From positions 1-64,000 of IMG/VR virus record IMGVR_UViG_3300035034_000127: 64,000 nt of DNA. One strand, written 5' to 3'. The DNA comes from a virus. Lineage: Duplodnaviria; Caudoviricetes. This document shows positions 1-64,000 of the stretch, piece after piece. The notes under the pieces are model-generated. The model made no database searches, was not told the DNA's origin, and saw only the letters and a program-made list of their open reading frames with translations. Position 1 is the first letter of the stretch. Each line of letters starts with the position of its first letter. The translations under genes were made by a program, and so were the position numbers.

Positions 1-2
1 AA

Positions 3-1010
3 ATCTTACACTGCGTCTTTGGTCACCTTACCCGACGTGAGCAGCGTGAGCATCAGTTGTATAACATTGCTGCTGACTACATTGTAAACAACACCTTGGT
101 ACGAGACCGCATCGGCGAGATGCCTAAGATTGTGGACTGCTACCAGGACTTTAAATACGAAGGCTGGACTTCAGAAGAAGTGTACGATGATCTTTTTGAG
201 AAGTATGATGAGGATCAGCTAAAGGCACTAGGCGAGATGTTGGACGAGCACGTTGACTGGGAGAAAGGTGACGGCGAAGGTGACGGGGACGAAGGCGAAG
301 AAGGTGAGGATGGAAATGGCAACAAGGTCAGCAAAAAGCGTCCAAAATACTCAGAAGAAGACCTGCGTCAGATTCGCGACGACATTAAAGAGAACATGCT
401 GAGCGCAGCACAGGCAGCTGGAGCAGGCAATGTGCCAGCTGGTGTAGCTCGCATGATTAAAGATCTTACTGAGCCCAAGATGAACTGGCGCGAGCTGCTT
501 CGTCAGCAGATTCAAAGCACTATTCGAAATGACTTTACGTTTGCCAGGCCAAGTCGAAAAGGCCAAATGACCGGTGCTATATTGCCAGGCATGAACTTCG
601 ACGAAACTATTGATATCTGCGTAGCACTTGACATGTCAGGGTCAATTGGCGAAAGTCAAGCACGAGATTTCCTAAGCGAGATCAAAGGCATCATGGACGA
701 GTACATGGACTACAAGATAAAAGTCTGGTGCTTTGACACTGATGTATATAGCGAAGCAGACTTTAGTGCAGACGGTGGCGAAGACCTTACTAGCTACGAA
801 ATTAAAGGCGGCGGTGGCACTGACTTTATGGCAAATTGGAAGTATATGAAAGAACAGGGTATTGAGCCCAAGAAATTCATTATGTTCACAGACGGGTATG
901 CCTGGAACAGTTGGGGCGACGAAGACTACTGCGACACAGTGTTTGTTATCCATTCTAATAGCAACAAGGAACTACAGGCACCGTTTGGACAAACTGCGCA
1001 CTATGATTAA
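3..1010 (+). CDS. Putative metallopeptidase + vWA domain protein (DUF2201-like), 5' truncated by window edge
   Basis: Frame is open from base 3 (ILHCVFGH..., consistent with the tail of an HExxH motif), then NIAAD, an acidic linker and a vWA domain with MIDAS DMSGS, GGGTDF and FTDG. Confidence 0.8.
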   Translation: MLHCVFGHLTRREQREHQLYNIAADYIVNNTLVRDRIGEMPKIVDCYQDFKYEGWTSEEVYDDLFEKYDEDQLKALGEMLDEHVDWEKGDGEGDGDEGEEGEDGNGNKVSKKRPKYSEEDLRQIRDDIKENMLSAAQAAGAGNVPAGVARMIKDLTEPKMNWRELLRQQIQSTIRNDFTFARPSRKGQMTGAILPGMNFDETIDICVALDMSGSIGESQARDFLSEIKGIMDEYMDYKIKVWCFDTDVYSEADFSADGGEDLTSYEIKGGGGTDFMANWKYMKEQGIEPKKFIMFTDGYAWNSWGDEDYCDTVFVIHSNSNKELQAPFGQTAHYD

Positions 1011-1284
1011 AAATCTTAATCCAAATCCTTTTGATGTGTTAGGACTACGCAAAGTGGGGTTCGCTGAGCCCCACTTTGAGTACGTTAACGTTCCTATGAT
1101 TTACAACCTAGAAAGAAGTCTTGCTGAATGGATCTCTAAAAACTTAAAACACAAGTTTTATGTAGGACGTACTGTTGTTCTTGATCACGATAACAAAATT
1201 GTGCAAGTTGTAACTGTTGGGTTTGAAGAATCAAAAGATGCAAGTTATTTCATGTTAGCATGTCCTTATCTAAAATATAAATAA
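1003..1284 (+). CDS. Hypothetical phage protein (93 aa)
   Basis: ATG at 1003 overlaps the previous stop; preferred over the ORF-track start at 862, which lies deep inside the upstream gene. Confidence 0.7.
   Translation: MIKNLNPNPFDVLGLRKVGFAEPHFEYVNVPMIYNLERSLAEWISKNLKHKFYVGRTVVLDHDNKIVQVVTVGFEESKDASYFMLACPYLKYK
1276..1283 (+). promoter_or_regulatory. T4-type late promoter TATAAATA
   Basis: Exact T4 gp55 consensus just upstream of the next gene. Confidence 0.65.
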
Positions 1285-1320
1285 ATAAAGTACGCACATA
1301 ACATTATGAGGAGAACTATT

Positions 1321-1545
1321 TTGAGCGAAGACGAACAGGCAGTATCACAAGAAGTTGAACAGAAAGAAGCTGAAAAAAGTCCTGACTTGACAATACAAGA
1401 TCTATCAGCTATCAAAAGCATTATTGATATATCTTGCCAGCGGGGAGCATTCAAGCCCGGCGAGATGGCCGCAGTTGGGCAAACATACAACAAATTAGAA
1501 GCATTTTTAAAAGCAGTATTAGCACAGCAAGATCAAGGAGCATAA
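1321..1545 (+). CDS. Small hypothetical phage protein
   Basis: GAGGAG at 1308-1313 is well spaced for TTG 1321 (alternative ATG 1306). Core LTIQDL...IID...RGAFK...VG..YNKL. Confidence 0.7.
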   Translation: MSEDEQAVSQEVEQKEAEKSPDLTIQDLSAIKSIIDISCQRGAFKPGEMAAVGQTYNKLEAFLKAVLAQQDQGA

Positions 1546-1546
1546 T

Positions 1547-2146
1547 ATGCTAAAACACGTAGGTCGTATGGCCAACAATAAAAGAAAAGTAGTAGTTGCT
1601 TATAAGGTAGTACCAGACGATGAGCATAACTGTATCGTAATTACTACTGAGAACTTAATGGCCGAAGAACACGATGCCCTTATTAAGTTAGTAGAAAGTG
1701 CAGCGGGACAACAAGCTGAAGATCTAGCAACAGTAATGTCCCGCACTCCTTTGCCAGATGGACGGAATATGCTAGCATCGTTTCATCACACAGGTAAGAT
1801 GGTTAAAGTACCAACTAACACCGTGCAGATGACACCTACTGCAAATGACCACATCATGTTAGATGAGCTTAACGATCTCATTGCATCGCAGCGCGGAGTT
1901 ACGCTAAGAGAATTAGCAATGTTAAATCCTTCTAAGGCAGATAGAAAAGATAATGTCGTGGCACCAACTAATGACGCAATGTCATTGGATGCCCCTGCTG
2001 TACTAACAGACGAGCAACTAGCTACTCAATATCGATCGCAGGCTAATGCAATGTACAAAGAAGCAAAGCGACTAAGAGAACAAGCTGAAGAGCTAGTGCC
2101 AACAAAGAAAAAAGTAGCCCCAAAGGCAACAAAAGCTCGTGCATGA
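1547..2146 (+). CDS. Hypothetical protein with C-terminal coiled coil and basic tail
   Basis: 199-aa ORF with AAGGAG RBS, tightly packed with neighbours. Confidence 0.8.
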   Translation: MLKHVGRMANNKRKVVVAYKVVPDDEHNCIVITTENLMAEEHDALIKLVESAAGQQAEDLATVMSRTPLPDGRNMLASFHHTGKMVKVPTNTVQMTPTANDHIMLDELNDLIASQRGVTLRELAMLNPSKADRKDNVVAPTNDAMSLDAPAVLTDEQLATQYRSQANAMYKEAKRLREQAEELVPTKKKVAPKATKARA

Positions 2147-2441
2147 TAAGCTACCTCCAGAAGTAATAGAACACTGGCCTGAAATATTTAAAGATGTTGA
2201 AATAAAAGCAGTTCCTATTGAATATATCAGCAGTGTTATAGTAACGTTTGATGACGGGAAAATATGGGAAATAGAATTAGATAAAGAAAATAGTCCGTTA
2301 GAAGCTCTTGACAAAACGCTTGATTCTTTTTTTGATGAATACGACGAATATATTGAATCAGTTGATTTTAGATTAGATACAGAACAGGTTATAAAAGACA
2401 TTAAAGCCCGCACAAAACAGTTCCTCAAAAAGAGAAAGTAA
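2139..2441 (+). CDS. Hypothetical acidic protein
   Basis: 100-aa ORF overlapping the upstream stop by 8 nt. Confidence 0.7.
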   Translation: MHDKLPPEVIEHWPEIFKDVEIKAVPIEYISSVIVTFDDGKIWEIELDKENSPLEALDKTLDSFFDEYDEYIESVDFRLDTEQVIKDIKARTKQFLKKRK

Positions 2442-2445
2442 AGTC

Positions 2446-2498
2446 CTCTTAAGATATCTTATACTCTGCATAAATACGTGTATAGCATATCTTAGGAG
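2446..2498 (+). promoter_or_regulatory. RBS-sequestering hairpin with late promoter (CATAAATA, 2469-2476) in its loop
   Basis: 2446-2464 pairs with 2480-2498 (19 positions, 2 G-U, 1 C-C mismatch); the 3' arm contains AGGAG, the RBS of the gene at 2507. Confidence 0.75.
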
Positions 2499-2506
2499 TT
2501 TTTATA

Positions 2507-3886
2507 ATGGCCCTACGTTTACGACGCGGCACCGAAGCACAACGATTATCAATAACGCCAGAAGAAGGCGAATTGATATACACCACAGATGAAAAAGCTT
2601 TATGGATAGGTGATAGTGACTCTACTCAAGGCGGTACACTAGTTACTGGCACTGGTGGTTCATCTCGACTAGACCAACTTTTTGACGTTGATAGTGCGTC
2701 ATTTGTAAACGGTGGTGTACTAAGTTATAGCAATGGCTTCTGGAGTAGTACGCTGCTTCCACTTGCACAATTAGCTGATGTTGAGCTAACTAGCCTTGCT
2801 GACAATCAAATTTTAATGTGGAACGAATCTGCAGAACAGTGGAGTGGCTCGTTTGTGACTCTATCTCAGCTGGCCGACGTCAACCTAGGCGCAGTTGCCG
2901 AAGGTGATATACTAGTATACGATGCAGGTACACTTAAATGGATATCTTCTAACGGGGACAGTTTAATAGGGTTGAATCAATTATCTAATGTAGATCTTGG
3001 CTCAGTTACCGACGGCGATTTATTAGGATATGATTCAGATACAAACCGATGGACTGCAACCACATTCAATGCTGCTGGACTAGTACCAGGCAATAGCTAT
3101 AACATAGGTCTGACAGCAGATGATGACTCACCGCTTGTTGACTCTGCAACTAAGACACACTACGGCAGCTTCTACGGAGGACTGTACTCCGATGATGGAC
3201 TAGTGCTAATAAACAGTAATACTGGAATTGCATCTACTTCTGCTGGTGATACTCTGATAGACTTTACTACCGGTGAATTCACAGGTACACTAACAGGAGA
3301 TGTTGACGGTGATGTAACAGGCAATGTATTTGGTAGTGACTCTTCTCTATTAGTAGACGGTGTCAACAGTGAGCTAACAGGTCTAGTAACAGGCGATGTT
3401 TCGACATCTTTCCTAGAAGTTAGCAAAGACAATACTATTGCAGATCAGGCTGCAATAGTATCATTTAACGGAATATCAGGAACGTACATTCCGTTTGTTG
3501 AAGTTAATAGTACAGCAGGTACTATCGTAGCTCCAGTTGATCAGATTGCAGGAGCCGGCGTTGGTGGCTATCGAATTAATACTACTATCTCAGGCACAAA
3601 TAAAACAATAACCGCTTTAATTAGTACACTAGCGTCTGATGCAGATACTAGCACTGTTAATCCTAAAGCAATCACTCAACTAGCAGTTGGAGGTAATAAC
3701 AGCCTTTCTTTCTTTAACTTTAACGGAAACGGAATATTCAGTGTACCTACTGCAATTAAGACCGGAGTATTTGTTGATGCTACAGACAGAGATGCCGCAG
3801 TTATCACTCCAGAAGCAGGAACTATTGTATTAACCGGAACAACATTCCAGGGATATAACGGTACTAATTGGGTCGACTTAAACTAA
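2507..3886 (+). CDS. Virion fibre/appendage protein with Mtd_N-like N-terminal attachment domain
   Basis: N-terminus LRRGT...P.EGELIYTTDEK.LWIGD typical of phage fibre anchor domains; Gly/Ser/Thr/Asp-rich; internal repeats; C-terminal FQGYNGTNWVDL; late promoter upstream. Confidence 0.7.
   Translation: MALRLRRGTEAQRLSITPEEGELIYTTDEKALWIGDSDSTQGGTLVTGTGGSSRLDQLFDVDSASFVNGGVLSYSNGFWSSTLLPLAQLADVELTSLADNQILMWNESAEQWSGSFVTLSQLADVNLGAVAEGDILVYDAGTLKWISSNGDSLIGLNQLSNVDLGSVTDGDLLGYDSDTNRWTATTFNAAGLVPGNSYNIGLTADDDSPLVDSATKTHYGSFYGGLYSDDGLVLINSNTGIASTSAGDTLIDFTTGEFTGTLTGDVDGDVTGNVFGSDSSLLVDGVNSELTGLVTGDVSTSFLEVSKDNTIADQAAIVSFNGISGTYIPFVEVNSTAGTIVAPVDQIAGAGVGGYRINTTISGTNKTITALISTLASDADTSTVNPKAITQLAVGGNNSLSFFNFNGNGIFSVPTAIKTGVFVDATDRDAAVITPEAGTIVLTGTTFQGYNGTNWVDLN
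2669..3058 (+). repeat. Four ~33-aa protein repeats L.QL.DV......G..L.Y......W
   Basis: LDQLFDV...VLSYSNGFW; LAQLADV...ILMWNESAEQW; LSQLADV...ILVYDAGTLKW; LNQLSNV...LLGYDSDTNRW. Confidence 0.8.
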
Positions 3887-3896
3887 TACCAAAGTT

Positions 3897-3955
3897 TCAT
3901 TAATGCTACTCCTTACTAATATAAATAAGATTATTAAAGGATATAGCATTAATGA
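3897..3955 (+). promoter_or_regulatory. Hairpin sequestering RBS and start codon, with late promoter TATAAATA (3920-3927) at the loop
   Basis: TCATTAATGCTA (3897-3908) is the exact reverse complement of TAGCATTAATGA (3944-3955, includes ATG 3952); TCCTT (3910-3914) pairs with AAGGA (3937-3941). Confidence 0.8.
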
Positions 3956-4758
3956 TAAAAGGTATAAACAACACTCCGTATTTTAATCTTGAATCTCACG
4001 TTGATATGTCAACGTTTGAAAATCTTCAACCAGAGATAATCAGAGGGATCTCTGAAGCAAGGCACTGTGCCAAAGAAGGTACATGGATGAGGCCGGGCTT
4101 TGACCAGAGCCAAGGAAGTTATAAGTGGCACTGGAAACCTATATTCCAGGCTCTAGACGAATATCTTGCACTACCAGACAACAACCCTATTAAGCAAGGA
4201 GGGTGGGATCTGTACTGCAATATCAAAGACCACGAAACACGTAATAAGTTTACTCGATACCTCAAATTAGCACTAGGTGCATACGATCCTTATACTTACT
4301 ATTTCTTATGGGAAGAGGGTTCGTGGGACGACAGAACTGCACTTCGTCAGCTTACTCCAGAAGCACAATACTTTCCTAACGTAGTTAATTGGGTAGAAAG
4401 TATGATCACTAATAATATATTTGAACATGTGGGCAGAGTAATTTTCTTTGTATGTGAGCACGGAGGTTATCCTTTTGAACATCGTGACCTCGATGGCAAT
4501 AAAGGAATGGATCAAACATATAGCCCTCATCGTAACGAGTTTATTCACATACGTCCTAACACTAAGAAAGCGTTTTACCTTTGGGATCCTGAGAAGAAAA
4601 ATAAGGTATACATAAACGCACAAGCCGCATGGTGGAATGACCAAGACTGGCACGGCGGCGAAATGATTATGGAACAGAGTTATGGTCTAAGAATTGACGG
4701 AAAGTTCACCCAAGAGTTTAGAACAAAGCTGGGTTTATCGCACTTGGAGAATTACTAA
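3952..4758 (+). CDS. Putative 2OG-Fe(II) oxygenase (DSBH fold)
   Basis: HxD (EHRD), distal His (DWHGG) and downstream Arg (GLRID). Confidence 0.6.
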   Translation: MIKGINNTPYFNLESHVDMSTFENLQPEIIRGISEARHCAKEGTWMRPGFDQSQGSYKWHWKPIFQALDEYLALPDNNPIKQGGWDLYCNIKDHETRNKFTRYLKLALGAYDPYTYYFLWEEGSWDDRTALRQLTPEAQYFPNVVNWVESMITNNIFEHVGRVIFFVCEHGGYPFEHRDLDGNKGMDQTYSPHRNEFIHIRPNTKKAFYLWDPEKKNKVYINAQAAWWNDQDWHGGEMIMEQSYGLRIDGKFTQEFRTKLGLSHLENY

Positions 4759-5304
4759 TTGAAGTATGTAGGAAACTTTATAGACAAAGTGCCAGACGGC
4801 CTAATAGAAACACTGCTTACTGAAGACGGTGAAATTACTCCCGTTTACCAGCCAGACAAGTGGCAGGGTAGTCCTGAAATTGAAGCTGCTCTCAAACAAG
4901 TCGAAGATGCAGGATATCCTGCGCTAGACTACTACTTTCATCAGTACACTGATAATACAAAATGCATGCAGTCGTTCGTCGACGATCTCAAGTGGTTAAA
5001 ACTTGACGGCGTTGTGCCTAGAAGGTTTGATCGTCACCATTGGTGGATTGTTAAATATAATCCTGGAGATATGCAGCCTATGCATGTTGATCCGCATGTT
5101 CGCGACGCAAAAGAGTGTTTGCGTTATACTATGATGCTAACTGACTTTGCTGAAGGGCACATACTAACGCACGACGATTTTATGCTAACTGATTACAAAG
5201 CAGGCGATTTATTTTTATGGGAGGACTACTATTGTTATCATGGCGCAGTTAACATTGGATACACCCCCCGCATATCTTTACAAGTGAGCTTCTATAACAA
5301 ATGA
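4759..5304 (+). CDS. Putative 2OG-Fe(II) oxygenase
   Basis: PMHVD ... YHGAVNIGYTPRISLQV: HxD...H triad plus RxS. Confidence 0.75.
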   Translation: MKYVGNFIDKVPDGLIETLLTEDGEITPVYQPDKWQGSPEIEAALKQVEDAGYPALDYYFHQYTDNTKCMQSFVDDLKWLKLDGVVPRRFDRHHWWIVKYNPGDMQPMHVDPHVRDAKECLRYTMMLTDFAEGHILTHDDFMLTDYKAGDLFLWEDYYCYHGAVNIGYTPRISLQVSFYNK

Positions 5305-5882
5305 AATATATCGGAAACTGCAAGGAATGGATTCAACCCTGGTGGATCGAAAGAATATTAAGCACCGACGGAGATATCTCGCCGCTGCACCAACCACAAA
5401 ATCAAAACGGCGAGCTGCCTGAACAGCAGGAACTTTATAAAAACTTCTGTAGCGCTGGGTTCGACAAACGAAAGTTTTACGTAAATATGTATACTCAGAA
5501 TAAGACTAAAGATATTTTAGACTTTAAAGTTGAGGCGCCGGAACTTATTGACATGACTGGAAAAGTTTGGAAGTGGTGGTTTATTAAAACTATGCCTGGT
5601 CAATTGTCTCATTGGCATTTTGATCCTCACACAGTGTATTATAAAGATTCAGAGAGGTACTGGATTGCGTTACACGACTACGAACCTGGACAGATATTTA
5701 CGTGGAAAGGTGGGAAACTATTAACTGATTTTATTGCAGGCGATATTTTTAAATTTGACAAGCCGCACATGATGCATGGTACGGCTAATATAAGTATGAA
5801 TCCCAGATACAGTTTTCAGTGCACTGTGCACAAGCCCGAGAAGGTCAGTCTATATAACAAGAAGTATTATACTATAGATTAA
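5301..5882 (+). CDS. Putative 2OG-Fe(II) oxygenase (paralogue of upstream gene)
   Basis: WHFDPH ... MHGTANISMNPRYSFQ; shares MKY.GN, LTD..AGD.F with 4759-5304. Confidence 0.75.
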   Translation: MKYIGNCKEWIQPWWIERILSTDGDISPLHQPQNQNGELPEQQELYKNFCSAGFDKRKFYVNMYTQNKTKDILDFKVEAPELIDMTGKVWKWWFIKTMPGQLSHWHFDPHTVYYKDSERYWIALHDYEPGQIFTWKGGKLLTDFIAGDIFKFDKPHMMHGTANISMNPRYSFQCTVHKPEKVSLYNKKYYTID

Positions 5883-6409
5883 GAATAAGCTAAAAAATTA
5901 TACTGATACTTAGGAACCAACCCTACATTAGCTCCTGCATGCCAAGCACGGTAATCGTTCCATTCATAGATATTACCGTTTGCTTGGTTGTAGAAACATT
6001 CGTTCTCAACTATGCTAATATGCCCAACTGCTGGTTCGCCTATAAAACAAACAAATCGTCGTAGTTTTCCAAGTTTAAGATATTCTTCTTCGTTGTAGTC
6101 AATGTCGTAATGCCACGGAGCAGTGTAACCTGGATCAACGCGACTAATCCACGATCTAATGTGAGTAACGCCTATAATATTCTCAAACTGTTTTTCGACA
6201 TTGTAGCCATAGTCAGTTGCGTAATAGTTAGTCCACTTTATAGAATCTTGATTATACCCTGCTGCATCCCACATATTAAATAATCTTTCGTATTTTAATC
6301 CAGTAAGAACTGTTCGGTCAAGTATAATTTCTTTACCTGGTAGTTCCGAAATTTTGTTTATTATTGAGCCCCAGCCAGGATCATAATTTGTTACGTATCT
6401 ACAAGTCAT
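5879..6409 (-). CDS. Putative 2OG-Fe(II) oxygenase
   Basis: PGYTAPWHYD ... WHAGANVGLVPKY. Confidence 0.72.
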   Translation of the reverse strand: MTCRYVTNYDPGWGSIINKISELPGKEIILDRTVLTGLKYERLFNMWDAAGYNQDSIKWTNYYATDYGYNVEKQFENIIGVTHIRSWISRVDPGYTAPWHYDIDYNEEEYLKLGKLRRFVCFIGEPAVGHISIVENECFYNQANGNIYEWNDYRAWHAGANVGLVPKYQYNFLAYS

Positions 6410-6430
6410 AAATTTCCATATCGTCTAGTG

Positions 6431-6464
6431 TCTATTAGTATTTACGATAATTAATAGTAATAGA
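6431..6464. promoter_or_regulatory. Divergent intergenic region with late-promoter-like motifs inside an inverted repeat
   Basis: TAAATA on minus at 6439-6444, variant GATAATTA on plus at 6446-6453; TCTATTAgTATT (6431-6442) pairs with AATAgTAATAGA (6453-6464). Confidence 0.5.
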
Positions 6465-6472
6465 GGAATATC

Positions 6473-7168
6473 ATGGAATACTACTATAATCAAAAGTTAA
6501 ACGAGCCGCCGTGGCGTAACAACCTCGTATATACTAGTCTTATTAATAAAGATCATACTATTTTTTGTCAATGGTTTCATAACGATTCAGACTATCATAA
6601 GGGCCAAAACGAAGTCATAGACCAATGCTTAATGGATGAAAAATGGAACAGAGAAGTAAAGTATCTTTCGATTATGCAGCAAGAGTACCCACATCTAGTT
6701 CCTGAAGTAATTAGCATAGATCACAAAGAAAGAAAGGTCCTTCTTAAAATTGACGGTCCAGATTTATGGCAACGTAGTTTAGCTCAAGACGAATGCTCAT
6801 TTGATAAGATACTGCCTAATTGGGAATCCCAAATGCTAGAGATTGTACAGGCACACAAGGACCTAGGATTTTACAAGTTTTCGATGCATCCAAACAGTTA
6901 TTTTATCGTAGACGGGCAACTGAAAAGCATTAACTATTTTTTTGTGTACGCAGCGTCTGAGAAGGTTGTACGCATCAAAGACTTCATTAGCCACATTAGC
7001 CACAACCGTAGAACAGATTTAATAGCATATTCAGAAAAACTAGGCATAGACTGGCAGGAAGAAACACCGTTAACTAAAATACAGCAGCTAGCGTTTGACA
7101 GTTTTCGTAGTAACTACCCTAATGAATTTATTGATGCTGCCCAGGAGATATACCAGTGTACGAAGTAG
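6473..7168 (+). CDS. Protein-kinase-like fold protein with non-canonical active site
   Basis: REVKYL (alphaC-like), VPEVISID, GFYKFSMHPNSYFIVDGQLKSINYF matching the spacing of G..HRDLKPxN...LK..DFG but without the Asp residues. Confidence 0.55.
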   Translation: MEYYYNQKLNEPPWRNNLVYTSLINKDHTIFCQWFHNDSDYHKGQNEVIDQCLMDEKWNREVKYLSIMQQEYPHLVPEVISIDHKERKVLLKIDGPDLWQRSLAQDECSFDKILPNWESQMLEIVQAHKDLGFYKFSMHPNSYFIVDGQLKSINYFFVYAASEKVVRIKDFISHISHNRRTDLIAYSEKLGIDWQEETPLTKIQQLAFDSFRSNYPNEFIDAAQEIYQCTK

Positions 7169-7713
7169 TTCAGTGGTCCTCCAAACTTGATCTAGCTGAA
7201 TTTTATAAAGAAGCTGATACTAGGGGATTTGTAAACAACGCTAGTCAAAAAGTTATGATCGATTGTTTTGCTAACGAACGTAAGTGGAATGCGTGGATTT
7301 TGTATAAAGACAGTAAAGCAATTGGTTCTGTTGCTGCCCATAGTTTTGACGACGTTATGGGACAAGACAGTTATCGTATATTAACAAGAGTATGCACATT
7401 TGGCGAAGCAAGGAAAGCAAAAGGTCTAACAACCGCAAAGAGATTATGCGGTGAGCATCAAAATCTCACAGACCAGTTTCTTCTGCCTAAGTGCATAGAA
7501 TGGGCTGGTCGAGAAAACTTATACGCAACATCAAATGCCAACACCGCAGCGAGTCAGCGTCTAGTACATTCTATTTATTTTCCTACTTTAGAAAAAATCG
7601 GAGTAGTAACTAGGATAAAAAACGTTCACTATCGCCATACTGACCAAACAGTATGGCAAATTAATGTAGACGAGTTTGAGGAGAACCTAGCTAAGTATCC
7701 TAGGTGGGTTTAA
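7156..7713 (+). CDS. Putative GNAT-fold acyltransferase
   Basis: WILYKDSKAIGSVAAH...YRILTRVC...LYATSN...ASQRL pattern resembles GNAT strand order and the NxxS motif. Confidence 0.45.
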   Translation: MYEVVQWSSKLDLAEFYKEADTRGFVNNASQKVMIDCFANERKWNAWILYKDSKAIGSVAAHSFDDVMGQDSYRILTRVCTFGEARKAKGLTTAKRLCGEHQNLTDQFLLPKCIEWAGRENLYATSNANTAASQRLVHSIYFPTLEKIGVVTRIKNVHYRHTDQTVWQINVDEFEENLAKYPRWV

Positions 7714-8407
7714 AAATCTTATCATACATATTAGACAGCACTTCGTTTGGCCATTCTATATGTGTAGAAATTGAACGCTTACAGAACTTTTCTAAGTCTA
7801 GTTTGTCTTCGTCAATTGCTTCGTCAAATCGGTGTCCTGAGTTTGTACCCATTAATCCCTTAATATCTTTAAGGTACATGTACGGAAACTCTTTGCCCGC
7901 AGTTGCATAAAAGTCAAACGTCTTAAGAACGCCGTTACTTATGAAATAACAATGCGGGTATAAACTAACTTTATAATATCCTGAATCTATAATATCCTGT
8001 AATATTCTTAACATCTGCTCTTCCCAGTTTGGTAGAACGTCGACTATGTTTCTTCCAGAATAAATGATATGGTTAAGCGTTTCGCCGCCCCATTCGATAA
8101 ATATCTTCTTAGTGTTATAATCTATTTCGACAATATTTGGTGCCCACAGCTTATCTTGAAATAGCATTAAGTATTTTACTTCTCGATAAAAAACGTAATC
8201 AACTAATTCTTTAGTATAGTCTGGTCGCTCAGGTAACCATTGTGCTAGGTCGGTAGTCTGGTATGCATTTGTGTGATCAAAGTGCATACATAGTACATCA
8301 TTTTCTTTATTTGCTAAAGGAGTATAAACCATATTAGTTCCGGCCTTCTCCATATCATACGACTTGTACTTATATACAGGATCCCATGTTGAGGTATCAA
8401 TACTCAT
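7700..8407 (-). CDS. Protein-kinase-like fold protein (paralogue of 6473-7168)
   Basis: Shares N.VYT.L.NK, REVKYL, LPNWE.QML.I.Q; GYYKVSLYPHCYFISNGVLKTFDFY. Confidence 0.6.
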   Translation of the reverse strand: MSIDTSTWDPVYKYKSYDMEKAGTNMVYTPLANKENDVLCMHFDHTNAYQTTDLAQWLPERPDYTKELVDYVFYREVKYLMLFQDKLWAPNIVEIDYNTKKIFIEWGGETLNHIIYSGRNIVDVLPNWEEQMLRILQDIIDSGYYKVSLYPHCYFISNGVLKTFDFYATAGKEFPYMYLKDIKGLMGTNSGHRFDEAIDEDKLDLEKFCKRSISTHIEWPNEVLSNMYDKIFKPT

Positions 8408-9068
8408 TAGTCTGTCCTAATCTAACTTCGAATTGTTTAGGTACAATTTGCAATTCATCAATGCAACTGTACTCTATAAAAAATGCTACGCCTGCTGTAG
8501 TAGTTCTAAAATTTGTTATAATGTGCCTTTTATTAGAACAATTAAGCCACGAGCTAACACTGTTGTCGAAAAGATATCGACAATTTACACCCTGCACTAA
8601 GATTTCGACTTCCACAGGATTCATCAGAGTGGCATTATTAAGTAATTTCCTAACTACTAGCTGTACTCGGTTAAACTCGCCAAATACCGCTGCTGAATGA
8701 CATATACTAGTGTCCATTAAATACCACTTCCCGTCAACGATAGACGGGTACATCTTTTTACTTTCAAGGTCTATTAAAAATGCCTCATCGCTTCGAACAG
8801 TCAAATGATATCGATCGTCGATGTCAGCGTGACGAAGATAAGACGTGCCGTTTTGCATGATAATAACTCTAGCTTCGCCTATGTTGCTAGGTAAGCTGTG
8901 CAGTGCAGTTTCAAATACAGTGCCGTTAAACTCAGGCTTTATTGCCCACGGATCATAAAAAAAATCACCAGTAGGATAATTAATTGAAATTTTAGCAGGA
9001 TCGTCGCCCATTATGTCAAGAGATTGTGCGATCGATATAGGAATAAAAAAGTTAGTAGCTGATATCAT
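8397..9068 (-). CDS. Putative 2OG-Fe(II) oxygenase, Asp/Asn beta-hydroxylase-like, with C-terminal extension
   Basis: GEARVI...YLRHADIDDRYHL...DGKWYLMDT..CHSAAVFGEFNRVQLVV. Confidence 0.72.
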   Translation of the reverse strand: MISATNFFIPISIAQSLDIMGDDPAKISINYPTGDFFYDPWAIKPEFNGTVFETALHSLPSNIGEARVIIMQNGTSYLRHADIDDRYHLTVRSDEAFLIDLESKKMYPSIVDGKWYLMDTSICHSAAVFGEFNRVQLVVRKLLNNATLMNPVEVEILVQGVNCRYLFDNSVSSWLNCSNKRHIITNFRTTTAGVAFFIEYSCIDELQIVPKQFEVRLGQTNEY

Positions 9069-9073
9069 AAAGC

Positions 9074-9102
9074 TATTTACCTAACAATAGAACAGGTAAA
9101 TA
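9074..9102. promoter_or_regulatory. Symmetric bidirectional late promoter pair
   Basis: TATTTACCT (9074-9082) and AGGTAAATA (9094-9102) form a perfect 9-bp inverted repeat; each TAAATA ends 5 nt before an ATG (9068 minus, 9108 plus). Confidence 0.7.
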
Positions 9103-9107
9103 TTAGT

Positions 9108-9845
9108 ATGAAACCGTACCACTATATTAATATCAACGGAGTTCGACTGCCTGTATCTAACGAATGGAAGAAGATAGGCATAAGCGTTAGCGGAGGAGCT
9201 GATAGTGCGCTGCTTGCTTATTTAATTTGTTTGGACACTACAGCAGAAATACATATTATAAGTCAAGTAAGAGGATGGAAAACAAAACCTTGGCAAAGAC
9301 ATAATAGTATAGAAGTATACGAGTGGCTGGTTCAACATTTCCCGCATTTAACATTTGTAAGACACGAAGGATTTATACCGCCAGACCTTGAGTGGGGTGA
9401 TAAAGGTCCTAATATTATAGACGAGTACAACAAGTTAAAAAGTGGTAATCAAATTATTCTTCGATCACACAATGAGTTTATAATTCACAAAGAAAAATTA
9501 GACTCGTGGTTTGCTGCTGTAAATAAGAATCCAGAGGTACCATTCCAAGGTGCACTTGCTGATAGAGACGAAGGGCACCTTCCGTTAATAATGGAACACA
9601 TGGGTATTACAATTTGCCATCCTTTTGTGTATACTATGAAAGACTGGATTATTAAACAATATTATAACTACGATATCCTAGACCTTCTTAATATTACAAG
9701 AAGCTGTGAAGGAGACCTAAACGATTACCCCGAGGTATTTGGAGACCTAGATTATCAAACATACATCCCAGGACAATACGTTCCAGAATGTCAACAATGC
9801 TTCTGGTGCAAAGAAAGACAGTGGGCTATTGAACAAGTCAAATAG
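9108..9845 (+). CDS. QueC-like PP-loop ATP pyrophosphatase
   Basis: ISVSGGADSALL PP-loop; C-terminal HPF...K..I...TRSCE...C.QCFWC.ER resembling the QueC Zn site. Confidence 0.7.
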   Translation: MKPYHYININGVRLPVSNEWKKIGISVSGGADSALLAYLICLDTTAEIHIISQVRGWKTKPWQRHNSIEVYEWLVQHFPHLTFVRHEGFIPPDLEWGDKGPNIIDEYNKLKSGNQIILRSHNEFIIHKEKLDSWFAAVNKNPEVPFQGALADRDEGHLPLIMEHMGITICHPFVYTMKDWIIKQYYNYDILDLLNITRSCEGDLNDYPEVFGDLDYQTYIPGQYVPECQQCFWCKERQWAIEQVK

Positions 9846-11100
9846 TTGTACTTTTTGTATGCATCCTTTTACAGGATTAGCCACCCGCGAAGACGGCGCT
9901 ATTAAGGTGTGCTGTCGTTCTCAGCCCATTGGGTGGATACAAGAAGAAACCTTAGAACAAGCGTGGAACAACGACAAGATGAGAGAGGTTCGTAAGCAAG
10001 TATTAAACAACGAGCGTCCTGACGTATGTAAGCCGTGCTTTGATCTCGAAGATCAGGGGGTCGAGAGCTTACGACAACGCCACATAGCAGGTGTTATACC
10101 CGAAGCAAGGGCCAACTTATACCCTGACGCACTGGACGGTTTGGAGGACGACTATACTATGCCCTTCGAATTCCCTACTATAGAAATAAAAATCAACAAC
10201 TTATGCAATCTCAAGTGTAGAATGTGTAATCCACTGGACAGCACTAGCTGGAAAGACTGGGATCAGGTCACTGAGTTTTACAAAAAGGAAAACAACTACT
10301 TGATTCCCACAGTAGAAAAGCTAGTAGATAAGCCAGGACAGTACATAGGTCCGTTTGACAATACAGCAAACTGGTGGGATAGCTTCGAAAAGCTGCTACC
10401 TTTCTTTAGACGAGTAGAATTTGCTGGTGGGGAACCGTTAATGGACCCTAATCACTACAAGATTCTTGACATGCTAGCGCCGTACGGTGAGAACATTGAA
10501 ATAAAATACGCAACAAACGGCACAAAGCTGGGCATAGGCAAGGGCCGGACTATACAGGAGTACTGGCCCAAGTTTAGAAGTGTAGCTGTAAACGTGAGCA
10601 TAGACGGTATACACGATGTATACGAATATATCCGCGGCAACGGCAAATTTAACGAAGTAGTCGACAATATCAGAATTATGCAATCTATCCCTACAGTGAG
10701 CAGAATTGTTGGGGCATTTACTGTACAAGCAAATAACATCATGCAAATTGACAAAGTGATTGACTATTTCTTAAACGAACTAGATATTATCTTTTACAGC
10801 CACCGGGTAACCTATCCAATGGCGTTGAGTGCGCAAGTATTGCCGCCCGCATTAAAACAGGAGGTCGTTAACAAGCTAGAAATAATGAAAACAGAAGTGT
10901 TGACCTATCCTAAAATTCAATCAAGTGAGTTGCTAAAGAAAGTAACGCTGCAACAGATTCAAGACAACATTAACTTCTTACAAGCAAAGTGTATGTTCGA
11001 ATCACACTGGCAAGACTGCATTGCGTTTAACAAAAAACTAGATGCTACACGAGGTCAAGACTTTTTGGCAGCTAACCCAAGGTTTAGACCCTACGCATGA
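9829..11100 (+). CDS. Radical SAM enzyme with N-terminal Twitch/SPASM-like Cys domain
   Basis: CNLKCRMC (CxxxCxxC), FAGGEP, TNGT, VSIDG; N-terminal C.HPF...DG.IKVCC...CKPC. Confidence 0.9.
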   Translation: MNKSNSCTFCMHPFTGLATREDGAIKVCCRSQPIGWIQEETLEQAWNNDKMREVRKQVLNNERPDVCKPCFDLEDQGVESLRQRHIAGVIPEARANLYPDALDGLEDDYTMPFEFPTIEIKINNLCNLKCRMCNPLDSTSWKDWDQVTEFYKKENNYLIPTVEKLVDKPGQYIGPFDNTANWWDSFEKLLPFFRRVEFAGGEPLMDPNHYKILDMLAPYGENIEIKYATNGTKLGIGKGRTIQEYWPKFRSVAVNVSIDGIHDVYEYIRGNGKFNEVVDNIRIMQSIPTVSRIVGAFTVQANNIMQIDKVIDYFLNELDIIFYSHRVTYPMALSAQVLPPALKQEVVNKLEIMKTEVLTYPKIQSSELLKKVTLQQIQDNINFLQAKCMFESHWQDCIAFNKKLDATRGQDFLAANPRFRPYA

Positions 11101-11981
11101 AACACGTGACCAGCAAGTGGCCTCACCAAGACAGTATTAAGGTAGAATGGAATCTAGGAAAACGCTGTAACCTAGATTGCGGCTACTGCCCTGCTGAAAT
11201 CCACGATAACTTTAGCCCACACACTAATATTGAGATACTAAAACGCACAGTAGATCACCTTGCGGCTCTAGGCAAGCCGGTGCGTATAAGCTTCACAGGG
11301 GGCGAGCCTTGTGTGCATCCTCAAATAGACGAACTGCTACGCTACGCAAAAGAGAGAGTAGATTGGATTAATGTGACCACTAATGCATCCAGGAAAGCAG
11401 AGTGGTATATTAAACAACCTGTAAACCATTATGTGTTCAGTCTTCACTTTGACAATAAAACCGTAGATCGAATGATTAGGCAAATTATGCAAGTCAAAAC
11501 AACCTCAATCATTCCGTTCCATGTAAATATCATGGCGCACCACGAACACATGGACCGTGTTAGATCTGCTGTTAGATTATTTAGTTTGTTTGATATACAC
11601 TACGCTGTACGACGCATACGATGGACTGAAAAACACGACTGGTTTGACGACTTACGATACGTTCAAGAAGATCTAGAATGGTTGCTAGAAAACGATGCCA
11701 CGGCAAAATCCAACGTAATTATCGACCATACAACTGAGTTACATGCTAACGATGTTATTAAGAAACATCTTAATCAATTTAAAGGGTGGCAGTGTAACGC
11801 CGGTGTTGAGAGCTTGATGATAAACTGGGACGGTGAAGTGCATAGAGCAACATGCAGAGTAGGTGGCAGTTTAGGTAACATTTATACTGGAACATTTACG
11901 CAACCGCCCGAAGCTATAATTTGCACTAGGCAATGGTGTACTTGTGCCGCAGATATTCCTTTAACAAAGACCAAAATATGA
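11097..11981 (+). CDS. Radical SAM enzyme with C-terminal SPASM/Twitch-like domain
   Basis: CNLDCGYC, FTGGEP, TTNA; CNAG...DGEVHRATC...LGNI...CTRQWCTC. Confidence 0.9.
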   Translation: MKHVTSKWPHQDSIKVEWNLGKRCNLDCGYCPAEIHDNFSPHTNIEILKRTVDHLAALGKPVRISFTGGEPCVHPQIDELLRYAKERVDWINVTTNASRKAEWYIKQPVNHYVFSLHFDNKTVDRMIRQIMQVKTTSIIPFHVNIMAHHEHMDRVRSAVRLFSLFDIHYAVRRIRWTEKHDWFDDLRYVQEDLEWLLENDATAKSNVIIDHTTELHANDVIKKHLNQFKGWQCNAGVESLMINWDGEVHRATCRVGGSLGNIYTGTFTQPPEAIICTRQWCTCAADIPLTKTKI

Positions 11982-13036
11982 TAAAAACAGAAGCAATAAC
12001 ATTAGCTGGCCCAGAAAAAATGATGGTGACCTGGGACACGGGTAGACGATGTAACTTTGATTGCACCTACTGCGAAGCTACTAGACACAACACGTATAGC
12101 CCCTATCATTCCTACGAAGAATTATTAACTACACTAGAATTTGTTAAAGAGTACACTAGTATATACGACACAGAAAAACAAGGCGTAAACGTAGATTTTA
12201 CCGGCGGAGAACCTACTGCTAATCCTAACTTTTGGAAACTGGCCAGACATATAAAAGATCACGAACCTCAGTTAAGTTGCGGATTAACAACCAACGGAGT
12301 ATGGAATCCTAGGCGAACTGAAGAGATAGTAGAATTGTTTCACGGGCTAACGGTTAGCTACCATCCCGAAGGCGGAGCAAAGGCCAAGGCTCACGTTATA
12401 GAAAATATAAAACGCCTTCACAAATCCGGTATTTGGTTGCAAATAAATGTAATGATGCACGTTGATCACTTTGAAGAAGTACAACGAGTGTGTCGCTTAC
12501 TAACAGATCTTGGTATAACGCATTTTCCAAGGCCAATCGGAGACGGAACGGTTGAAAGAAGTGGATGGTTTAAGGATACTGACGGATCTATGCGCAGAAC
12601 TAGTCATAGTTACAGTGAAGATCAACAAGAGTGGTTCTTTGACTATATTGGCCAGCCTAATCCTGCAAAACAAAAGAAGGAAGGATCTTCAATAGGAAGA
12701 GGCTGCTGCGGTGGAAGATGCATGACAGGAAAAGTTGACGGCGAGTGGATTCCAGTAACTCACGTTGACAATAATTTTAAAGGATGGTTTTGCTCTGTTA
12801 ATAAATTCTTTATGCATATTGACCAACATGATAAATTAGTCTATCATCATCAAACTTGTCAATCACTTCACGGTGGCAAAAGAGGACCGCTAGGCAGTTT
12901 AAACAACACTGCTGCCATTCTGGACTACGCCAAAAATGCAGTAAACGGTAGTCCTATAGTATGCCCGAACAATCGTTGCGGGTGCGGAACTTGCATTCCT
13001 AAAGCTAAACATATAGAAGTGTTCAACTTGCTTTAA
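11978..13036 (+). CDS. Radical SAM enzyme with Cys-rich C-terminal domain
   Basis: CNFDCTYC, FTGGEP, TTNG; GCCGGRC and CPNNRCGCGTC. Start placed at the ATGA overlap at 11978. Confidence 0.9.
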   Translation: MIKTEAITLAGPEKMMVTWDTGRRCNFDCTYCEATRHNTYSPYHSYEELLTTLEFVKEYTSIYDTEKQGVNVDFTGGEPTANPNFWKLARHIKDHEPQLSCGLTTNGVWNPRRTEEIVELFHGLTVSYHPEGGAKAKAHVIENIKRLHKSGIWLQINVMMHVDHFEEVQRVCRLLTDLGITHFPRPIGDGTVERSGWFKDTDGSMRRTSHSYSEDQQEWFFDYIGQPNPAKQKKEGSSIGRGCCGGRCMTGKVDGEWIPVTHVDNNFKGWFCSVNKFFMHIDQHDKLVYHHQTCQSLHGGKRGPLGSLNNTAAILDYAKNAVNGSPIVCPNNRCGCGTCIPKAKHIEVFNLL

Positions 13037-14442
13037 AGCAAGTGTGCTAACTCCGGAAATACTATCTTAGCTGAGTTGCCTCGTATTGCATCCAGTTTAG
13101 TCACATATTCTTTAAAGCCAGGCAACAGATAGCTGTTGTCTTGAGCGTCCATATGTTTTAATACCGCTTCCCATCGCTTCCATCCATAAGGGTTAATTTT
13201 CCAAAAGTCGTCGTCTTGACGATAGTTTTCCCAAAGCCACATTTTAAACTCTGCAAAAATTCGATGTACTTCTAGTTTGTCTTCTAGCGGAAGTATCTGT
13301 ATGCTAAGAAACGTAGGAATATACAGTAGGTGCATGTTCACAAGTCCGCCTCCCATCTGTACTCCACCCGGAACTGTTCCTTCGTTTAGCTTCTTAAAGT
13401 TCGAACGTATCTTCCATTTCATGAACTCTGGCAAATGTTTGATGTTAAAAATCTGTATTGCTGTTGCTAGACTAGTCTGAATATTATCAGGTGAATCGTC
13501 TAACATATGAAGCGTCTTCTCAACTTGTGCAAAGTCTGTAGGAAAGCGAATGTATTCGTCGCGTGGACCACAGGCATCCATGCTGATAGCAAACTTAACC
13601 TTTTTAAACTTCTTCCATAACTCTAACAATTCGTTGTCGACTAGCAGTCCGTTTGAGTTATAACGCAGTAGTATCTTATCTTGGTAGCCTTGTCTTATAA
13701 TTTCTTGAATAAACATTTTGTGTTCTTTAATCATAAGCGGTTCACCGCCAGCAAAGTATACTTGTTTAAGGTTTGGTACCTGTTTGTACATCTCTTTCCA
13801 GAAAGTATCTTTTTGATGCCACTTATTGTCAAAATTATCTTTGTCGAATTGGAGTTGTTGTTTGACATTATCGTCTTCAATTTGAGGTAATAACTTTTGC
13901 CAATCTTTAACCCACTTACTAGAATCATGAGGACTACACATTACACATTTAATGTTACAAGTATGTCCGAGTCTTAGGTCAAGGTATTGCAGTTCTTCTG
14001 GTACTGTTCCGTCTTGTTTAGTTTGCTCTATTAGATAGGGGATGTCAACATCATCGCGGTGCCAAGTCATTGTCTCCCATATTCGTTTAGACACAACTCC
14101 TTGACTTTCTTCTTTAAAGCACTTAGTACAACTTGCAGGAACTTCGCCTTTGAGCATAGTTGTACGCACACTTTTCATGTAATCGTTATTCCATGCGGCC
14201 ATTGGAGTGTCCTTGCCAAAGTTTGCAGGTTTGCCGTCTTCCATTTTAACCAAGCCCACTTCGTGGTCATTGCCTGCGCCGCTGGCGTTTGCACTGCAAC
14301 ACAAGCGCATATCTCCGTTAGGACGAGTGGCGAAGTGAATCCACGGCAGTACGCAGTAACTTTGCGAACCTGAAACTGTTTCTATTTCTCGTTGATATTT
14401 GCCTAGTGCACTGTCTTTGTCATTGTACCATTTGTTAGTCAT
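13033..14442 (-). CDS. Radical SAM enzyme with N-terminal Twitch/SPASM-like domain (paralogue of 9829-11100)
   Basis: CNIKCVMC, FAGGEPLM; N-terminal CVLPW...NGDMRLCC...AWNND.M..VR...CTKC. Confidence 0.9.
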   Translation of the reverse strand: MTNKWYNDKDSALGKYQREIETVSGSQSYCVLPWIHFATRPNGDMRLCCSANASGAGNDHEVGLVKMEDGKPANFGKDTPMAAWNNDYMKSVRTTMLKGEVPASCTKCFKEESQGVVSKRIWETMTWHRDDVDIPYLIEQTKQDGTVPEELQYLDLRLGHTCNIKCVMCSPHDSSKWVKDWQKLLPQIEDDNVKQQLQFDKDNFDNKWHQKDTFWKEMYKQVPNLKQVYFAGGEPLMIKEHKMFIQEIIRQGYQDKILLRYNSNGLLVDNELLELWKKFKKVKFAISMDACGPRDEYIRFPTDFAQVEKTLHMLDDSPDNIQTSLATAIQIFNIKHLPEFMKWKIRSNFKKLNEGTVPGGVQMGGGLVNMHLLYIPTFLSIQILPLEDKLEVHRIFAEFKMWLWENYRQDDDFWKINPYGWKRWEAVLKHMDAQDNSYLLPGFKEYVTKLDAIRGNSAKIVFPELAHLL

Positions 14443-15514
14443 TGTTTAATATAGTTACCTTAATAAATTGATCTTTTGGCTTAGGAAGCTCTGCTACGCT
14501 TCCGCAGGTTCTCGCACATGTTACTAACTTGTTTTGCGTCCAATAGTATTCCCAAGCAGTCTGCCAACTATCAGAGCTAACAATGTCGTTAACTGATCGA
14601 TTCAGGGCGTTAGTATCTCCCAGTGTTTGTTTTAACTCTCGATACTGCTGTAGCATGTGAGTTCTTATCTCTCTAGTGATGTCATTTGCAGGTGCGTAGT
14701 TGTAAGGTGCGCTTGCAAGAAAACAGCACGGAAAAACATTTCTATACGCATCAATGTATATCTCTTTAGTGTGCTGAACGTAACAATTAATTTCAGAGTC
14801 GCCTAATACTTTTCTATAATTCTTAACAGTATCTTCTGAAATAAAAGGAAGCTCCGAGGAAGAAGGCGGCTCAATGAAGTACTGCGTTTCTCCTTTATTG
14901 TCGTATACCGGAAATTTAGGACTTCCTACAAATCTAGAACTGTTCTTCTCAGTAAACAGCGCAAATCCGGTCTCTTTGGCCCGGCTTCTGGCTTCTTCTA
15001 CTTGATGCTCGTTATGTTTAAATTTTATAAAACACCATTCGGCATTACCGCCGGCGCCGATAAATGCAATAGCATTTTTAATAATACGATTGAAATCAGT
15101 ACCAATACGATAAAGATGATGTGTATCTTCTAGCCCATCTAACGCAAAGATTACTTTATGTGTCCTAGGTAGCACTTTGGCTAACTGTGCCCACCATGCT
15201 GTAGTTCTAGCACTTCCGTTTGTGTGTATACGAATATTAAGACTAGGATTTGTTTGGGCGGCGTAATCAATCATATCAATAAGATCCTTGTTAATAATAG
15301 GATCACCAAAGTTGCCGCACATATAGAAACCTTTAATTTGGTCCAGAACTCCGGGCGTGGCTATCTTCTTAAAATCGTCAACTGACCATTCCTGATTTTT
15401 TATTAACGGATTATCTTGGCCGCCATGATGGTTTCTTGAGCACATCGGACAAGCTGCTTGACACTTGTTGGTTATCTCAAAGTGGATATCTTCGAGCTCT
15501 GTAAATTTAAACAA
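14435..15514 (-). CDS. Radical SAM enzyme with C-terminal Twitch-like domain
   Basis: CQAACPMC, CGNFGDP, HTNG, FALDG; C-terminal C...VFPCC...CARTC. Confidence 0.9.
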   Translation of the reverse strand: MFKFTELEDIHFEITNKCQAACPMCSRNHHGGQDNPLIKNQEWSVDDFKKIATPGVLDQIKGFYMCGNFGDPIINKDLIDMIDYAAQTNPSLNIRIHTNGSARTTAWWAQLAKVLPRTHKVIFALDGLEDTHHLYRIGTDFNRIIKNAIAFIGAGGNAEWCFIKFKHNEHQVEEARSRAKETGFALFTEKNSSRFVGSPKFPVYDNKGETQYFIEPPSSSELPFISEDTVKNYRKVLGDSEINCYVQHTKEIYIDAYRNVFPCCFLASAPYNYAPANDITREIRTHMLQQYRELKQTLGDTNALNRSVNDIVSSDSWQTAWEYYWTQNKLVTCARTCGSVAELPKPKDQFIKVTILNND

Positions 15515-16109
15515 TTTTCCTCCCTATCAACATAAATCTTGTGTACAGTGGTGTTTCTAGTTCGTCGCGGTGTATAACTTCTATTTCCGAATGTTCTTCA
15601 AATTCTTGTAGTGTTGAGTGGCACCGAACGTGCTCTGCACAATCAAAATAGTTGTTACTCTGCAGAACAACAAGCGCATTCGTCGGAACTAAGCTTAACC
15701 ACTGATCATATTGTACTTGTGTTAAGTGCTCACAAATAGTGTTAATTACTACGTCACCTCTATATATCTGCCGAGTTAAATCGCCAGTAATTGCTCGGAA
15801 CCTTCCCTGCATCTCTTGTCTTTTATTTACCGTGCAGGCTGTTTCCTCACAGTAAGGATCGATATCGTAAGAATGTATTTCTCTAATTTGCAGATTGCTA
15901 TTAAATAAAATACTAGCAAGCACGCCGTTCCAGCCACCGTGAATGACATATTTCGATGCACTTGTAGGGGCATACCTAGTAAGTGCTTCTACTAACCATA
16001 CTTTCGATCGTACTTGTCCCTTCCAAAAGCTCTCAAGAGTTCTGTATCTACTACTCGAGTTGCGCACCGCATCCATCCAAAATAATACGTCTTCGATTTC
16101 TACTTTCAT
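15507..16109 (-). CDS. Putative class I SAM-dependent methyltransferase
   Basis: VIHGGWNG glycine loop, SYDID acidic motif, TGDL, VVINT.CEH. Start placed at ATGA overlap (MKVEIED). Confidence 0.7.
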   Translation of the reverse strand: MKVEIEDVLFWMDAVRNSSSRYRTLESFWKGQVRSKVWLVEALTRYAPTSASKYVIHGGWNGVLASILFNSNLQIREIHSYDIDPYCEETACTVNKRQEMQGRFRAITGDLTRQIYRGDVVINTICEHLTQVQYDQWLSLVPTNALVVLQSNNYFDCAEHVRCHSTLQEFEEHSEIEVIHRDELETPLYTRFMLIGRKIV

Positions 16110-17092
16110 TGTTTTACCTTGGGTATTTTTGAATCTGCAGAACTTACGCAAGTCGGAGTAATACAAGTAGCTGGACTTGTAAATAAGCTAAATCCGTCTT
16201 GGATAGTTCCTAGTGGAACGTCGTGGCAACTATAGGCTCGTTTAACTTCGCCACCGGGCTCGCGTATAATGCAACTTTGAAAACCTGCGTTACAGTTCCA
16301 TCCTTGAAACTTATTAAAACCAAATGCATTAAATCGTTCTGCTTGATCTATATAATAAGTATTGCCTTGTCTATCTTCCAAGCGAACTTGCGGAGCGACC
16401 TCTCCGTGGTACTCTTGAGGGAATCCAATTTGAAGAAGTTGTTTTTGTGCGTCAGTATAGCCCTCTACCACTTCAGTAGCCGTATCGTTGCTCTGTGGCT
16501 TTAGTGTGACGTTTATACCACGTTCCGCAAACCTTGCACATCTCTCATAATACTCGTCAAACAGTTCAGGAACCATTACTTGGTTAATAGTGAGATAAGT
16601 GTTGTTGTCAAGTAGTTGCAAACACTTGTCTCCAAACTCTTGTTCACGAGCAAACTCTGCATGAAAGCTAGCTGTAATACTGCGACGAGCAAGAGGTGCA
16701 GTTACTTCTAGCCATTTGTTCCACCATTTACTACCTGGGCTTAGATTCGTAGTCATATGCAGACTTTGATACTGGGCAAAGTCGTCGTTTACATAGTGCT
16801 CTATTAACTGGCCAAATTTCTTGTACGCTGTTGGCTCACCGCCACTAAACGAGAAATGAAACTCTGTAAATCCGTTGGCTCTAGCTTGACGTTTGATCTC
16901 TGTTATTGTGTTTTTGTATAGTTCTAGCTGACGGTGGTCCGGAACACTTGTTCGCGCATAAGGCCAGCAGTAAGAACAATTATAGTTGCAAAATCTAGCC
17001 AATATCCAAGATACAGCAAACAGTTTGTTATCTAACATTGTTTGCTGTCCGAAACTAGTTATGTCTTCGAACGGAATATCTTGATAGCTCAT
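16106..17092 (-). CDS. Radical SAM enzyme with C-terminal SPASM/Twitch-like domain
   Basis: CNYNCSYC, FSGGEP, TTNL; NKFQGWNCNAG...SC...LGTI...CITPTC. Confidence 0.9.
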   Translation of the reverse strand: MSYQDIPFEDITSFGQQTMLDNKLFAVSWILARFCNYNCSYCWPYARTSVPDHRQLELYKNTITEIKRQARANGFTEFHFSFSGGEPTAYKKFGQLIEHYVNDDFAQYQSLHMTTNLSPGSKWWNKWLEVTAPLARRSITASFHAEFAREQEFGDKCLQLLDNNTYLTINQVMVPELFDEYYERCARFAERGINVTLKPQSNDTATEVVEGYTDAQKQLLQIGFPQEYHGEVAPQVRLEDRQGNTYYIDQAERFNAFGFNKFQGWNCNAGFQSCIIREPGGEVKRAYSCHDVPLGTIQDGFSLFTSPATCITPTCVSSADSKIPKVKQ

Positions 17093-17778
17093 ACGTTGAG
17101 TTTGTTCTCCTCTAAGAATTGTTGGTACAGCCAGTCATAATCGTTTATCTTTCCTAGCTCATTATTAAACTGATAAACAGTGCCGTATTTGCGGCCAGCG
17201 GCGGCTCCTCTAAGAGCATAGTCTCCAAACATTGCTCCTCTGCCACTTGTGCACCAAACATCAAGGCGTTGTTTAGTTTCTTCGTCTATTTGTCCTCTTA
17301 TAGTGTTGCTTGCTAGTTTAGCACACTCTCTAAATGCGCTTCTCCATGTTGCAAACGCATCTGTATTAAAACTGGTTATATTTGATATATCTGGCATTGC
17401 TTTAAAATTGGTTGAAATACTGGTAGTCACGTCATGGCTGTCAAAATCCATATTTAAAGTGAGCCTGCGCGGCAGTAACTTTACGCCTCCGTAGCCGTAT
17501 TCTAATCCGTTAATAGGATTAATGCTGCGCCAAACATGCACTGTGTCTAGGGAATACTCATCTACTTTATATTCAAAAGAAAAATCGTCAGCTAGCTGCG
17601 CGTCAGCATCGACTACCCAAAACATCTTAGTAAAGCACTGTTTAGCTGCTTTGATGTGAGCTTGGTGAATTCCTTTAACTCCGTCTACCCGTTTAGCTGC
17701 CGGGAATCTGCGTTTAAGAGATTCCCAGTTTTCTTCTGCGTTAATTTCATTGTAGCTTATAAAAATTATATCATACAT
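17089..17778 (-). CDS. Putative GT-A fold glycosyltransferase
   Basis: DIIFISY, GVKG...AH, WVVDAD (DxD), GGVKL, WRSAFRE. Confidence 0.7.
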   Translation of the reverse strand: MYDIIFISYNEINAEENWESLKRRFPAAKRVDGVKGIHQAHIKAAKQCFTKMFWVVDADAQLADDFSFEYKVDEYSLDTVHVWRSINPINGLEYGYGGVKLLPRRLTLNMDFDSHDVTTSISTNFKAMPDISNITSFNTDAFATWRSAFRECAKLASNTIRGQIDEETKQRLDVWCTSGRGAMFGDYALRGAAAGRKYGTVYQFNNELGKINDYDWLYQQFLEENKLNV

Positions 17779-17783
17779 AATAT

Positions 17784-17812
17784 ATTGTACTACTTTTTAT
17801 TAAATATGTCAA
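17784..17812 (-). promoter_or_regulatory. Sigma70-type promoter TTGACA-17-TACAAT
   Basis: Plus-strand TGTCAA 17807-17812 and ATTGTA 17784-17789, 17-bp spacer, filling the intergenic gap. Confidence 0.8.
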
Positions 17813-19030
17813 TTACTTAGTATTACCATAATGAATAACTGTGCTTACACTGGATGTTATTTTACGCCAAGGATCGACTATAATACTAAAAGGAGGTATT
17901 GAACAGTACAGTTCATCTACTGACTGTTTACCTGTATACTCGTAAGTAACCGAAGCAGAGTGTGCCATTAAGAATACGCCTGGTTCTGTAGGTTGATAAT
18001 CATCACCAGTGTACGGATCTATATACGTGGGCAGAAATCCTGCTTTTTCACAATAATATCCAACCAGTAAACTGTAACTTCCGTCAACGTACGGAACCCT
18101 TGGCTTATACGCTTTTCCATGGATGTATATGGGCATATTGTGTTGTTTAGCTTGCTCAACTAATACTTTTGCTAGATTCTCTGCCTGGGTCTCCCTTGAC
18201 TGCATAACGGCACCAAACAGATCGTACCCTAGATCTAGCTTTTCTGCCAAATAGCGTAGAGCAATGTTATCTCTTGGGTGACAACCACCACCGTCGCCCA
18301 TTCCTGCTGTCATGTACTGTTTGCCCATAATGCGCATATCAGACTCAGCTAATGCTTTAGTCACAACATCAACGTCAATATTGCCTTGCTTTTGCGCAAC
18401 GTCTTGTATCATATTCACTAACCCAATCTTAGTTGATATAAAGGTATTGTAAAACACTTTGATGCACTCGCACTCGTCCCAAGTACCGACAACATAACGA
18501 GGATCGTTCTTCATGATAGTTTTATAGAACTCTATTAGTTCGTTAGCATCACCTGTCTCGTTGCCGTCACAAGTACCTATCATTACCATCTCTGGATTTA
18601 CCATATCCCACTTAACGCTGCCCATAGCAATAAGATACGGGTTGTAAACAAATCTAGTGTTGTCTACTAACTCAACAAACTCTCTTCTTGTAGTGCCCGG
18701 AAGAACAGTTGATACGAGAACTAGTAATTGGTTCTCATTCATATACTGGTTTGCTTCTGCTAACACAACTTTGACTATATCATAAGAAAAGTCTTTTGGC
18801 GTTAAATGCGCAGTCGGAATACTGCCGTCGTAGTCTGGGTCGTGTGGTGTCGGCACTGCCACAAATACAATATCTGTGTCCTCTACACATTCTTTAATCG
18901 AGTCTACTATATAAACTGTGTCGCTTGCGCAATGCGCAACGTCATATCCTTTAACACAGTGTCCGTTGCTTGACATTACTTCAGCGCAGGGCATGCCTAA
19001 TTTACCTGTACCTATAAATCCTATGTTCAT
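17813..19030 (-). CDS. ugd: UDP-glucose/GDP-mannose 6-dehydrogenase family protein
   Basis: GFIGTGKLG Rossmann motif, FVAVPTP, STVLPGT, YNP, KVFYNTF (catalytic Lys), GGGCHPRD (catalytic Cys). Confidence 0.9.
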   Translation of the reverse strand: MNIGFIGTGKLGMPCAEVMSSNGHCVKGYDVAHCASDTVYIVDSIKECVEDTDIVFVAVPTPHDPDYDGSIPTAHLTPKDFSYDIVKVVLAEANQYMNENQLLVLVSTVLPGTTRREFVELVDNTRFVYNPYLIAMGSVKWDMVNPEMVMIGTCDGNETGDANELIEFYKTIMKNDPRYVVGTWDECECIKVFYNTFISTKIGLVNMIQDVAQKQGNIDVDVVTKALAESDMRIMGKQYMTAGMGDGGGCHPRDNIALRYLAEKLDLGYDLFGAVMQSRETQAENLAKVLVEQAKQHNMPIYIHGKAYKPRVPYVDGSYSLLVGYYCEKAGFLPTYIDPYTGDDYQPTEPGVFLMAHSASVTYEYTGKQSVDELYCSIPPFSIIVDPWRKITSSVSTVIHYGNTK

Positions 19031-19051
19031 CGTAGCTCCTGTTAGTTAATT

Positions 19052-19057
19052 TATTTA
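19052..19057 (-). promoter_or_regulatory. Late-promoter motif TAAATA upstream of the dehydrogenase
   Basis: GTAAATA in a 29-bp gap followed by AGGAG RBS. Confidence 0.55.
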
Positions 19058-19059
19058 CT

Positions 19060-20343
19060 CTACCCGTTGCAATGTTTCATTAATATCGGCACTAGCTGTG
19101 ATTCGGTACACCTTGCGGGAGAGTTTTTAACCAAATACGCATTGTGTAATAGATCTTCTGTCATATCATACAGCATATTAGCCCATTGCTCTGCCGGTAT
19201 TGCTTGAAGCCTATCAAATTCTGCTAACACCATCCTTAGGCGTTTAACATCATCTGGCTCACTATCATAGCTGTGATCAATGTAAGTGTCAAAAGTATTG
19301 TAGCCAAACTCTTTTAGAAATTTAATATTATTCATGGGACCGCACTGAATAAAAGGCTGTAGCATAGCACACGATTTTAATGTCTTTTCTGTTAAGAACG
19401 GATACGGTGCATTAGGTGAGTGTGTTTCTGTTACTAACTGGAAGCTAGAATTAAGTCCGTGTATCCATCCAGTAGTAGGAGCTAGATTTACTTGAAGATC
19501 AGCTTCTTTTTCTTTGATACTAGGGTATATATCTCCTGCTGTTTCTAGTATCTTAAACTGATTTTCGTACTCAGGAAAATAGCTTCTCCAATTAAACCAC
19601 CGAGACTCTTTTGGAATTTTAGAAAACGTCCCTAAGCTAAACAACGTCTGGTCTTCGTACTTCTTGTTCATTATGTGCGCTACTATCACAGTACGATGTT
19701 GACGAGGTAGTCTGTTATAGCATAAAGATTTATATGGCATTATCGACTTACGTAATATCAACGACAACTTTTCTTGAATGTATTCGTTATGATTGTCTAA
19801 GTTAACAAAGTCAAAAAGATCATACCCAGTAACAACATTGTATCTTTTATTTGTTAATGCATCGTCTGATAACAATCTTCCTGTACTTCCAAACGACGAT
19901 GACCCTGTAAGTAAAGTGACATTATCTGGGGTTGTATTAAGAGTTTGCAATAACTTTGCTGTATCAGTCCCCCATTGTTCATTAAGTTGCTCACATTCGG
20001 TAGAAAAGTCAATTATCCAATGCACTCGTCCTTTTCTATTATCTTTCTTAACACGCAGTGGCATTGGATATCTAGATAGTTTTAGACGACTATCTCTGTG
20101 AAATGCAAACATTGGGTTGTAAGCCTTATCAAGTATATCTCTGTACACACTTATATAAATTATGTATTTTTCTCCAGGTACAATTTCATCTAGGGTCTTG
20201 TGATCGCACAGGCCAAATTTATCATAAAGAGCATTCCATCTGTTCATATCAAAACTGTGCGACCAGTTGGAATGCTTGTGAGGCAATCCTGCCAGTAACT
20301 TGTGTTTGTGCTTTGTTACTAGTATATTAATTCTTTTATTCAT
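19060..20343 (-). CDS. Putative glycosyltransferase (GT-B-like; C-terminal motif reminiscent of GT10)
   Basis: YNRLPRQHR ... LVTET...FLTEKTLK...PFI..G...GY.TF...DHSYD; the E..(F/Y).TEK pattern recalls GT10 donor-binding motifs. Confidence 0.45.
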   Translation of the reverse strand: MNKRINILVTKHKHKLLAGLPHKHSNWSHSFDMNRWNALYDKFGLCDHKTLDEIVPGEKYIIYISVYRDILDKAYNPMFAFHRDSRLKLSRYPMPLRVKKDNRKGRVHWIIDFSTECEQLNEQWGTDTAKLLQTLNTTPDNVTLLTGSSSFGSTGRLLSDDALTNKRYNVVTGYDLFDFVNLDNHNEYIQEKLSLILRKSIMPYKSLCYNRLPRQHRTVIVAHIMNKKYEDQTLFSLGTFSKIPKESRWFNWRSYFPEYENQFKILETAGDIYPSIKEKEADLQVNLAPTTGWIHGLNSSFQLVTETHSPNAPYPFLTEKTLKSCAMLQPFIQCGPMNNIKFLKEFGYNTFDTYIDHSYDSEPDDVKRLRMVLAEFDRLQAIPAEQWANMLYDMTEDLLHNAYLVKNSPARCTESQLVPILMKHCNG

Positions 20344-21242
20344 ACGCTCCTTCTAATAATTCGCGGAGTGTTCTCGTAAACTTGCTTAAAGAATGCCGAA
20401 CCCATTGAGTCAAGGGCTGCAATTTCGAGACCTGCGTTGACACGTAATACCGTGCCAAGTTCTTGCATTTTTTCATCAACGCAGGTCTCGGTCATGCCTT
20501 TGTACTTTTCGTTCCATAAACTTGTCAGGTACTCAAAATCTCTCACCTGATTGTGATCCCAGTCAGTGCAAGCTGTTAGGTAACATCCCTCGCGGGCCCC
20601 TAACATACTCCAGAGCCCGTTTTTTACATCTGCTCCCACATTACACCAAATTAATAATCGTTGATAGTTCTGCCACCACACGTCTTTAATGTTATTAGCC
20701 TTTACTCCTTGATCAAGACTCATTTTTACACCTTCACGAAATCCAGCGCGCCAGGCCTGGAAAGGACTAGAACAAATGAAGCTAGTACTGTAGTTTTCAT
20801 TAAACTGGTAATATCTATGATCAAAACAAAAATCAACTGCGCCGTCGGCGTCATCTACTTCTGCTGCTTCGTGCGTCCTCATGTTTTCAACAAACTTCTT
20901 GGTCCACAATTTGAGACCGCCGTTGCCGTACATTAATCCATTGACTGAAATCTTGCCGCACCAACTAAACACGTGATCTTGGGTCAGTTCTAACTTGTCT
21001 AAATCTATTTGCACTTGAAGGAACGCTGGGTCAACAATGTTGTCAGCGTCTACAGTAACAAAATACTCAGTCTCTGACAGTGCTGCACACGCTTTATGGG
21101 CTGCGTCACTGCCTTTAACACCGTGTACGCGCTTGGACCACGGTACCTTAGAACACAGGTCTGCGTAATTCTTCTCTGCGTTTGGCTCGTCGTAAGAGAG
21201 GAAGATTATATCACACTCTACTACGTTAATCACGCTTGACAT
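20340..21242 (-). CDS. Putative GT-A glycosyltransferase (paralogue of 17089-17778)
   Basis: DIIFLSYDEPNA, RVHGVKG..AH, TVDAD, YGNGGLKL, AWRAGFRE. Confidence 0.7.
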   Translation of the reverse strand: MSSVINVVECDIIFLSYDEPNAEKNYADLCSKVPWSKRVHGVKGSDAAHKACAALSETEYFVTVDADNIVDPAFLQVQIDLDKLELTQDHVFSWCGKISVNGLMYGNGGLKLWTKKFVENMRTHEAAEVDDADGAVDFCFDHRYYQFNENYSTSFICSSPFQAWRAGFREGVKMSLDQGVKANNIKDVWWQNYQRLLIWCNVGADVKNGLWSMLGAREGCYLTACTDWDHNQVRDFEYLTSLWNEKYKGMTETCVDEKMQELGTVLRVNAGLEIAALDSMGSAFFKQVYENTPRIIRRSV

Positions 21243-21856
21243 TAAATTTCCTCTATTGAATATGTTTCAAAAAACTTAGTTGTATATATGCTGATGTTTT
21301 TTAACTTGGTATTATAACGAAATAGCGCAGTTAGGTCTAGGTAGTCGTTGGTCAAAAGGTCTTGTAGGTTAACTGAAAAGTGTTCATGCAGAATATTAGG
21401 ATCGTTATTTGCAGTTATACTAAAGTTCAAACTCAGTTTGGCACATTGATGCAGTAAGACTTTATCTAATCGTAGACTGTTGCTAGCTGATAATCTTAGA
21501 ATGTTGTTGTTTATGTCCTTAACGAATTTTATATCAGCAGGTTTGTTAGTAATTGGAATTTGATACAATTGCTGTCTGATGTCTGCTGATTGATGTTTAC
21601 GTACTACTTCGTTAAGAGCTATTCGTTTTAACGTGGCGTTGAATGCTACAAAAAACTCACTAAATTGTCTTTTTCCTAGCTTTAGCTCTTTTACTTCGCT
21701 GTAATCGACTTCCAGTACCTCGTAGTCTTCTACTTTAGATTGCCTATTAGCAATCTTAACAATTTCCCCTGTCTCTTGTACATAGTGAACGTAACCTTTT
21801 ATATTATTTGAAGTTTCTACTGTCATTTGATTAACTAGGTCTGTAAAATTAGACAT
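21242..21856 (-). CDS. Hypothetical protein
   Basis: 204-aa ORF translationally coupled on both sides; no motif recognised. Confidence 0.7.
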   Translation of the reverse strand: MSNFTDLVNQMTVETSNNIKGYVHYVQETGEIVKIANRQSKVEDYEVLEVDYSEVKELKLGKRQFSEFFVAFNATLKRIALNEVVRKHQSADIRQQLYQIPITNKPADIKFVKDINNNILRLSASNSLRLDKVLLHQCAKLSLNFSITANNDPNILHEHFSVNLQDLLTNDYLDLTALFRYNTKLKNISIYTTKFFETYSIEEI

Positions 21857-22700
21857 TTAGGTATCTCCTATACGTGTCAAGTACTGAGTTTTCTTTCACA
21901 AAGCTGTTTTCAGTATAGTGAAATATGCCTGTCTGCAAGTAGTTTCCTATCTTTAGCTCACAGTTATCGTTAATATAAGTTCCTACAGATTCCTGCCAGC
22001 TTGTCTGTACACTTTTCCAGTCCTGTGCGTGGGGTTTCATGTGAGTGAAACATGGGAACTTAGCAACCTTATTAGTAATATTACTTTCGCAGGCAAGTAT
22101 CTTTGTAACAATTGCTGCACATACGTCTACGCTGTAATGCTGTGGACTACTACTGTCCTTGTTTGCATATAATTCATAAAACTTCTCCCAATTGTATGTT
22201 ACAAATTCCAACCATCTATAAAACTCATGAGCAAAGTCACATTTCTTAAAATAATGAAACCCACTATATATATTTGGCAAATCGTTAATTACAAAAGTTT
22301 TTCTATAAACACTGCTGGTTACTAATTCGTTTCTGTACGTATGAACCGCACTAGTAAAGTACAGATCGTAGTTGTTAAGAAAAGTTACCCAGTTAGATAT
22401 ATCCTGTAGTACCAACATATCTGTATCCATTACAATAGTTCTTTCGTAAGGTGTAGAGTGATATATCTTCCAGCGGTTTTCTACCTTCCATTCTTTATTA
22501 GCAGCATGGTCGCCAAACGGAATAGGTATTATTTTATCAAACAGTGGTTGATACTCCTGCGGCACTGTGTCGTTAGTAACCAAGCTTACAGGGAGAGAAG
22601 GATTTGTCACGCTAACGCTCATTGCCAAAAGACAAGCTTGCTGTACGTAATCGTCATTGGCGTTATTTTGAGCAAGTACTACTATTCCGGTATTATCCAT
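21849..22700 (-). CDS. Putative GT8-like glycosyltransferase
   Basis: Y..QA.LLA.S...TPYERTIVMDTDML (DxD) ... FTHMK. Confidence 0.72.
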   Translation of the reverse strand: MDNTGIVVLAQNNANDDYVQQACLLAMSVSVTNPSLPVSLVTNDTVPQEYQPLFDKIIPIPFGDHAANKEWKVENRWKIYHSTPYERTIVMDTDMLVLQDISNWVTFLNNYDLYFTSAVHTYRNELVTSSVYRKTFVINDLPNIYSGFHYFKKCDFAHEFYRWLEFVTYNWEKFYELYANKDSSSPQHYSVDVCAAIVTKILACESNITNKVAKFPCFTHMKPHAQDWKSVQTSWQESVGTYINDNCELKIGNYLQTGIFHYTENSFVKENSVLDTYRRYLNV

Positions 22701-23544
22701 TTGTTACCTTGTCTATTGCTCTATTCAAACTGAGCTTGTTCATTACATGGACAGTTTGTCCTTGTGTTTTTATTGGGGTATATTCTCCAAGTCGATGTTT
22801 CTTTTCAACAAGAAACATCATCTCGTCGTCTTGTAGTCGCCAAAGAATGTCTTTATCTGTGACATAAAGTATTTTTCCCGGCATACTCGCAGTAAAATTA
22901 CCCTTCTGAAAGCCGTTCATAATGTGTATAGCGATACTAAAAGCAAAGTCATTTCTGAACATAGTAGTTGAGAGTTGGTAAACTTTAACATAGTGTGTCC
23001 AATTATCTTGAACATGCTTTACTAGATCAAAGAAAGTACTGTTGATCTCATTTTTTCTAAAGAAAATACATGTAGCCCAGTAAAACTCTACGCCGCAATC
23101 GCTTATATATTCAAATTCCGACACATCTCGGACGTTTCCTAGGTCGTGTGATTCTTTATATATTAAAAAGTCACGAGACGACGTAAAACAATTTTTGTAT
23201 ATGTCATTACAAATAACAATATCGGTGTCTAACAACAAAGTTTCTGAGTAAGGACTTAGGGCATAAGCATCTGACCGCCGTCTATTGTTGAAGCTGGCAG
23301 AAGCATGAGCCATTGCTCCGTCAAAGTAAAGTCTACTATTTTCATCACTGTATTTTTCTAGTGAAATTACGTGATCAAAGGTATCAGGAAAGTTATCGTT
23401 GAGATAGCGGGGGCTGTCTGTTACAATACTTGTAGGAAGATCTAAATAATATTTTACTCTGTCTGCCAAGAAAGCAGCCTGCTTGACATAGTCAATGTGA
23501 CCGTTGTTTCTAGCAAAGACCAAGACACCTCTAGTCTTTGTCAT
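22693..23544 (-). CDS. Putative GT8-like glycosyltransferase (tandem paralogue)
   Basis: FARNN...DYVKQA...SPYSETLLLDTDIV ... FRNDFAF ... VHVMNK. Confidence 0.72.
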   Translation of the reverse strand: MTKTRGVLVFARNNGHIDYVKQAAFLADRVKYYLDLPTSIVTDSPRYLNDNFPDTFDHVISLEKYSDENSRLYFDGAMAHASASFNNRRRSDAYALSPYSETLLLDTDIVICNDIYKNCFTSSRDFLIYKESHDLGNVRDVSEFEYISDCGVEFYWATCIFFRKNEINSTFFDLVKHVQDNWTHYVKVYQLSTTMFRNDFAFSIAIHIMNGFQKGNFTASMPGKILYVTDKDILWRLQDDEMMFLVEKKHRLGEYTPIKTQGQTVHVMNKLSLNRAIDKVTNG

Positions 23545-23887
23545 AATTGACCAACTTTGCTGGACTTCGGTTTTTCTTTAGCTGCTCGTATTGTGTGTGA
23601 TAACTGTTTGATGCACTAAAGTATACATCGAGAATACTGTCGTAGAAATCAGTAAGATCGTCTATTGATGCAGGTGTGTCGTTGTCGTCTACAAGTACGA
23701 CCGTATCATTGCCTTTATCTACTAACATATTTACAAATGTTATTAGCTCACTGGAAACAGTAAACTGACTTCCTTTATAAAAGTAGAGTAACTCTTCGTG
23801 ATAGTTTTCTTTAAGTAGTCTTTTCTGGTTGGTTAACGTAACCATGTAATTAGAAAAGTCTAGTGCTTTTTCTAGTCGCTCGTCCAT
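23531..23887 (-). CDS. Hypothetical protein (118 aa)
   Basis: AGGAG RBS (plus CTCCT 23894-23898), first gene behind a consensus sigma70 promoter. Confidence 0.75.
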   Translation of the reverse strand: MDERLEKALDFSNYMVTLTNQKRLLKENYHEELLYFYKGSQFTVSSELITFVNMLVDKGNDTVVLVDDNDTPASIDDLTDFYDSILDVYFSASNSYHTQYEQLKKNRSPAKLVNYDKD

Positions 23888-23910
23888 CAAAATCTCCTAT
23901 ATGTTACACA

Positions 23911-23939
23911 ATTATATAGTAGTTTAACATTCTTGTCAA
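23911..23939 (-). promoter_or_regulatory. Perfect sigma70 promoter TTGACA-17-TATAAT
   Basis: Plus-strand TGTCAA 23934-23939 and ATTATA 23911-23916. Confidence 0.88.
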
Positions 23940-23951
23940 GGAGAGTTTTGG

Positions 23952-24968
23952 TTATAATCCAGAGATTAGAGTTCCTACTATAGCACCGTCATAGCTCACA
24001 GTATCCGTAACTACTCCATTGATAGTAGCACTACCGTCTGGAATTAGGACTGACACGTTGCTCGAAAAGTCCCCAAACACTGCTTCGTCAATAGGAGTAT
24101 CTGGTGGCGGAGATGACACTGCGTTGCCATCAACAAATAACACTCGAACTCTTACAGTAGTGTCATTAAGTGACAGGGCTTGTATTGTATAGTAATTATT
24201 AACGTAAGCATTAGAAAATGCATAAAAGTACAATTGCTGATAGGATCCAGTAAGGGAGTAATTGCCAACACTGGTGTTTTTATTGGTATAGAATGCTGTA
24301 GTATTACCAATAAAACTGCGATTGCCTGCTATACTATAAGCATCTAAGTCGTTCATCCTGTTGGCCCAATCAACTGATTTAGCTTGACTACCTGAATAGT
24401 TCACATCAGCATCTACTCGAATTTCGCCTCCTGCGTTAAAAAAGTGTCTTCTATCAGCAGCATTCTCAAAAGATACATCAAATATGTGAATTAGCTGTCC
24501 GTCCCATGTTCCTCTAACAGACTGATCGTAAACAGATGAAATCGAATTACTAAACTGATCGAACACTAACGAAGTACTGGCTTGTGATGCGGCATCAATA
24601 CTGAACCTGTCAGTCTCAACGTTGCTTGCTAGAGTTTCTAATAATTGTATGTAGGACTCGTCGATAATATCAGCGCCTGGATTGTTGTTAATATCTCCTT
24701 CGGGATAAGGTAAAATTGTAACGTTGCCGGAACCTAATTGATGAATACGAGATCGTATCAAGTCAAAGTATATCTCTTCGTATTCTTGTACAGATATCTT
24801 ATTGGTGTCTGTGTTATTGTCTTCGAAGTTGCCGACTACATCACTAGTAGAAATAAAGTCGCCATAACCGTACGTAGGAGTTAAAGGAGAAGATACTCCT
24901 AGTACTAGGTTTACTGTATCTCTAAGGGCATTATATCTTGCTGCTGTTACTGGTGTCGTGGTTGCCAT
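23952..24968 (-). CDS. Putative virion structural (tail-associated) protein
   Basis: In structural module; VTAAR, VLG...GYG, RRHFFNAGGEIR; Ser/Thr/Asn-rich. Confidence 0.65.
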   Translation of the reverse strand: MATTTPVTAARYNALRDTVNLVLGVSSPLTPTYGYGDFISTSDVVGNFEDNNTDTNKISVQEYEEIYFDLIRSRIHQLGSGNVTILPYPEGDINNNPGADIIDESYIQLLETLASNVETDRFSIDAASQASTSLVFDQFSNSISSVYDQSVRGTWDGQLIHIFDVSFENAADRRHFFNAGGEIRVDADVNYSGSQAKSVDWANRMNDLDAYSIAGNRSFIGNTTAFYTNKNTSVGNYSLTGSYQQLYFYAFSNAYVNNYYTIQALSLNDTTVRVRVLFVDGNAVSSPPPDTPIDEAVFGDFSSNVSVLIPDGSATINGVVTDTVSYDGAIVGTLISGL

Positions 24969-25013
24969 AATATTGTCTCTTGTATTGTTATAATTATACT
25001 ATCAGAAACAAAT

Positions 25014-25940
25014 TTATGCAAGAGTTGATTGATTGGAAAAACTAGGACCTGCAACTGATACATTAATGCTATTTGCTCGTAGTTGATTAACACTGCTTTC
25101 TAATTTACCGTCGACATTATCGTCTATGTTTCCTACGAAAGCTGCGTCGTTAAACTGTATTTTGAATAGAATAACGTTAGGATTTGCCTCAGGTTGCGTT
25201 GCTTGAATTGTGTAGATGTTCGAAGAGTAAATACCTGACCCAGTCTTGCTGTATATTCCTTGATAATTGTCTGTTAATTGATAATTACCAATGGCAGCCG
25301 CGGCGCCCGAACCAGTAGTCACTGTGCTATTACTTTTAAATTTTACAGTACCCATATTCGATAATAAATTTACCCAGTCAGCTCCTTTGCTGCCCGACGA
25401 ACTAGTAAGATTGGCACTAAACCGAATTTCGCCGCCTGTATTAAAAAAATAACGTCGTTCATTAGCATCGGCAAATGTTACTTGTACTTCGTGTGTTATT
25501 GTCCCGTTCCACGGAGATTCTCGTCGATCAGAAATACCTGTTTCTAGCTCAGCCTGAGTCGGTACATCTATTAAAGCTTTTTCTGTTTCAATTACGGACA
25601 TTAGGTTTTCGTAGTCAACCATACCTTTTAACGAGCCATTTACATCAGACGTTGTTACTCCGTCGTCATCAACAAAAAAGCTAGCATCTTCAGCTACAAT
25701 ATTTCTGTCTTTTATTAGCAAAGCAATCATCGTGCTAGTAATTCCTACTTGATGTGCTCTTGCATTAATCATATCTCTATATATACTGTTGATATCTTCA
25801 GCAAGTATAAAGTTGTTCTGGTTGCTTACCGGAGCACTTTCGACCAGTTGCCCGTAACCAAACTGTCCTGCGCCTTCTCCTAATACTAGTTTAATGCGTT
25901 CGTGTAAGTTTGTTACTCTTGCTGCTGTAACGTTTGCCAT
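25014..25940 (-). CDS. Putative virion structural protein (paralogue of 23952-24968)
   Basis: VTAAR, VLG...GYG, RRYFFNTGGEIR, K..DW. Confidence 0.65.
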   Translation of the reverse strand: MANVTAARVTNLHERIKLVLGEGAGQFGYGQLVESAPVSNQNNFILAEDINSIYRDMINARAHQVGITSTMIALLIKDRNIVAEDASFFVDDDGVTTSDVNGSLKGMVDYENLMSVIETEKALIDVPTQAELETGISDRRESPWNGTITHEVQVTFADANERRYFFNTGGEIRFSANLTSSSGSKGADWVNLLSNMGTVKFKSNSTVTTGSGAAAAIGNYQLTDNYQGIYSKTGSGIYSSNIYTIQATQPEANPNVILFKIQFNDAAFVGNIDDNVDGKLESSVNQLRANSINVSVAGPSFSNQSTLA

Positions 25941-25949
25941 GCTGGATCC

Positions 25950-27440
25950 TTAAACCTTTAGTACACATTCTACTAGCTTTTCATTTTCATCATTGCTAGA
26001 CTCTAGTGCGATACCTACCATACTTGCTCCAGTATGTGATGTACATGCTGTGCCTTTTCCATGTACGTAAACTGCTTGACCTTTTTTTACCATACCAACA
26101 ACTCTCACCGGCACTCGACCTTTTAATCCAACTGCTTGACCGGGTGCATCGCTATTCATTAAATATGCAGGGTTTTCTGAAATTACGCCAATTGCAATTT
26201 CACCCGCGTTTGCAGCGCCGACGTCGTGGTCGTTGTGCGCACAGACGGATACCACAGTTCCAACCGGGTATGTTTTGTTAGTTGAATAAATTTCTGCTAG
26301 GTCCGCATAACGGGCTTGAGTTGCAGTACCCTGGAATAAGGTAGCTGATAAGTTGCCAGATGGGTCTCTTACTGCAATAGTGTTTGGAATAGCTGTGACT
26401 GAAGCAGTTCTAAAATTAGATCCTACTCTTAGGTTAGTTGCATTAACAGCTTCACCCCTAAAGTTAGCTGCATACACGTCCTGTATTCTATTGGTTAGTG
26501 ACCCAAGATTAAACACGTTGTCTGTCGCAGGTAACATACCAGTAGGACCAAACGTAAACGTAGGAGTAACTGCACCAGCACCGTCAGTAACTTTTATTTT
26601 GATAATACTATTTTGGCCTGTGACGTTTTGTATAACTCCCTGGTTACCGTTTTCTATGTTTAATTGCAAATCGTTAGAATCGCCGATTGCAATGCCAGCG
26701 TCTGGAAATTCTACTAAGCTGTCAAAACTAGCTAGATCCCGTGTTGCAAAGTTTTCTGCTGATATACCACCAAGCTTCTCAGAGTTACTAGCAGTTCCCC
26801 AGTAACGGAAATCGTTACCTGCAACTTGTTGGCTGTTGGTTACTCCATCGTCTGCTAGTCTAGTCCACTTTAGAGTTACGCCTCTTTTGATTCCATCGAA
26901 CCCAAGAATAGGAGTAGACACTCCTAGAGTAAAATTATTTGCAGCATTAATAACAAAAATAACTTCGTCGTTAACTGTAGCTGATATCAAATTGCGGACT
27001 GCGCCTGTAGCATCAACTACCTCAATACTCTGCAACTGAGTAACGCCGTTTCCTACGTTTTGCGGACCTACTAGAACAAAGTTAATTCCGTTGTATACAT
27101 ATAATTGATCACTTGATGAATTCCACCAAAAGTCCCCAACTGACAGTCCAGTTGGCTGAGTCCCAGAAGTCTCTGATCCGCCAGTACTACGCCACTGGGC
27201 TCCATCATAAAATTTTAACTTGCTACTTCCTAAGTCAAACCACACCTGTCCACTCAGTGGCCTGGCCGGTTCGTTAATTCCTGAAAAGTTTTCTAATAAG
27301 AACAAAAAGTTCTCGTTATGTAATTCACCGTAGCCCGAATAGTTCTTGCCGATAAATTTTAAATCAGTTGTTTGGTCAATAGTACCATCATCAACTACTG
27401 TTAATAAAGTATTATTGTATCTATCAATTTGATAAGCCAT
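25950..27440 (-). CDS. Tail fibre-like protein with C-terminal ADLAE (chaperone/peptidase G2-like) domain
   Basis: Shared N-terminal module GKNY.GYGE...ENF..LLENF...P..GQ.W.D; C-terminal YADLAE.Y...IGVIS.NPAY.MN...GRVPV. Confidence 0.7.
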   Translation of the reverse strand: MAYQIDRYNNTLLTVVDDGTIDQTTDLKFIGKNYSGYGELHNENFLFLLENFSGINEPARPLSGQVWFDLGSSKLKFYDGAQWRSTGGSETSGTQPTGLSVGDFWWNSSSDQLYVYNGINFVLVGPQNVGNGVTQLQSIEVVDATGAVRNLISATVNDEVIFVINAANNFTLGVSTPILGFDGIKRGVTLKWTRLADDGVTNSQQVAGNDFRYWGTASNSEKLGGISAENFATRDLASFDSLVEFPDAGIAIGDSNDLQLNIENGNQGVIQNVTGQNSIIKIKVTDGAGAVTPTFTFGPTGMLPATDNVFNLGSLTNRIQDVYAANFRGEAVNATNLRVGSNFRTASVTAIPNTIAVRDPSGNLSATLFQGTATQARYADLAEIYSTNKTYPVGTVVSVCAHNDHDVGAANAGEIAIGVISENPAYLMNSDAPGQAVGLKGRVPVRVVGMVKKGQAVYVHGKGTACTSHTGASMVGIALESSNDENEKLVECVLKV

Positions 27441-27466
27441 TTAAGTATAATCCTTAGCGTTTGTAT

Positions 27467-27474
27467 TATTTATC
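27467..27474 (-). promoter_or_regulatory. Late-promoter motif GATAAATA
   Basis: Intergenic, upstream of AAGGA RBS of the gene starting at 27440. Confidence 0.6.
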
Positions 27475-27479
27475 ATATA

Positions 27480-29375
27480 TTAATATGGATTTGTTACTAC
27501 TATCAAGTTCCAATTGGTTCCGTCCGCAGCGTATTCCATTAGTGCTCTACTTGGAGTTAATGACACTGTGCCAGCAGCGCCAGCTGGGTCAAACGCAATG
27601 TCCTTTACTACTGACTCGTTCTCAGTTCCGTTCTTGTCAACAAGAGTCGAAGTTATTGTTGTGGCGCTAGCAATATCTACACCACTAACGACTGAGTTAG
27701 AATACGATACTGTATGAATCATAGCTACTTTACTGGCATAAGGTTGGTAAAGATCTAATAGAATTACAGCCACAGCATCTGCTAACGCAGTTCCTGTGCC
27801 TAGGCCGGTCACGTCTAACGAAAATCCTACTGGTTCTGTTCTAGCAGCAGTGTCTGTATAGAGTTTAGTAGCAGCATCTTGCGGCTGAGTTGGATCCAAC
27901 ACGCCAGTAATCCTTGCTGGGGTTGTTAATGCAATGTTGCCGTTTAATGAAGATATGTTAATTCCAGCAGTGCCTATAATGTTTAGAGGAAGTAAGTTAT
28001 CAGTAGGGTCACTTGCTGCGATTGCAGCACCTGCCTTTATGGTCGTTCCGTCGATTGATGTATTGTCAACGCTGAGTGATATTAAAGTACCGATTTCATT
28101 TAGGTCGAGCGCTTTTTGAATATTAACTAAACTAGTATTTGTTAGTTTGAGCTCGCCTCCTATATGATAACCGGTAGAACTATCAGATATGTTGATTCCT
28201 ACGTTAGAAGTCCATGCATTGGTTACACTTTCCCACGTCCATTTCTTTGTTAACGAGCCGGCGATATCAAATATTATACCAGTATCATTTGCATCAGCAG
28301 CACTAAGTTCGGATCCAGGTACCGTCCTAGCTAGTTGTATAACCTTATCCTCAACTCTCAATATGTTAATATCTAGACTATTTGCTGTCCCTGAAAATAA
28401 TAGATTACCGGAAATTCGTAAATCACCGGTAACATCTAAAGCATACTGTGGGTTATTATTAAAAATACCTACCCTTGCTGTACTTGCATCTATATACACT
28501 GCATCTATTGTTGATGATGTTAACGATGATGCAACTCGTAAGCTCATATCCTGATCAAAAATTTGGTTTTCTATATAAAACTTTCCACCTACTATTTTTT
28601 GTGTAGTGTTTCGTATCATGCCAATTGTTAATCCACCTGCGTTTTGAATAGTAATCGTGCCTGAGGTTATTCCGTCTGTGTCTGACGGTAGGAACGAGTC
28701 AACCGGTCTAATTCTACCGTCAGACGATACTAATGACTCTGCTGCTTCTGCTATGCCTCTAAACTTAAATGTAGCTTGATTAATAACATTAAAGCCTTCG
28801 TATATTCGTCCTGTCGGATTTTCCTGAGTAATCAAACCAGCTATTTTCTGTCCAGTTACTGGAGTAAAATCTAAGCTGCTAAGTAGACCAACTAGGGTGC
28901 CGCCGATGTACAAATAAGACACTGTGCGAGAACGGCTACTTTCATCTAACAGTGTTCCGGTTCTAAAGCCGCTCTCACCTTGTGATTTAGTATACTGTGG
29001 ACCAATTAATATAACGTCAACACCGTCAAACGCATATAACTGATTATTTAGGTTGTCTATCCATAAATCGCCAGTTACCATTAGAGGAATAGTAGGCTGC
29101 ACAAACGGACTGCCGCTGGCTATCCACACTAATCCATTATAAACTTTTAGTCTTTGATTAGCAGTGTCCCACCAAGTTTGTCCTTTTAACGGATTACTCG
29201 GCGCTGCACTATTTGAAAAATTTTCTAATAGTCTAACAAAGTTTTCATTAAAAATTTCACCATAGCCGGTGTAGTTTCTCCCTACTAACACAAGGTTAGT
29301 ACTATTAGAATCAATTTGTCCGTCAACTAAGTCAACTAATAGCGATCCGTCAGTTTTGTTTATTTGATAACTCAT
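27480..29375 (-). CDS. Tail fibre-like protein
   Basis: Same N-terminal module; VGI.NNNP.Y.LDV.G and DPTQPQDAATKLY fibre motifs. Confidence 0.7.
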   Translation of the reverse strand: MSYQINKTDGSLLVDLVDGQIDSNSTNLVLVGRNYTGYGEIFNENFVRLLENFSNSAAPSNPLKGQTWWDTANQRLKVYNGLVWIASGSPFVQPTIPLMVTGDLWIDNLNNQLYAFDGVDVILIGPQYTKSQGESGFRTGTLLDESSRSRTVSYLYIGGTLVGLLSSLDFTPVTGQKIAGLITQENPTGRIYEGFNVINQATFKFRGIAEAAESLVSSDGRIRPVDSFLPSDTDGITSGTITIQNAGGLTIGMIRNTTQKIVGGKFYIENQIFDQDMSLRVASSLTSSTIDAVYIDASTARVGIFNNNPQYALDVTGDLRISGNLLFSGTANSLDINILRVEDKVIQLARTVPGSELSAADANDTGIIFDIAGSLTKKWTWESVTNAWTSNVGINISDSSTGYHIGGELKLTNTSLVNIQKALDLNEIGTLISLSVDNTSIDGTTIKAGAAIAASDPTDNLLPLNIIGTAGINISSLNGNIALTTPARITGVLDPTQPQDAATKLYTDTAARTEPVGFSLDVTGLGTGTALADAVAVILLDLYQPYASKVAMIHTVSYSNSVVSGVDIASATTITSTLVDKNGTENESVVKDIAFDPAGAAGTVSLTPSRALMEYAADGTNWNLIVVTNPY

Positions 29376-29377
29376 TC

Positions 29378-31411
29378 TTAATTTCCAGTATAGATTATGT
29401 AGTTCGACCCTAAAAATGGGTTCATTACTGATAACGGTTGGCCTAGTTGCTCATTTGTTTTTACGCCGCCAGATGACGCTAGTCCCTGCGTGCCGCCGGC
29501 GCCAGCTTCGGTTGAAAGGGTAATTGCATCATCGTCGATTGGTGCACCAGAGCCTACCCTAAACCCATAATACTGAGTTCCTGATTCCCCTTCCATATCG
29601 TGCTCGTGTTCTGGTAAGTTCTCTGTGTTAACTTGCACTGTTTCGGAACCGTTGACGCCCCCAATTATATCTGCTGCGGGGTTAGTCACTGTGTTAGCAC
29701 TAGGTCCTCCCATATTATCTAAACCTAGAGGAAATCTTCCTCTCATATCAGGTAGAGCAAATGTGCTAACACCTTGGTCGCTTAATAACGAAGCATCTCG
29801 AAAGTTATAACGTATTACGGTAAACAACTCTGTATACCGAGACTTATCAACTTCACTTCCGTCACACAGTAGCCAACCTGCAGGAGCTTCTTCACCAGCA
29901 AACGGCATATATGCTCCTACTGGCATAAGTGGGATTGACTTTAAAAAGTTTCGTTTAGTAACTCTAAATACCCCAGTGTCACCTACTATTCTATTTATTA
30001 TTATTTCGTCTGCGGAGTCTACGTCCAAAACCGGGTCTTTATTTGCTATAAAGCTATTCGCAATTCGAATGTCAAACGTCTTGTTAGTACCGCCAACCTG
30101 ACCATCAAAAGCAAAACTTGTATCTTCTACGTCCCCAGTAACTCCAAAGGTAGTAGTACTTGCTAGTCTGCTTGCACTGCCTGCTCTGCCTGACACAGTT
30201 CCGCTTACGTTACCCTGCAGGTTACCAAAAAACGTTTGGGCATGCATTTGATCATAGCGCAACGCTGAAGTGCCTACGTTTCGCTCAGTAGCACCGTCAG
30301 GAATAATATTTCCAGCAATTACGTCACCGTTTATTTTTGCATCGGCACCGACATTTAAGTTTCCAGCAACACCGGCACTTCCTTTGGTTACAAAAGAACC
30401 AGAACTAAAGTTTGTGCTATTTTCAGTGCTGCCAACAACTAGCGAGCCTGAAGTAACAACATTTCCTATAACGTCAAGCGCTTCTTCCGGAGCAGCATTA
30501 TTGATTCCTACTAGTCCTTCAGAGTCAATTCGAAGAACAGTTGGTGTTCTGTTTCCGTTCCTCAACCGAAAGTCAATGTTTGAGCCAGCTGTATTGTGCT
30601 GAATAACTCCGGCTTCGTTGTCAACAGCTAGAGATAGCTGCCCACCTACTCCTATTGTGATACCGTTGTTGTTTTTAACTTTAAATTCAAAGTTAGTAGT
30701 GGAAACTGAGTCTCCTCTTAGAAAAGAGCTTGCTGGTATTGCTTGCTCTGCAATAACTAAGCTTTCGGCTTTCTCTGACGTGCCCCAATATTTTGACACA
30801 CCTGCGCCTGCAATAATCAACGTACTTAGATTAAGTCCTGGATTTATTCCAGCTCTAAATCCCGATATTGCTGCTTTAGGTACGAACTGACTAGGACTGA
30901 CAATGATAGTTGGAACATTTTTTACTTTAATAGCAAGTACGGTATAGGTTATATTATCTGTTCCTACTATTTCCTGCGATTCTGTTCCTGTTAACAACCC
31001 GTCACTAAAATTAGGACCGACTAGCACCCAGCTAGTGCCAGTAAACAAATATAGTTGCTGACTTTCGGTATTAACCCAAAGTTCTCCTGAGACAGAATTT
31101 GATACTGCCGGTACAGAAGTTGCTTTTTTTAGTCCGCCACTTGCAGTCCAATTAGTGCCGTCATACACTTTTAACTGATCAATGCCGGCTCTAGTGTCGT
31201 ACCATAATTGACCTTCTACAGGAGTTTGGGGGGCTGTGTCACTAGCAAAGTTTTCTAACAAATGCAGGAAGTTCTCAGCAATTACTCCTCCATACTGCCG
31301 GGAGTCTCTTCCAGGAAAAGCCAAAGAAGTTGAAGTAGTGTCTATATCGCCTTCCTCAACAATAATAATACCCTTATTAACATTGTCGGTGTATTTAATT
31401 TCGTATGCCAT
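29378..31411 (-). CDS. Tail fibre protein with phage tail collar domain
   Basis: Same N-terminal module; MPVG..MPFAG..AP.GWLLCDG...Y.ELF.VI...F.LPDMRGRF; PEHEH; NP....NYII. Confidence 0.85.
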   Translation of the reverse strand: MAYEIKYTDNVNKGIIIVEEGDIDTTSTSLAFPGRDSRQYGGVIAENFLHLLENFASDTAPQTPVEGQLWYDTRAGIDQLKVYDGTNWTASGGLKKATSVPAVSNSVSGELWVNTESQQLYLFTGTSWVLVGPNFSDGLLTGTESQEIVGTDNITYTVLAIKVKNVPTIIVSPSQFVPKAAISGFRAGINPGLNLSTLIIAGAGVSKYWGTSEKAESLVIAEQAIPASSFLRGDSVSTTNFEFKVKNNNGITIGVGGQLSLAVDNEAGVIQHNTAGSNIDFRLRNGNRTPTVLRIDSEGLVGINNAAPEEALDVIGNVVTSGSLVVGSTENSTNFSSGSFVTKGSAGVAGNLNVGADAKINGDVIAGNIIPDGATERNVGTSALRYDQMHAQTFFGNLQGNVSGTVSGRAGSASRLASTTTFGVTGDVEDTSFAFDGQVGGTNKTFDIRIANSFIANKDPVLDVDSADEIIINRIVGDTGVFRVTKRNFLKSIPLMPVGAYMPFAGEEAPAGWLLCDGSEVDKSRYTELFTVIRYNFRDASLLSDQGVSTFALPDMRGRFPLGLDNMGGPSANTVTNPAADIIGGVNGSETVQVNTENLPEHEHDMEGESGTQYYGFRVGSGAPIDDDAITLSTEAGAGGTQGLASSGGVKTNEQLGQPLSVMNPFLGSNYIIYTGN

Positions 31412-31421
31412 TCTTTGCTCC

Positions 31422-32024
31422 TTAACCTGCTAGACTTTGAATACGCACTGTATAGTCAATTTGTATCAGTCGGTTTAATGATTTTTGTATTGGGTGAAAT
31501 ATAACATGAGTCATTAGACGACCAGCTTGCCCGGGCGAAAAAGCTCTCAGGCCTAACTCATCAAATACAAATAAATCATCTGTGTTAGTAGCAGTGTCAA
31601 ACGCTTGCTGACCGTCTGGCTCACCATAGTCTAATAAACAACTAATAATCAAGTCAGTGTAATTAGTACCACTAAGATGTCTTGTTTCTATTCTATTTCT
31701 GGCTGGGTCTGTATTATTTACGCTTCTGTCGTCAACAACCTTAGTATAAGTCTGATTATACAAGCTTGCGTTGGTGCCATTTGAGTTAGGAGTAAGATAT
31801 GTAATAATACCTGTTTGATCAACAGTAGTTCCACCGTTGCCAAAATTCATCTCGTAAACAAAACCGCGGCCAGCATTAGACACACTCTCTGCTAGCGAGA
31901 TACTCATATTTTCGTAATGTATAGCATTGCGTTTGTTTACGTACTCGTAATTAGTTTCAGGGTCAAAGACTCTAATATGTCCTGTTACTCGTATACCGTT
32001 ATTGTCTTGCATAGTTCCGCTCAT
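31422..32024 (-). CDS. Putative baseplate/fibre-attachment structural protein
   Basis: FGNGG...LDYGEP...FDELGL...THVIFHP..KS.NR.I.I.YT; start moved to ATG 32024 (AGGAA RBS, downstream of late motif). Confidence 0.65.
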   Translation of the reverse strand: MSGTMQDNNGIRVTGHIRVFDPETNYEYVNKRNAIHYENMSISLAESVSNAGRGFVYEMNFGNGGTTVDQTGIITYLTPNSNGTNASLYNQTYTKVVDDRSVNNTDPARNRIETRHLSGTNYTDLIISCLLDYGEPDGQQAFDTATNTDDLFVFDELGLRAFSPGQAGRLMTHVIFHPIQKSLNRLIQIDYTVRIQSLAG

Positions 32025-32040
32025 TGTTTTTCCTATACTG

Positions 32041-32048
32041 TATTTATT
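32041..32048 (-). promoter_or_regulatory. Late-promoter motif AATAAATA overlapping the stop of the giant gene
   Basis: Plus-strand TATTTATT 32041-32048. Confidence 0.55.
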
Positions 32049-35000
32049 CTGGCTGCGCCGAAGTTCCTGCACGTAAGAAGTTTGCTATTGGTGTGTTAGT
32101 TGTTGCAAGAGATTCGCCGGGTTTAGCCCACGTATTTCCAACTTTTTTAACTACTGTAACTCTTACATTTTCAGCCGGTACTGTAGTTAGCACAATTTCT
32201 CCGTCCACAATTTCAAAGTCTGCAGGTATACTAATATCGCCGTCCGGACTATTTAATGCAACTGTTGCATCAAAAACCTGCGTTGCTTGCTTGCGCAATC
32301 TAGTGCCAGCTACAAATACTTCAATTTCGTTAACTGACGATATAGTAAAGCCAATTGCAAACGATCCAGTAACGCCATCTGTCGTAAAATTCTGTACAAT
32401 AGTTCTGTCTTTATACGGAATTGTTTTGTCACTGTTTTGATCGTACACTTTTGTTCCTACAGCATGCTGTTGGGCAGTGCCTGTGCCCAGCGTACCACGA
32501 CGCAATTGTCGGAGTGTGTTACCGTCTTTAACAAAATATTCAATTCTTTCTTTGTCAATAAAGATAATTCCAGGGAGATTTCTCCCTTTATCCGGCACTG
32601 CTAGGTTCGCCCCGTCTTGAACTTCGATCCTAAGATCATAACTATTTAAAGGTTGAGCAAGGGTTGTTACTGCACTGTTTAGACGCTTAAAGTGTGTTCT
32701 GTTGAGTATGTCTTTAAACTGGCGATATGCAAACGTTGACACATTTGTTGCCGCGGAGACATCTCTATTATAAACTCTCAAATCTAGCGCGTCCATTACC
32801 TGTCCAGATACTAGCTCCTCTGGTCCTCCGCTGGTTGTTGGAGTTATGAAGCTGTCACCGTCGACAATAATTTCCTCTGGGTTAATTCCTCGCGCAGACG
32901 AGTACGCAAGATTGCCACCTATCAATGCTTGGTCATAACTTTCATCATCAGGCGCTACACTACCGTCGCTAGTGGATTTTCTAATTATCAACACATCCTC
33001 GTTGACCAACGTAATTCCTAGATCAGCTAGCTCAACTACAGAAGTCGAACCGTCACCGAAGATACTTGATGTTACTGCATTTTGGTTAACCTGTTCTGCG
33101 GTTCCGTATTCTGGATCGTCTAAACGAATACCGTTCTTGTAGATGTTATAAATAACGCCATCTTCAAGAGCCTCTCTTAATTCAACAGCAGTTGTTGACC
33201 CATCTGCTACAAATACTTCATCTTCAAAGTTAGTACCATCAGTGTCCCATGTATCAGTATACCATCCTTCGGTATCCCACCCTGTTTCTATTTCAAAGCC
33301 CAGCCCGCTAACTTCTACTCCGCCATAATCAATCCCTGTCATTACCTGTGCTAGTTCACTACCTAACATTCCACTTAATGGGTTATATGCAAACTTAATT
33401 CTGTCTGCTGCTGACAACATACTTATTGGTCTGTAATACTCTATTCGTACATCAGACTGGTTAGCAGGAGGCTTAGTAAATATTATTCTTCCTTGCTGGT
33501 AAGTGTAGCCATTGGATATCTGTTGAGTGCCTGGCCCTGCTGCTACATTACCATTACCGTAGTTAAAATCTTCAGCTAATGTATCAATAGTCGGAGAGTA
33601 GGTTATATTAGTGTATGAATACTGGCTTCTCAACTGCTGCACTTCATTAACATATACTTTAACTTTTCTGTTATCAAGATCCATTGGCCATTTCAAGTTG
33701 TAGTTAATATCTACATTTGACCCTACAAAATTAGCAACTTCTGCCAGTTCTTCTATAGTGTATTGTCCAGAAGTTCTATCAAACTTAATCTTAACAGTAG
33801 GTGTACGTACAACACCGTCGCCTAGTATAGCTGTTGCAGATGCCCTAATTCCAACGTCACTCTGTGGAACATCAATTATTACAGTTGGCATATTGATATA
33901 CCCAACGCCAGGCGACGTAACTTTGATAGCAGTAATTTTGCCATAGCCGATAAATGCCTTAGCAGTGGCCTGCTTTGCAGATGCTCCTTCAAGTTTAATC
34001 TCAGGAGCAATGGTATAACCACTACCTGGGTTTTGTATCCTAACCTCAGTAACTGTGTATCCAATGTTGTCCTTCCAGTATTTCCTTGGGTAAGAGTCTG
34101 TATTAGCCCCTGCATCAATTAGTTCACCGTTACTGATAAACGCTTTGCTTGTAACAATTCGTTTAGTCAGGATGTCGTATTGTGGTGCTAAATCAAAGTC
34201 AGTAACAGCACTTTGAGTATCGTCGATACTAGTGTAGGAACTTATAAACTCTCGTACTTTAGAAGAATAAGGTTTTACTTCGTTTACATAGGCTTGATAA
34301 CTAGCTAGCTTATCGTTTTCAAAGTTTACTTTTTGATCAAGGTTACCTACATTATGCTTAACGTTGATAAACGCTGACTTAAACATCCAGTCAACTGCCG
34401 GCTGCTCAGATAGCACGTATCTAAGGCTAGCAAAGAACAACTGGTTGTATTCAACTGCTAACTCTGCAATGAATAGGTCGTCACGTATAACTTCAAAAAT
34501 TATTCTTAGTTCTTTTGCAATAACACTATCGTAAAAGAAACTGTCGTAACTTCTGCTGTCAAAGCCAACTGCATTTTTCTCAACATTATATAAGCTTTCA
34601 TTAAAGCTTATAGTTCCTGCTTGACGTCCGATAGTATCGTAATTAATCGTAAAATCTTCAGTTTCTTCGTTGGCAATCTTTTTAAGCAGTAACCAGCCAC
34701 CGCTGCTTATACTTTTAGCTTTTACTACATTGCCAATAGTGTCACGTAGGCCTCCTAGCAAGTAAGTGCCCTCGATCTCAAAATCAATGTCAGTAAACTG
34801 ATTAAACCCTTCTGCATACCAATCTCTGTAGTCCCAGAACCTGGACACGTCAAACGCTTGAATCTGCGTTCTAAACCAGTTTCTCTCAATTTCGTTCCAC
34901 GAATATATTGCCCATTTGCCATTTAGATTATCGTCATTATTTACTAACACACTGTAGCGTCTTGGCAGCAGCACTGTTGCATCACCGTAGCCACTGCCTT

Positions 35001-38000
35001 CATTTGTAATAATTGCAGTTGTAACTTGACCTAAATTGTTTATAGACAACTTAACTTCAAAGTTCTTACCGGCGCCTGCTACTTCGACTGTAGGTTCGAT
35101 CTTATACCCTCTTCCCGAAGACAGTATGTTAACTTGAATTATCTTACCATTAACGATCACCGGTTCTAGTCGTGCTGGTGTAATTTTGTTTATACTTAAA
35201 AAGTCTAGGTCAAATGTCGTGTCAACAACAATATCGTATTTACGAGTAGCAATCGAAGGTGCATCGTCCTTACTAAACAAGCGCGAAGTTTGATATTGAT
35301 CTACTACAAGATTCTTGGATAGTACTAGGTTTACACGCTCAATAAACTGCTTTAATGCTTCAGTCCTATTTACAAACATTCCCTGTCGTGGTCGATTTTG
35401 AATACCTGTGCGTTTTGCTATCGGAATAGCAGGGTTTGGCACTGGTCTGTTGTTTTCATCAAACCCAATTAAGCTATCGAACCACTTGCGTTCGATATCT
35501 GCGGTAGGCTTACTTACTCCTGATCCGTCCGACATCAACAGGTATTGTAAATGTGTATTCTGTATCTTAGTTTCTCGCGTATCATATCTAATGTTAAGTA
35601 CCACGTCATCTGATGTAACAATATTTTCAAAGTTGTTCAACACCATTCTTGAATCACTTAAGAAGCTAACAAATCTATAACCCTGCTCTCTAGGTGATCT
35701 AATTAAATTAGTAATATCAAATATACTTAGTGTGCGGTTAACAGGTACGTCACGCTTGTTCTGCACCCAGAAGTAATAGACAGTACTAAACGTTTGACTA
35801 ATATCATCATAAGTCAACCTAGCGCTATATTTTTCATCGCCGTATAACGAAGTCCCAGTAATACCTAACGAGGAGCCCGCATCTGTTGCTGATAATGCAT
35901 CCCACCGCAACGGAGTATACTGCGTTTCAACCCATTCATAAACATCTATAGAGGCCCCTTGAGCAAGAACGTTCCATACCTCCTTTTGGTACGATATGCT
36001 TCCTTGGTAAGGCCATTCAAATCTAGCAGTGTTAATATTCCACCAAACTTGTCCTACTTGCTTTTCCGCCCAGAATATGTCAACGTCAACTGTGTTGTCA
36101 CTTAGGATTCCTACGTTATACGCTGCTGGGTCTGTACCTATCTTGTAGGTAATGTCCTGCTCGGCAATACCTGCAATCTTGCCCTGAACTGGATCAATAT
36201 AATCCAAGTAAGTGATAATTTCGTTAGTACGTTTGTTATAGACAAACACACCCTGAATCTTCGAAATATCTACTGGAACAATACTTTCTCTTAATACGTT
36301 CCATGCAAACTTGCCTTTCGGCTTTCTGTAATCAACAACTACACCTTGGCCCGTAGTTGTAACCAGCGAAGGAATTCCTACGTAGACGTGATTACCGTTT
36401 GATAATAAAGTTTCACCAAATTGGCTAGTTGCACTGTCATACCTAAATCTTTCGCTAAAGACAAGTTGATCGTTTAGTGTTTCAAATATGTATACAACAC
36501 CTGAATCCAGTATAGTTTCGTTAAACCTAGTGAATCTATTGTCAATTATAGTCTCATTGTTGGTCACTAAGTCGAACGTTGTCGGAATCTTTTGATCCCC
36601 GTTCAGACTCGATATTACCAAATTATCTTGACCGTAACTCATATCGTACCCAAACTGCTCGCCTTCTTCGTTATTAGGCGGAAGCAGTGTTTGGGTCAAT
36701 ACAAACTCACTGTCAACTTGCATATAGATGTATACTTGCCCTTGATTTACTTTTGCAGAATCATCAAGAGAAGCACTGATAGCAAAAGACATACCGTCTG
36801 GTCGCATGCTAATTTTGTATGCCCAGTTAGTTGAGTTTTGCAATTCCGGAGCATTTATTATTTGAGATAACAAAAATTTATTGTCTGTTTCTCTATAAAT
36901 TAATACTCGAGTGTCGTTAACCGTGCTATCAGAACCTGTAATAGTAGCGGTAGTTACAATTACCTGGCCGTTTGAACTAATATCATATGCCTTACTGAAG
37001 TCTACTAACACATTCGGAGTATTACTGGATTCAAACACTTCCTCGTTGTATGCTGTAAATCCGGTAACGTTTGGCAAAAATCCCACATAGTCTATTAGGT
37101 TGGATAGTTGCTTCCAGTCTGTTGTGACAAAACCAGCACCGGTTGATATGTTAGTAACAGCGCTATAGAATTTATCATTATAAAAAACAATAGAACCCTC
37201 TGCATAACCATAGCTGTTATTCCATTCTCCTCTGTAGTTTGAATCTTTTCCTTGCTTCCAACTGATGTTAGCCCAAAATATTGAATCTTTAATCCTACTT
37301 TCTACTTCGGTTTGATCTTTATTAGCAACATAGTAATCGTCTTCGAAGGTAACTATATCTCCTTTTATGTAAGTGCCCGGTGCATAATTTCCCTTGAAGT
37401 TTTCGCCCGCCAGTGCGCCATGCCTAAAGATTTCAATGCCGCCTACTAACTCTTGTTGGTCACCATTGCCTATACTAGATACAAACAAAGTATAATAGTT
37501 GCCTACTTGCCTAATTTCTACATCTCTGCCAAACTGCCTATCTTCCATTCCGTATTCTGACACAATAGTACGCTGATAGCTGTAGGTGCCGCCAGTTAGT
37601 CTTCGGTATATTGCTACAGCACCTTCGTTTACTGGTCCAGCTGTTCCGAAGTTGTCTGCTTCTATATGGTATATTTGAACGTAATCCTTGTTTAGACTGA
37701 AGGGCGGATTAGGTACTCGGCCCGCTCCCTGTGCTATATTTTCTGTATAGAACCAATATTCTTCGCCAGTTATTGGAATAATTTCATTCCACTTTCTGCT
37801 ATCTGCAAAAATTTCGTCTGCTTCAAATACTATTAACTTACCTATTAGGTCATTACCTACACAGATATCATTATCGGAATCTTCAACGACACCAATAATT
37901 CGATCAACATCTGCTTGACCTCTTATAGCAGTGTTGCGGTTTCTTTTAACATTGTAACGGCCTATGTTGTTTAGCTGGTCCCATGTTCCGGTTATGTTTT

Positions 38001-41000
38001 TTACATAGACTCTGACTTGGTTAAAGTTTCGTTGTACCCATGTAACTTCGGCACTGCTAGTGGTTATTCCGGTAATTGCAAGTCCACCTTGGCCATTACG
38101 CGGCATCTGTAAATCTTCTAAAACATCGCCTATTTGAGGTTGAAACACAAATCCCTGTGCGTCAAACCTAGTAAAATTAAAGTCAATATAACCATCCCAC
38201 ATGTCTACTATTGTTTGTAATTTGTTGAATGTTGAATAGCCTCCAGTTAGCCCGCTAGGAGCAAAGTTAATAATTCGCTCGTTAGATTCGAATAGGCTAA
38301 GTTGAAGTTGATCACCGGATACTAGCGTATCACTGAATACTTTACCTGTCCTAACTAACCATTGACTGCTGGGTACACTGACTTCGGGGCCAACCTGCCC
38401 ATCAGCCGAAGTTAAATCACCAGTAAAGGATAGTTGAGCAACAAAACTAGCTTGATTTCGATCATCAAAATCATTGCCTATAACGCCTGCTGTTAGCTGT
38501 ATATTGTAGTAATCGTTGACCTCACGCGTCTCGTTCTCTATCCTGACATCGGCATAAACTAATCCCTTACCTGCATCATAATAAACACCATTATTAGAAT
38601 AATCAGTAGGGGTTTCAATGTACCAAAATCCTGTTACTGCATCATTAGTACTAACTGTATCTTCTTCAGTGTAAACGCCAATTAAATCCTGATTGTCTAT
38701 AAACAGCTGGCCAGATGTTTCAAATGTACCGTTTGATTCTTTTAGGTAAATGATGACTCCGTCTCTACTGGTGCTAACATAATAAACAGTTGCTTGGCCG
38801 GTGTCAGTAGTTACTCTGTCGTTTACTGACGGCAGTGCAGTATATAACTCAACATAAAAGACATGGTCTATCTTTTCCTTAATAATATGCTCTTGGTTCA
38901 AAAAGCTAGAAGAGATTTCCGGTATAAGTCCGTCAAATGGCTCGTAAAAATCCAGTGTAGGATAAGAGTAACTGCGAGCATTCCAGAACAAGTTAACTTT
39001 ATCGCCAGCTGTTGTTCCTTGGTACATTTCTTTAGGCGCACGTACTAATATGTGATTAGTAATATTATTTGCCAGTTGCGAATCGCCTGCTATTATCAGT
39101 GCAGCAAGTTGGTCATTATCATCAAACGAGCCTATAATGTTGTTGTACGAGCTAAAGGTCGAGAACGGCTGAGTGGAAATTTGAGGAAAAATTGTTCTGT
39201 TGGCTCTCCACAAGCTTTCTCTAAACTTAACAATTTGATTTTTTGTGTAAGTAGCGTCTGGGTCAAACAGCCCTTGAAACCTAGTTTTAACGCCAGATGC
39301 CTGAGGTAATCCGGCGATTAAATATTCACCGTCTGGCGACACACTTACTGAAGACGCAAACCCGTTAGCAAAGGAGGTCATTAGTCCTTGCTGGGCAAAG
39401 CTTATTTCCTGATCTAGTTGCACATTAAAACTTTCTGACGACCGTCTATAGTAGTATACTTTTCCGTTTTCTACTTCTGGAGCCGTTACAAACACGTTAT
39501 TGTTATCAGCAGTAACCAATACCTCGTTACCGTATTTGTGTTCAATACCTTCTTCTTGAACAGGATTAGTAAGTGCCTGCTCGTTAGTATATACGCTGGA
39601 GTTATTTAGAACAGCCCAATCGCCATTGTAATTATCAATCCATGCTGTTTGGTCTTGGTATAGTGTATCTTGTACAACATCCTGTAGTTCTAAAAGATTG
39701 TTTAGTCTAACTGAACGCAGCAAGGTTAACTGAAAATTTTCATCAGCAAATGTTTCAAATGCTGCATCGGTTGGTACACGAATGTTAATAACGTTTAACT
39801 TAATCAGGTCAATACTATCAACTTCGTAGAATCCATTAACTCCTAATGTTCGAGTGTCTCTTACTCCTATAATATCGCCAACTAAAATGCGATTAGTTGT
39901 GTATCGATCCAACGTCAACTCTCGTAAGGAGTCACCAAACTTGTTAGTTTCCTTATTATCAAGTAATTTACTAACCTTTATCCCAGTTGTTACGTGCTGA
40001 TAAACATCCCATGGTCGGTCAAGTATTTCGGTAATCCAGATGTATTCACCTAGTGCAACGTCATCTACATTGCCATTTCTAAGATCTTCTGTAGAGCCAG
40101 CAACAAAGGTTACGTCGTTTTCGTCTACGTAGCCAGCAGTTCTCACATACTCGTTAACTAACGGCTTAGTAAAGAACGGTGCTCCTGTATAGTTAGCAGG
40201 CTTATCATACAGCTCAAAAGATTTTATTCTGTAGACTTTTTCCAAATTACTTAGAGGAATGTCATCTGTTAATTCAATAGTCTGCGGAGAAATCCGTATT
40301 TGGTCTTGTTTCAAATTGATCTCAATTTGACTTGTGTTATCAATTGCACCATACCGGCCAACTTGTATGGCCCATTCTTCAAAGAACTCTAAGCTTTCTT
40401 TACCTGCTGCACCTAGTTTTTCGAACATTTTGGACAATGCATTTTTAGTACCTTTGTCCTGAATCATGCCTTGATAAAACTTGTACTGAGAAACGTCATC
40501 AGTAATGATGTTTGCTAGGTACTGTCTCTTTTGATAGCCAGTTAAATGTTGTGCCATTCTTTGTAGCTCAGCATCAAACCCGTCTGTATCAAGATCATAA
40601 AAGTCAGTAAACTGATTAATCCTATAATCAAAGTTAGTGATTAGTTCTGCTTCTGGCTTTTTGCTCAATCTGTACCAAAGATTAGTATTAAATTCTTTTG
40701 AACCAGGTACGTTTTCTGTAGCTACGTAATAGAATTGCTTGTACTTAACCAAGCTGCCAATTTGAAAATCTTTCCAGCTGGCCCATTCAGAAATAACTGC
40801 GCCATCGTAAACAAAACCAGGAATGTTTAGTCCACCGTTCCAATCACCTGAACGGTAACCTACTATCTTAATCCGATCTCTTCTATACCCAGTTGATGGC
40901 TCATAAATTATATCGTTAAAGATGGTTCGATTGTCTATTACGACTACATGTTCTTTTTGTACTAACGCAAGTGCTACTGAATACAACCCGTCGTCGGTGT

Positions 41001-44000
41001 TTACTGTTTGTATTCCGAAACTATTTTGATCTCGTAACAAGCTACTATATTCGCTTAGCAAAGCAAGTCCATCTGCTTTTAGCAAGCTGTATGTATAAAA
41101 ATTATCAAAAATGTTGTCTACTACTGTAAAGTCTCTTTTGAAATTAACCTTGTTAGCAGCTGGTGAAATTGTAATTGCTGTGCCCGCAGCCCATCCTTGA
41201 GTAGACCAAAACAAAAACTCTTTTGCTGCTTGGTTCCAATTATTAACTGTTTCGTTTTCAACATAATTAAAATCGAACCCTAAATCTTCTAGTCTTTGAC
41301 CGTAACCTAGCAAGAAGTCTATAACTTCTTGCGACGACTCTAGTCTTTCCCCATACTGTAGAGATAGTACCTTTCTGTTATCAAAGTTCTTTTTAAAGTT
41401 TGCTGACTTCCCCCCGTTTACGGGCAGCTTAGGTAGCTTGGCTAGATTATCTGTAGAAAACAACTGAGCTGATCTAAATCGAGCAGTAGCTCTATAATAA
41501 ACATTGTTATTTTCGATTACTTGCCCTTCATAAAATTGAGTGTCGGACTGCCACGCTGACGGAATTTCTGATATTCCACCCACAGTTATATCCACACTTG
41601 AAGTGCCTACTCTTGGGGCGTAATAATCTAAGAACGGCATATCGTTATTGTAGCCGCGTAACAAGAATCCGCCTGCTGTTTTTTCAATAGCTACACCGCT
41701 GTATATTACAAAATCAACAGGAGAGCTAGTATTGAAGACTACTTCATAGTTCTCCTGAGGAACGAATACTCCTGCTTGCGTATCTGTTCTCGGAGTTGTA
41801 CTTTCCAACACTAGATTAATTTTAGACTTATCACTAAAGCCTGCTAGTTTAAATCCTAGCTGATTTCTTAATTCTAAAAACTGTAACTGATAATCGGAAT
41901 ATACAGAAAGTATATCACCTGCTACTAAATTATAAATGTAATTTACAAAGCCGCTAGTTAATACTCTGCTACTATCCTGAGAAGTATTTGGAAACACAAC
42001 ATCAGCATTAGACATAAACTTCCTAGTCTCTGAGTAAACTTGCTGTCCTACTAGGTTAGTTGTAATTCTACTAACGTCATATCCCGCTGCGAACACTTTA
42101 GCAGGTTGGTTTAACAGCATTGTAGTTACTACAGAGAATGGATATTGTGAACTTCTTCTCCACGCGGTTTCGACAGGAGATTGGTCACCAAACTTAAAAC
42201 TCTGCGTGCTTAATCTTAAAATAAAGTTCTTAACATAGCTAGACGCTAGCGGTGATTTTAACTTTCCTTTTTGGTCCGACGGAATAAAATTTACCAAACC
42301 AGGTCTTGCAAATTTGGCAAGAAATATAATGTTCTTGCCAGGTTCGCGTACAATACCCTGTTCAAGGTCACGCCACATGTTGAGGTTATCACCTGTGTAA
42401 GGTGCCGAACCGTAAGATTCGTTCCACCACAACGGCTTGATTCTAAATCCTAACATTTCCCAAGGATGACTATGCGGTCTGTCAGTGTCAAATGCCTGCT
42501 TATAAACAGCTCGCCAAAATCCTAGTAGGTCTTCATCTGCTAGATTATTTGCATTAGAATAGTTGTAGGTAAACTCATTGGTCCTATCATAGAAGAAATT
42601 ATCAGTGTAGTCATTGTCTACTAATTTAAGCCATTGAGTAAACTCAGGTGACAAACTTTTATTAATTTCTGCTGAGCTAAACTCCGACGGTCTAAAGTCG
42701 CCGCCGAAGAATCCGTCTACATCAATTACGTCTTCAGACCATTGTACTTTAATATTGTTAAAAATGCGTTTTTCAAAATCAAGCAACAACTCGTCTCTGA
42801 AATCTAAGTAGGCTCGAACATAGCTTCCGTCGTGGCCTCTAATAAAAGGAATGCCTACCGGATACGCATCTATTTCGACGTCGTCCTGGCCTCCCAGTAT
42901 ATTTGCCGCACTGTTTGCTATGTAAAGTGATTCAGTTAGGCCTTTAAATCTGACTGTCGATACTTGGCCCGACCCGCCTGCATCTTGATCTGCGGTTTTT
43001 GCAGCGCTCTTAGTAGTATATACAGGGCGAAACCAGCCGCGAGCAGCATTTGCGGCTGCGACATCTTGTTCGCCGTAGACCTTATATGGGCCGGAATTGG
43101 CTGGCGCTGTTGTTTGATACGTGTCGTCAATTGTTAGCTCTGGTGAAAACTTAGGGTACAGTCCTAGCTTGCTAGGGGTTGGGGCAACAAATGAACCGTC
43201 TGTAACTTCATATTCAATCAGCTCAAGAATATCACCTTCCTGCTGTCCAGCATTAACAACAACAAATCCTTGAGGATCAAATGTATAATGCTGTCCTACA
43301 GTTAATTGCTTGCCGTTTAGGTAAACCAGCACGCTGCTTGCAGAAAGAGTTTCTAGATCAAATGCATTATTTAATGCGTATAATTCTGTTCTTGAATCTA
43401 GAATCTGGTATTCTATAATATTGTTAGGTCCGTAAGCTATCATATCTGAGAAGTAAAACGGTTGTGTTTTGATCTTGTCTTTGTTAACACGCTCTAGGAT
43501 CTTGTCAACATGCCTTGAAGTGTTGCCGTCAAAACCTAGAGTGGTCGCTGTCTCTAAAAATATTCTCTTGAACTTTGCATACTCGTCGCGACTGTATCGC
43601 AACGCCTTGACAATGTTGTATTCCTTGCTAGTTGTGTGATATAATGGAAAGTTGATCGATCCCGAATGCTTTACGAATTTCTTACCAAATCTAGAAACGT
43701 CTCCTAGATCTCTTAGGTTTCCTGGGCCCGGAAACGCACCTGCAAAACTAGGAACTTCTTCAATCAACGAATCAACATGAGCTATAACTTCACCTAAAGT
43801 AAAGTCTTTGATATCCTCATTTAGAGGATTTCTTTCTAGGTTATGTGGAAACTCATAATATCCATTGTTATTTTTAACAGTTTTTGAGTCTGTTTTTATT
43901 TGTACAATATCACCGCTTAGTAGGTTCTTATCAAATTGCACGATTGCTACTTTATTAATTCTGTTAATTTTGTAGTCAACGTTAATAAGTTGGAGTTTGT

Positions 44001-46143
44001 TGTTTACGTACACAATAGTTGTTAAATCGTTTAGTAATCCAGAATCCTTGTATACATCAATACGAAAGTTGTTGTTTTCGATATTAGTAACTTCATATTG
44101 TCTAATCACATACTGCTTGGATTTAACCGGAGTCTTGGACCATCCATTAAGCCATTCGAAGCTGGTTCTCGTTGAATACTTTCTTAGCAGAGCACTGCCA
44201 GTAGTTACTTCAGCTATTCCTTCATCTGCCTGATATGTAAATTTATCACTAAGAAGATTAAAGTCAAATAGTATGTCACCTGAGTTTTCAATATTTCTGT
44301 ATGCTAAGGGAAAGCCTAGCTCTAAGTCATTAGATCCCAATCCTTGCCTATAGCTAAATAGTTTGGTTCCGTTAAACGTCGTGCTATCAAAGATATCAGG
44401 ATCTTCAAGTCTATTACCGGCTTGGCAGTCACATAGATCAAAGCGTGGAGCTTGGTTTAACGTTTCTTTTAGTTGGCCTTTCTTCCACGTGTTATTGTAA
44501 TAAAAACTTACGCCAGCATTTGCTTTGCCTTGTGTTACCAGTACAGTTTCATTTTCCTTAGGTTCGCTGTCCTCTACCTCAACTAAACTAATTTGTCGTT
44601 GGTCACTAACATTGATAAAATTGACTTCATAAATCTTACCATTTATAAGGACGTCGGTATCTGCAGTAAACAATACTCGCATGCCCTGAGTTAGATCAAC
44701 ATTATCTACGTTGTATCCCAGCTGGCCTTCGATAGTAGAAAACACATCTTTTGTAAAATCGTCAATCAGCGTAACGTCGGCTTTAGCTTCTGTTCCAAAA
44801 GAATACAGCTTTAGTCCTGCTTCAAATTCAATAATAGGACGTTTTGCTCTAGTTTCTTCGTCGATATTTATAGGAAGATCGGCTTGCTCAAAGCTGGCAG
44901 TAATAACATCTTTATGGAACCATCTGTTATATCGCGACCACGCATTACGGTCTTTGCTTGCTCGGTTGCTTAATATGTAGTCTTTTGATTTAGCATACGA
45001 ACTGGCGTTAGCGAACGGAAACCTGTCAAACTGATCAGAGTCGTAAGGAATCAACTTGTTAGTAGAGTAGGCCGCAGGTATAACTAGGTCAGCTTCGTTG
45101 ATCAATCTTATATTGGTACCAACTCCTTCAACATACCATGCTGAGTTAGCGTAGTATGCTGGAGTTATGTTTCCAACAAAAGTTAGCTTCATACCGTTAC
45201 TTAGGTCTAGTCCGGTTGCTGTTTGATATGTTTTCTTTCCTAGTATATCATCAGCAACATCAAGAAAGGTATTACTCTCTATATCGTAAATTCGAAAAAG
45301 TCCGCTAGTGTCGATACTATTTTTACTTAGGTAGAACACTCGTTCCGCTGCATTATACGGTACTGTGAATTCAATCGTACCCTTCTCGATATACGCAATA
45401 GCTACTTCCTGGCCGGCGTCGTCTAAATTACGTACGCCGTCCGGAAGCAAAGTGGATACATTTACTGAATCATCAAATATTCTGTTAACAGAAAACGCTA
45501 ATGGATATCCAGGAGTGTTGATTTCAAATCTGTATGTCTGTCCTCTGTAAAGTTTTAGAGTTGGATTTCTTGTCGCAGTGTCATTAAATACATAGGCAAC
45601 ATTGTCGCCATCGTCTACAGTTGAAACTGAGTAGGTGCTTACAACGTCACGCTGCTCGCCTGATACTTGAATAGATAAAGGTCCATTGGGTAGCCAATAG
45701 TACTCACGAAAGTTAACAAACTTATCGTAATCAATATGAGGAGCCCAAGCGTAAGTGTCTTGTGAATTTAAACGGCTTGCGTTATCTGTGTTTGCGCCAA
45801 AATATCTCAGCGAGCCAAGGTAGTCGTTATAGTCTTTATAAAAAGTAACGTTGTCTAGATTATCCTTAATAACAGCCACTGGTTCTAGTTGATAATTGCC
45901 TCTATCAATACTTACGTCACCGATGTAATTGTCAGTACTCTTATAGGCCTTGGCAGTCTTGCGCCCAACAAACCCGTTGAGCTTTTCAGCTACGCCGGGC
46001 TGAATTAGCTGATCAATTGTGCCTTGCAGAAATTTTCTGTTAGCTTCTGTCCTAAAGAATTTAGGTAGAAGGTCTGCTGCTGTACGCTTAGTATTGCCTG
46101 GCGTCGGAAGTGGGCTCTCGTTTTGACTATCGTTATAAGCCAT
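32044..46143 (-). CDS. Giant (4699 aa) virion structural protein, probably baseplate wedge-associated
   Basis: Uninterrupted 14.1-kb ORF directly downstream of the gp6-like gene; beta-propeller-like blades, CBM5/12-like repeats and G.GY...P.V Ig-like repeats. Confidence 0.75.
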   Translation of the reverse strand: MAYNDSQNESPLPTPGNTKRTAADLLPKFFRTEANRKFLQGTIDQLIQPGVAEKLNGFVGRKTAKAYKSTDNYIGDVSIDRGNYQLEPVAVIKDNLDNVTFYKDYNDYLGSLRYFGANTDNASRLNSQDTYAWAPHIDYDKFVNFREYYWLPNGPLSIQVSGEQRDVVSTYSVSTVDDGDNVAYVFNDTATRNPTLKLYRGQTYRFEINTPGYPLAFSVNRIFDDSVNVSTLLPDGVRNLDDAGQEVAIAYIEKGTIEFTVPYNAAERVFYLSKNSIDTSGLFRIYDIESNTFLDVADDILGKKTYQTATGLDLSNGMKLTFVGNITPAYYANSAWYVEGVGTNIRLINEADLVIPAAYSTNKLIPYDSDQFDRFPFANASSYAKSKDYILSNRASKDRNAWSRYNRWFHKDVITASFEQADLPINIDEETRAKRPIIEFEAGLKLYSFGTEAKADVTLIDDFTKDVFSTIEGQLGYNVDNVDLTQGMRVLFTADTDVLINGKIYEVNFINVSDQRQISLVEVEDSEPKENETVLVTQGKANAGVSFYYNNTWKKGQLKETLNQAPRFDLCDCQAGNRLEDPDIFDSTTFNGTKLFSYRQGLGSNDLELGFPLAYRNIENSGDILFDFNLLSDKFTYQADEGIAEVTTGSALLRKYSTRTSFEWLNGWSKTPVKSKQYVIRQYEVTNIENNNFRIDVYKDSGLLNDLTTIVYVNNKLQLINVDYKINRINKVAIVQFDKNLLSGDIVQIKTDSKTVKNNNGYYEFPHNLERNPLNEDIKDFTLGEVIAHVDSLIEEVPSFAGAFPGPGNLRDLGDVSRFGKKFVKHSGSINFPLYHTTSKEYNIVKALRYSRDEYAKFKRIFLETATTLGFDGNTSRHVDKILERVNKDKIKTQPFYFSDMIAYGPNNIIEYQILDSRTELYALNNAFDLETLSASSVLVYLNGKQLTVGQHYTFDPQGFVVVNAGQQEGDILELIEYEVTDGSFVAPTPSKLGLYPKFSPELTIDDTYQTTAPANSGPYKVYGEQDVAAANAARGWFRPVYTTKSAAKTADQDAGGSGQVSTVRFKGLTESLYIANSAANILGGQDDVEIDAYPVGIPFIRGHDGSYVRAYLDFRDELLLDFEKRIFNNIKVQWSEDVIDVDGFFGGDFRPSEFSSAEINKSLSPEFTQWLKLVDNDYTDNFFYDRTNEFTYNYSNANNLADEDLLGFWRAVYKQAFDTDRPHSHPWEMLGFRIKPLWWNESYGSAPYTGDNLNMWRDLEQGIVREPGKNIIFLAKFARPGLVNFIPSDQKGKLKSPLASSYVKNFILRLSTQSFKFGDQSPVETAWRRSSQYPFSVVTTMLLNQPAKVFAAGYDVSRITTNLVGQQVYSETRKFMSNADVVFPNTSQDSSRVLTSGFVNYIYNLVAGDILSVYSDYQLQFLELRNQLGFKLAGFSDKSKINLVLESTTPRTDTQAGVFVPQENYEVVFNTSSPVDFVIYSGVAIEKTAGGFLLRGYNNDMPFLDYYAPRVGTSSVDITVGGISEIPSAWQSDTQFYEGQVIENNNVYYRATARFRSAQLFSTDNLAKLPKLPVNGGKSANFKKNFDNRKVLSLQYGERLESSQEVIDFLLGYGQRLEDLGFDFNYVENETVNNWNQAAKEFLFWSTQGWAAGTAITISPAANKVNFKRDFTVVDNIFDNFYTYSLLKADGLALLSEYSSLLRDQNSFGIQTVNTDDGLYSVALALVQKEHVVVIDNRTIFNDIIYEPSTGYRRDRIKIVGYRSGDWNGGLNIPGFVYDGAVISEWASWKDFQIGSLVKYKQFYYVATENVPGSKEFNTNLWYRLSKKPEAELITNFDYRINQFTDFYDLDTDGFDAELQRMAQHLTGYQKRQYLANIITDDVSQYKFYQGMIQDKGTKNALSKMFEKLGAAGKESLEFFEEWAIQVGRYGAIDNTSQIEINLKQDQIRISPQTIELTDDIPLSNLEKVYRIKSFELYDKPANYTGAPFFTKPLVNEYVRTAGYVDENDVTFVAGSTEDLRNGNVDDVALGEYIWITEILDRPWDVYQHVTTGIKVSKLLDNKETNKFGDSLRELTLDRYTTNRILVGDIIGVRDTRTLGVNGFYEVDSIDLIKLNVINIRVPTDAAFETFADENFQLTLLRSVRLNNLLELQDVVQDTLYQDQTAWIDNYNGDWAVLNNSSVYTNEQALTNPVQEEGIEHKYGNEVLVTADNNNVFVTAPEVENGKVYYYRRSSESFNVQLDQEISFAQQGLMTSFANGFASSVSVSPDGEYLIAGLPQASGVKTRFQGLFDPDATYTKNQIVKFRESLWRANRTIFPQISTQPFSTFSSYNNIIGSFDDNDQLAALIIAGDSQLANNITNHILVRAPKEMYQGTTAGDKVNLFWNARSYSYPTLDFYEPFDGLIPEISSSFLNQEHIIKEKIDHVFYVELYTALPSVNDRVTTDTGQATVYYVSTSRDGVIIYLKESNGTFETSGQLFIDNQDLIGVYTEEDTVSTNDAVTGFWYIETPTDYSNNGVYYDAGKGLVYADVRIENETREVNDYYNIQLTAGVIGNDFDDRNQASFVAQLSFTGDLTSADGQVGPEVSVPSSQWLVRTGKVFSDTLVSGDQLQLSLFESNERIINFAPSGLTGGYSTFNKLQTIVDMWDGYIDFNFTRFDAQGFVFQPQIGDVLEDLQMPRNGQGGLAITGITTSSAEVTWVQRNFNQVRVYVKNITGTWDQLNNIGRYNVKRNRNTAIRGQADVDRIIGVVEDSDNDICVGNDLIGKLIVFEADEIFADSRKWNEIIPITGEEYWFYTENIAQGAGRVPNPPFSLNKDYVQIYHIEADNFGTAGPVNEGAVAIYRRLTGGTYSYQRTIVSEYGMEDRQFGRDVEIRQVGNYYTLFVSSIGNGDQQELVGGIEIFRHGALAGENFKGNYAPGTYIKGDIVTFEDDYYVANKDQTEVESRIKDSIFWANISWKQGKDSNYRGEWNNSYGYAEGSIVFYNDKFYSAVTNISTGAGFVTTDWKQLSNLIDYVGFLPNVTGFTAYNEEVFESSNTPNVLVDFSKAYDISSNGQVIVTTATITGSDSTVNDTRVLIYRETDNKFLLSQIINAPELQNSTNWAYKISMRPDGMSFAISASLDDSAKVNQGQVYIYMQVDSEFVLTQTLLPPNNEEGEQFGYDMSYGQDNLVISSLNGDQKIPTTFDLVTNNETIIDNRFTRFNETILDSGVVYIFETLNDQLVFSERFRYDSATSQFGETLLSNGNHVYVGIPSLVTTTGQGVVVDYRKPKGKFAWNVLRESIVPVDISKIQGVFVYNKRTNEIITYLDYIDPVQGKIAGIAEQDITYKIGTDPAAYNVGILSDNTVDVDIFWAEKQVGQVWWNINTARFEWPYQGSISYQKEVWNVLAQGASIDVYEWVETQYTPLRWDALSATDAGSSLGITGTSLYGDEKYSARLTYDDISQTFSTVYYFWVQNKRDVPVNRTLSIFDITNLIRSPREQGYRFVSFLSDSRMVLNNFENIVTSDDVVLNIRYDTRETKIQNTHLQYLLMSDGSGVSKPTADIERKWFDSLIGFDENNRPVPNPAIPIAKRTGIQNRPRQGMFVNRTEALKQFIERVNLVLSKNLVVDQYQTSRLFSKDDAPSIATRKYDIVVDTTFDLDFLSINKITPARLEPVIVNGKIIQVNILSSGRGYKIEPTVEVAGAGKNFEVKLSINNLGQVTTAIITNEGSGYGDATVLLPRRYSVLVNNDDNLNGKWAIYSWNEIERNWFRTQIQAFDVSRFWDYRDWYAEGFNQFTDIDFEIEGTYLLGGLRDTIGNVVKAKSISSGGWLLLKKIANEETEDFTINYDTIGRQAGTISFNESLYNVEKNAVGFDSRSYDSFFYDSVIAKELRIIFEVIRDDLFIAELAVEYNQLFFASLRYVLSEQPAVDWMFKSAFINVKHNVGNLDQKVNFENDKLASYQAYVNEVKPYSSKVREFISSYTSIDDTQSAVTDFDLAPQYDILTKRIVTSKAFISNGELIDAGANTDSYPRKYWKDNIGYTVTEVRIQNPGSGYTIAPEIKLEGASAKQATAKAFIGYGKITAIKVTSPGVGYINMPTVIIDVPQSDVGIRASATAILGDGVVRTPTVKIKFDRTSGQYTIEELAEVANFVGSNVDINYNLKWPMDLDNRKVKVYVNEVQQLRSQYSYTNITYSPTIDTLAEDFNYGNGNVAAGPGTQQISNGYTYQQGRIIFTKPPANQSDVRIEYYRPISMLSAADRIKFAYNPLSGMLGSELAQVMTGIDYGGVEVSGLGFEIETGWDTEGWYTDTWDTDGTNFEDEVFVADGSTTAVELREALEDGVIYNIYKNGIRLDDPEYGTAEQVNQNAVTSSIFGDGSTSVVELADLGITLVNEDVLIIRKSTSDGSVAPDDESYDQALIGGNLAYSSARGINPEEIIVDGDSFITPTTSGGPEELVSGQVMDALDLRVYNRDVSAATNVSTFAYRQFKDILNRTHFKRLNSAVTTLAQPLNSYDLRIEVQDGANLAVPDKGRNLPGIIFIDKERIEYFVKDGNTLRQLRRGTLGTGTAQQHAVGTKVYDQNSDKTIPYKDRTIVQNFTTDGVTGSFAIGFTISSVNEIEVFVAGTRLRKQATQVFDATVALNSPDGDISIPADFEIVDGEIVLTTVPAENVRVTVVKKVGNTWAKPGESLATTNTPIANFLRAGTSAQPE

Positions 46144-46157
46144 TATTAATTATGTCC

Positions 46158-49100
46158 TTATCTAGATATAATGCCTGAAGTAGCTGTCATAACGCTAGTT
46201 ATTACGTTACCGCTTGCTTGCAATTCTGTTGCTGTTAGTTCGTCAATAATTTCTACATCACGTACACTAGCAGCACTAATAAAAATTTCATCAAGTTCGG
46301 ATTTTATTTCAAATAAACTACCGAACGATTGTGAACCTTGTCTTGGCACAATTACTATACTTACTAATCTGGGTGACATAGTGTTCATAATATATGCACT
46401 AAGCTCTTGAAAGTAAAAAGTCTCTCCAAAGTCCCAATTCTCAATAGCAAAAAATTGATTCATTGATTCAATTATCTCTGCTTTTAACTCATTTTCGTTA
46501 ACTACTATTGATTTATTTCGAACCACTTTAAACTTAACTTGTAAATCATTCATTGCCTTCTCACCAAACAGTACCTTGTACTTAACTGGATGATAAACTA
46601 TCTCGTCACTAATTGACTTTATTGCATTAATTGCAGTGCCGTAAGATCTGAAAAGGCTATCACTACTTTCAGGTTTTGGTTTTACTGTAACTATTCCTGC
46701 AACATATTTTCTAACTTCTGTATCATAATTCTTTGTTAGCAAGAAAGTATCAATAATATTACTTGCGCTGGGATCAATTCTATAATTGCTGTCAGCTACG
46801 TGCACGTAATGAAACTTCAGCCCTGACCTTCCAAAGTAAACTTTATAATCTGTATTAATCGTTGTATTATTTAACAATTTATTTAGAGTCTTAAATACGC
46901 CTACCTCAAACAGGTAAAATATTTGTCCTTCCTGTTCTGCGCTATAAATTATGTTCGATTGGTTATTAACTACCTTAATAGAACCACTCGAGTTATCGAA
47001 AAATCTAAAGTCTTCTACTCCGTCAGACGTCGTAAATCGCTGTTGAAAGATAATTTTCTGAGACGGTAATACTTCTGGTTCGACAATTCTATTAAATAGG
47101 TCCGGATCGTCAATAACACCGTCGTTGTCTAAATCAACAAACTGTATTTCGATCTTTGTAGTATCTACATATCCTTCTTTGTCTCTATAAGCATCAGAAA
47201 TTCCCCAGTTAAAATCTCTTGTGAAACTACTAGCACTGTCTGGCTGCTTATTAATTCCTAATACTCGAATCCCATCACGAGCAATTTTTCCTGTTTTGGG
47301 ATTAAAGACTTTGTCTGCGCCGTCAAATGTAAACCGGACTTCGTCTTTACTTTCGAATACGTATCTAAGATTGCGATGAGTAATAGTATACGTATTGCCA
47401 TTGGTTTTAAAATTCAATAACCAACTTGCATCAAGATTTTGTCCGCTGAGATCTCCTGCTTTACCTGTGCTAAATTCAGATAGTGTATTAATATTCGATG
47501 CAAGCACCAATTGCCACTCGCGAGTGTTTGTATTATATCTTAGAGCATAATCTTTGTAAGCAAATGTTTGATCAATTATTTGCGTTTTTAGGTCAGTTAG
47601 TAATGTTCTAGAGATTTTTGGAATAACTTGACTCAGCAGCGAACCATCAGGAATAAGATCAACTAGTGTAATAGGACCCCTATCGTCTATAGTTAATGTT
47701 GTTCCGTCTGATACAGTGCCAGCGACCTTGGTCCATAGGTATATAGTCGAGCCATCTAGATTTGGGTTAGCTGTGTAAGTACCGTCTGCTAAGAAATACT
47801 GTTGCACACCGTTAACAATGGGTGCCACAAACTTAAGAAGAGTTCCGGACTCTACTAATCGTAAATTATTAGCAGTAAACGCGCCGACAGCGTAGGCTTC
47901 GCCCTGTGTGTCATTAAGGAATCCAGTATACTGGTTAGTAAATTTCGTTGTATTTTCCCAACTTGCACTTAAATCCGAAGTAATTGTTCTTGGAAATTCC
48001 GAGTAGTAAAAGTTCTTGAGGTTAGTACTATTAATGATATCCTCAACAGTATTAACCAATATGCCTTCAATATCACTTTGTGAAGAAAATGCAAATTGTG
48101 TTTTTACCTCGTATAATTCTTTATATATAATGCCGTCATCAGCAAACAAACTAGTATTAGAATACTTGCCACTTGCATCTTTTAAATCAAAATATCTACT
48201 TATGCCACTACTAACTCTGTTAACACTCTTAGTTTTTATAATGTCTTGGCTGACTGCGAGAGGACCTATGTTGTAATCTTCGCCTGTGATTAATCGATTC
48301 TGTGTGTAATAAGTCGCAGGTGCATTTTGTTTAATACTGTCGTTAGATTCAGTAGGAGTACCATTAGATACTGTATAGTTTAATCTTAGTACAAACGTTA
48401 GTGTTTCGAGCGAACCGCTGCGGCTTTGATAAGGAATTTCAATAGTGACGTTGCCTACTGCGCCAGGTGAAATTACACTGAATCTATTCAAGCTGGTTCT
48501 GTAATATATTTTAAAGTTTCCTGCTGGAAGATTACCAAAAATTCCGTCACTAAACACTAGATTAATTCTATCACTAATTCGAGTAGACACAGCATACACA
48601 TTGCTAATACCTTTAAAAAGGCTGTTATAGATAATATTGTTGCCTTCTACTGCGTCTAGTTTGGACCACGCTGTAGTCTCAAAACCGTTTGTATCCACGC
48701 TGTAAAGCCATACATCGTCGTTATTAATATTCTCTGCGTCAATGCCTACGATCTGGTTCGGGATCGGATTGGTTACCGAAAATGTACCTTCGTCTAGTCT
48801 ACCCTGCCGAAAGTGCATGAAAAATCCAGTATTGTTAGAGCCAGCGCCCTGGCCGTCATCTCTAAACAAAAACGCAGGGCTAGTGCCAGGAAGTGGTGGT
48901 TCTTCTCTTATCACGCTATTGGAAAAGTCAGTAGATACTACTTCATATCTAGTACTAACTCCTTCAATAGACTTTGTAAACGGAAACACTGGGACCCCAG
49001 TGTTAGTTGCGTTCAATCGGTATTTCTGTGTCTGTACACCGTCAATATTTTCAGTCTTTAAAGGACTGCCTACTGCATTAGTAACAGGAAGAGCTGCGTT

Positions 49101-49580
49101 TATTATCTTAATAAATTGTTCAAAAAAGTTAGGATTGCTTTGATCGTTCCACCGAATTGCGGAACCTGCAAGATTTAATCCAGCACTGTCAACAACCTGC
49201 TCTGTGGTCTTTACTGTAGAAATTTTAAGCAGTCCATTAGCTGCTTGATTTCGACGAGGATTGTAGGTCAACATACGTGCAAGACGTAGTACGCTTTCCC
49301 TGCGTTCAGCTGTTTCGAGGAAGTTTTCTCTGGCATTTAAGTCTATTCTAAAAGATAGGTTTTGACCTAGAAACGCGATCATATCAATAAGAGCAAGATA
49401 TTCGCTTGATTCGATATAATCGTTAAAATCTTCAGGGTAGTTTTGTCGCAGATAATTAATCATGGTTCTGCGCAAGTTGTCAAAATCATAGCTCTGGAAG
49501 TCAGCGTTTCTGAAACTCTGATAGATTCTTTTCCAGTCTTCTGCTACTAAAAGCCGTGTTTGTCTATCTGTTGCAGACAT
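46158..49580 (-). CDS. gp6: Baseplate wedge subunit (T4 gp6-like)
   Basis: YDFDNLR..MI.YL...FNDY.ESS...LIDMIAF...ENFLETAERRESV.RLA.ML.Y.P and ES..SIK.NAP..Y.TQNR.IT.EDY. Confidence 0.85.
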   Translation of the reverse strand: MSATDRQTRLLVAEDWKRIYQSFRNADFQSYDFDNLRRTMINYLRQNYPEDFNDYIESSEYLALIDMIAFLGQNLSFRIDLNARENFLETAERRESVLRLARMLTYNPRRNQAANGLLKISTVKTTEQVVDSAGLNLAGSAIRWNDQSNPNFFEQFIKIINAALPVTNAVGSPLKTENIDGVQTQKYRLNATNTGVPVFPFTKSIEGVSTRYEVVSTDFSNSVIREEPPLPGTSPAFLFRDDGQGAGSNNTGFFMHFRQGRLDEGTFSVTNPIPNQIVGIDAENINNDDVWLYSVDTNGFETTAWSKLDAVEGNNIIYNSLFKGISNVYAVSTRISDRINLVFSDGIFGNLPAGNFKIYYRTSLNRFSVISPGAVGNVTIEIPYQSRSGSLETLTFVLRLNYTVSNGTPTESNDSIKQNAPATYYTQNRLITGEDYNIGPLAVSQDIIKTKSVNRVSSGISRYFDLKDASGKYSNTSLFADDGIIYKELYEVKTQFAFSSQSDIEGILVNTVEDIINSTNLKNFYYSEFPRTITSDLSASWENTTKFTNQYTGFLNDTQGEAYAVGAFTANNLRLVESGTLLKFVAPIVNGVQQYFLADGTYTANPNLDGSTIYLWTKVAGTVSDGTTLTIDDRGPITLVDLIPDGSLLSQVIPKISRTLLTDLKTQIIDQTFAYKDYALRYNTNTREWQLVLASNINTLSEFSTGKAGDLSGQNLDASWLLNFKTNGNTYTITHRNLRYVFESKDEVRFTFDGADKVFNPKTGKIARDGIRVLGINKQPDSASSFTRDFNWGISDAYRDKEGYVDTTKIEIQFVDLDNDGVIDDPDLFNRIVEPEVLPSQKIIFQQRFTTSDGVEDFRFFDNSSGSIKVVNNQSNIIYSAEQEGQIFYLFEVGVFKTLNKLLNNTTINTDYKVYFGRSGLKFHYVHVADSNYRIDPSASNIIDTFLLTKNYDTEVRKYVAGIVTVKPKPESSDSLFRSYGTAINAIKSISDEIVYHPVKYKVLFGEKAMNDLQVKFKVVRNKSIVVNENELKAEIIESMNQFFAIENWDFGETFYFQELSAYIMNTMSPRLVSIVIVPRQGSQSFGSLFEIKSELDEIFISAASVRDVEIIDELTATELQASGNVITSVMTATSGIISR

Positions 49581-49605
49581 AAATTAGATTCCTCGTTAAC
49601 TATGA

Positions 49606-49613
49606 TATTTATC
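49606..49613 (-). promoter_or_regulatory. Late-promoter motif GATAAATA
   Basis: Intergenic, within TATGAT-AAAT-ATCATA mini-palindrome, upstream of GAGG RBS. Confidence 0.6.
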
Positions 49614-49636
49614 ATAATAAAAAACTGCGTACTTAA

Positions 49637-50074
49637 TTAAGTTAGGCCGTTTTTCTGATCGAAGGTAAATGTAATTGATTCAGAGATATCGTAAGGTAAG
49701 TATGTAAGTTCACAATCAATAGAAATACCCTGTTCGTATGTATCGACTATTACATCCTTAGCTGATAGTCTAGGATCAAAGTTAAAAATATTTGTTACGT
49801 TTTCAATAATTGCTTCCTGTACAGCCGGAGTAAATGGCTCAAATAACATATCCCAGATTATACATCCAAAGCTAGGATTTGATAACTTTTCGCCCTGCCG
49901 TATGTGAAAGTGATTGATTAGATCCTGTTTAATTAGCTCGAAATCATACAAAGAAAAACCTTGGTTAGTCTGCGCCACAGAACTGAACCCTCTATACGCT
50001 CGGCCTGCCGAAGCAGTAGTTTTGGTAGGAGTTACACTTACTCGTTGGTATAAATTCTTTTCTAAGCTGCTCAT
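49637..50074 (-). CDS. gp25: Baseplate wedge subunit (gp25/GPW family)
   Basis: IKQDLINH...GEK..NP.FG..I..MLFEP...DPR. Confidence 0.88.
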   Translation of the reverse strand: MSSLEKNLYQRVSVTPTKTTASAGRAYRGFSSVAQTNQGFSLYDFELIKQDLINHFHIRQGEKLSNPSFGCIIWDMLFEPFTPAVQEAIIENVTNIFNFDPRLSAKDVIVDTYEQGISIDCELTYLPYDISESITFTFDQKNGLT

Positions 50075-50078
50075 ATCG

Positions 50079-50084
50079 TATTTA
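50079..50084 (-). promoter_or_regulatory. Late-promoter motif TAAATA 4 nt before the gp25 start
   Basis: GAGGTAAATAcgatATG on minus strand. Confidence 0.55.
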
Positions 50085-50090
50085 CCTCAC

Positions 50091-52688
50091 TCAGCTAGTG
50101 CTCTGCATGCCAGGAAGAATAGAGTCATCTACTCCGCTAGGCTCGTTAGTATCTGATGCGCCACCGGCTACTAATGGCACTCCGTCATCTCTATTGTCTG
50201 ACGGCCCTTTAGGTATAAAGCCTCTGCGAAAGTTAAATGCTCCGCCTTCACCTTTGTACGCGCTGAAATGCATAGCATCGTCAATCGACTGCCATGCACC
50301 TCCCCAGCCTAATCCATGTTTATTTGCTAACGAAAGCGTTGATCTTGGCATATCAGTAATAGGAGCATTTGGTGGCCGGGGTGAAAAGAACCCGTTTGGT
50401 CCGTTGTTAAACACTGGATTAGGTGGGTTAATATCTATAGCGCCGCCGCTGGCGTGAATCGACCATCCTGATCCACTTACTGTTTCTCGTTTAGCATATC
50501 CAAGTAATGTCCTTATCTGATAACCAGTAGACTCTAGGTCATCAATGAATCCCTGGAAATTAGTAACAAACACCTCTGCTACTTGCGCTGATAAGCCAGT
50601 CCTAGTTGTAATTGTACCTAACGCGCCGTCACCTATAAAGAAACGCTGAGAAATATTTGACGGTGTTCCTCTATCTGGGTCTATTCTAGCACCATTAGCA
50701 TACGAAGTAATAGAATTTTTAGATTCCACTGTGTTGTTAGTAATCGTAGAGTCACCGGTGCCGCCATCAAAGTTTTCTCCTCCGCCACTGTTAAACACAG
50801 TTTGACTGGACTGAGGACCAAACCCTCTAGTAAATGTATCAGGTGTAAGTATCCTGTCATTTACTGCTAACCCTCCTGGATCCTCTCTGTCAGACTGCTC
50901 TTTCTTATAAGCTTGTGGATTCATATTTTCGTGATGTGACCACGGTTCATGTTGCGGTGCTCTTGTTAATATGCTTTCATAGGGTACTGGTTTTGCAGAA
51001 CCAGGAAACATATAAGGCAGCGTAACAGTAGATAGTTCTTCTGCACGTTCAGCGTCTACTGCATCTTCCGCAGTCAGTGCAATTTTTACGGACGGACTTG
51101 CTGCTCCTACTGATCCTGCGGCTCCTTCAATACTAATGCCAGCAATTGCACTGATAGCCATTGCGCTTTTTGACTCTATTACCGCAGTACCAGCAGTGAC
51201 CTTATACGCTTTGCCAATATTTTGACTTAAAATTCCAGCAACTGAAAAACTGCTATTTGCTTTTATAGCAACGTCACTAGAGGTTGCGCTTAATAAATAG
51301 GAAAGACCGGCACTGTCATGCAGTGTTTTGCCAGCAGTTCTATATATACTGCTGGTTGCTTTTTCATGAATAGACTTGTTTGACAGAAAATTTATGTTTT
51401 GTTTTGCATGAAGATTGTAGGCTTGATCTATTAACTGGTTTGAATCTAGCCCTATCACTACATCGCTGTTTCCTTCTATAGTATGTTTAAAATTGTTGCC
51501 CACTAATATGTTGGTATCCCATGCACTTTCTATTTGTATTCTGCCACTTTGCTTATTATCTAAAAACTGTGCACTATCGGAATAACGTGCACTTGCTTTC
51601 ATATTAATGTTTCGACCTGCATCAATATTGAAATCTCGTTCAGCAGTAAAGTTAATATCAGTATCTGACATTACAGAAATACTGTCTTGAGCATGTATAT
51701 CTATCTTTCCATCAGATGTAAACTCTATCCAAGCTGTACCACGGCTGTTTCCAATATATATTAGATCCTCCGAATTATGTAGTACAATTTGGTGTCCGGT
51801 CCTAGTTCGAAAACGCATCAACTCGTTCTGGGGTATAGTTGTATCGCCTCCAGTTTCACCAGCTTGCTTGTTTACATAAATTGGTGGGCCGTCTTCTGCA
51901 TGAGTTTTACGCACAAACTTTTCGTCGCCGTCGTCCATAACAAAACTAGATCCGCCTAACCTATTGTAAGGAACACTTGCACTTTTTTTGTTTGGTCCGA
52001 AATTTGCTCTTGGAGCGCCGGTGCGTTTGTCTCTTGGTCCTGGTGTCGATATACCAAATACCATCGACGGAACTTCACGACGTGCTGAAGTAGTAGTAGT
52101 GCCCCTTGACTCATCGGTTAGCAACCCTTGAATTTCAAGAATTCGCGTAAAGTCTTTGTTGTAAGGCTTTTTAAACAACGTAGGGTCTAAAGAATCACCT
52201 GTTTCTATAAGTTTATTGTATTCACCTACAGGTAACTTTGCGCCTTCTAATTCTGGCGGGGTTTCTGGTGTTGTAAGTGTTGTGCTAGGTCTTCCGTCTG
52301 GAACCATAAAGTTCATGTAGTCGTCTTGGATACACCCAATCCAATAGCCATAGTTGGGATTGCCTTCAGCAAAAGTAACAAGAACCTTTGTACCTACATC
52401 AGGAGGTACAGCCCAGAATCCGTAGCTTTTTTGAGAGTTAGCATACCCATCTTGTGGAGTGGCACCTTTTCCAGGTGTTACTCCGTAAAAAGGACTGAGG
52501 TATCTCACGTTGAAAACTTCGCCGCTTTTTTCTGGAGTGTTAGCACCTCCTGTGTACTTTAATATTTCAACCTCAAGTGATCCCATGTAACGAGTATCAA
52601 GGTTGTTTACTACAATCGCCTCATACGGCCCTGCATTTTTTACTATTGTATTATTGATCGCTGAACGACTATACGAATCTTGCGACAT
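50091..52688 (-). CDS. gp5: Baseplate central spike (gp5/VgrG-like) with C-terminal M15 Zn peptidase
   Basis: OB-fold GFWAVPPDVGTKVLVTFAEG...YWIG; RTRTGHQI; beta-helix-like repeats; C-terminal R...SIHASGGAIDIN...WGG.W...DAMHF. Confidence 0.8.
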   Translation of the reverse strand: MSQDSYSRSAINNTIVKNAGPYEAIVVNNLDTRYMGSLEVEILKYTGGANTPEKSGEVFNVRYLSPFYGVTPGKGATPQDGYANSQKSYGFWAVPPDVGTKVLVTFAEGNPNYGYWIGCIQDDYMNFMVPDGRPSTTLTTPETPPELEGAKLPVGEYNKLIETGDSLDPTLFKKPYNKDFTRILEIQGLLTDESRGTTTTSARREVPSMVFGISTPGPRDKRTGAPRANFGPNKKSASVPYNRLGGSSFVMDDGDEKFVRKTHAEDGPPIYVNKQAGETGGDTTIPQNELMRFRTRTGHQIVLHNSEDLIYIGNSRGTAWIEFTSDGKIDIHAQDSISVMSDTDINFTAERDFNIDAGRNINMKASARYSDSAQFLDNKQSGRIQIESAWDTNILVGNNFKHTIEGNSDVVIGLDSNQLIDQAYNLHAKQNINFLSNKSIHEKATSSIYRTAGKTLHDSAGLSYLLSATSSDVAIKANSSFSVAGILSQNIGKAYKVTAGTAVIESKSAMAISAIAGISIEGAAGSVGAASPSVKIALTAEDAVDAERAEELSTVTLPYMFPGSAKPVPYESILTRAPQHEPWSHHENMNPQAYKKEQSDREDPGGLAVNDRILTPDTFTRGFGPQSSQTVFNSGGGENFDGGTGDSTITNNTVESKNSITSYANGARIDPDRGTPSNISQRFFIGDGALGTITTRTGLSAQVAEVFVTNFQGFIDDLESTGYQIRTLLGYAKRETVSGSGWSIHASGGAIDINPPNPVFNNGPNGFFSPRPPNAPITDMPRSTLSLANKHGLGWGGAWQSIDDAMHFSAYKGEGGAFNFRRGFIPKGPSDNRDDGVPLVAGGASDTNEPSGVDDSILPGMQSTS

Positions 52689-52705
52689 CTAAAACTCCTG
52701 TGCTG

Positions 52706-53785
52706 TTACCTAGCACCAGTTAATGGACTGCTAGGCAATGCTTTCTTAATCTGTATTCTGGTCAGAGGAACTGGTGGACCCTGTCTTGTATCCTGCTCTT
52801 GGGTATCTGCTGCTAGGTCTTTTTCTGCAGATGCATTGTCGTAAACTGAACCTGCTCCTCCGGGTACAGGCCCGGGAAAGCCTGGCGGAGCAACTGCGCC
52901 AGAGTTAGTAGTTCTTCCTAGGGCCGGTCCTATGTTGCCGTTAATGATAGGATTAGCTGCTGCTGCGCCGGTTCCGTAGAGCAGCAGGTCTTTCACAGTC
53001 TGTCCAGTTCTAAAATCATAACGATCATCTAGAGGATCTAACGGTCGATAATCGTAAACATTTTTACTATCAGGCAACTCAGCAGCAGGAAGAGGACGAG
53101 CGCCGGCATTTCCGCCAGTGAATGCACCCACTCCTATACCAGCAGCAATCGCCGCGGTCTGTGACTTGGGAGTAGATCCTGTTGCTGGGATAACTCCGTT
53201 TGGCCCAGACTCTAGTATCGACACAACTCGAACTGCTCCCTCAGTTATTTCTAAAATGTCTTCTAGTTCCTGGAAGAACGTGTCTGCATTGTGTGTAGTT
53301 GTGTTGAATGCTTCTGTAGAATAATAACTCTCGCCCTTAACTACTCGACGGTAGGCTCCATTTAGCGGGTAAGGTACTGGAATACTAGAAAACTCCTGTG
53401 CTAATCTAATCATAAACTTATCAGATGTCAGTACGCCAGCTAACCATTGGTTCAGTAACCTAACGCTCTTTAATCGAGCAATCATCAAAGCATCCTGTAT
53501 GCCGGCTGTGAATCTAATTTTTCCTGCATCTACCGCTAAAACACTTATGCTCTGTTTCAAGTCAGTTCTTAACAATTGATAACGTCCCACTGCGTTTGAT
53601 CCAAAACCTTCGTTAGTTCTTACTTCTTGAAACCGCAAGACTTCACTAAGTGTCATTTGTGTTAGACTAGGTTCTGACGTACTAGGCCATAAACTAGTAT
53701 AGGAGTTTGCTCCTTTCAGAGCCTCTCCTTTGCTAACAAGAGCTAATAACGCAATTTGCTGTGCTGTAATTGTTATTTCTGACAT
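52706..53785 (-). CDS. Lysozyme-like (lambda-type muramidase/transglycosylase) domain protein, probably virion-associated
   Basis: LL.LV..GE...Y...MTL.EV...AVGRYQ...F...QD...LAQEFSS.P; Pro/Gly/Ala-rich C-terminal half. Confidence 0.65.
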   Translation of the reverse strand: MSEITITAQQIALLALVSKGEALKGANSYTSLWPSTSEPSLTQMTLSEVLRFQEVRTNEGFGSNAVGRYQLLRTDLKQSISVLAVDAGKIRFTAGIQDALMIARLKSVRLLNQWLAGVLTSDKFMIRLAQEFSSIPVPYPLNGAYRRVVKGESYYSTEAFNTTTHNADTFFQELEDILEITEGAVRVVSILESGPNGVIPATGSTPKSQTAAIAAGIGVGAFTGGNAGARPLPAAELPDSKNVYDYRPLDPLDDRYDFRTGQTVKDLLLYGTGAAAANPIINGNIGPALGRTTNSGAVAPPGFPGPVPGGAGSVYDNASAEKDLAADTQEQDTRQGPPVPLTRIQIKKALPSSPLTGAR

Positions 53786-53850
53786 TTATATTTCCCTTGC
53801 TCTTTACTTATATTACGTTTTAATATTAAAATGCAGTTTGGAAGAATTGT

Positions 53851-56769
53851 CTACCTGCTTGTTTGATTAACGTTAACTCTTCTAATAGCAGACGAAAGTG
53901 CTGCTTGACCAGTTGCTGCATTTTCCCGATTTGTTGGCGGTGCTGTAAATACTGAATTATTTTGATCAGTTACACCGTTAGAGTCTACAGGAACAACATT
54001 TATCAGAGGCTCAACATCTGTAGCGCTAGACGATTGTTCAACAGGGTTCTGTGCAGGTCGAGCTGTACTTGGCTTTCCTGGGGTATCACTGTACACTACA
54101 GCATCACTAAGCTTAGCACTATCGTCTAGTATAACTGGACCAGCATTATTAGGTGTTGAAGGATCGTCTTGTCCTCTTCTTCTAATTAACTTAATATTCT
54201 GCTCAAACTTGCCGCCTGAAAACGTATTAGTAACAGCCCAAACGCTAAACAGTCCGCTAAACTGCTTTACTACTCTAGGAAATTCCATTGTAGCTCCTTC
54301 AACTTGATAATCAAACGGAGTTTTAAAATTCACTATAACAAATACCTCGTCCATCATGTAGTTAACTGTGCCTTCTTCCAAAACGTTAGAATTCTTAATA
54401 GGGCTGCCTTTAAAGTTTCCAGTTTGTTGAGGTATGAAAAAAGGGTCTCCCATTATTTTCATTTCAGCAGTGATCATGTCAAGTGTTTGATTTATTATGG
54501 AATTATGAAATTGCTGCGCTATTCTTAGACGCATATCAGGCGACCTAGATCCGCTGTCCGGAATTAAGGAAGCTTGTCTATGTGTCATTTCGCCTATTTT
54601 AGCACCCGGTTCTGAATCAGGATTACCACAACCTTGTTTTACTACAGAAGCTCCAGTAGTTGCTGCTAGTGAGCCGGTACTAACTGCGCTGTCTGCACTG
54701 CCTACACCTCCGACGTTTTGCCCGTAATTACTAAATGCGGTTAGCATAAAAGCATTGTTAAACACTAGGTCAAAGTCCAGTATTTCCTCGTTTCGACCGG
54801 TATAGATATAATTGTATTCCTTTGCAGCCTTTGCTCTAAGCTGTTCTGTAGTATTTGGCGTTGGCTTTTGATTTGTAGCTAGAGTTTTTGCTTCGTCTGG
54901 ATAATACGGAATAACATTAAACAAATATATCTTAGCAAGTGAGCCACGTTGGCATTCTGATGACGGATTAGGATCAATAAACACCTGTGTATCTATCTTG
55001 AACCAGTTTCGTGTACCGTTAGCAGCGCTGATAGCAGTAGACTCTACAGCAGCGTATTGACTTCTCAGTACTACCTTTTCTATCATAGTAATTATTGTTT
55101 CGCCTTGACTGAATTTATGTTCTCTTGCTTTAGGACTAGGATTGTTCCCGGTACGACCAGTATCTTCAAACAACTCAGTTTCAGGGTTGTATACCTGCGC
55201 TGGTACAGCTTGAGCTTGGTCGCCGCCCTCACTAACATCGTCTACAATTGAACTTAAACCAATATTGTTCATTTGTCTAGTGTCACGAGCATACTGCTGC
55301 AATCTTTCATATAAACTCGAGTTAGGAGCAACTGATATTTTATTAGTGTTTACAGTTGCACTACCCAGCACAGGAGTTACACCCTGCTCCTGTTTAAGTT
55401 CCACATTTCTTGATAATCCGTCATCTTTGTCTACAACTTCCCTAGAAACTGTGCTATTAAAGCCATCTAGGTCACGAGGGAAAGCAATTATAAATCTGTC
55501 GTTCTTTGTGGTAACATTTTTGTCTTCGAGATTAGCCAATCGTTGATTCATTGTTTCAGCTACACTAGTGTCTTCGCCGTTTAACACTTCCCATACGTTT
55601 GATCCTACTGCGTTAATAGTAGTCTTTGTTTCGTTAATATTATCATCTAGTGCAGTTTCGCTAAACGGCACTGCCATTACAAAATATTCACTACCTGCAC
55701 CGCTTACACTGAGCTCTACTTTGGTTATCTTTATAGGTACGTAGATAGGCTTTCCGATATATTTTGTCGACCATTCACCGTATTCGTTCCATCCTACAAA
55801 GTCAATTCTTATGCAAAACGGTGCATCAATATAGTTAGAGTATCCTTCAAACTTTGCTGAACCAATAAGTGCTTGAATAAAATTACCCATTGAAAACGGT
55901 TCAGTTACTTTAAACGATAGGGTTGTGCCTAGTGCCACTCCAGTATTTTGATTAGGTGCTATTACTGCGTCCATTTCTAGGTCGTCTATATAGTACTCCG
56001 CATCGCCTCCGCTTGCAGAGTTTATTTCGTCCTGTACTTTGTAACGATTGGCATAATTTCCGCCGGATGACTTGATTATATAAGACGCAAAGTCGCCTCT
56101 ATTTCGGTAGGTGTTGGGATCGTTATATTCTCGAGGATTTAACACTCCTAGCGTAATGATATAATTGTAGGTGTTGTGATTTCTTAAAGGATTAGGTATT
56201 TTGCCTGTAGAGATATTACTTGCCCGTATTGTGCTGGCCCGCTGCATCGAATCTTCAGCAGAAGTAATATTTTGCCATTTCTCAGGCACAAGGTCACGTA
56301 AGCTGTCTTCATTGTCCTGGCCTGCTATGCGTCGTCTAATAGGTGTATAATCGTCGTTACTACCAGCAGGCAACACTGACGCTACCGAAGCGGTGCTTGT
56401 TTTTGTTTCAAAATTGCCCGACGGTGCGGCCTGTGCAGCATCGGTAGTGACAGGAGGCACTACAGGCGGCGCTGTTGCTCCGAGGGTTGCGGCCAGCTTT
56501 TTAGCACGTTCAGCAGCTTCCGTTTTTTCCATCTGGGCAACAACACGAAATACATTTTCGTTAAGTGTACGATCCCCCACAACAGAAACAGACTCCGGCT
56601 TTGGCGCGAAATCTTCCGGATTAGCAGCCCGCCTGTCGGCAGTAAACTGTGCAAGCCTATCCTGAAAATTTGTGGTTTTTAAATTGTCAGCGCGGATGCT
56701 TGCTTTTTCACTCTCACTTAAATTAGCAACGCGGATTCTTTCTCTCTCACTTCCACTTATTCTTTCCAT
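53851..56769 (-). CDS. Putative baseplate hub protein (gp27-like)
   Basis: NPL....YNY..TL; F.VTEP; KEYNYIYTG.N; I.GDP.F; SG.F.V..V...F..G.F.Q...L.R; position between gp53-like and gp5-like genes. Confidence 0.6.
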   Translation of the reverse strand: MERISGSERERIRVANLSESEKASIRADNLKTTNFQDRLAQFTADRRAANPEDFAPKPESVSVVGDRTLNENVFRVVAQMEKTEAAERAKKLAATLGATAPPVVPPVTTDAAQAAPSGNFETKTSTASVASVLPAGSNDDYTPIRRRIAGQDNEDSLRDLVPEKWQNITSAEDSMQRASTIRASNISTGKIPNPLRNHNTYNYIITLGVLNPREYNDPNTYRNRGDFASYIIKSSGGNYANRYKVQDEINSASGGDAEYYIDDLEMDAVIAPNQNTGVALGTTLSFKVTEPFSMGNFIQALIGSAKFEGYSNYIDAPFCIRIDFVGWNEYGEWSTKYIGKPIYVPIKITKVELSVSGAGSEYFVMAVPFSETALDDNINETKTTINAVGSNVWEVLNGEDTSVAETMNQRLANLEDKNVTTKNDRFIIAFPRDLDGFNSTVSREVVDKDDGLSRNVELKQEQGVTPVLGSATVNTNKISVAPNSSLYERLQQYARDTRQMNNIGLSSIVDDVSEGGDQAQAVPAQVYNPETELFEDTGRTGNNPSPKAREHKFSQGETIITMIEKVVLRSQYAAVESTAISAANGTRNWFKIDTQVFIDPNPSSECQRGSLAKIYLFNVIPYYPDEAKTLATNQKPTPNTTEQLRAKAAKEYNYIYTGRNEEILDFDLVFNNAFMLTAFSNYGQNVGGVGSADSAVSTGSLAATTGASVVKQGCGNPDSEPGAKIGEMTHRQASLIPDSGSRSPDMRLRIAQQFHNSIINQTLDMITAEMKIMGDPFFIPQQTGNFKGSPIKNSNVLEEGTVNYMMDEVFVIVNFKTPFDYQVEGATMEFPRVVKQFSGLFSVWAVTNTFSGGKFEQNIKLIRRRGQDDPSTPNNAGPVILDDSAKLSDAVVYSDTPGKPSTARPAQNPVEQSSSATDVEPLINVVPVDSNGVTDQNNSVFTAPPTNRENAATGQAALSSAIRRVNVNQTSR

Positions 56770-56770
56770 G

Positions 56771-57067
56771 TTATAAACCCAACTCCTTCCTTAGATTAGC
56801 ACCTTGAGGCAACAATATTTTAGTACCTGCAACAAAATCGTACACAGGGTCTTTTATGATATCCGGATTACGCTGAGCAAACACCCACCACAACTCTTTC
56901 TTGCCATAGAGATCGTATGCCAGTAGGTCTGGTCGGTAAGTGTATGCCGGAGTAATTACATATAATACATCGTCGCCAGCAACTGGTACAGGCCTAGGAG
57001 TAAATATGTCTAAATATCCTGCTGGATTAATTTGTGTGTTACTGTATGGTCCAAAGTTTTTAGACAT
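56771..57067 (-). CDS. gp53: Baseplate wedge protein gp53-like (LysM-like)
   Basis: YRPDLLAYDLYG...LWWVFA..N..I.DP..DF..G..I.LP. Confidence 0.75.
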   Translation of the reverse strand: MSKNFGPYSNTQINPAGYLDIFTPRPVPVAGDDVLYVITPAYTYRPDLLAYDLYGKKELWWVFAQRNPDIIKDPVYDFVAGTKILLPQGANLRKELGL

Positions 57068-57984
57068 TATACAAATCCTTCTGGTCCAGATATATGAGTT
57101 CCGTTAATGTAGTCCTGAAAGCTGAACTTGGATTGACTACGTCTTGCATAGTTTGGAGCTAGAGTAACAGTGAATACACTTTGAGTAGGTACATAATCAA
57201 TCTCTCCTGCTACATTGCACTCTATGTAGTCAACATCAGCTGGCATATCAGTAGTGAAGTTGGTTATTACTACTGGTATATTGTTTAGAACGTGCTTACC
57301 GTAGCCGTTAAGTCTTGCAATAGGTGGCGGATTGCCTAATGATTCTGTACTGGCTCCAGAGAACATCTTAGTCATCGCTCGTAAATAGTGCAGGCATGCT
57401 ATCCAATACCTCGCATCTTCTTGATTTTCATTATAAAACTCGCCTGTTATAGTTATATTATCAACTTGACTATTTTCATACACATGATATGGATAATTTG
57501 AATGCACAGGATGCATGTTAGTATAATTTGCAGTATGACCCAGTAATATTGTAGGAGTAAAAGGAAAGATCATTCTATTACCGGTTCTTGATAATTCTGC
57601 AATAATTGATCCTTGCATTACAACATCAGGCACACTAAGGCTAACTCGCCAGTCAACTGTGTCGCTACCAGTTAGTGAATCATTTAATATTACTCTTGGC
57701 AGACTTTTTGGTTCAGGAGCTGCACCTGGGAAGATTCGCTGAGCTGCATTACCTACCATCCTAATAGCTTTGCCAACATCAGAGTTAGCTCCGCCCTGCC
57801 TGGCGATTATGTTGTCTACTATCCCAATAGAGTTCTTTACTATCTCCCCGGTCTCTGCTCGATCAGCAGAATTATCCGAATCTTTCGTTCTCCTAAAGAA
57901 CGAAGTCTGGTTGGCTAGACCACCTGAGCTGCTTGCCGAGGCATCACCGCCTGAGTTACTATTAAAAGCGCTAAAAATTGACAT
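57067..57984 (-). CDS. Putative tail tube initiator / baseplate tube-cap protein
   Basis: IFPFTP.I...A.Y...HSNY...Y.NS...I.ITG.F...G.PPP..RL.GYG...PVVIT.F. Confidence 0.6.
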   Translation of the reverse strand: MSIFSAFNSNSGGDASASSSGGLANQTSFFRRTKDSDNSADRAETGEIVKNSIGIVDNIIARQGGANSDVGKAIRMVGNAAQRIFPGAAPEPKSLPRVILNDSLTGSDTVDWRVSLSVPDVVMQGSIIAELSRTGNRMIFPFTPTILLGHTANYTNMHPVHSNYPYHVYENSQVDNITITGEFYNENQEDARYWIACLHYLRAMTKMFSGASTESLGNPPPIARLNGYGKHVLNNIPVVITNFTTDMPADVDYIECNVAGEIDYVPTQSVFTVTLAPNYARRSQSKFSFQDYINGTHISGPEGFV

Positions 57985-58004
57985 AAGTTGTTGATCTCCA
58001 ACAG

Positions 58005-58010
58005 TATTTA
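58005..58010 (-). promoter_or_regulatory. Late-promoter motif TAAATA heading the baseplate operon
   Basis: Upstream of GGAG RBS and ATG 57984. Confidence 0.65.
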
Positions 58011-58011
58011 G

Positions 58012-58040
58012 TTGACAAAATTAAGTATGTAGTTTATAAT
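58012..58040 (+). promoter_or_regulatory. Perfect sigma70 promoter TTGACA-17-TATAAT for gp55
   Basis: TTGACA 58012-58017, TATAAT 58035-58040, then TAAGGAG RBS and TTG start. Confidence 0.88.
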
Positions 58041-58063
58041 AAATATATAATAAGGAGTAACAA

Positions 58064-59926
58064 TTGAGAAAACGCAATTACTTAAATAACAGAGATATCC
58101 TCAAAGAAATTCATAAATCTAAAAATACTTTCAATAGTTACGTTGAGCCTAGCTACAATCAATATGATATCATTCTCAAGAACGTGGATGATATACACTT
58201 ATTGGAATCGTACATGGTTAACGACGAAGGCGAAACTGTCAAGATACTCGGAACTATAGCGCAAGCCAAAACTAACAAAGCAAAAAGACTGTCAACTGCT
58301 GAATATGAAAGAAGACGTATTGCTGGTGAAAAGGTTAAACAAGCGGAATGTGAAATTACTCCAGACGAAATCACTAAAGAAGAACTAATCTTCAGAGTCA
58401 TGGATTTTGATCATATTCCTGAACAGCCGGGAAGAAAGAAAAATCCAAAAACAATAGCAGACACCAAGGTCAAGCTAAACTTTCCTCCTTTCAAGCATTA
58501 CAAGTTTGAAGGAGATGATCTAGTATGTGTTGGAAAAAGTCATTGGAAAGGGGATTTGGAATCTGGACATTTTGACAGAGAACACGGCAAGGCCACAAAT
58601 AATCTAGCTCTAATGTGGCTTAAATTAGTTGATAGATACGCTACTCGTGGGAATGTTAGAGGTTATTGTGTTGATATAAACACCGAAGCACTAACCGATC
58701 GTGGTTGGATGAGTATAAACGAAATTAGCGAAAATGATCAAATTTTATCATATACTGACGGCAATTTGAAATGGTCAAAAATTAAATCAATATACCGAGG
58801 TGACTATAACGGGTTAATGCACAAAATGACTCTTCAAGGGTTTGACTCACTAGTAACGCCGGGGCACAAGTTTGTTACAGAACGGGGACTAGTTAAGGCC
58901 GAGCACCTTAAAGAAACTGACAAATTGGTATTACTAGGTAATGCAGTAGTTGACATTACCCCTGCTGTATATACAGATGAATTTGTTGAATTAATTGGAT
59001 GGATTGTAACCGAAGGATGTTATCAAAAAGGCAGAAACAACAAATTTGGATGCATTAGTGTCTATCAAAATAAAGGAATTTATGCTGATCGTATGAGAGA
59101 CTGTTTAACAAAATTAAATTATAAATTTTCTGAAAATAAAGAAAAAAATATATGCTTTAGAATTTCTGCAGAATCTAGTAGAAACGTTGAATCTATCTTT
59201 AAAGAAAAAAACCTTAATATGAAATTTATAATGTCATTGACATCAAATCAGCGGCAATTATTAATTGAGACAATGATTGACGGTGACGGATGGAGGACTA
59301 ATGGGTATAAAAGATATTGTCAAAAAGATCCTGCTCACGTAAACCTATTCCAGGCAGTGTGTGCTATTTCTGGCATAAGAAGTAATTCTCATCTAGTAGA
59401 TGGTGTGTCATTTGGGAAGCCTGTTACTTACTATAACATAAACTTGTTTACCGAAAAGAAAAATACAACTAGAGTAGAATGTGTAAATTTTCACGGTGGG
59501 AAGAATAACGGCAGAAACAGAACAACTGGACGCGGTAAAGAGTCACATCCTAACTATCCAACAACGCAGTATAACGGGAAAGTATGGTGCCCGGAAACTG
59601 AATATGGTAGTTTTGTAGCCAGAAGAAGTGGTGGGGTATTTTTAACCGGAAACACCTACAACGATGAAATGAAAGGCCAGGCGATACTACAACTAGCGCA
59701 AATAGGATTACAATTTGACGAATCCAAGTCAGACAATCCTTTCGCATATTATACGGCGGCTGTAACCAATTCGTTTGTGCGAGTGATAAATATTGAGAAG
59801 CGCAATCAAAACATACGTGACGATATACTTGAAATGAATGACTTAAATCCGTCACACACGCGAATAAATAACGGCAAGTGGGAAGCAGAGGTTAAACGCA
59901 ATGAGTCTAACTCAGAAAACAATTGA
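58064..59926 (+). CDS. gp55: Sigma factor for late transcription (T4 gp55-like), intein-containing
   Basis: NYLNN..IL.EI; after intein removal RYATRGNVRGY|TYNDEM...FDESKSDNPFAYYT...SF.R.INIEK; upstream of gp47/gp46. Confidence 0.85.
   Translation: MRKRNYLNNRDILKEIHKSKNTFNSYVEPSYNQYDIILKNVDDIHLLESYMVNDEGETVKILGTIAQAKTNKAKRLSTAEYERRRIAGEKVKQAECEITPDEITKEELIFRVMDFDHIPEQPGRKKNPKTIADTKVKLNFPPFKHYKFEGDDLVCVGKSHWKGDLESGHFDREHGKATNNLALMWLKLVDRYATRGNVRGYCVDINTEALTDRGWMSINEISENDQILSYTDGNLKWSKIKSIYRGDYNGLMHKMTLQGFDSLVTPGHKFVTERGLVKAEHLKETDKLVLLGNAVVDITPAVYTDEFVELIGWIVTEGCYQKGRNNKFGCISVYQNKGIYADRMRDCLTKLNYKFSENKEKNICFRISAESSRNVESIFKEKNLNMKFIMSLTSNQRQLLIETMIDGDGWRTNGYKRYCQKDPAHVNLFQAVCAISGIRSNSHLVDGVSFGKPVTYYNINLFTEKKNTTRVECVNFHGGKNNGRNRTTGRGKESHPNYPTTQYNGKVWCPETEYGSFVARRSGGVFLTGNTYNDEMKGQAILQLAQIGLQFDESKSDNPFAYYTAAVTNSFVRVINIEKRNQNIRDDILEMNDLNPSHTRINNGKWEAEVKRNESNSENN
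58667..59653 (+). mobile_element. Intein (329 aa) with LAGLIDADG homing endonuclease
   Basis: Block A CVDINTEALTDRGW, block B LVTPGHKF, LAGLIDADG motifs LIGWIVTEG and LIETMIDGDG, block F KVWCPET, end LTGN followed by Thr. Confidence 0.92.
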
Positions 59927-61646
59927 TAGCTTTCTAAATAAAAAAAGACTAACTTTTGCTTTGCTGGCAGCGTCTTGTTTAAAAGACAGCGCCGTCAGCG
60001 TGTCTTTGGCTATTAATTCTAAAAACGCAAGACAGGTATTACATCACATAGAAACAGGATCTACTATTGTACCCCAATGTCCTTGTGGTACTGCGTTAGC
60101 TTGGCATCCCGACAAATACTGCTATCGAACGTATTGTTCAAACGCATGTACAGCCACATACACTGTTAAGGAAAAGAAAAAAAAGAACCTAGAATTACTG
60201 GGAGTAGAATGGCATTCACAAAGTGCGGATTGGGCTAACAAGGTTAAAAAGACTAGTTTAGAAAAGTTCGGAGTAGACCATTACAGTAAAACTAATAGTT
60301 TCAATCAGGCAGTCAAAACCACTAACCTAAAAAATTACGGAGTAGAACACCCGGCGCAGAGCTTTGAAATTAAAGAAAAGATGATTGCAACTTGGAAAAA
60401 GAATCACGGCGTAACTAATCCAATGCAGCTATTAAGCGTTCGACAAAAAGTTGCAGAAACAACATTTGATCGGCTAGGTGTACACAACGCATTCAGTTGT
60501 TTATTGGTACAACAGCAAATCAAGCAAACTAATCTAGATAGATACGGCGTAGAAAATCCTATGCAATGTGTAGATACTCAATCAAAGGTTGTTGCAACAC
60601 GTAAAAAAAACTATTATACAACTGACACGCTAGATAAACTTCATTCGCCGGCCTGGTTATTTAAAGAACACGTTAGTGGAAAGACAATTACAGAAATTGC
60701 CAGCAACATTGGCGTAAGTTCCAGCAACTTAGCAAAGTATTTTCAAAAATACAATATTGACGTGATTCGGCATCGACAAACATACGCTGAAAAAAAGATG
60801 TTATCATTTTTTAATCACTATAATGTGAAAGTAATACCTAACAATCGAAGTATTATATCTCCGAAAGAACTAGACTTCTTTTTGCCCGAACATAATTTAG
60901 CAATTGAGATAAACGGAGTATACTGGCATACTGAACAGTTTAACAAACACTCACAGTATCATCTTAATAAAACTCAGGAGTGTGCGCAATTGGGTATTGA
61001 ATTATGGCAATTCTGGGATTACGAAATAGAACAGTTATGGGAATTGATCACTCAGAAACTGCTATCCAGAATGCAAATACAACAAAAAAAGACAGGTGCT
61101 AGAAAACTAAAAGTAGTTAATGTAGGTAAAGAACAAAAAAGTGCGTTCTTTGCTGAATCTCACCTACAAGGAGACTGCGGTAGTTCTATAAACCTAGGAC
61201 TAGTAGATCAACACCAAACATTGGTTATGTGTGCTAGTTTCAGTAAATCACGATTTTCAAAAAAACACAAATGGGAGCTAATAAGATTAGCCACAAAGAA
61301 AGGTAACCTTGTCGTCGGTGGGGCTAGCAAATTAATAGCTCGTTTCTCGAAAGATTATATGAAACACAACGAGAACCTAGTAAGTTATTGCAATCGTAGG
61401 TTTTCTAGAGGTAACGTTTACCAAAAACTAGGATTTACCTGCATTTCATCCAATACACCAGGGTATGTATATGCAAAAGGCAATAGAATTATAGGCAGTC
61501 GACAGCAATGGCAAAAACATAAGCTGGCAGCTAGGCTGGCGGTTTTTGATTCGAGACTCACCGAAGTTGAAAATATGGCAGCAAGTTCCTGTTATAGGCT
61601 ATGGGATTGCGGGCAAGATACTTGGGTACTAACTAAACTCCATTGA
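59901..61646 (+). CDS. Free-standing Hef-like homing endonuclease (PD-(D/E)xK/Vsr-like) with N-terminal repeats
   Basis: CPCG...YCSNAC; repeats K.T.L..YGVE.P; HTH-like KTITEIASNIGVS; ELDFFLPEHNLAIEINGVYWH; C-terminal HLQG...ELIRLA...GGASKL...SYCNRRFS.G..Y..LGF...WDCG. Confidence 0.75.
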   Translation: MSLTQKTIDSFLNKKRLTFALLAASCLKDSAVSVSLAINSKNARQVLHHIETGSTIVPQCPCGTALAWHPDKYCYRTYCSNACTATYTVKEKKKKNLELLGVEWHSQSADWANKVKKTSLEKFGVDHYSKTNSFNQAVKTTNLKNYGVEHPAQSFEIKEKMIATWKKNHGVTNPMQLLSVRQKVAETTFDRLGVHNAFSCLLVQQQIKQTNLDRYGVENPMQCVDTQSKVVATRKKNYYTTDTLDKLHSPAWLFKEHVSGKTITEIASNIGVSSSNLAKYFQKYNIDVIRHRQTYAEKKMLSFFNHYNVKVIPNNRSIISPKELDFFLPEHNLAIEINGVYWHTEQFNKHSQYHLNKTQECAQLGIELWQFWDYEIEQLWELITQKLLSRMQIQQKKTGARKLKVVNVGKEQKSAFFAESHLQGDCGSSINLGLVDQHQTLVMCASFSKSRFSKKHKWELIRLATKKGNLVVGGASKLIARFSKDYMKHNENLVSYCNRRFSRGNVYQKLGFTCISSNTPGYVYAKGNRIIGSRQQWQKHKLAARLAVFDSRLTEVENMAASSCYRLWDCGQDTWVLTKLH

Positions 61647-61671
61647 CATCAACAACTTAATGCTGTATAGT
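61643..61671 (+). promoter_or_regulatory. Sigma70-type promoter TTGACA-17-TATAGT for gp47/gp46
   Basis: TTGACA 61643-61648 (overlaps the endonuclease stop), TATAGT 61666-61671, AGAGG RBS. Confidence 0.75.
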
Positions 61672-61694
61672 TTACTATAAATTAGAGGAAAAAA

Positions 61695-62702
61695 ATGTTT
61701 AATAAAGCAGCAGTTTTTACCGACATTCACTTTGGTCTCAAAGGAAATAGTCGGGTACACAATCAAGATTGTGAAGATTTTGTTGACTGGTACATCGAAA
61801 CCGCAAAATCCAACGGGTGTGAAACTGGAATCTTTTGCGGAGACTGGCATCACAACCGAAATTCCCTAAACCTAACTACAATGGACGCGACAATACGCAG
61901 TTTAGAGAAACTAGGAGCAGCATTTGACAACTTCTACTTGTTTGTAGGTAACCATGACTTGTATTATAAGGATAAAAGAGATGTAACGTCAATGAGTTTT
62001 GGACGGCACATTCCCGGCGTCACATTTGTTGACTCAATTCTAGAAAAAGATGATGTTGCTCTCATTCCGTGGCTAATAGGAGACGAATGGAAAAAAATTC
62101 AAAAGATCAAAGCCAAGTATATGTTTGGTCACTTTGAGTTACCGCACTTTTACATGAATGCCATGGTACAGATGCCAGACCACGGTGAGCTTAAAGCTGA
62201 AAACTTTAAGAACCAGGAATATGTGTTCTCAGGTCACTTTCATAAAAGACAACAGCAAGGAAAGATACACTATATTGGTAATGCGTTTCCACATAACTAC
62301 GCCGATGCCTGGGATGATAAACGAGGCATGATGATATTAGAGAAAAACGGAGAACCAGAATTTATCGATTGGCCTGAATGTCCCAAATACCGAACAGTTA
62401 ATCTTTCACAGCTGATCGATGAAGCGGATACGTTAATTAAGAGTAAAATGTACCTTAGGGTAACGTTAGACCTTCCTATCAGCTACGAAGAAGCAAGTTT
62501 TATCAAGGAAACTTTCATTAATCAATACGGATGTAGAGAAATTACATTGATTTCTCAAAAACAGATAGACGAATTGTCTACAGACTTAGATATTCAAGCA
62601 TTCGAGAGTGTAGACCAAATTGTTGCTAAAGAAATTACCGAACTAGACACTAACAACTACGATAAGAAAATGTTATTAGATATTTACAACGGATTAGAAT
62701 AA
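61695..62702 (+). CDS. gp47: Recombination endonuclease subunit (T4 gp47 / SbcD / Mre11 family)
   Basis: Metallophosphoesterase motifs TDIHFG, GDWHH, GNHD, GHFE, SGHFH. Confidence 0.92.
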   Translation: MFNKAAVFTDIHFGLKGNSRVHNQDCEDFVDWYIETAKSNGCETGIFCGDWHHNRNSLNLTTMDATIRSLEKLGAAFDNFYLFVGNHDLYYKDKRDVTSMSFGRHIPGVTFVDSILEKDDVALIPWLIGDEWKKIQKIKAKYMFGHFELPHFYMNAMVQMPDHGELKAENFKNQEYVFSGHFHKRQQQGKIHYIGNAFPHNYADAWDDKRGMMILEKNGEPEFIDWPECPKYRTVNLSQLIDEADTLIKSKMYLRVTLDLPISYEEASFIKETFINQYGCREITLISQKQIDELSTDLDIQAFESVDQIVAKEITELDTNNYDKKMLLDIYNGLE

Positions 62703-62703
62703 T

Positions 62704-64000
62704 ATGATACAGATACAGGATTTAACGGTTCGCAACTTTATGTCGGTTGGAAACTGTGCTCAAGCTATAGACTTTAGTAAAGAGCAACTAACACTGGTGC
62801 TTGGTGAGAACCTAGATCAGGGCGGGGGTGGTGACGGGAATCGAAACGCCACAGGGAAATCAACTATTATTAACGCGCTTAGCTATGCTCTTTATGGCCA
62901 AGCGCTGACTAACATCAAGAAAAATAATCTAATTAACAAGACCAACAGTAAAAATATGTTGGTCACTCTTCATTTTAAGAAGAGCAACGTGGACTATAGA
63001 ATAGAAAGAGGACGAAGCCCCAACATTCTTAAGTTTTATGTGGATGATGCAGAACAAGACATGACTGATGAGTCACAAGGTGATAGTCGCAGAACACAGG
63101 ACACGATTAACGACCTATTGGGTATGAGCCACGATATGTTTAAACACATTGTTGCTCTTAATACCTATACTGAGCCGTTCCTGTCAATGAGAGCCAACGA
63201 TCAACGTGCTATCATTGAGCAATTACTAGGTATTACTATACTAACTGAAAAAGCAGTGGCATTAAAAGAACAAGTACGAGTGTCTAAAGACTCTATAACC
63301 GAAGAGACACTAAAGATAGACGCAATTAAAACAGCAAACGGCAAAATTGAGCAAAGTATAGCTACCTTGGTCAGCAGACAACGTGCATGGCAATCAAAGA
63401 AGAAGCAAGACAGTATAAAACTACAACAAGGTATTGACCAATTAGAAAAACTTGATATTGAGCTAGAACTTAGCGATCACGAAAAGTTGCAGCATTGGAC
63501 TCAAATGAATACTGCTGTTACTGCTCTTAATAAAGAGAAAAGTACACTAGATACTGCGTTAATGAGAGCAGATACTGCTGTGAGCAAGGTAAAAAAGAAC
63601 ATTGTTGAACTAGATGATGCTACCTGTTACACATGCGGTCAAGAATTACACGCAGACAAAAGGGATGAAATACAAAAGTCCAAAGAAAAAGAACTAGCTG
63701 ATGCCACTGCTTATCAAAAAGAAGTAGTAGACAAGCTAAAGAAGGTAATGGCCAATCTGTCTGAGATCGGCGAGCTGAATGGTAAGCCTATCACATTCTA
63801 CGACAGTGCAAAAGAAGCATACGAACACCGCAGCAACGTTGAGAACCTAAAAAACACGTTAACTGCAAAACAGAACGACGAAGATCCGTATGAAGCACAA
63901 GTATCTGATCTAAAGACGTCAGCTCTGCAAGAAATTAACTGGATTACAGTAAATGAAATAACCAATCTAAAAGAACATCAAGAGTTTCTTCTCAAACTGC
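62704..64000 (+). CDS. gp46: Recombination ATPase subunit (T4 gp46 / SbcC / Rad50 family), 3' truncated; absent from ORF track
   Basis: MIQIQDLTVRNFMSVGN...LVLGENLD...NATGKSTIINALSYALYG Walker A, coiled coil, CYTC zinc hook; frame runs off the window. Confidence 0.92.
   Translation, partial: MIQIQDLTVRNFMSVGNCAQAIDFSKEQLTLVLGENLDQGGGGDGNRNATGKSTIINALSYALYGQALTNIKKNNLINKTNSKNMLVTLHFKKSNVDYRIERGRSPNILKFYVDDAEQDMTDESQGDSRRTQDTINDLLGMSHDMFKHIVALNTYTEPFLSMRANDQRAIIEQLLGITILTEKAVALKEQVRVSKDSITEETLKIDAIKTANGKIEQSIATLVSRQRAWQSKKKQDSIKLQQGIDQLEKLDIELELSDHEKLQHWTQMNTAVTALNKEKSTLDTALMRADTAVSKVKKNIVELDDATCYTCGQELHADKRDEIQKSKEKELADATAYQKEVVDKLKKVMANLSEIGELNGKPITFYDSAKEAYEHRSNVENLKNTLTAKQNDEDPYEAQVSDLKTSALQEINWITVNEITNLKEHQEFLLKL

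Follow-up and report, generated by a model that had tools for sequence, protein, structure and literature searches.

The window analysed here, a 64,000-nt stretch of a 72-kb viral record, carries two related genes, A and B, which face each other across a middle gene (Table 1). A overlaps the middle gene by 13 nt, and the middle gene converges on B with an overlap of 14 nt. Read off the sequence, the characteristic motifs are GFYKFSMHPNSYF followed further on by SINYFF in A, and GYYKVSLYPHCYF followed by TFDFYA in B. The two products are paralogues (30% identity over 178 columns, BLASTP E 4e-23), and a record-wide search returned A and B as the sole two copies in the whole 72-kb record. The original prediction had described a pair of paralogues converging around a GNAT-like gene, and both the BLASTP comparison and the structural model of the middle gene product bear this out. 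The AlphaFold2 (AF2) model of the latter (pLDDT 90.9) has a GNAT fold: Foldseek gave 123 matches at E<=1e-3, all of those listed being GNAT acyltransferases, and VIA-align reached Z 12.6 to 1yre over 154 residues, with GNAT proteins in all 50 matches listed. GNAT enzymes have a Q/RxxGxG/A acyl-CoA pyrophosphate loop after beta4. In the middle gene product the loop that follows strand 73-81 varies both in sequence and in length and is modelled with low confidence (pLDDT 62-78); the invariant residues in this region are H101, Q102, Q107 and F108.

Table 1. Genes and features at the A/B locus (positions are those of the window).
Feature	Position	Strand	Description
Three further island genes	3952..5882	+	Co-occur with A and B: 3952..4758, 4759..5304, 5301..5882
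Small cupin-like protein	5879..6409	-	176 aa; HxD...H signature
Paralogue A, predicted protein-kinase-like (PKL) fold	6473..7168	+	231 aa; loop YKFSMHPNSYF; DFG position = NYF
Middle gene, GNAT fold	7156..7713	+	185 aa; GTG start
Paralogue B, modelled PKL fold	7700..8407	-	235 aa; loop YKVSLYPHCYF; DFG position = DFY
Aspartyl/asparaginyl beta-hydroxylase-like cupin	8397..9068	-	Directly upstream of B; stop overlaps B start
Rest of island	9108..17092		QueC-like PP-loop protein and six radical SAM genes, two of N-terminal twitch type

The AF2 model of B (pLDDT 91.4) adopts a protein-kinase-like fold. At E<=1e-3 a Foldseek search of the PDB gave 229 matches, of which the best 50 were all kinases, with Ark1, WbdD, TTK, Bud32/PRPK and RIO2 at the top. 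VIA-align returned Z scores of up to 13.2 over 187 of the 235 residues, with kinases in all 50 matches listed, and a further search likewise had kinases in each of its 50 best places. The kinase fold anticipated for B was therefore recovered by AlphaFold and Foldseek, with kinases as the only proteins matched among those listed. Taken as single sequences, A and B gave nothing significant against Pfam, PHROGs, NCBIfam or the sequences of solved structures in the PDB, and the Pfam kinase HMMs did not match A, B or any of 48 B-family members searched one by one (no match at E<=1). As family profiles, both reached the kinase domain of TTK among the PDB sequences (E 8.6e-6 for B and 1.1e-3 for A) and did so in the same register. 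The stretch hGivHsDLkPaNfli..lkliDfG of TTK/Mps1 was aligned with sGyyKvslyphcffi..lktfdf of the B family and with lglykyslhPssyfvv..Lksinyf of the A family. Two separate profile matches thus support the original placement of the YKxSxxP loop at HxDxxxxN and of DFY or NYF at DFG. Paralogy to B together with the profile match to TTK also predicts a protein-kinase-like fold for A.

We used this register to assign roles to the residues of the clefts, and counted conservation over 138 distinct sequences (108 B and 30 A). The His of HxD is replaced by Lys in A and B. The position of the catalytic Asp is never Asp, being Ala (47), Ser (45), Thr (13) or Asn (3) in the 108 B sequences and Ser in all 30 A sequences. 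At the position of the Mg-binding Asn, B has Cys in 102 of 108 (Ser in three, Thr in two, Tyr in one) and A has Ser in 30/30. The DFG Asp is kept by 106 of the 108 B sequences; in A it is Asn (29/30). The alphaC Glu is present in 107/108 B and 30/30 A. A GxGxxG motif is absent from the first strands of both proteins, which read TNMVYTPLANKEN in B and NNLVYTSLINKDH in A, and the family alignment has conserved N25, Y28 and P30 where the Gly-rich loop would be expected.

The beta3 Lys had been thought to appear as FCQ or LCM. This segment sits on strand 38-42 of the B model, plausibly beta3, but HMMER places the TTK beta3 elsewhere, on Y49-T52 of B, and the exact beta3 register is uncertain. At the first candidate position, M41, B has Met in 96 and Lys in 6 of 108 sequences and A has Gln in 22, Met in 4 and Lys in 3 of 30, while T52 at the second is variable. 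The loss of the Lys stands, as it is conserved at neither candidate position, and its placement was verified in part. As far as the sequence register can tell, A and B are pseudokinases by definition, that is, proteins with a kinase fold that have lost the catalytic motifs.

We considered whether A and B could still act as kinases, for instance of a hydroxylated or sugar substrate supplied by neighbouring enzymes, with K13 or K146 substituting for the beta3 Lys and H152 as the base. The sugar kinase WbdD is third in the Foldseek ranking of B, a UDP-glucose dehydrogenase gene lies beside the gene island that contains A and B, and the neighbours by language-model features include Kdo/WaaP, RIO1 and APH kinase clusters (scores of 0.96-0.97, to be read as leads only), A too having RIO1, Kdo and APH clusters as neighbours. 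Compensation for a lost beta3 Lys in some families is described in one survey (Kannan et al., 2007, PMC1821047). Retained kinase activity nevertheless appears very improbable to us: both proteins have lost the catalytic Asp together with the Asn and the Gly-rich loop, A also lacks the DFG Asp (Asn in 29/30), and the position of K13 is Asn in 30/30 A sequences.

In place of the kinase motifs, the two proteins share a small set of near-invariant residues: the loop Lys K146 (107/108 B, 30/30 A; 137/138 overall), the loop Pro P151 (106/108 B, 30/30 A; 136/138 overall) and Y49 (105/108 B, 30/30 A). Further residues are particular to one subfamily. B has Y150 (108/108), H152 (106/108), C153 (102/108) and D165 (106/108) as polar cleft residues, as well as K13 (103/108) and C40 (100/108). 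A has S137, H139 and S142 (each 30/30) and N154 (29/30), and in a 25-sequence alignment K135, S137, H139, P140, S142 and N154 are invariant. Of the K, S and P residues of the loop for which invariance had been expected, the Lys and the Pro conform; the Ser is invariant in A only, with Ala, Ser, Thr or Asn in B, and is therefore not a shared catalytic residue. Such a set of polar residues is more suggestive of an active or ligand site than of a passive scaffold.

Both genes are under purifying selection. The median dN/dS of B is 0.164 (59 non-independent pairs) and that of A is 0.148 (one independent comparison). The open reading frames are intact in 80/80 loci, the 63 matches checked for internal stops contained none, and the near-invariant residues are still kept at 25-30% identity. 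The suggestion that the rewired loop reflects selection and not decay agrees with a dN/dS of about 0.15 and with the conservation of its Lys and Pro. Both copies lack the canonical motifs, as would decaying, functionless leftovers of a kinase gene duplication, but there is hardly any chance that A and B are such remnants; pseudogene decay is ruled out by the near-invariant residues and the dN/dS values.

A strictly conserved cleft that has lost the kinase residues could belong to atypical enzymes, in which the kinase scaffold would have been adapted to a reaction other than that of a kinase. The candidate metal or nucleophile/base site of B would consist of Tyr150 (at the gamma-phosphate Lys of kinases), His152 (just before the Asn), Cys153 (at the Mg-binding Asn) and Asp165 (at the DFG Asp); in A, His139, Ser142 and Asn154 may form a second site of this kind that binds no metal. 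In favour of this reading, near-invariant polar residues, including C40 of B and a separate set in A, lie exactly at the Mg-ATP sites, and the hinge-like IEW-GGE segment is partly kept (E109 in 73/108 B). AMPylation by SelO and glutamylation by SidJ are precedents among PKL proteins. However, the beta3 Lys and the Asn/Asp metal pair, on which the known atypical PKL enzymes continue to depend, are absent here. In addition, the Ser at the position of the catalytic Asp is variable in B, a cofactor-binding motif was not found and the chemistry is not deducible. On balance we regard atypical enzymes as possible but not likely.

The same reading can be extended to an undescribed pathway that tailors a product of the tail-fibre region. 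B would then be a previously unknown kind of enzyme, whose Cys/Asp pair, His152 and Tyr150 (and Cys40) would bind a transition metal or act as a nucleophile, and which would form a unit with Fe/2OG-type cupin hydroxylases, while A would be a second version serving the GNAT. We think this extended proposal rather unlikely.

Among the neighbouring genes, the cupin gene directly upstream of B matches Pfam PF05118 (E 8e-5, 23.0 bits with a cut-off of 22.6) and has a homologue in 78 of 80 related loci. The stop of this gene overlaps the start of B by 4 nt in 37 loci and by 8 nt in 13, i.e. in 50 of the 65 loci in which the two genes are consecutive. In 49 loci B is in turn followed by a cupin gene. 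The gene normally found there is a homologue of the small cupin-like gene that in the window lies at 5879..6409; its H100, D102 and H157 are invariant over 30 sequences, and its profile matches the solved 'Beta-hydroxylase' 7v4o weakly (E 0.05). The overlaps indicate translational coupling of B to genes for cupin oxygenase-like proteins.

In one lineage only, B and the downstream cupin are fused in frame. The lineage has two diverged representatives, P0061 (398 aa) and L021:5995-7191 (399 aa), and its three carrier contigs are identical in DNA. The two fusion proteins are only 57% identical, so the fusion has been conserved. The partner of A is a different one: a GNAT gene follows A in 30/30 loci with sequence beyond A, overlapping or abutting it in 28. 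A homologue search for longer fused relatives of A or B found none above 405-412 aa, a length window that begins just above the B-cupin fusions (398-399 aa). No A-GNAT fusion was found among the longer relatives of A; these negatives, for A and B alike, are weak evidence.

The usual order in the 80 related loci is cupin-B-cupin ... cupins ... A-GNAT, and the placement of A and B on either side of the GNAT gene, converging on it, is peculiar to this window. This order bears on the idea that A and B form an obligate heterodimer, in which B would do the work, having kept the DFG Asp, His and Cys, and A, with Asn, Ser and Ser at these positions, would be regulatory. FAM20C and FAM20A are a paralogous kinase/pseudokinase pair, and the proposed heterodimer would resemble pairs of this kind. 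A is indeed the more degenerate copy, and A-type and B-type genes occur together in 63 of 80 contigs (40 loci and 23 further contigs); because the remaining 17 end within 5,967 nt downstream of B, there is no demonstrable case of B without A. We still hold an obligate heterodimer to be improbable. A and B usually lie 2-17 kb apart in separate translationally coupled units, they adjoin in this window only, and each has its own invariant cleft, which would be unexpected for a purely regulatory copy. Prediction of an A + B complex from two alignments gave scores of 0.01 and 0.00, compared with a mark of 0.32, and has no bearing either way. Each paralogue is coupled to an enzyme of its own, cupins and a conserved fusion in the case of B and the GNAT in the case of A, and this evidence points in another direction than the two readings first put forward, a heterodimer or a new transferase.

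A and B belong to a larger island whose synteny extends across 80 viral loci and which sits within the tail-fibre/host-recognition region of uncultured T4-like aquatic phages. Homologues of the three genes in 3952..5882 are present in 63, 76 and 71 of the 80 loci, respectively. The second of these genes, 4759..5304, is 2OG-Fe(II) oxygenase-like (PHROG phrog_81, E 5.4e-5); the first and the third (3952..4758 and 5301..5882) had no Pfam or PHROG match. The T4 late-promoter motif TATAAATA was observed four times in the window with 6.85 copies expected and so shows no enrichment; one of the four is 25 nt upstream of the start at 3952.

On the other side of B, the part of the island at 9108..17092 gave Pfam Radical_SAM and SPASM matches and two matches to NCBIfam NF033640 (E 7.3e-94 and 1.3e-112). 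All six frames of the window and of 81 loci (the 80 viral loci and L083) were searched for a possible radical SAM substrate, a small protein that ends in Cys-His repeats, and none was found; either the Cys-His-tail model of the substrate is inapplicable in this case, or the substrate is to be sought beyond these loci. The portion available of a paper on host-recognition clusters mentions radical SAM cassettes and an Asp/Asn hydroxylase and there mentions no kinase-like protein (PMC7029224).

The family itself has about 58 representative relatives among 1.84 billion clusters. It had no match in 50,697 deposited phage genomes (tblastn, blastn), and a search of bacteria and archaea with one genome per species (185,579 species) gave a single match, which comes from a metagenome-assembled genome and lies on a contig of 4.9 kb. 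Pfam, PHROG and NCBIfam hold no model for it. The A/B family is thus virus-restricted and found in uncultured T4-like aquatic phages. Going by the E-values, the number of relatives and the strong conservation, both the likeness to kinases and the conservation exceed chance. Our literature search found no description of the family, and no paper that unites phage, pseudokinase and radical SAM. The combination of a kinase shape without kinase residues, strict conservation and constant tailoring-enzyme neighbours indicates that A and B probably represent a new family, confined to viruses, whose members are either helper proteins that are not kinases or enzymes of an unusual kind.

Among the explanations considered, we tentatively favour the one in which A and B are non-phosphorylating partner subunits of the adjoining tailoring enzymes. 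The family would have given up phosphoryl transfer and kept a remodelled, strictly conserved cleft. The partners of B would be the two flanking cupin (Asp/Asn-hydroxylase-like) oxygenases and that of A the GNAT acyltransferase, presumably in physical complexes in which A and B themselves carry out no catalysis. The former nucleotide/substrate cleft may bind a common substrate or a nucleotide-type ligand, and would either present it to the catalytic partner or gate that partner. As sequence features, the invariant polar clefts specific to each subfamily would fit atypical enzymes equally well as partner subunits.

Proteins that have the kinase fold but not the kinase residues have more than once proved to carry out unexpected chemistry or to control a partner enzyme. 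The A/B family is a fixed part of a large radical SAM and cupin island in abundant uncultured T4-like aquatic phages, and A and B, each with a clear candidate partner, show two natural ways in which one cleft has been rewired. With two such clefts and a candidate partner for each, a cupin or a GNAT, the product of the island and the route to it become approachable by expression, binding and structural experiments.

The pairing of A with a GNAT recalls the bifunctional AAC(6')-APH(2''), in which a kinase-fold enzyme is likewise joined to a GNAT, and the GNAT structures matched by the middle gene product include AAC(6'). In contrast to AAC(6')-APH(2''), A lacks the phosphotransfer residues and was not found fused to its GNAT. 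With the RIO, Bud32 (PRPK), Ark1 and Kdo-WaaP-WbdD families, which are active kinases or ATPases, A and B share a compact two-lobed fold that spans about 170-260 aa and has no long activation segment. Ark1 (8yv5, E 1e-5), WbdD (4azt), Bud32 (2vwb) and PRPK (7szc) are among the top Foldseek matches of B, and RIO1 and RIO2 align with the B model at Z 12.2-12.3. Unlike these families, A and B lack the beta3 Lys, the catalytic Asp, the Asn and the Gly-rich loop, and the 48 B members searched have no Pfam kinase match. SelO (AMPylation) and SidJ (glutamylation) have PKL folds that are thought to be non-phosphorylating, as here. SelO and SidJ keep the Lys and the Mg-binding residues for ATP, whereas A and B have neither a conserved beta3 Lys nor the Asn, and neither SelO nor SidJ appeared as a sequence match or as a specific structural match among the 50 matches listed in each structure search.

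A viral parallel is offered by the HRK and CapK subfamilies, which Kannan et al. characterize as virus-specific, enriched in marine metagenomes and without the N-terminal G-loop and VAIK, 'suggesting alternative functions' (Kannan et al., 2007, PMC1821047). Compared by description only, the legend of their logo has the first two motifs missing, and A and B have also lost HxD..N (PMC1821047). Like A and B, the pseudokinases IRAK3, STRADalpha, JAK JH2 and FAM20A have a kinase fold without catalytic motifs and form paralogue pairs. The best VIA-align match of B is the pseudokinase domain of IRAK3 (Z 13.2, rmsd 3.3, 187 residues), with active kinases tied within 1 Z. Unlike these pseudokinases, which act in signalling pathways, A and B are phage-encoded, stand-alone proteins of about 230 aa within an enzyme island, and in our judgement the conservation of their cleft residues is higher than scaffolding pseudokinases usually show.

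A and B, the two kinase-fold (PKL) paralogues, are tightly packed around a GNAT-fold gene (the middle gene), whose GTG start fits where its homologues begin. The window represents the initial 64 kb of a 72-kb viral record that CheckV rates as ~20% complete, and a search of the whole record found no copies other than A and B. The two proteins share 30% identity over 178 columns (E 4e-23), identifying them as paralogues. The motifs quoted in the original prediction are present in the sequence, namely GFYKFSMHPNSYF and SINYFF in A and GYYKVSLYPHCYF and TFDFYA in B.

Features of the window (island, the conserved radical SAM and cupin gene block holding A and B)
Feature	Position	Strand	Length	Remarks
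Mtd_N protein	2507..3886	+	459 aa	N-terminal Mtd_N (PF18454, E 1e-6); immediately upstream of island
TATAAATA motif	3920..3927			25 nt upstream of first island gene start (3952)
Island	~3952 to 17092			
Island ORF	3952..4758			no family match (Pfam, PHROG)
Island ORF	4759..5304			PHROG 2OG-Fe(II) oxygenase, E 5.4e-5
Island ORF	5301..5882			no family match (Pfam, PHROG)
Cupin-type gene adjoining A/B	5879..6409			HxD...H signature, no family match
A	6473..7168	+	231 aa	
Middle gene	7156..7713	+	185 aa	GTG start
B	7700..8407	-	235 aa	
Cupin-type gene adjoining A/B	8397..9068			Pfam Asp_Arg_Hydrox, E 8e-5
Radical SAM genes, all six	9829..17092		7.3 kb	
Radical SAM gene 1	9829..11100			
Radical SAM gene 2	11097..11981			
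Radical SAM gene 3	11933..13036			
Radical SAM gene 4	13033..14442			
Radical SAM gene 5	14435..15514			
Radical SAM gene 6	16106..17092			
Giant ORF	32044..46143	-	4,699 aa	single ORF adjoining tail-fibre genes
Sigma-factor ORF	58064..59926		620 aa	T4-type late sigma factor PHROG match at residues 1-202 and 531-596 only
Homing/HNH endonuclease gene	59901..61646			directly after sigma-factor ORF

Neither A nor B matched Pfam, PHROGs or NCBIfam, and single-sequence searches of PDB sequences gave nothing significant. For B, 29 relatives were gathered and AlphaFold2 was run on a 31-row alignment, yielding a confident model (pLDDT 91.4, pTM 0.89). Foldseek returned 229 PDB matches to this model at E<=1e-3, headed by Ark1 (a small archaeal RNA kinase), WbdD, TTK/Mps1, Bud32/PRPK and RIO2. 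VIA-align against 48,161 representative chains reached Z 13.2 for the top match, the IRAK3 pseudokinase domain (187 residues, rmsd 3.3); kinases occupied the best 50 listed throughout, and a repeat comparison agreed. The best matches in a viral structure library were small kinases from giant viruses. Independently of the model, the B-family sequence profile matched the TTK kinase domain (E 8.6e-6). Model matches and profile homology together confirm the predicted protein-kinase-like fold of B, as had been proposed. For A, 58 representatives were gathered from 1.84 billion cluster representatives. The A-family profile matched the same TTK domain in the same register (E 1.1e-3), and from paralogy and profile homology we infer a kinase-like fold for A as well. 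Language-model feature neighbours of both proteins (among them RIO1, Kdo/WaaP, APH and Pkinase clusters, 0.96-0.97) are leads only.

Residues were mapped to kinase motifs using HMMER alignments, and their roles denote sequence register, not measured geometry. The register originally suggested for the kinase loop agrees with the alignments to TTK and is correct. Placement of the beta3 Lys at LCM/FCQ fits strand 38-42 (VLCMH) of the B model, but HMMER sets the TTK beta3 on Y49-T52, leaving this position less certain than the other mapped sites. Conservation was assessed in ORFs of 80 related viral loci and database proteins of 180-260 aa, with exact duplicates and fragments <180 aa removed.

Residue mapping and conservation in 138 distinct sequences (108 B type, 30 A type); counts pool related sequences, so the samples are non-independent; numbers in brackets, and K168 and E170, follow PKA
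B	A	Aligned kinase position	B type	A type
K13			K103/108	N30/30
M41		candidate beta3 position	M96, K6 of 108	Q22, M4, K3 of 30
Y49			105/108	30/30
Glu76	Glu61	alphaC Glu (E91)	107/108	30/30
Lys146	Lys135	His of HxD	107/108 (1 Arg)	30/30
Ser148	Ser137	catalytic Asp (D166)	A47, S45, T13, N3 of 108, Asp in none	S30/30
Tyr150	His139	K168	Y108/108	H30/30
Pro151	Pro140	conserved Pro	106/108	30/30
His152	Asn141	E170	H106/108	S26, N4 of 30
Cys153	Ser142	Mg-binding Asn (N171)	C102/108	S30/30
Asp165	Asn154	DFG Asp (D184)	D106/108	N29/30

K and P of the K.S..P motif are kept among homologues, but S is not a shared invariant. Among moderately diverged pairs, dN/dS had a median of 0.164 for B (range 0.047-0.337, 59 non-independent pairs) and was 0.148 for A (in effect one independent comparison). 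Judged from sequence, these low values and the conserved positions indicate that A and B are each under purifying selection, each with its own invariant cleft, which upholds the view that the rewired loop reflects selection. Decay of A and B was excluded.

Canonical phosphoryl transfer is very unlikely, because A and B both lack the catalytic Asp, the Asn, the Gly-rich loop and any conserved Lys on beta3, and A lacks the DFG Asp as well. Residual kinase activity via substitute residues is the least likely reading, and we consider it highly improbable. The main rival to the partner-subunit reading given below, possible if on balance unlikely, is that A and B are re-tooled enzymes with an altered active site: in B a Tyr, a His, a Cys and an Asp, all nearly invariant, map to positions where kinases hold Mg-ATP, and A has an invariant residue set of its own, a pattern that fits this reading equally well.

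A scan of viral contigs for relatives gave 80 loci whose gene content and order are strikingly constant: radical SAM genes, a QueC-like PP-loop gene, an Asp/Asn-hydroxylase-like cupin, B, a small cupin, 2-4 more cupin/2OG-oxygenase-like genes, A and the middle gene. The convergent A-GNAT/B order in the window is a local rearrangement. Among consecutive same-strand pairs, the upstream cupin stop overlaps the B start by 4 nt in 37/65 and by 8 nt in 13/65, and 49 loci have a cupin after B. One lineage encodes B and the downstream cupin as a single ORF, represented by the protein P0061 (398 aa) and by L021:5995-7191 (399 aa; the fusion contigs L021, L022 and L047 are identical in DNA and were counted once). 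The C-terminal 170 residues of P0061 share 38% identity (E 9e-40) with the product of the window's smaller adjoining cupin-type gene (5879..6409). The two fused proteins share only 57% identity, which marks the fusion as conserved rather than a slip of assembly.

In each of the 30 loci with sequence beyond A, the middle gene comes after A, overlapping or abutting it in 28 (13-nt overlap in 18) and separated from it by 756 and 2,779 nt in the remaining pair. That it is GNAT-like was borne out by its model (pLDDT 90.9), with 123 Foldseek matches at E<=1e-3, Z 12.6 to 1yre and GNAT folds throughout the best 50 VIA matches listed. H62, R74, R78, C80, H101, Q102 and H138 are invariant. The loop at the usual GNAT CoA-pyrophosphate site is variable and of low model confidence, and the acyl donor may therefore not be standard acyl-CoA.

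Operon coupling to two tailoring-enzyme classes and the conserved B-cupin fusion lead us to favour, tentatively, A and B as non-phosphorylating partner subunits. Their remodelled cleft would bind a pathway substrate or nucleotide-type ligand, which B would present to the cupin oxygenases and A to the GNAT. An obligate A/B heterodimer would be compatible with the co-occurrence of the two genes: A is present in 40/80 loci, and when the search was extended to the full contigs of the rest, 23 of these proved to carry an A-type gene at a distance of 6-17 kb from B, placing both in 63/80 contigs. The remaining 17 end <=5,967 nt downstream of B, so no case of B without A is demonstrable among the 80. 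It is not compatible, however, with A and B lying in separate operons, and we regard such a heterodimer as improbable.

The family is essentially viral. Across 185,579 bacterial and archaeal species (one genome each) there was a single match, and none was found in 50,697 deposited phage genomes. That match, on JBDNIA010000261.1 (4,931 bases), comes from a Crocinitomicaceae MAG into which a phage fragment was probably binned.

Two of the six radical SAM genes are full-length matches (E 7.3e-94 and 1.3e-112) to NCBIfam NF033640, 'twitch domain-containing radical SAM protein' (N-terminal twitch). A six-frame search of the window and of 81 loci (the 80 viral ones and the MAG contig) for a candidate substrate with a Cys-His repeat tail found none. 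The motif preceding the island, the T4 late-promoter consensus, occurs 4 times in the window against 6.85 expected, showing no enrichment. Mtd_N, found just upstream, is the major tropism determinant N-terminal domain (Pfam). The sigma-factor ORF has no Pfam match, ~330 residues in its middle are unexplained, and the gene may carry an insertion (an intein or mobile element, for example). A UDP-glucose dehydrogenase gene lies just outside the island, which is surrounded by tail-fibre genes, the 4,699-aa ORF, a baseplate hub/lysozyme gene and the late sigma factor. This neighbourhood corresponds to the 'host recognition cluster' that Zaragoza-Solas et al. (2020; PMC7029224) outlined for T4-like pelagi-/cyanomyophages; their passages on it speak of an Asp/Asn hydroxylase and of radical SAM cassettes and not of a kinase-like protein. 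The giant ORF possibly corresponds to the VrlC-type giant gene bounding the cluster in related phages (PMC7029224).

Our literature searches found no description of the A/B family or of a link to cupins, GNAT or radical SAM enzymes. Virus-specific, ocean-enriched HRK and CapK kinase subfamilies without N-terminal motifs are reported in the relevant sections of Kannan et al. (2007; PMC1821047). A and B, which might belong among these subfamilies, are best placed in a putatively new, virus-only PKL family, whose K-x-[SA]-L-[YH]-P-[HSN]-[CS] loop sets it apart. Both are pseudokinases by definition, and the closest known proteins in fold and size are the small RIO/Bud32/Ark1/Kdo-type kinases.
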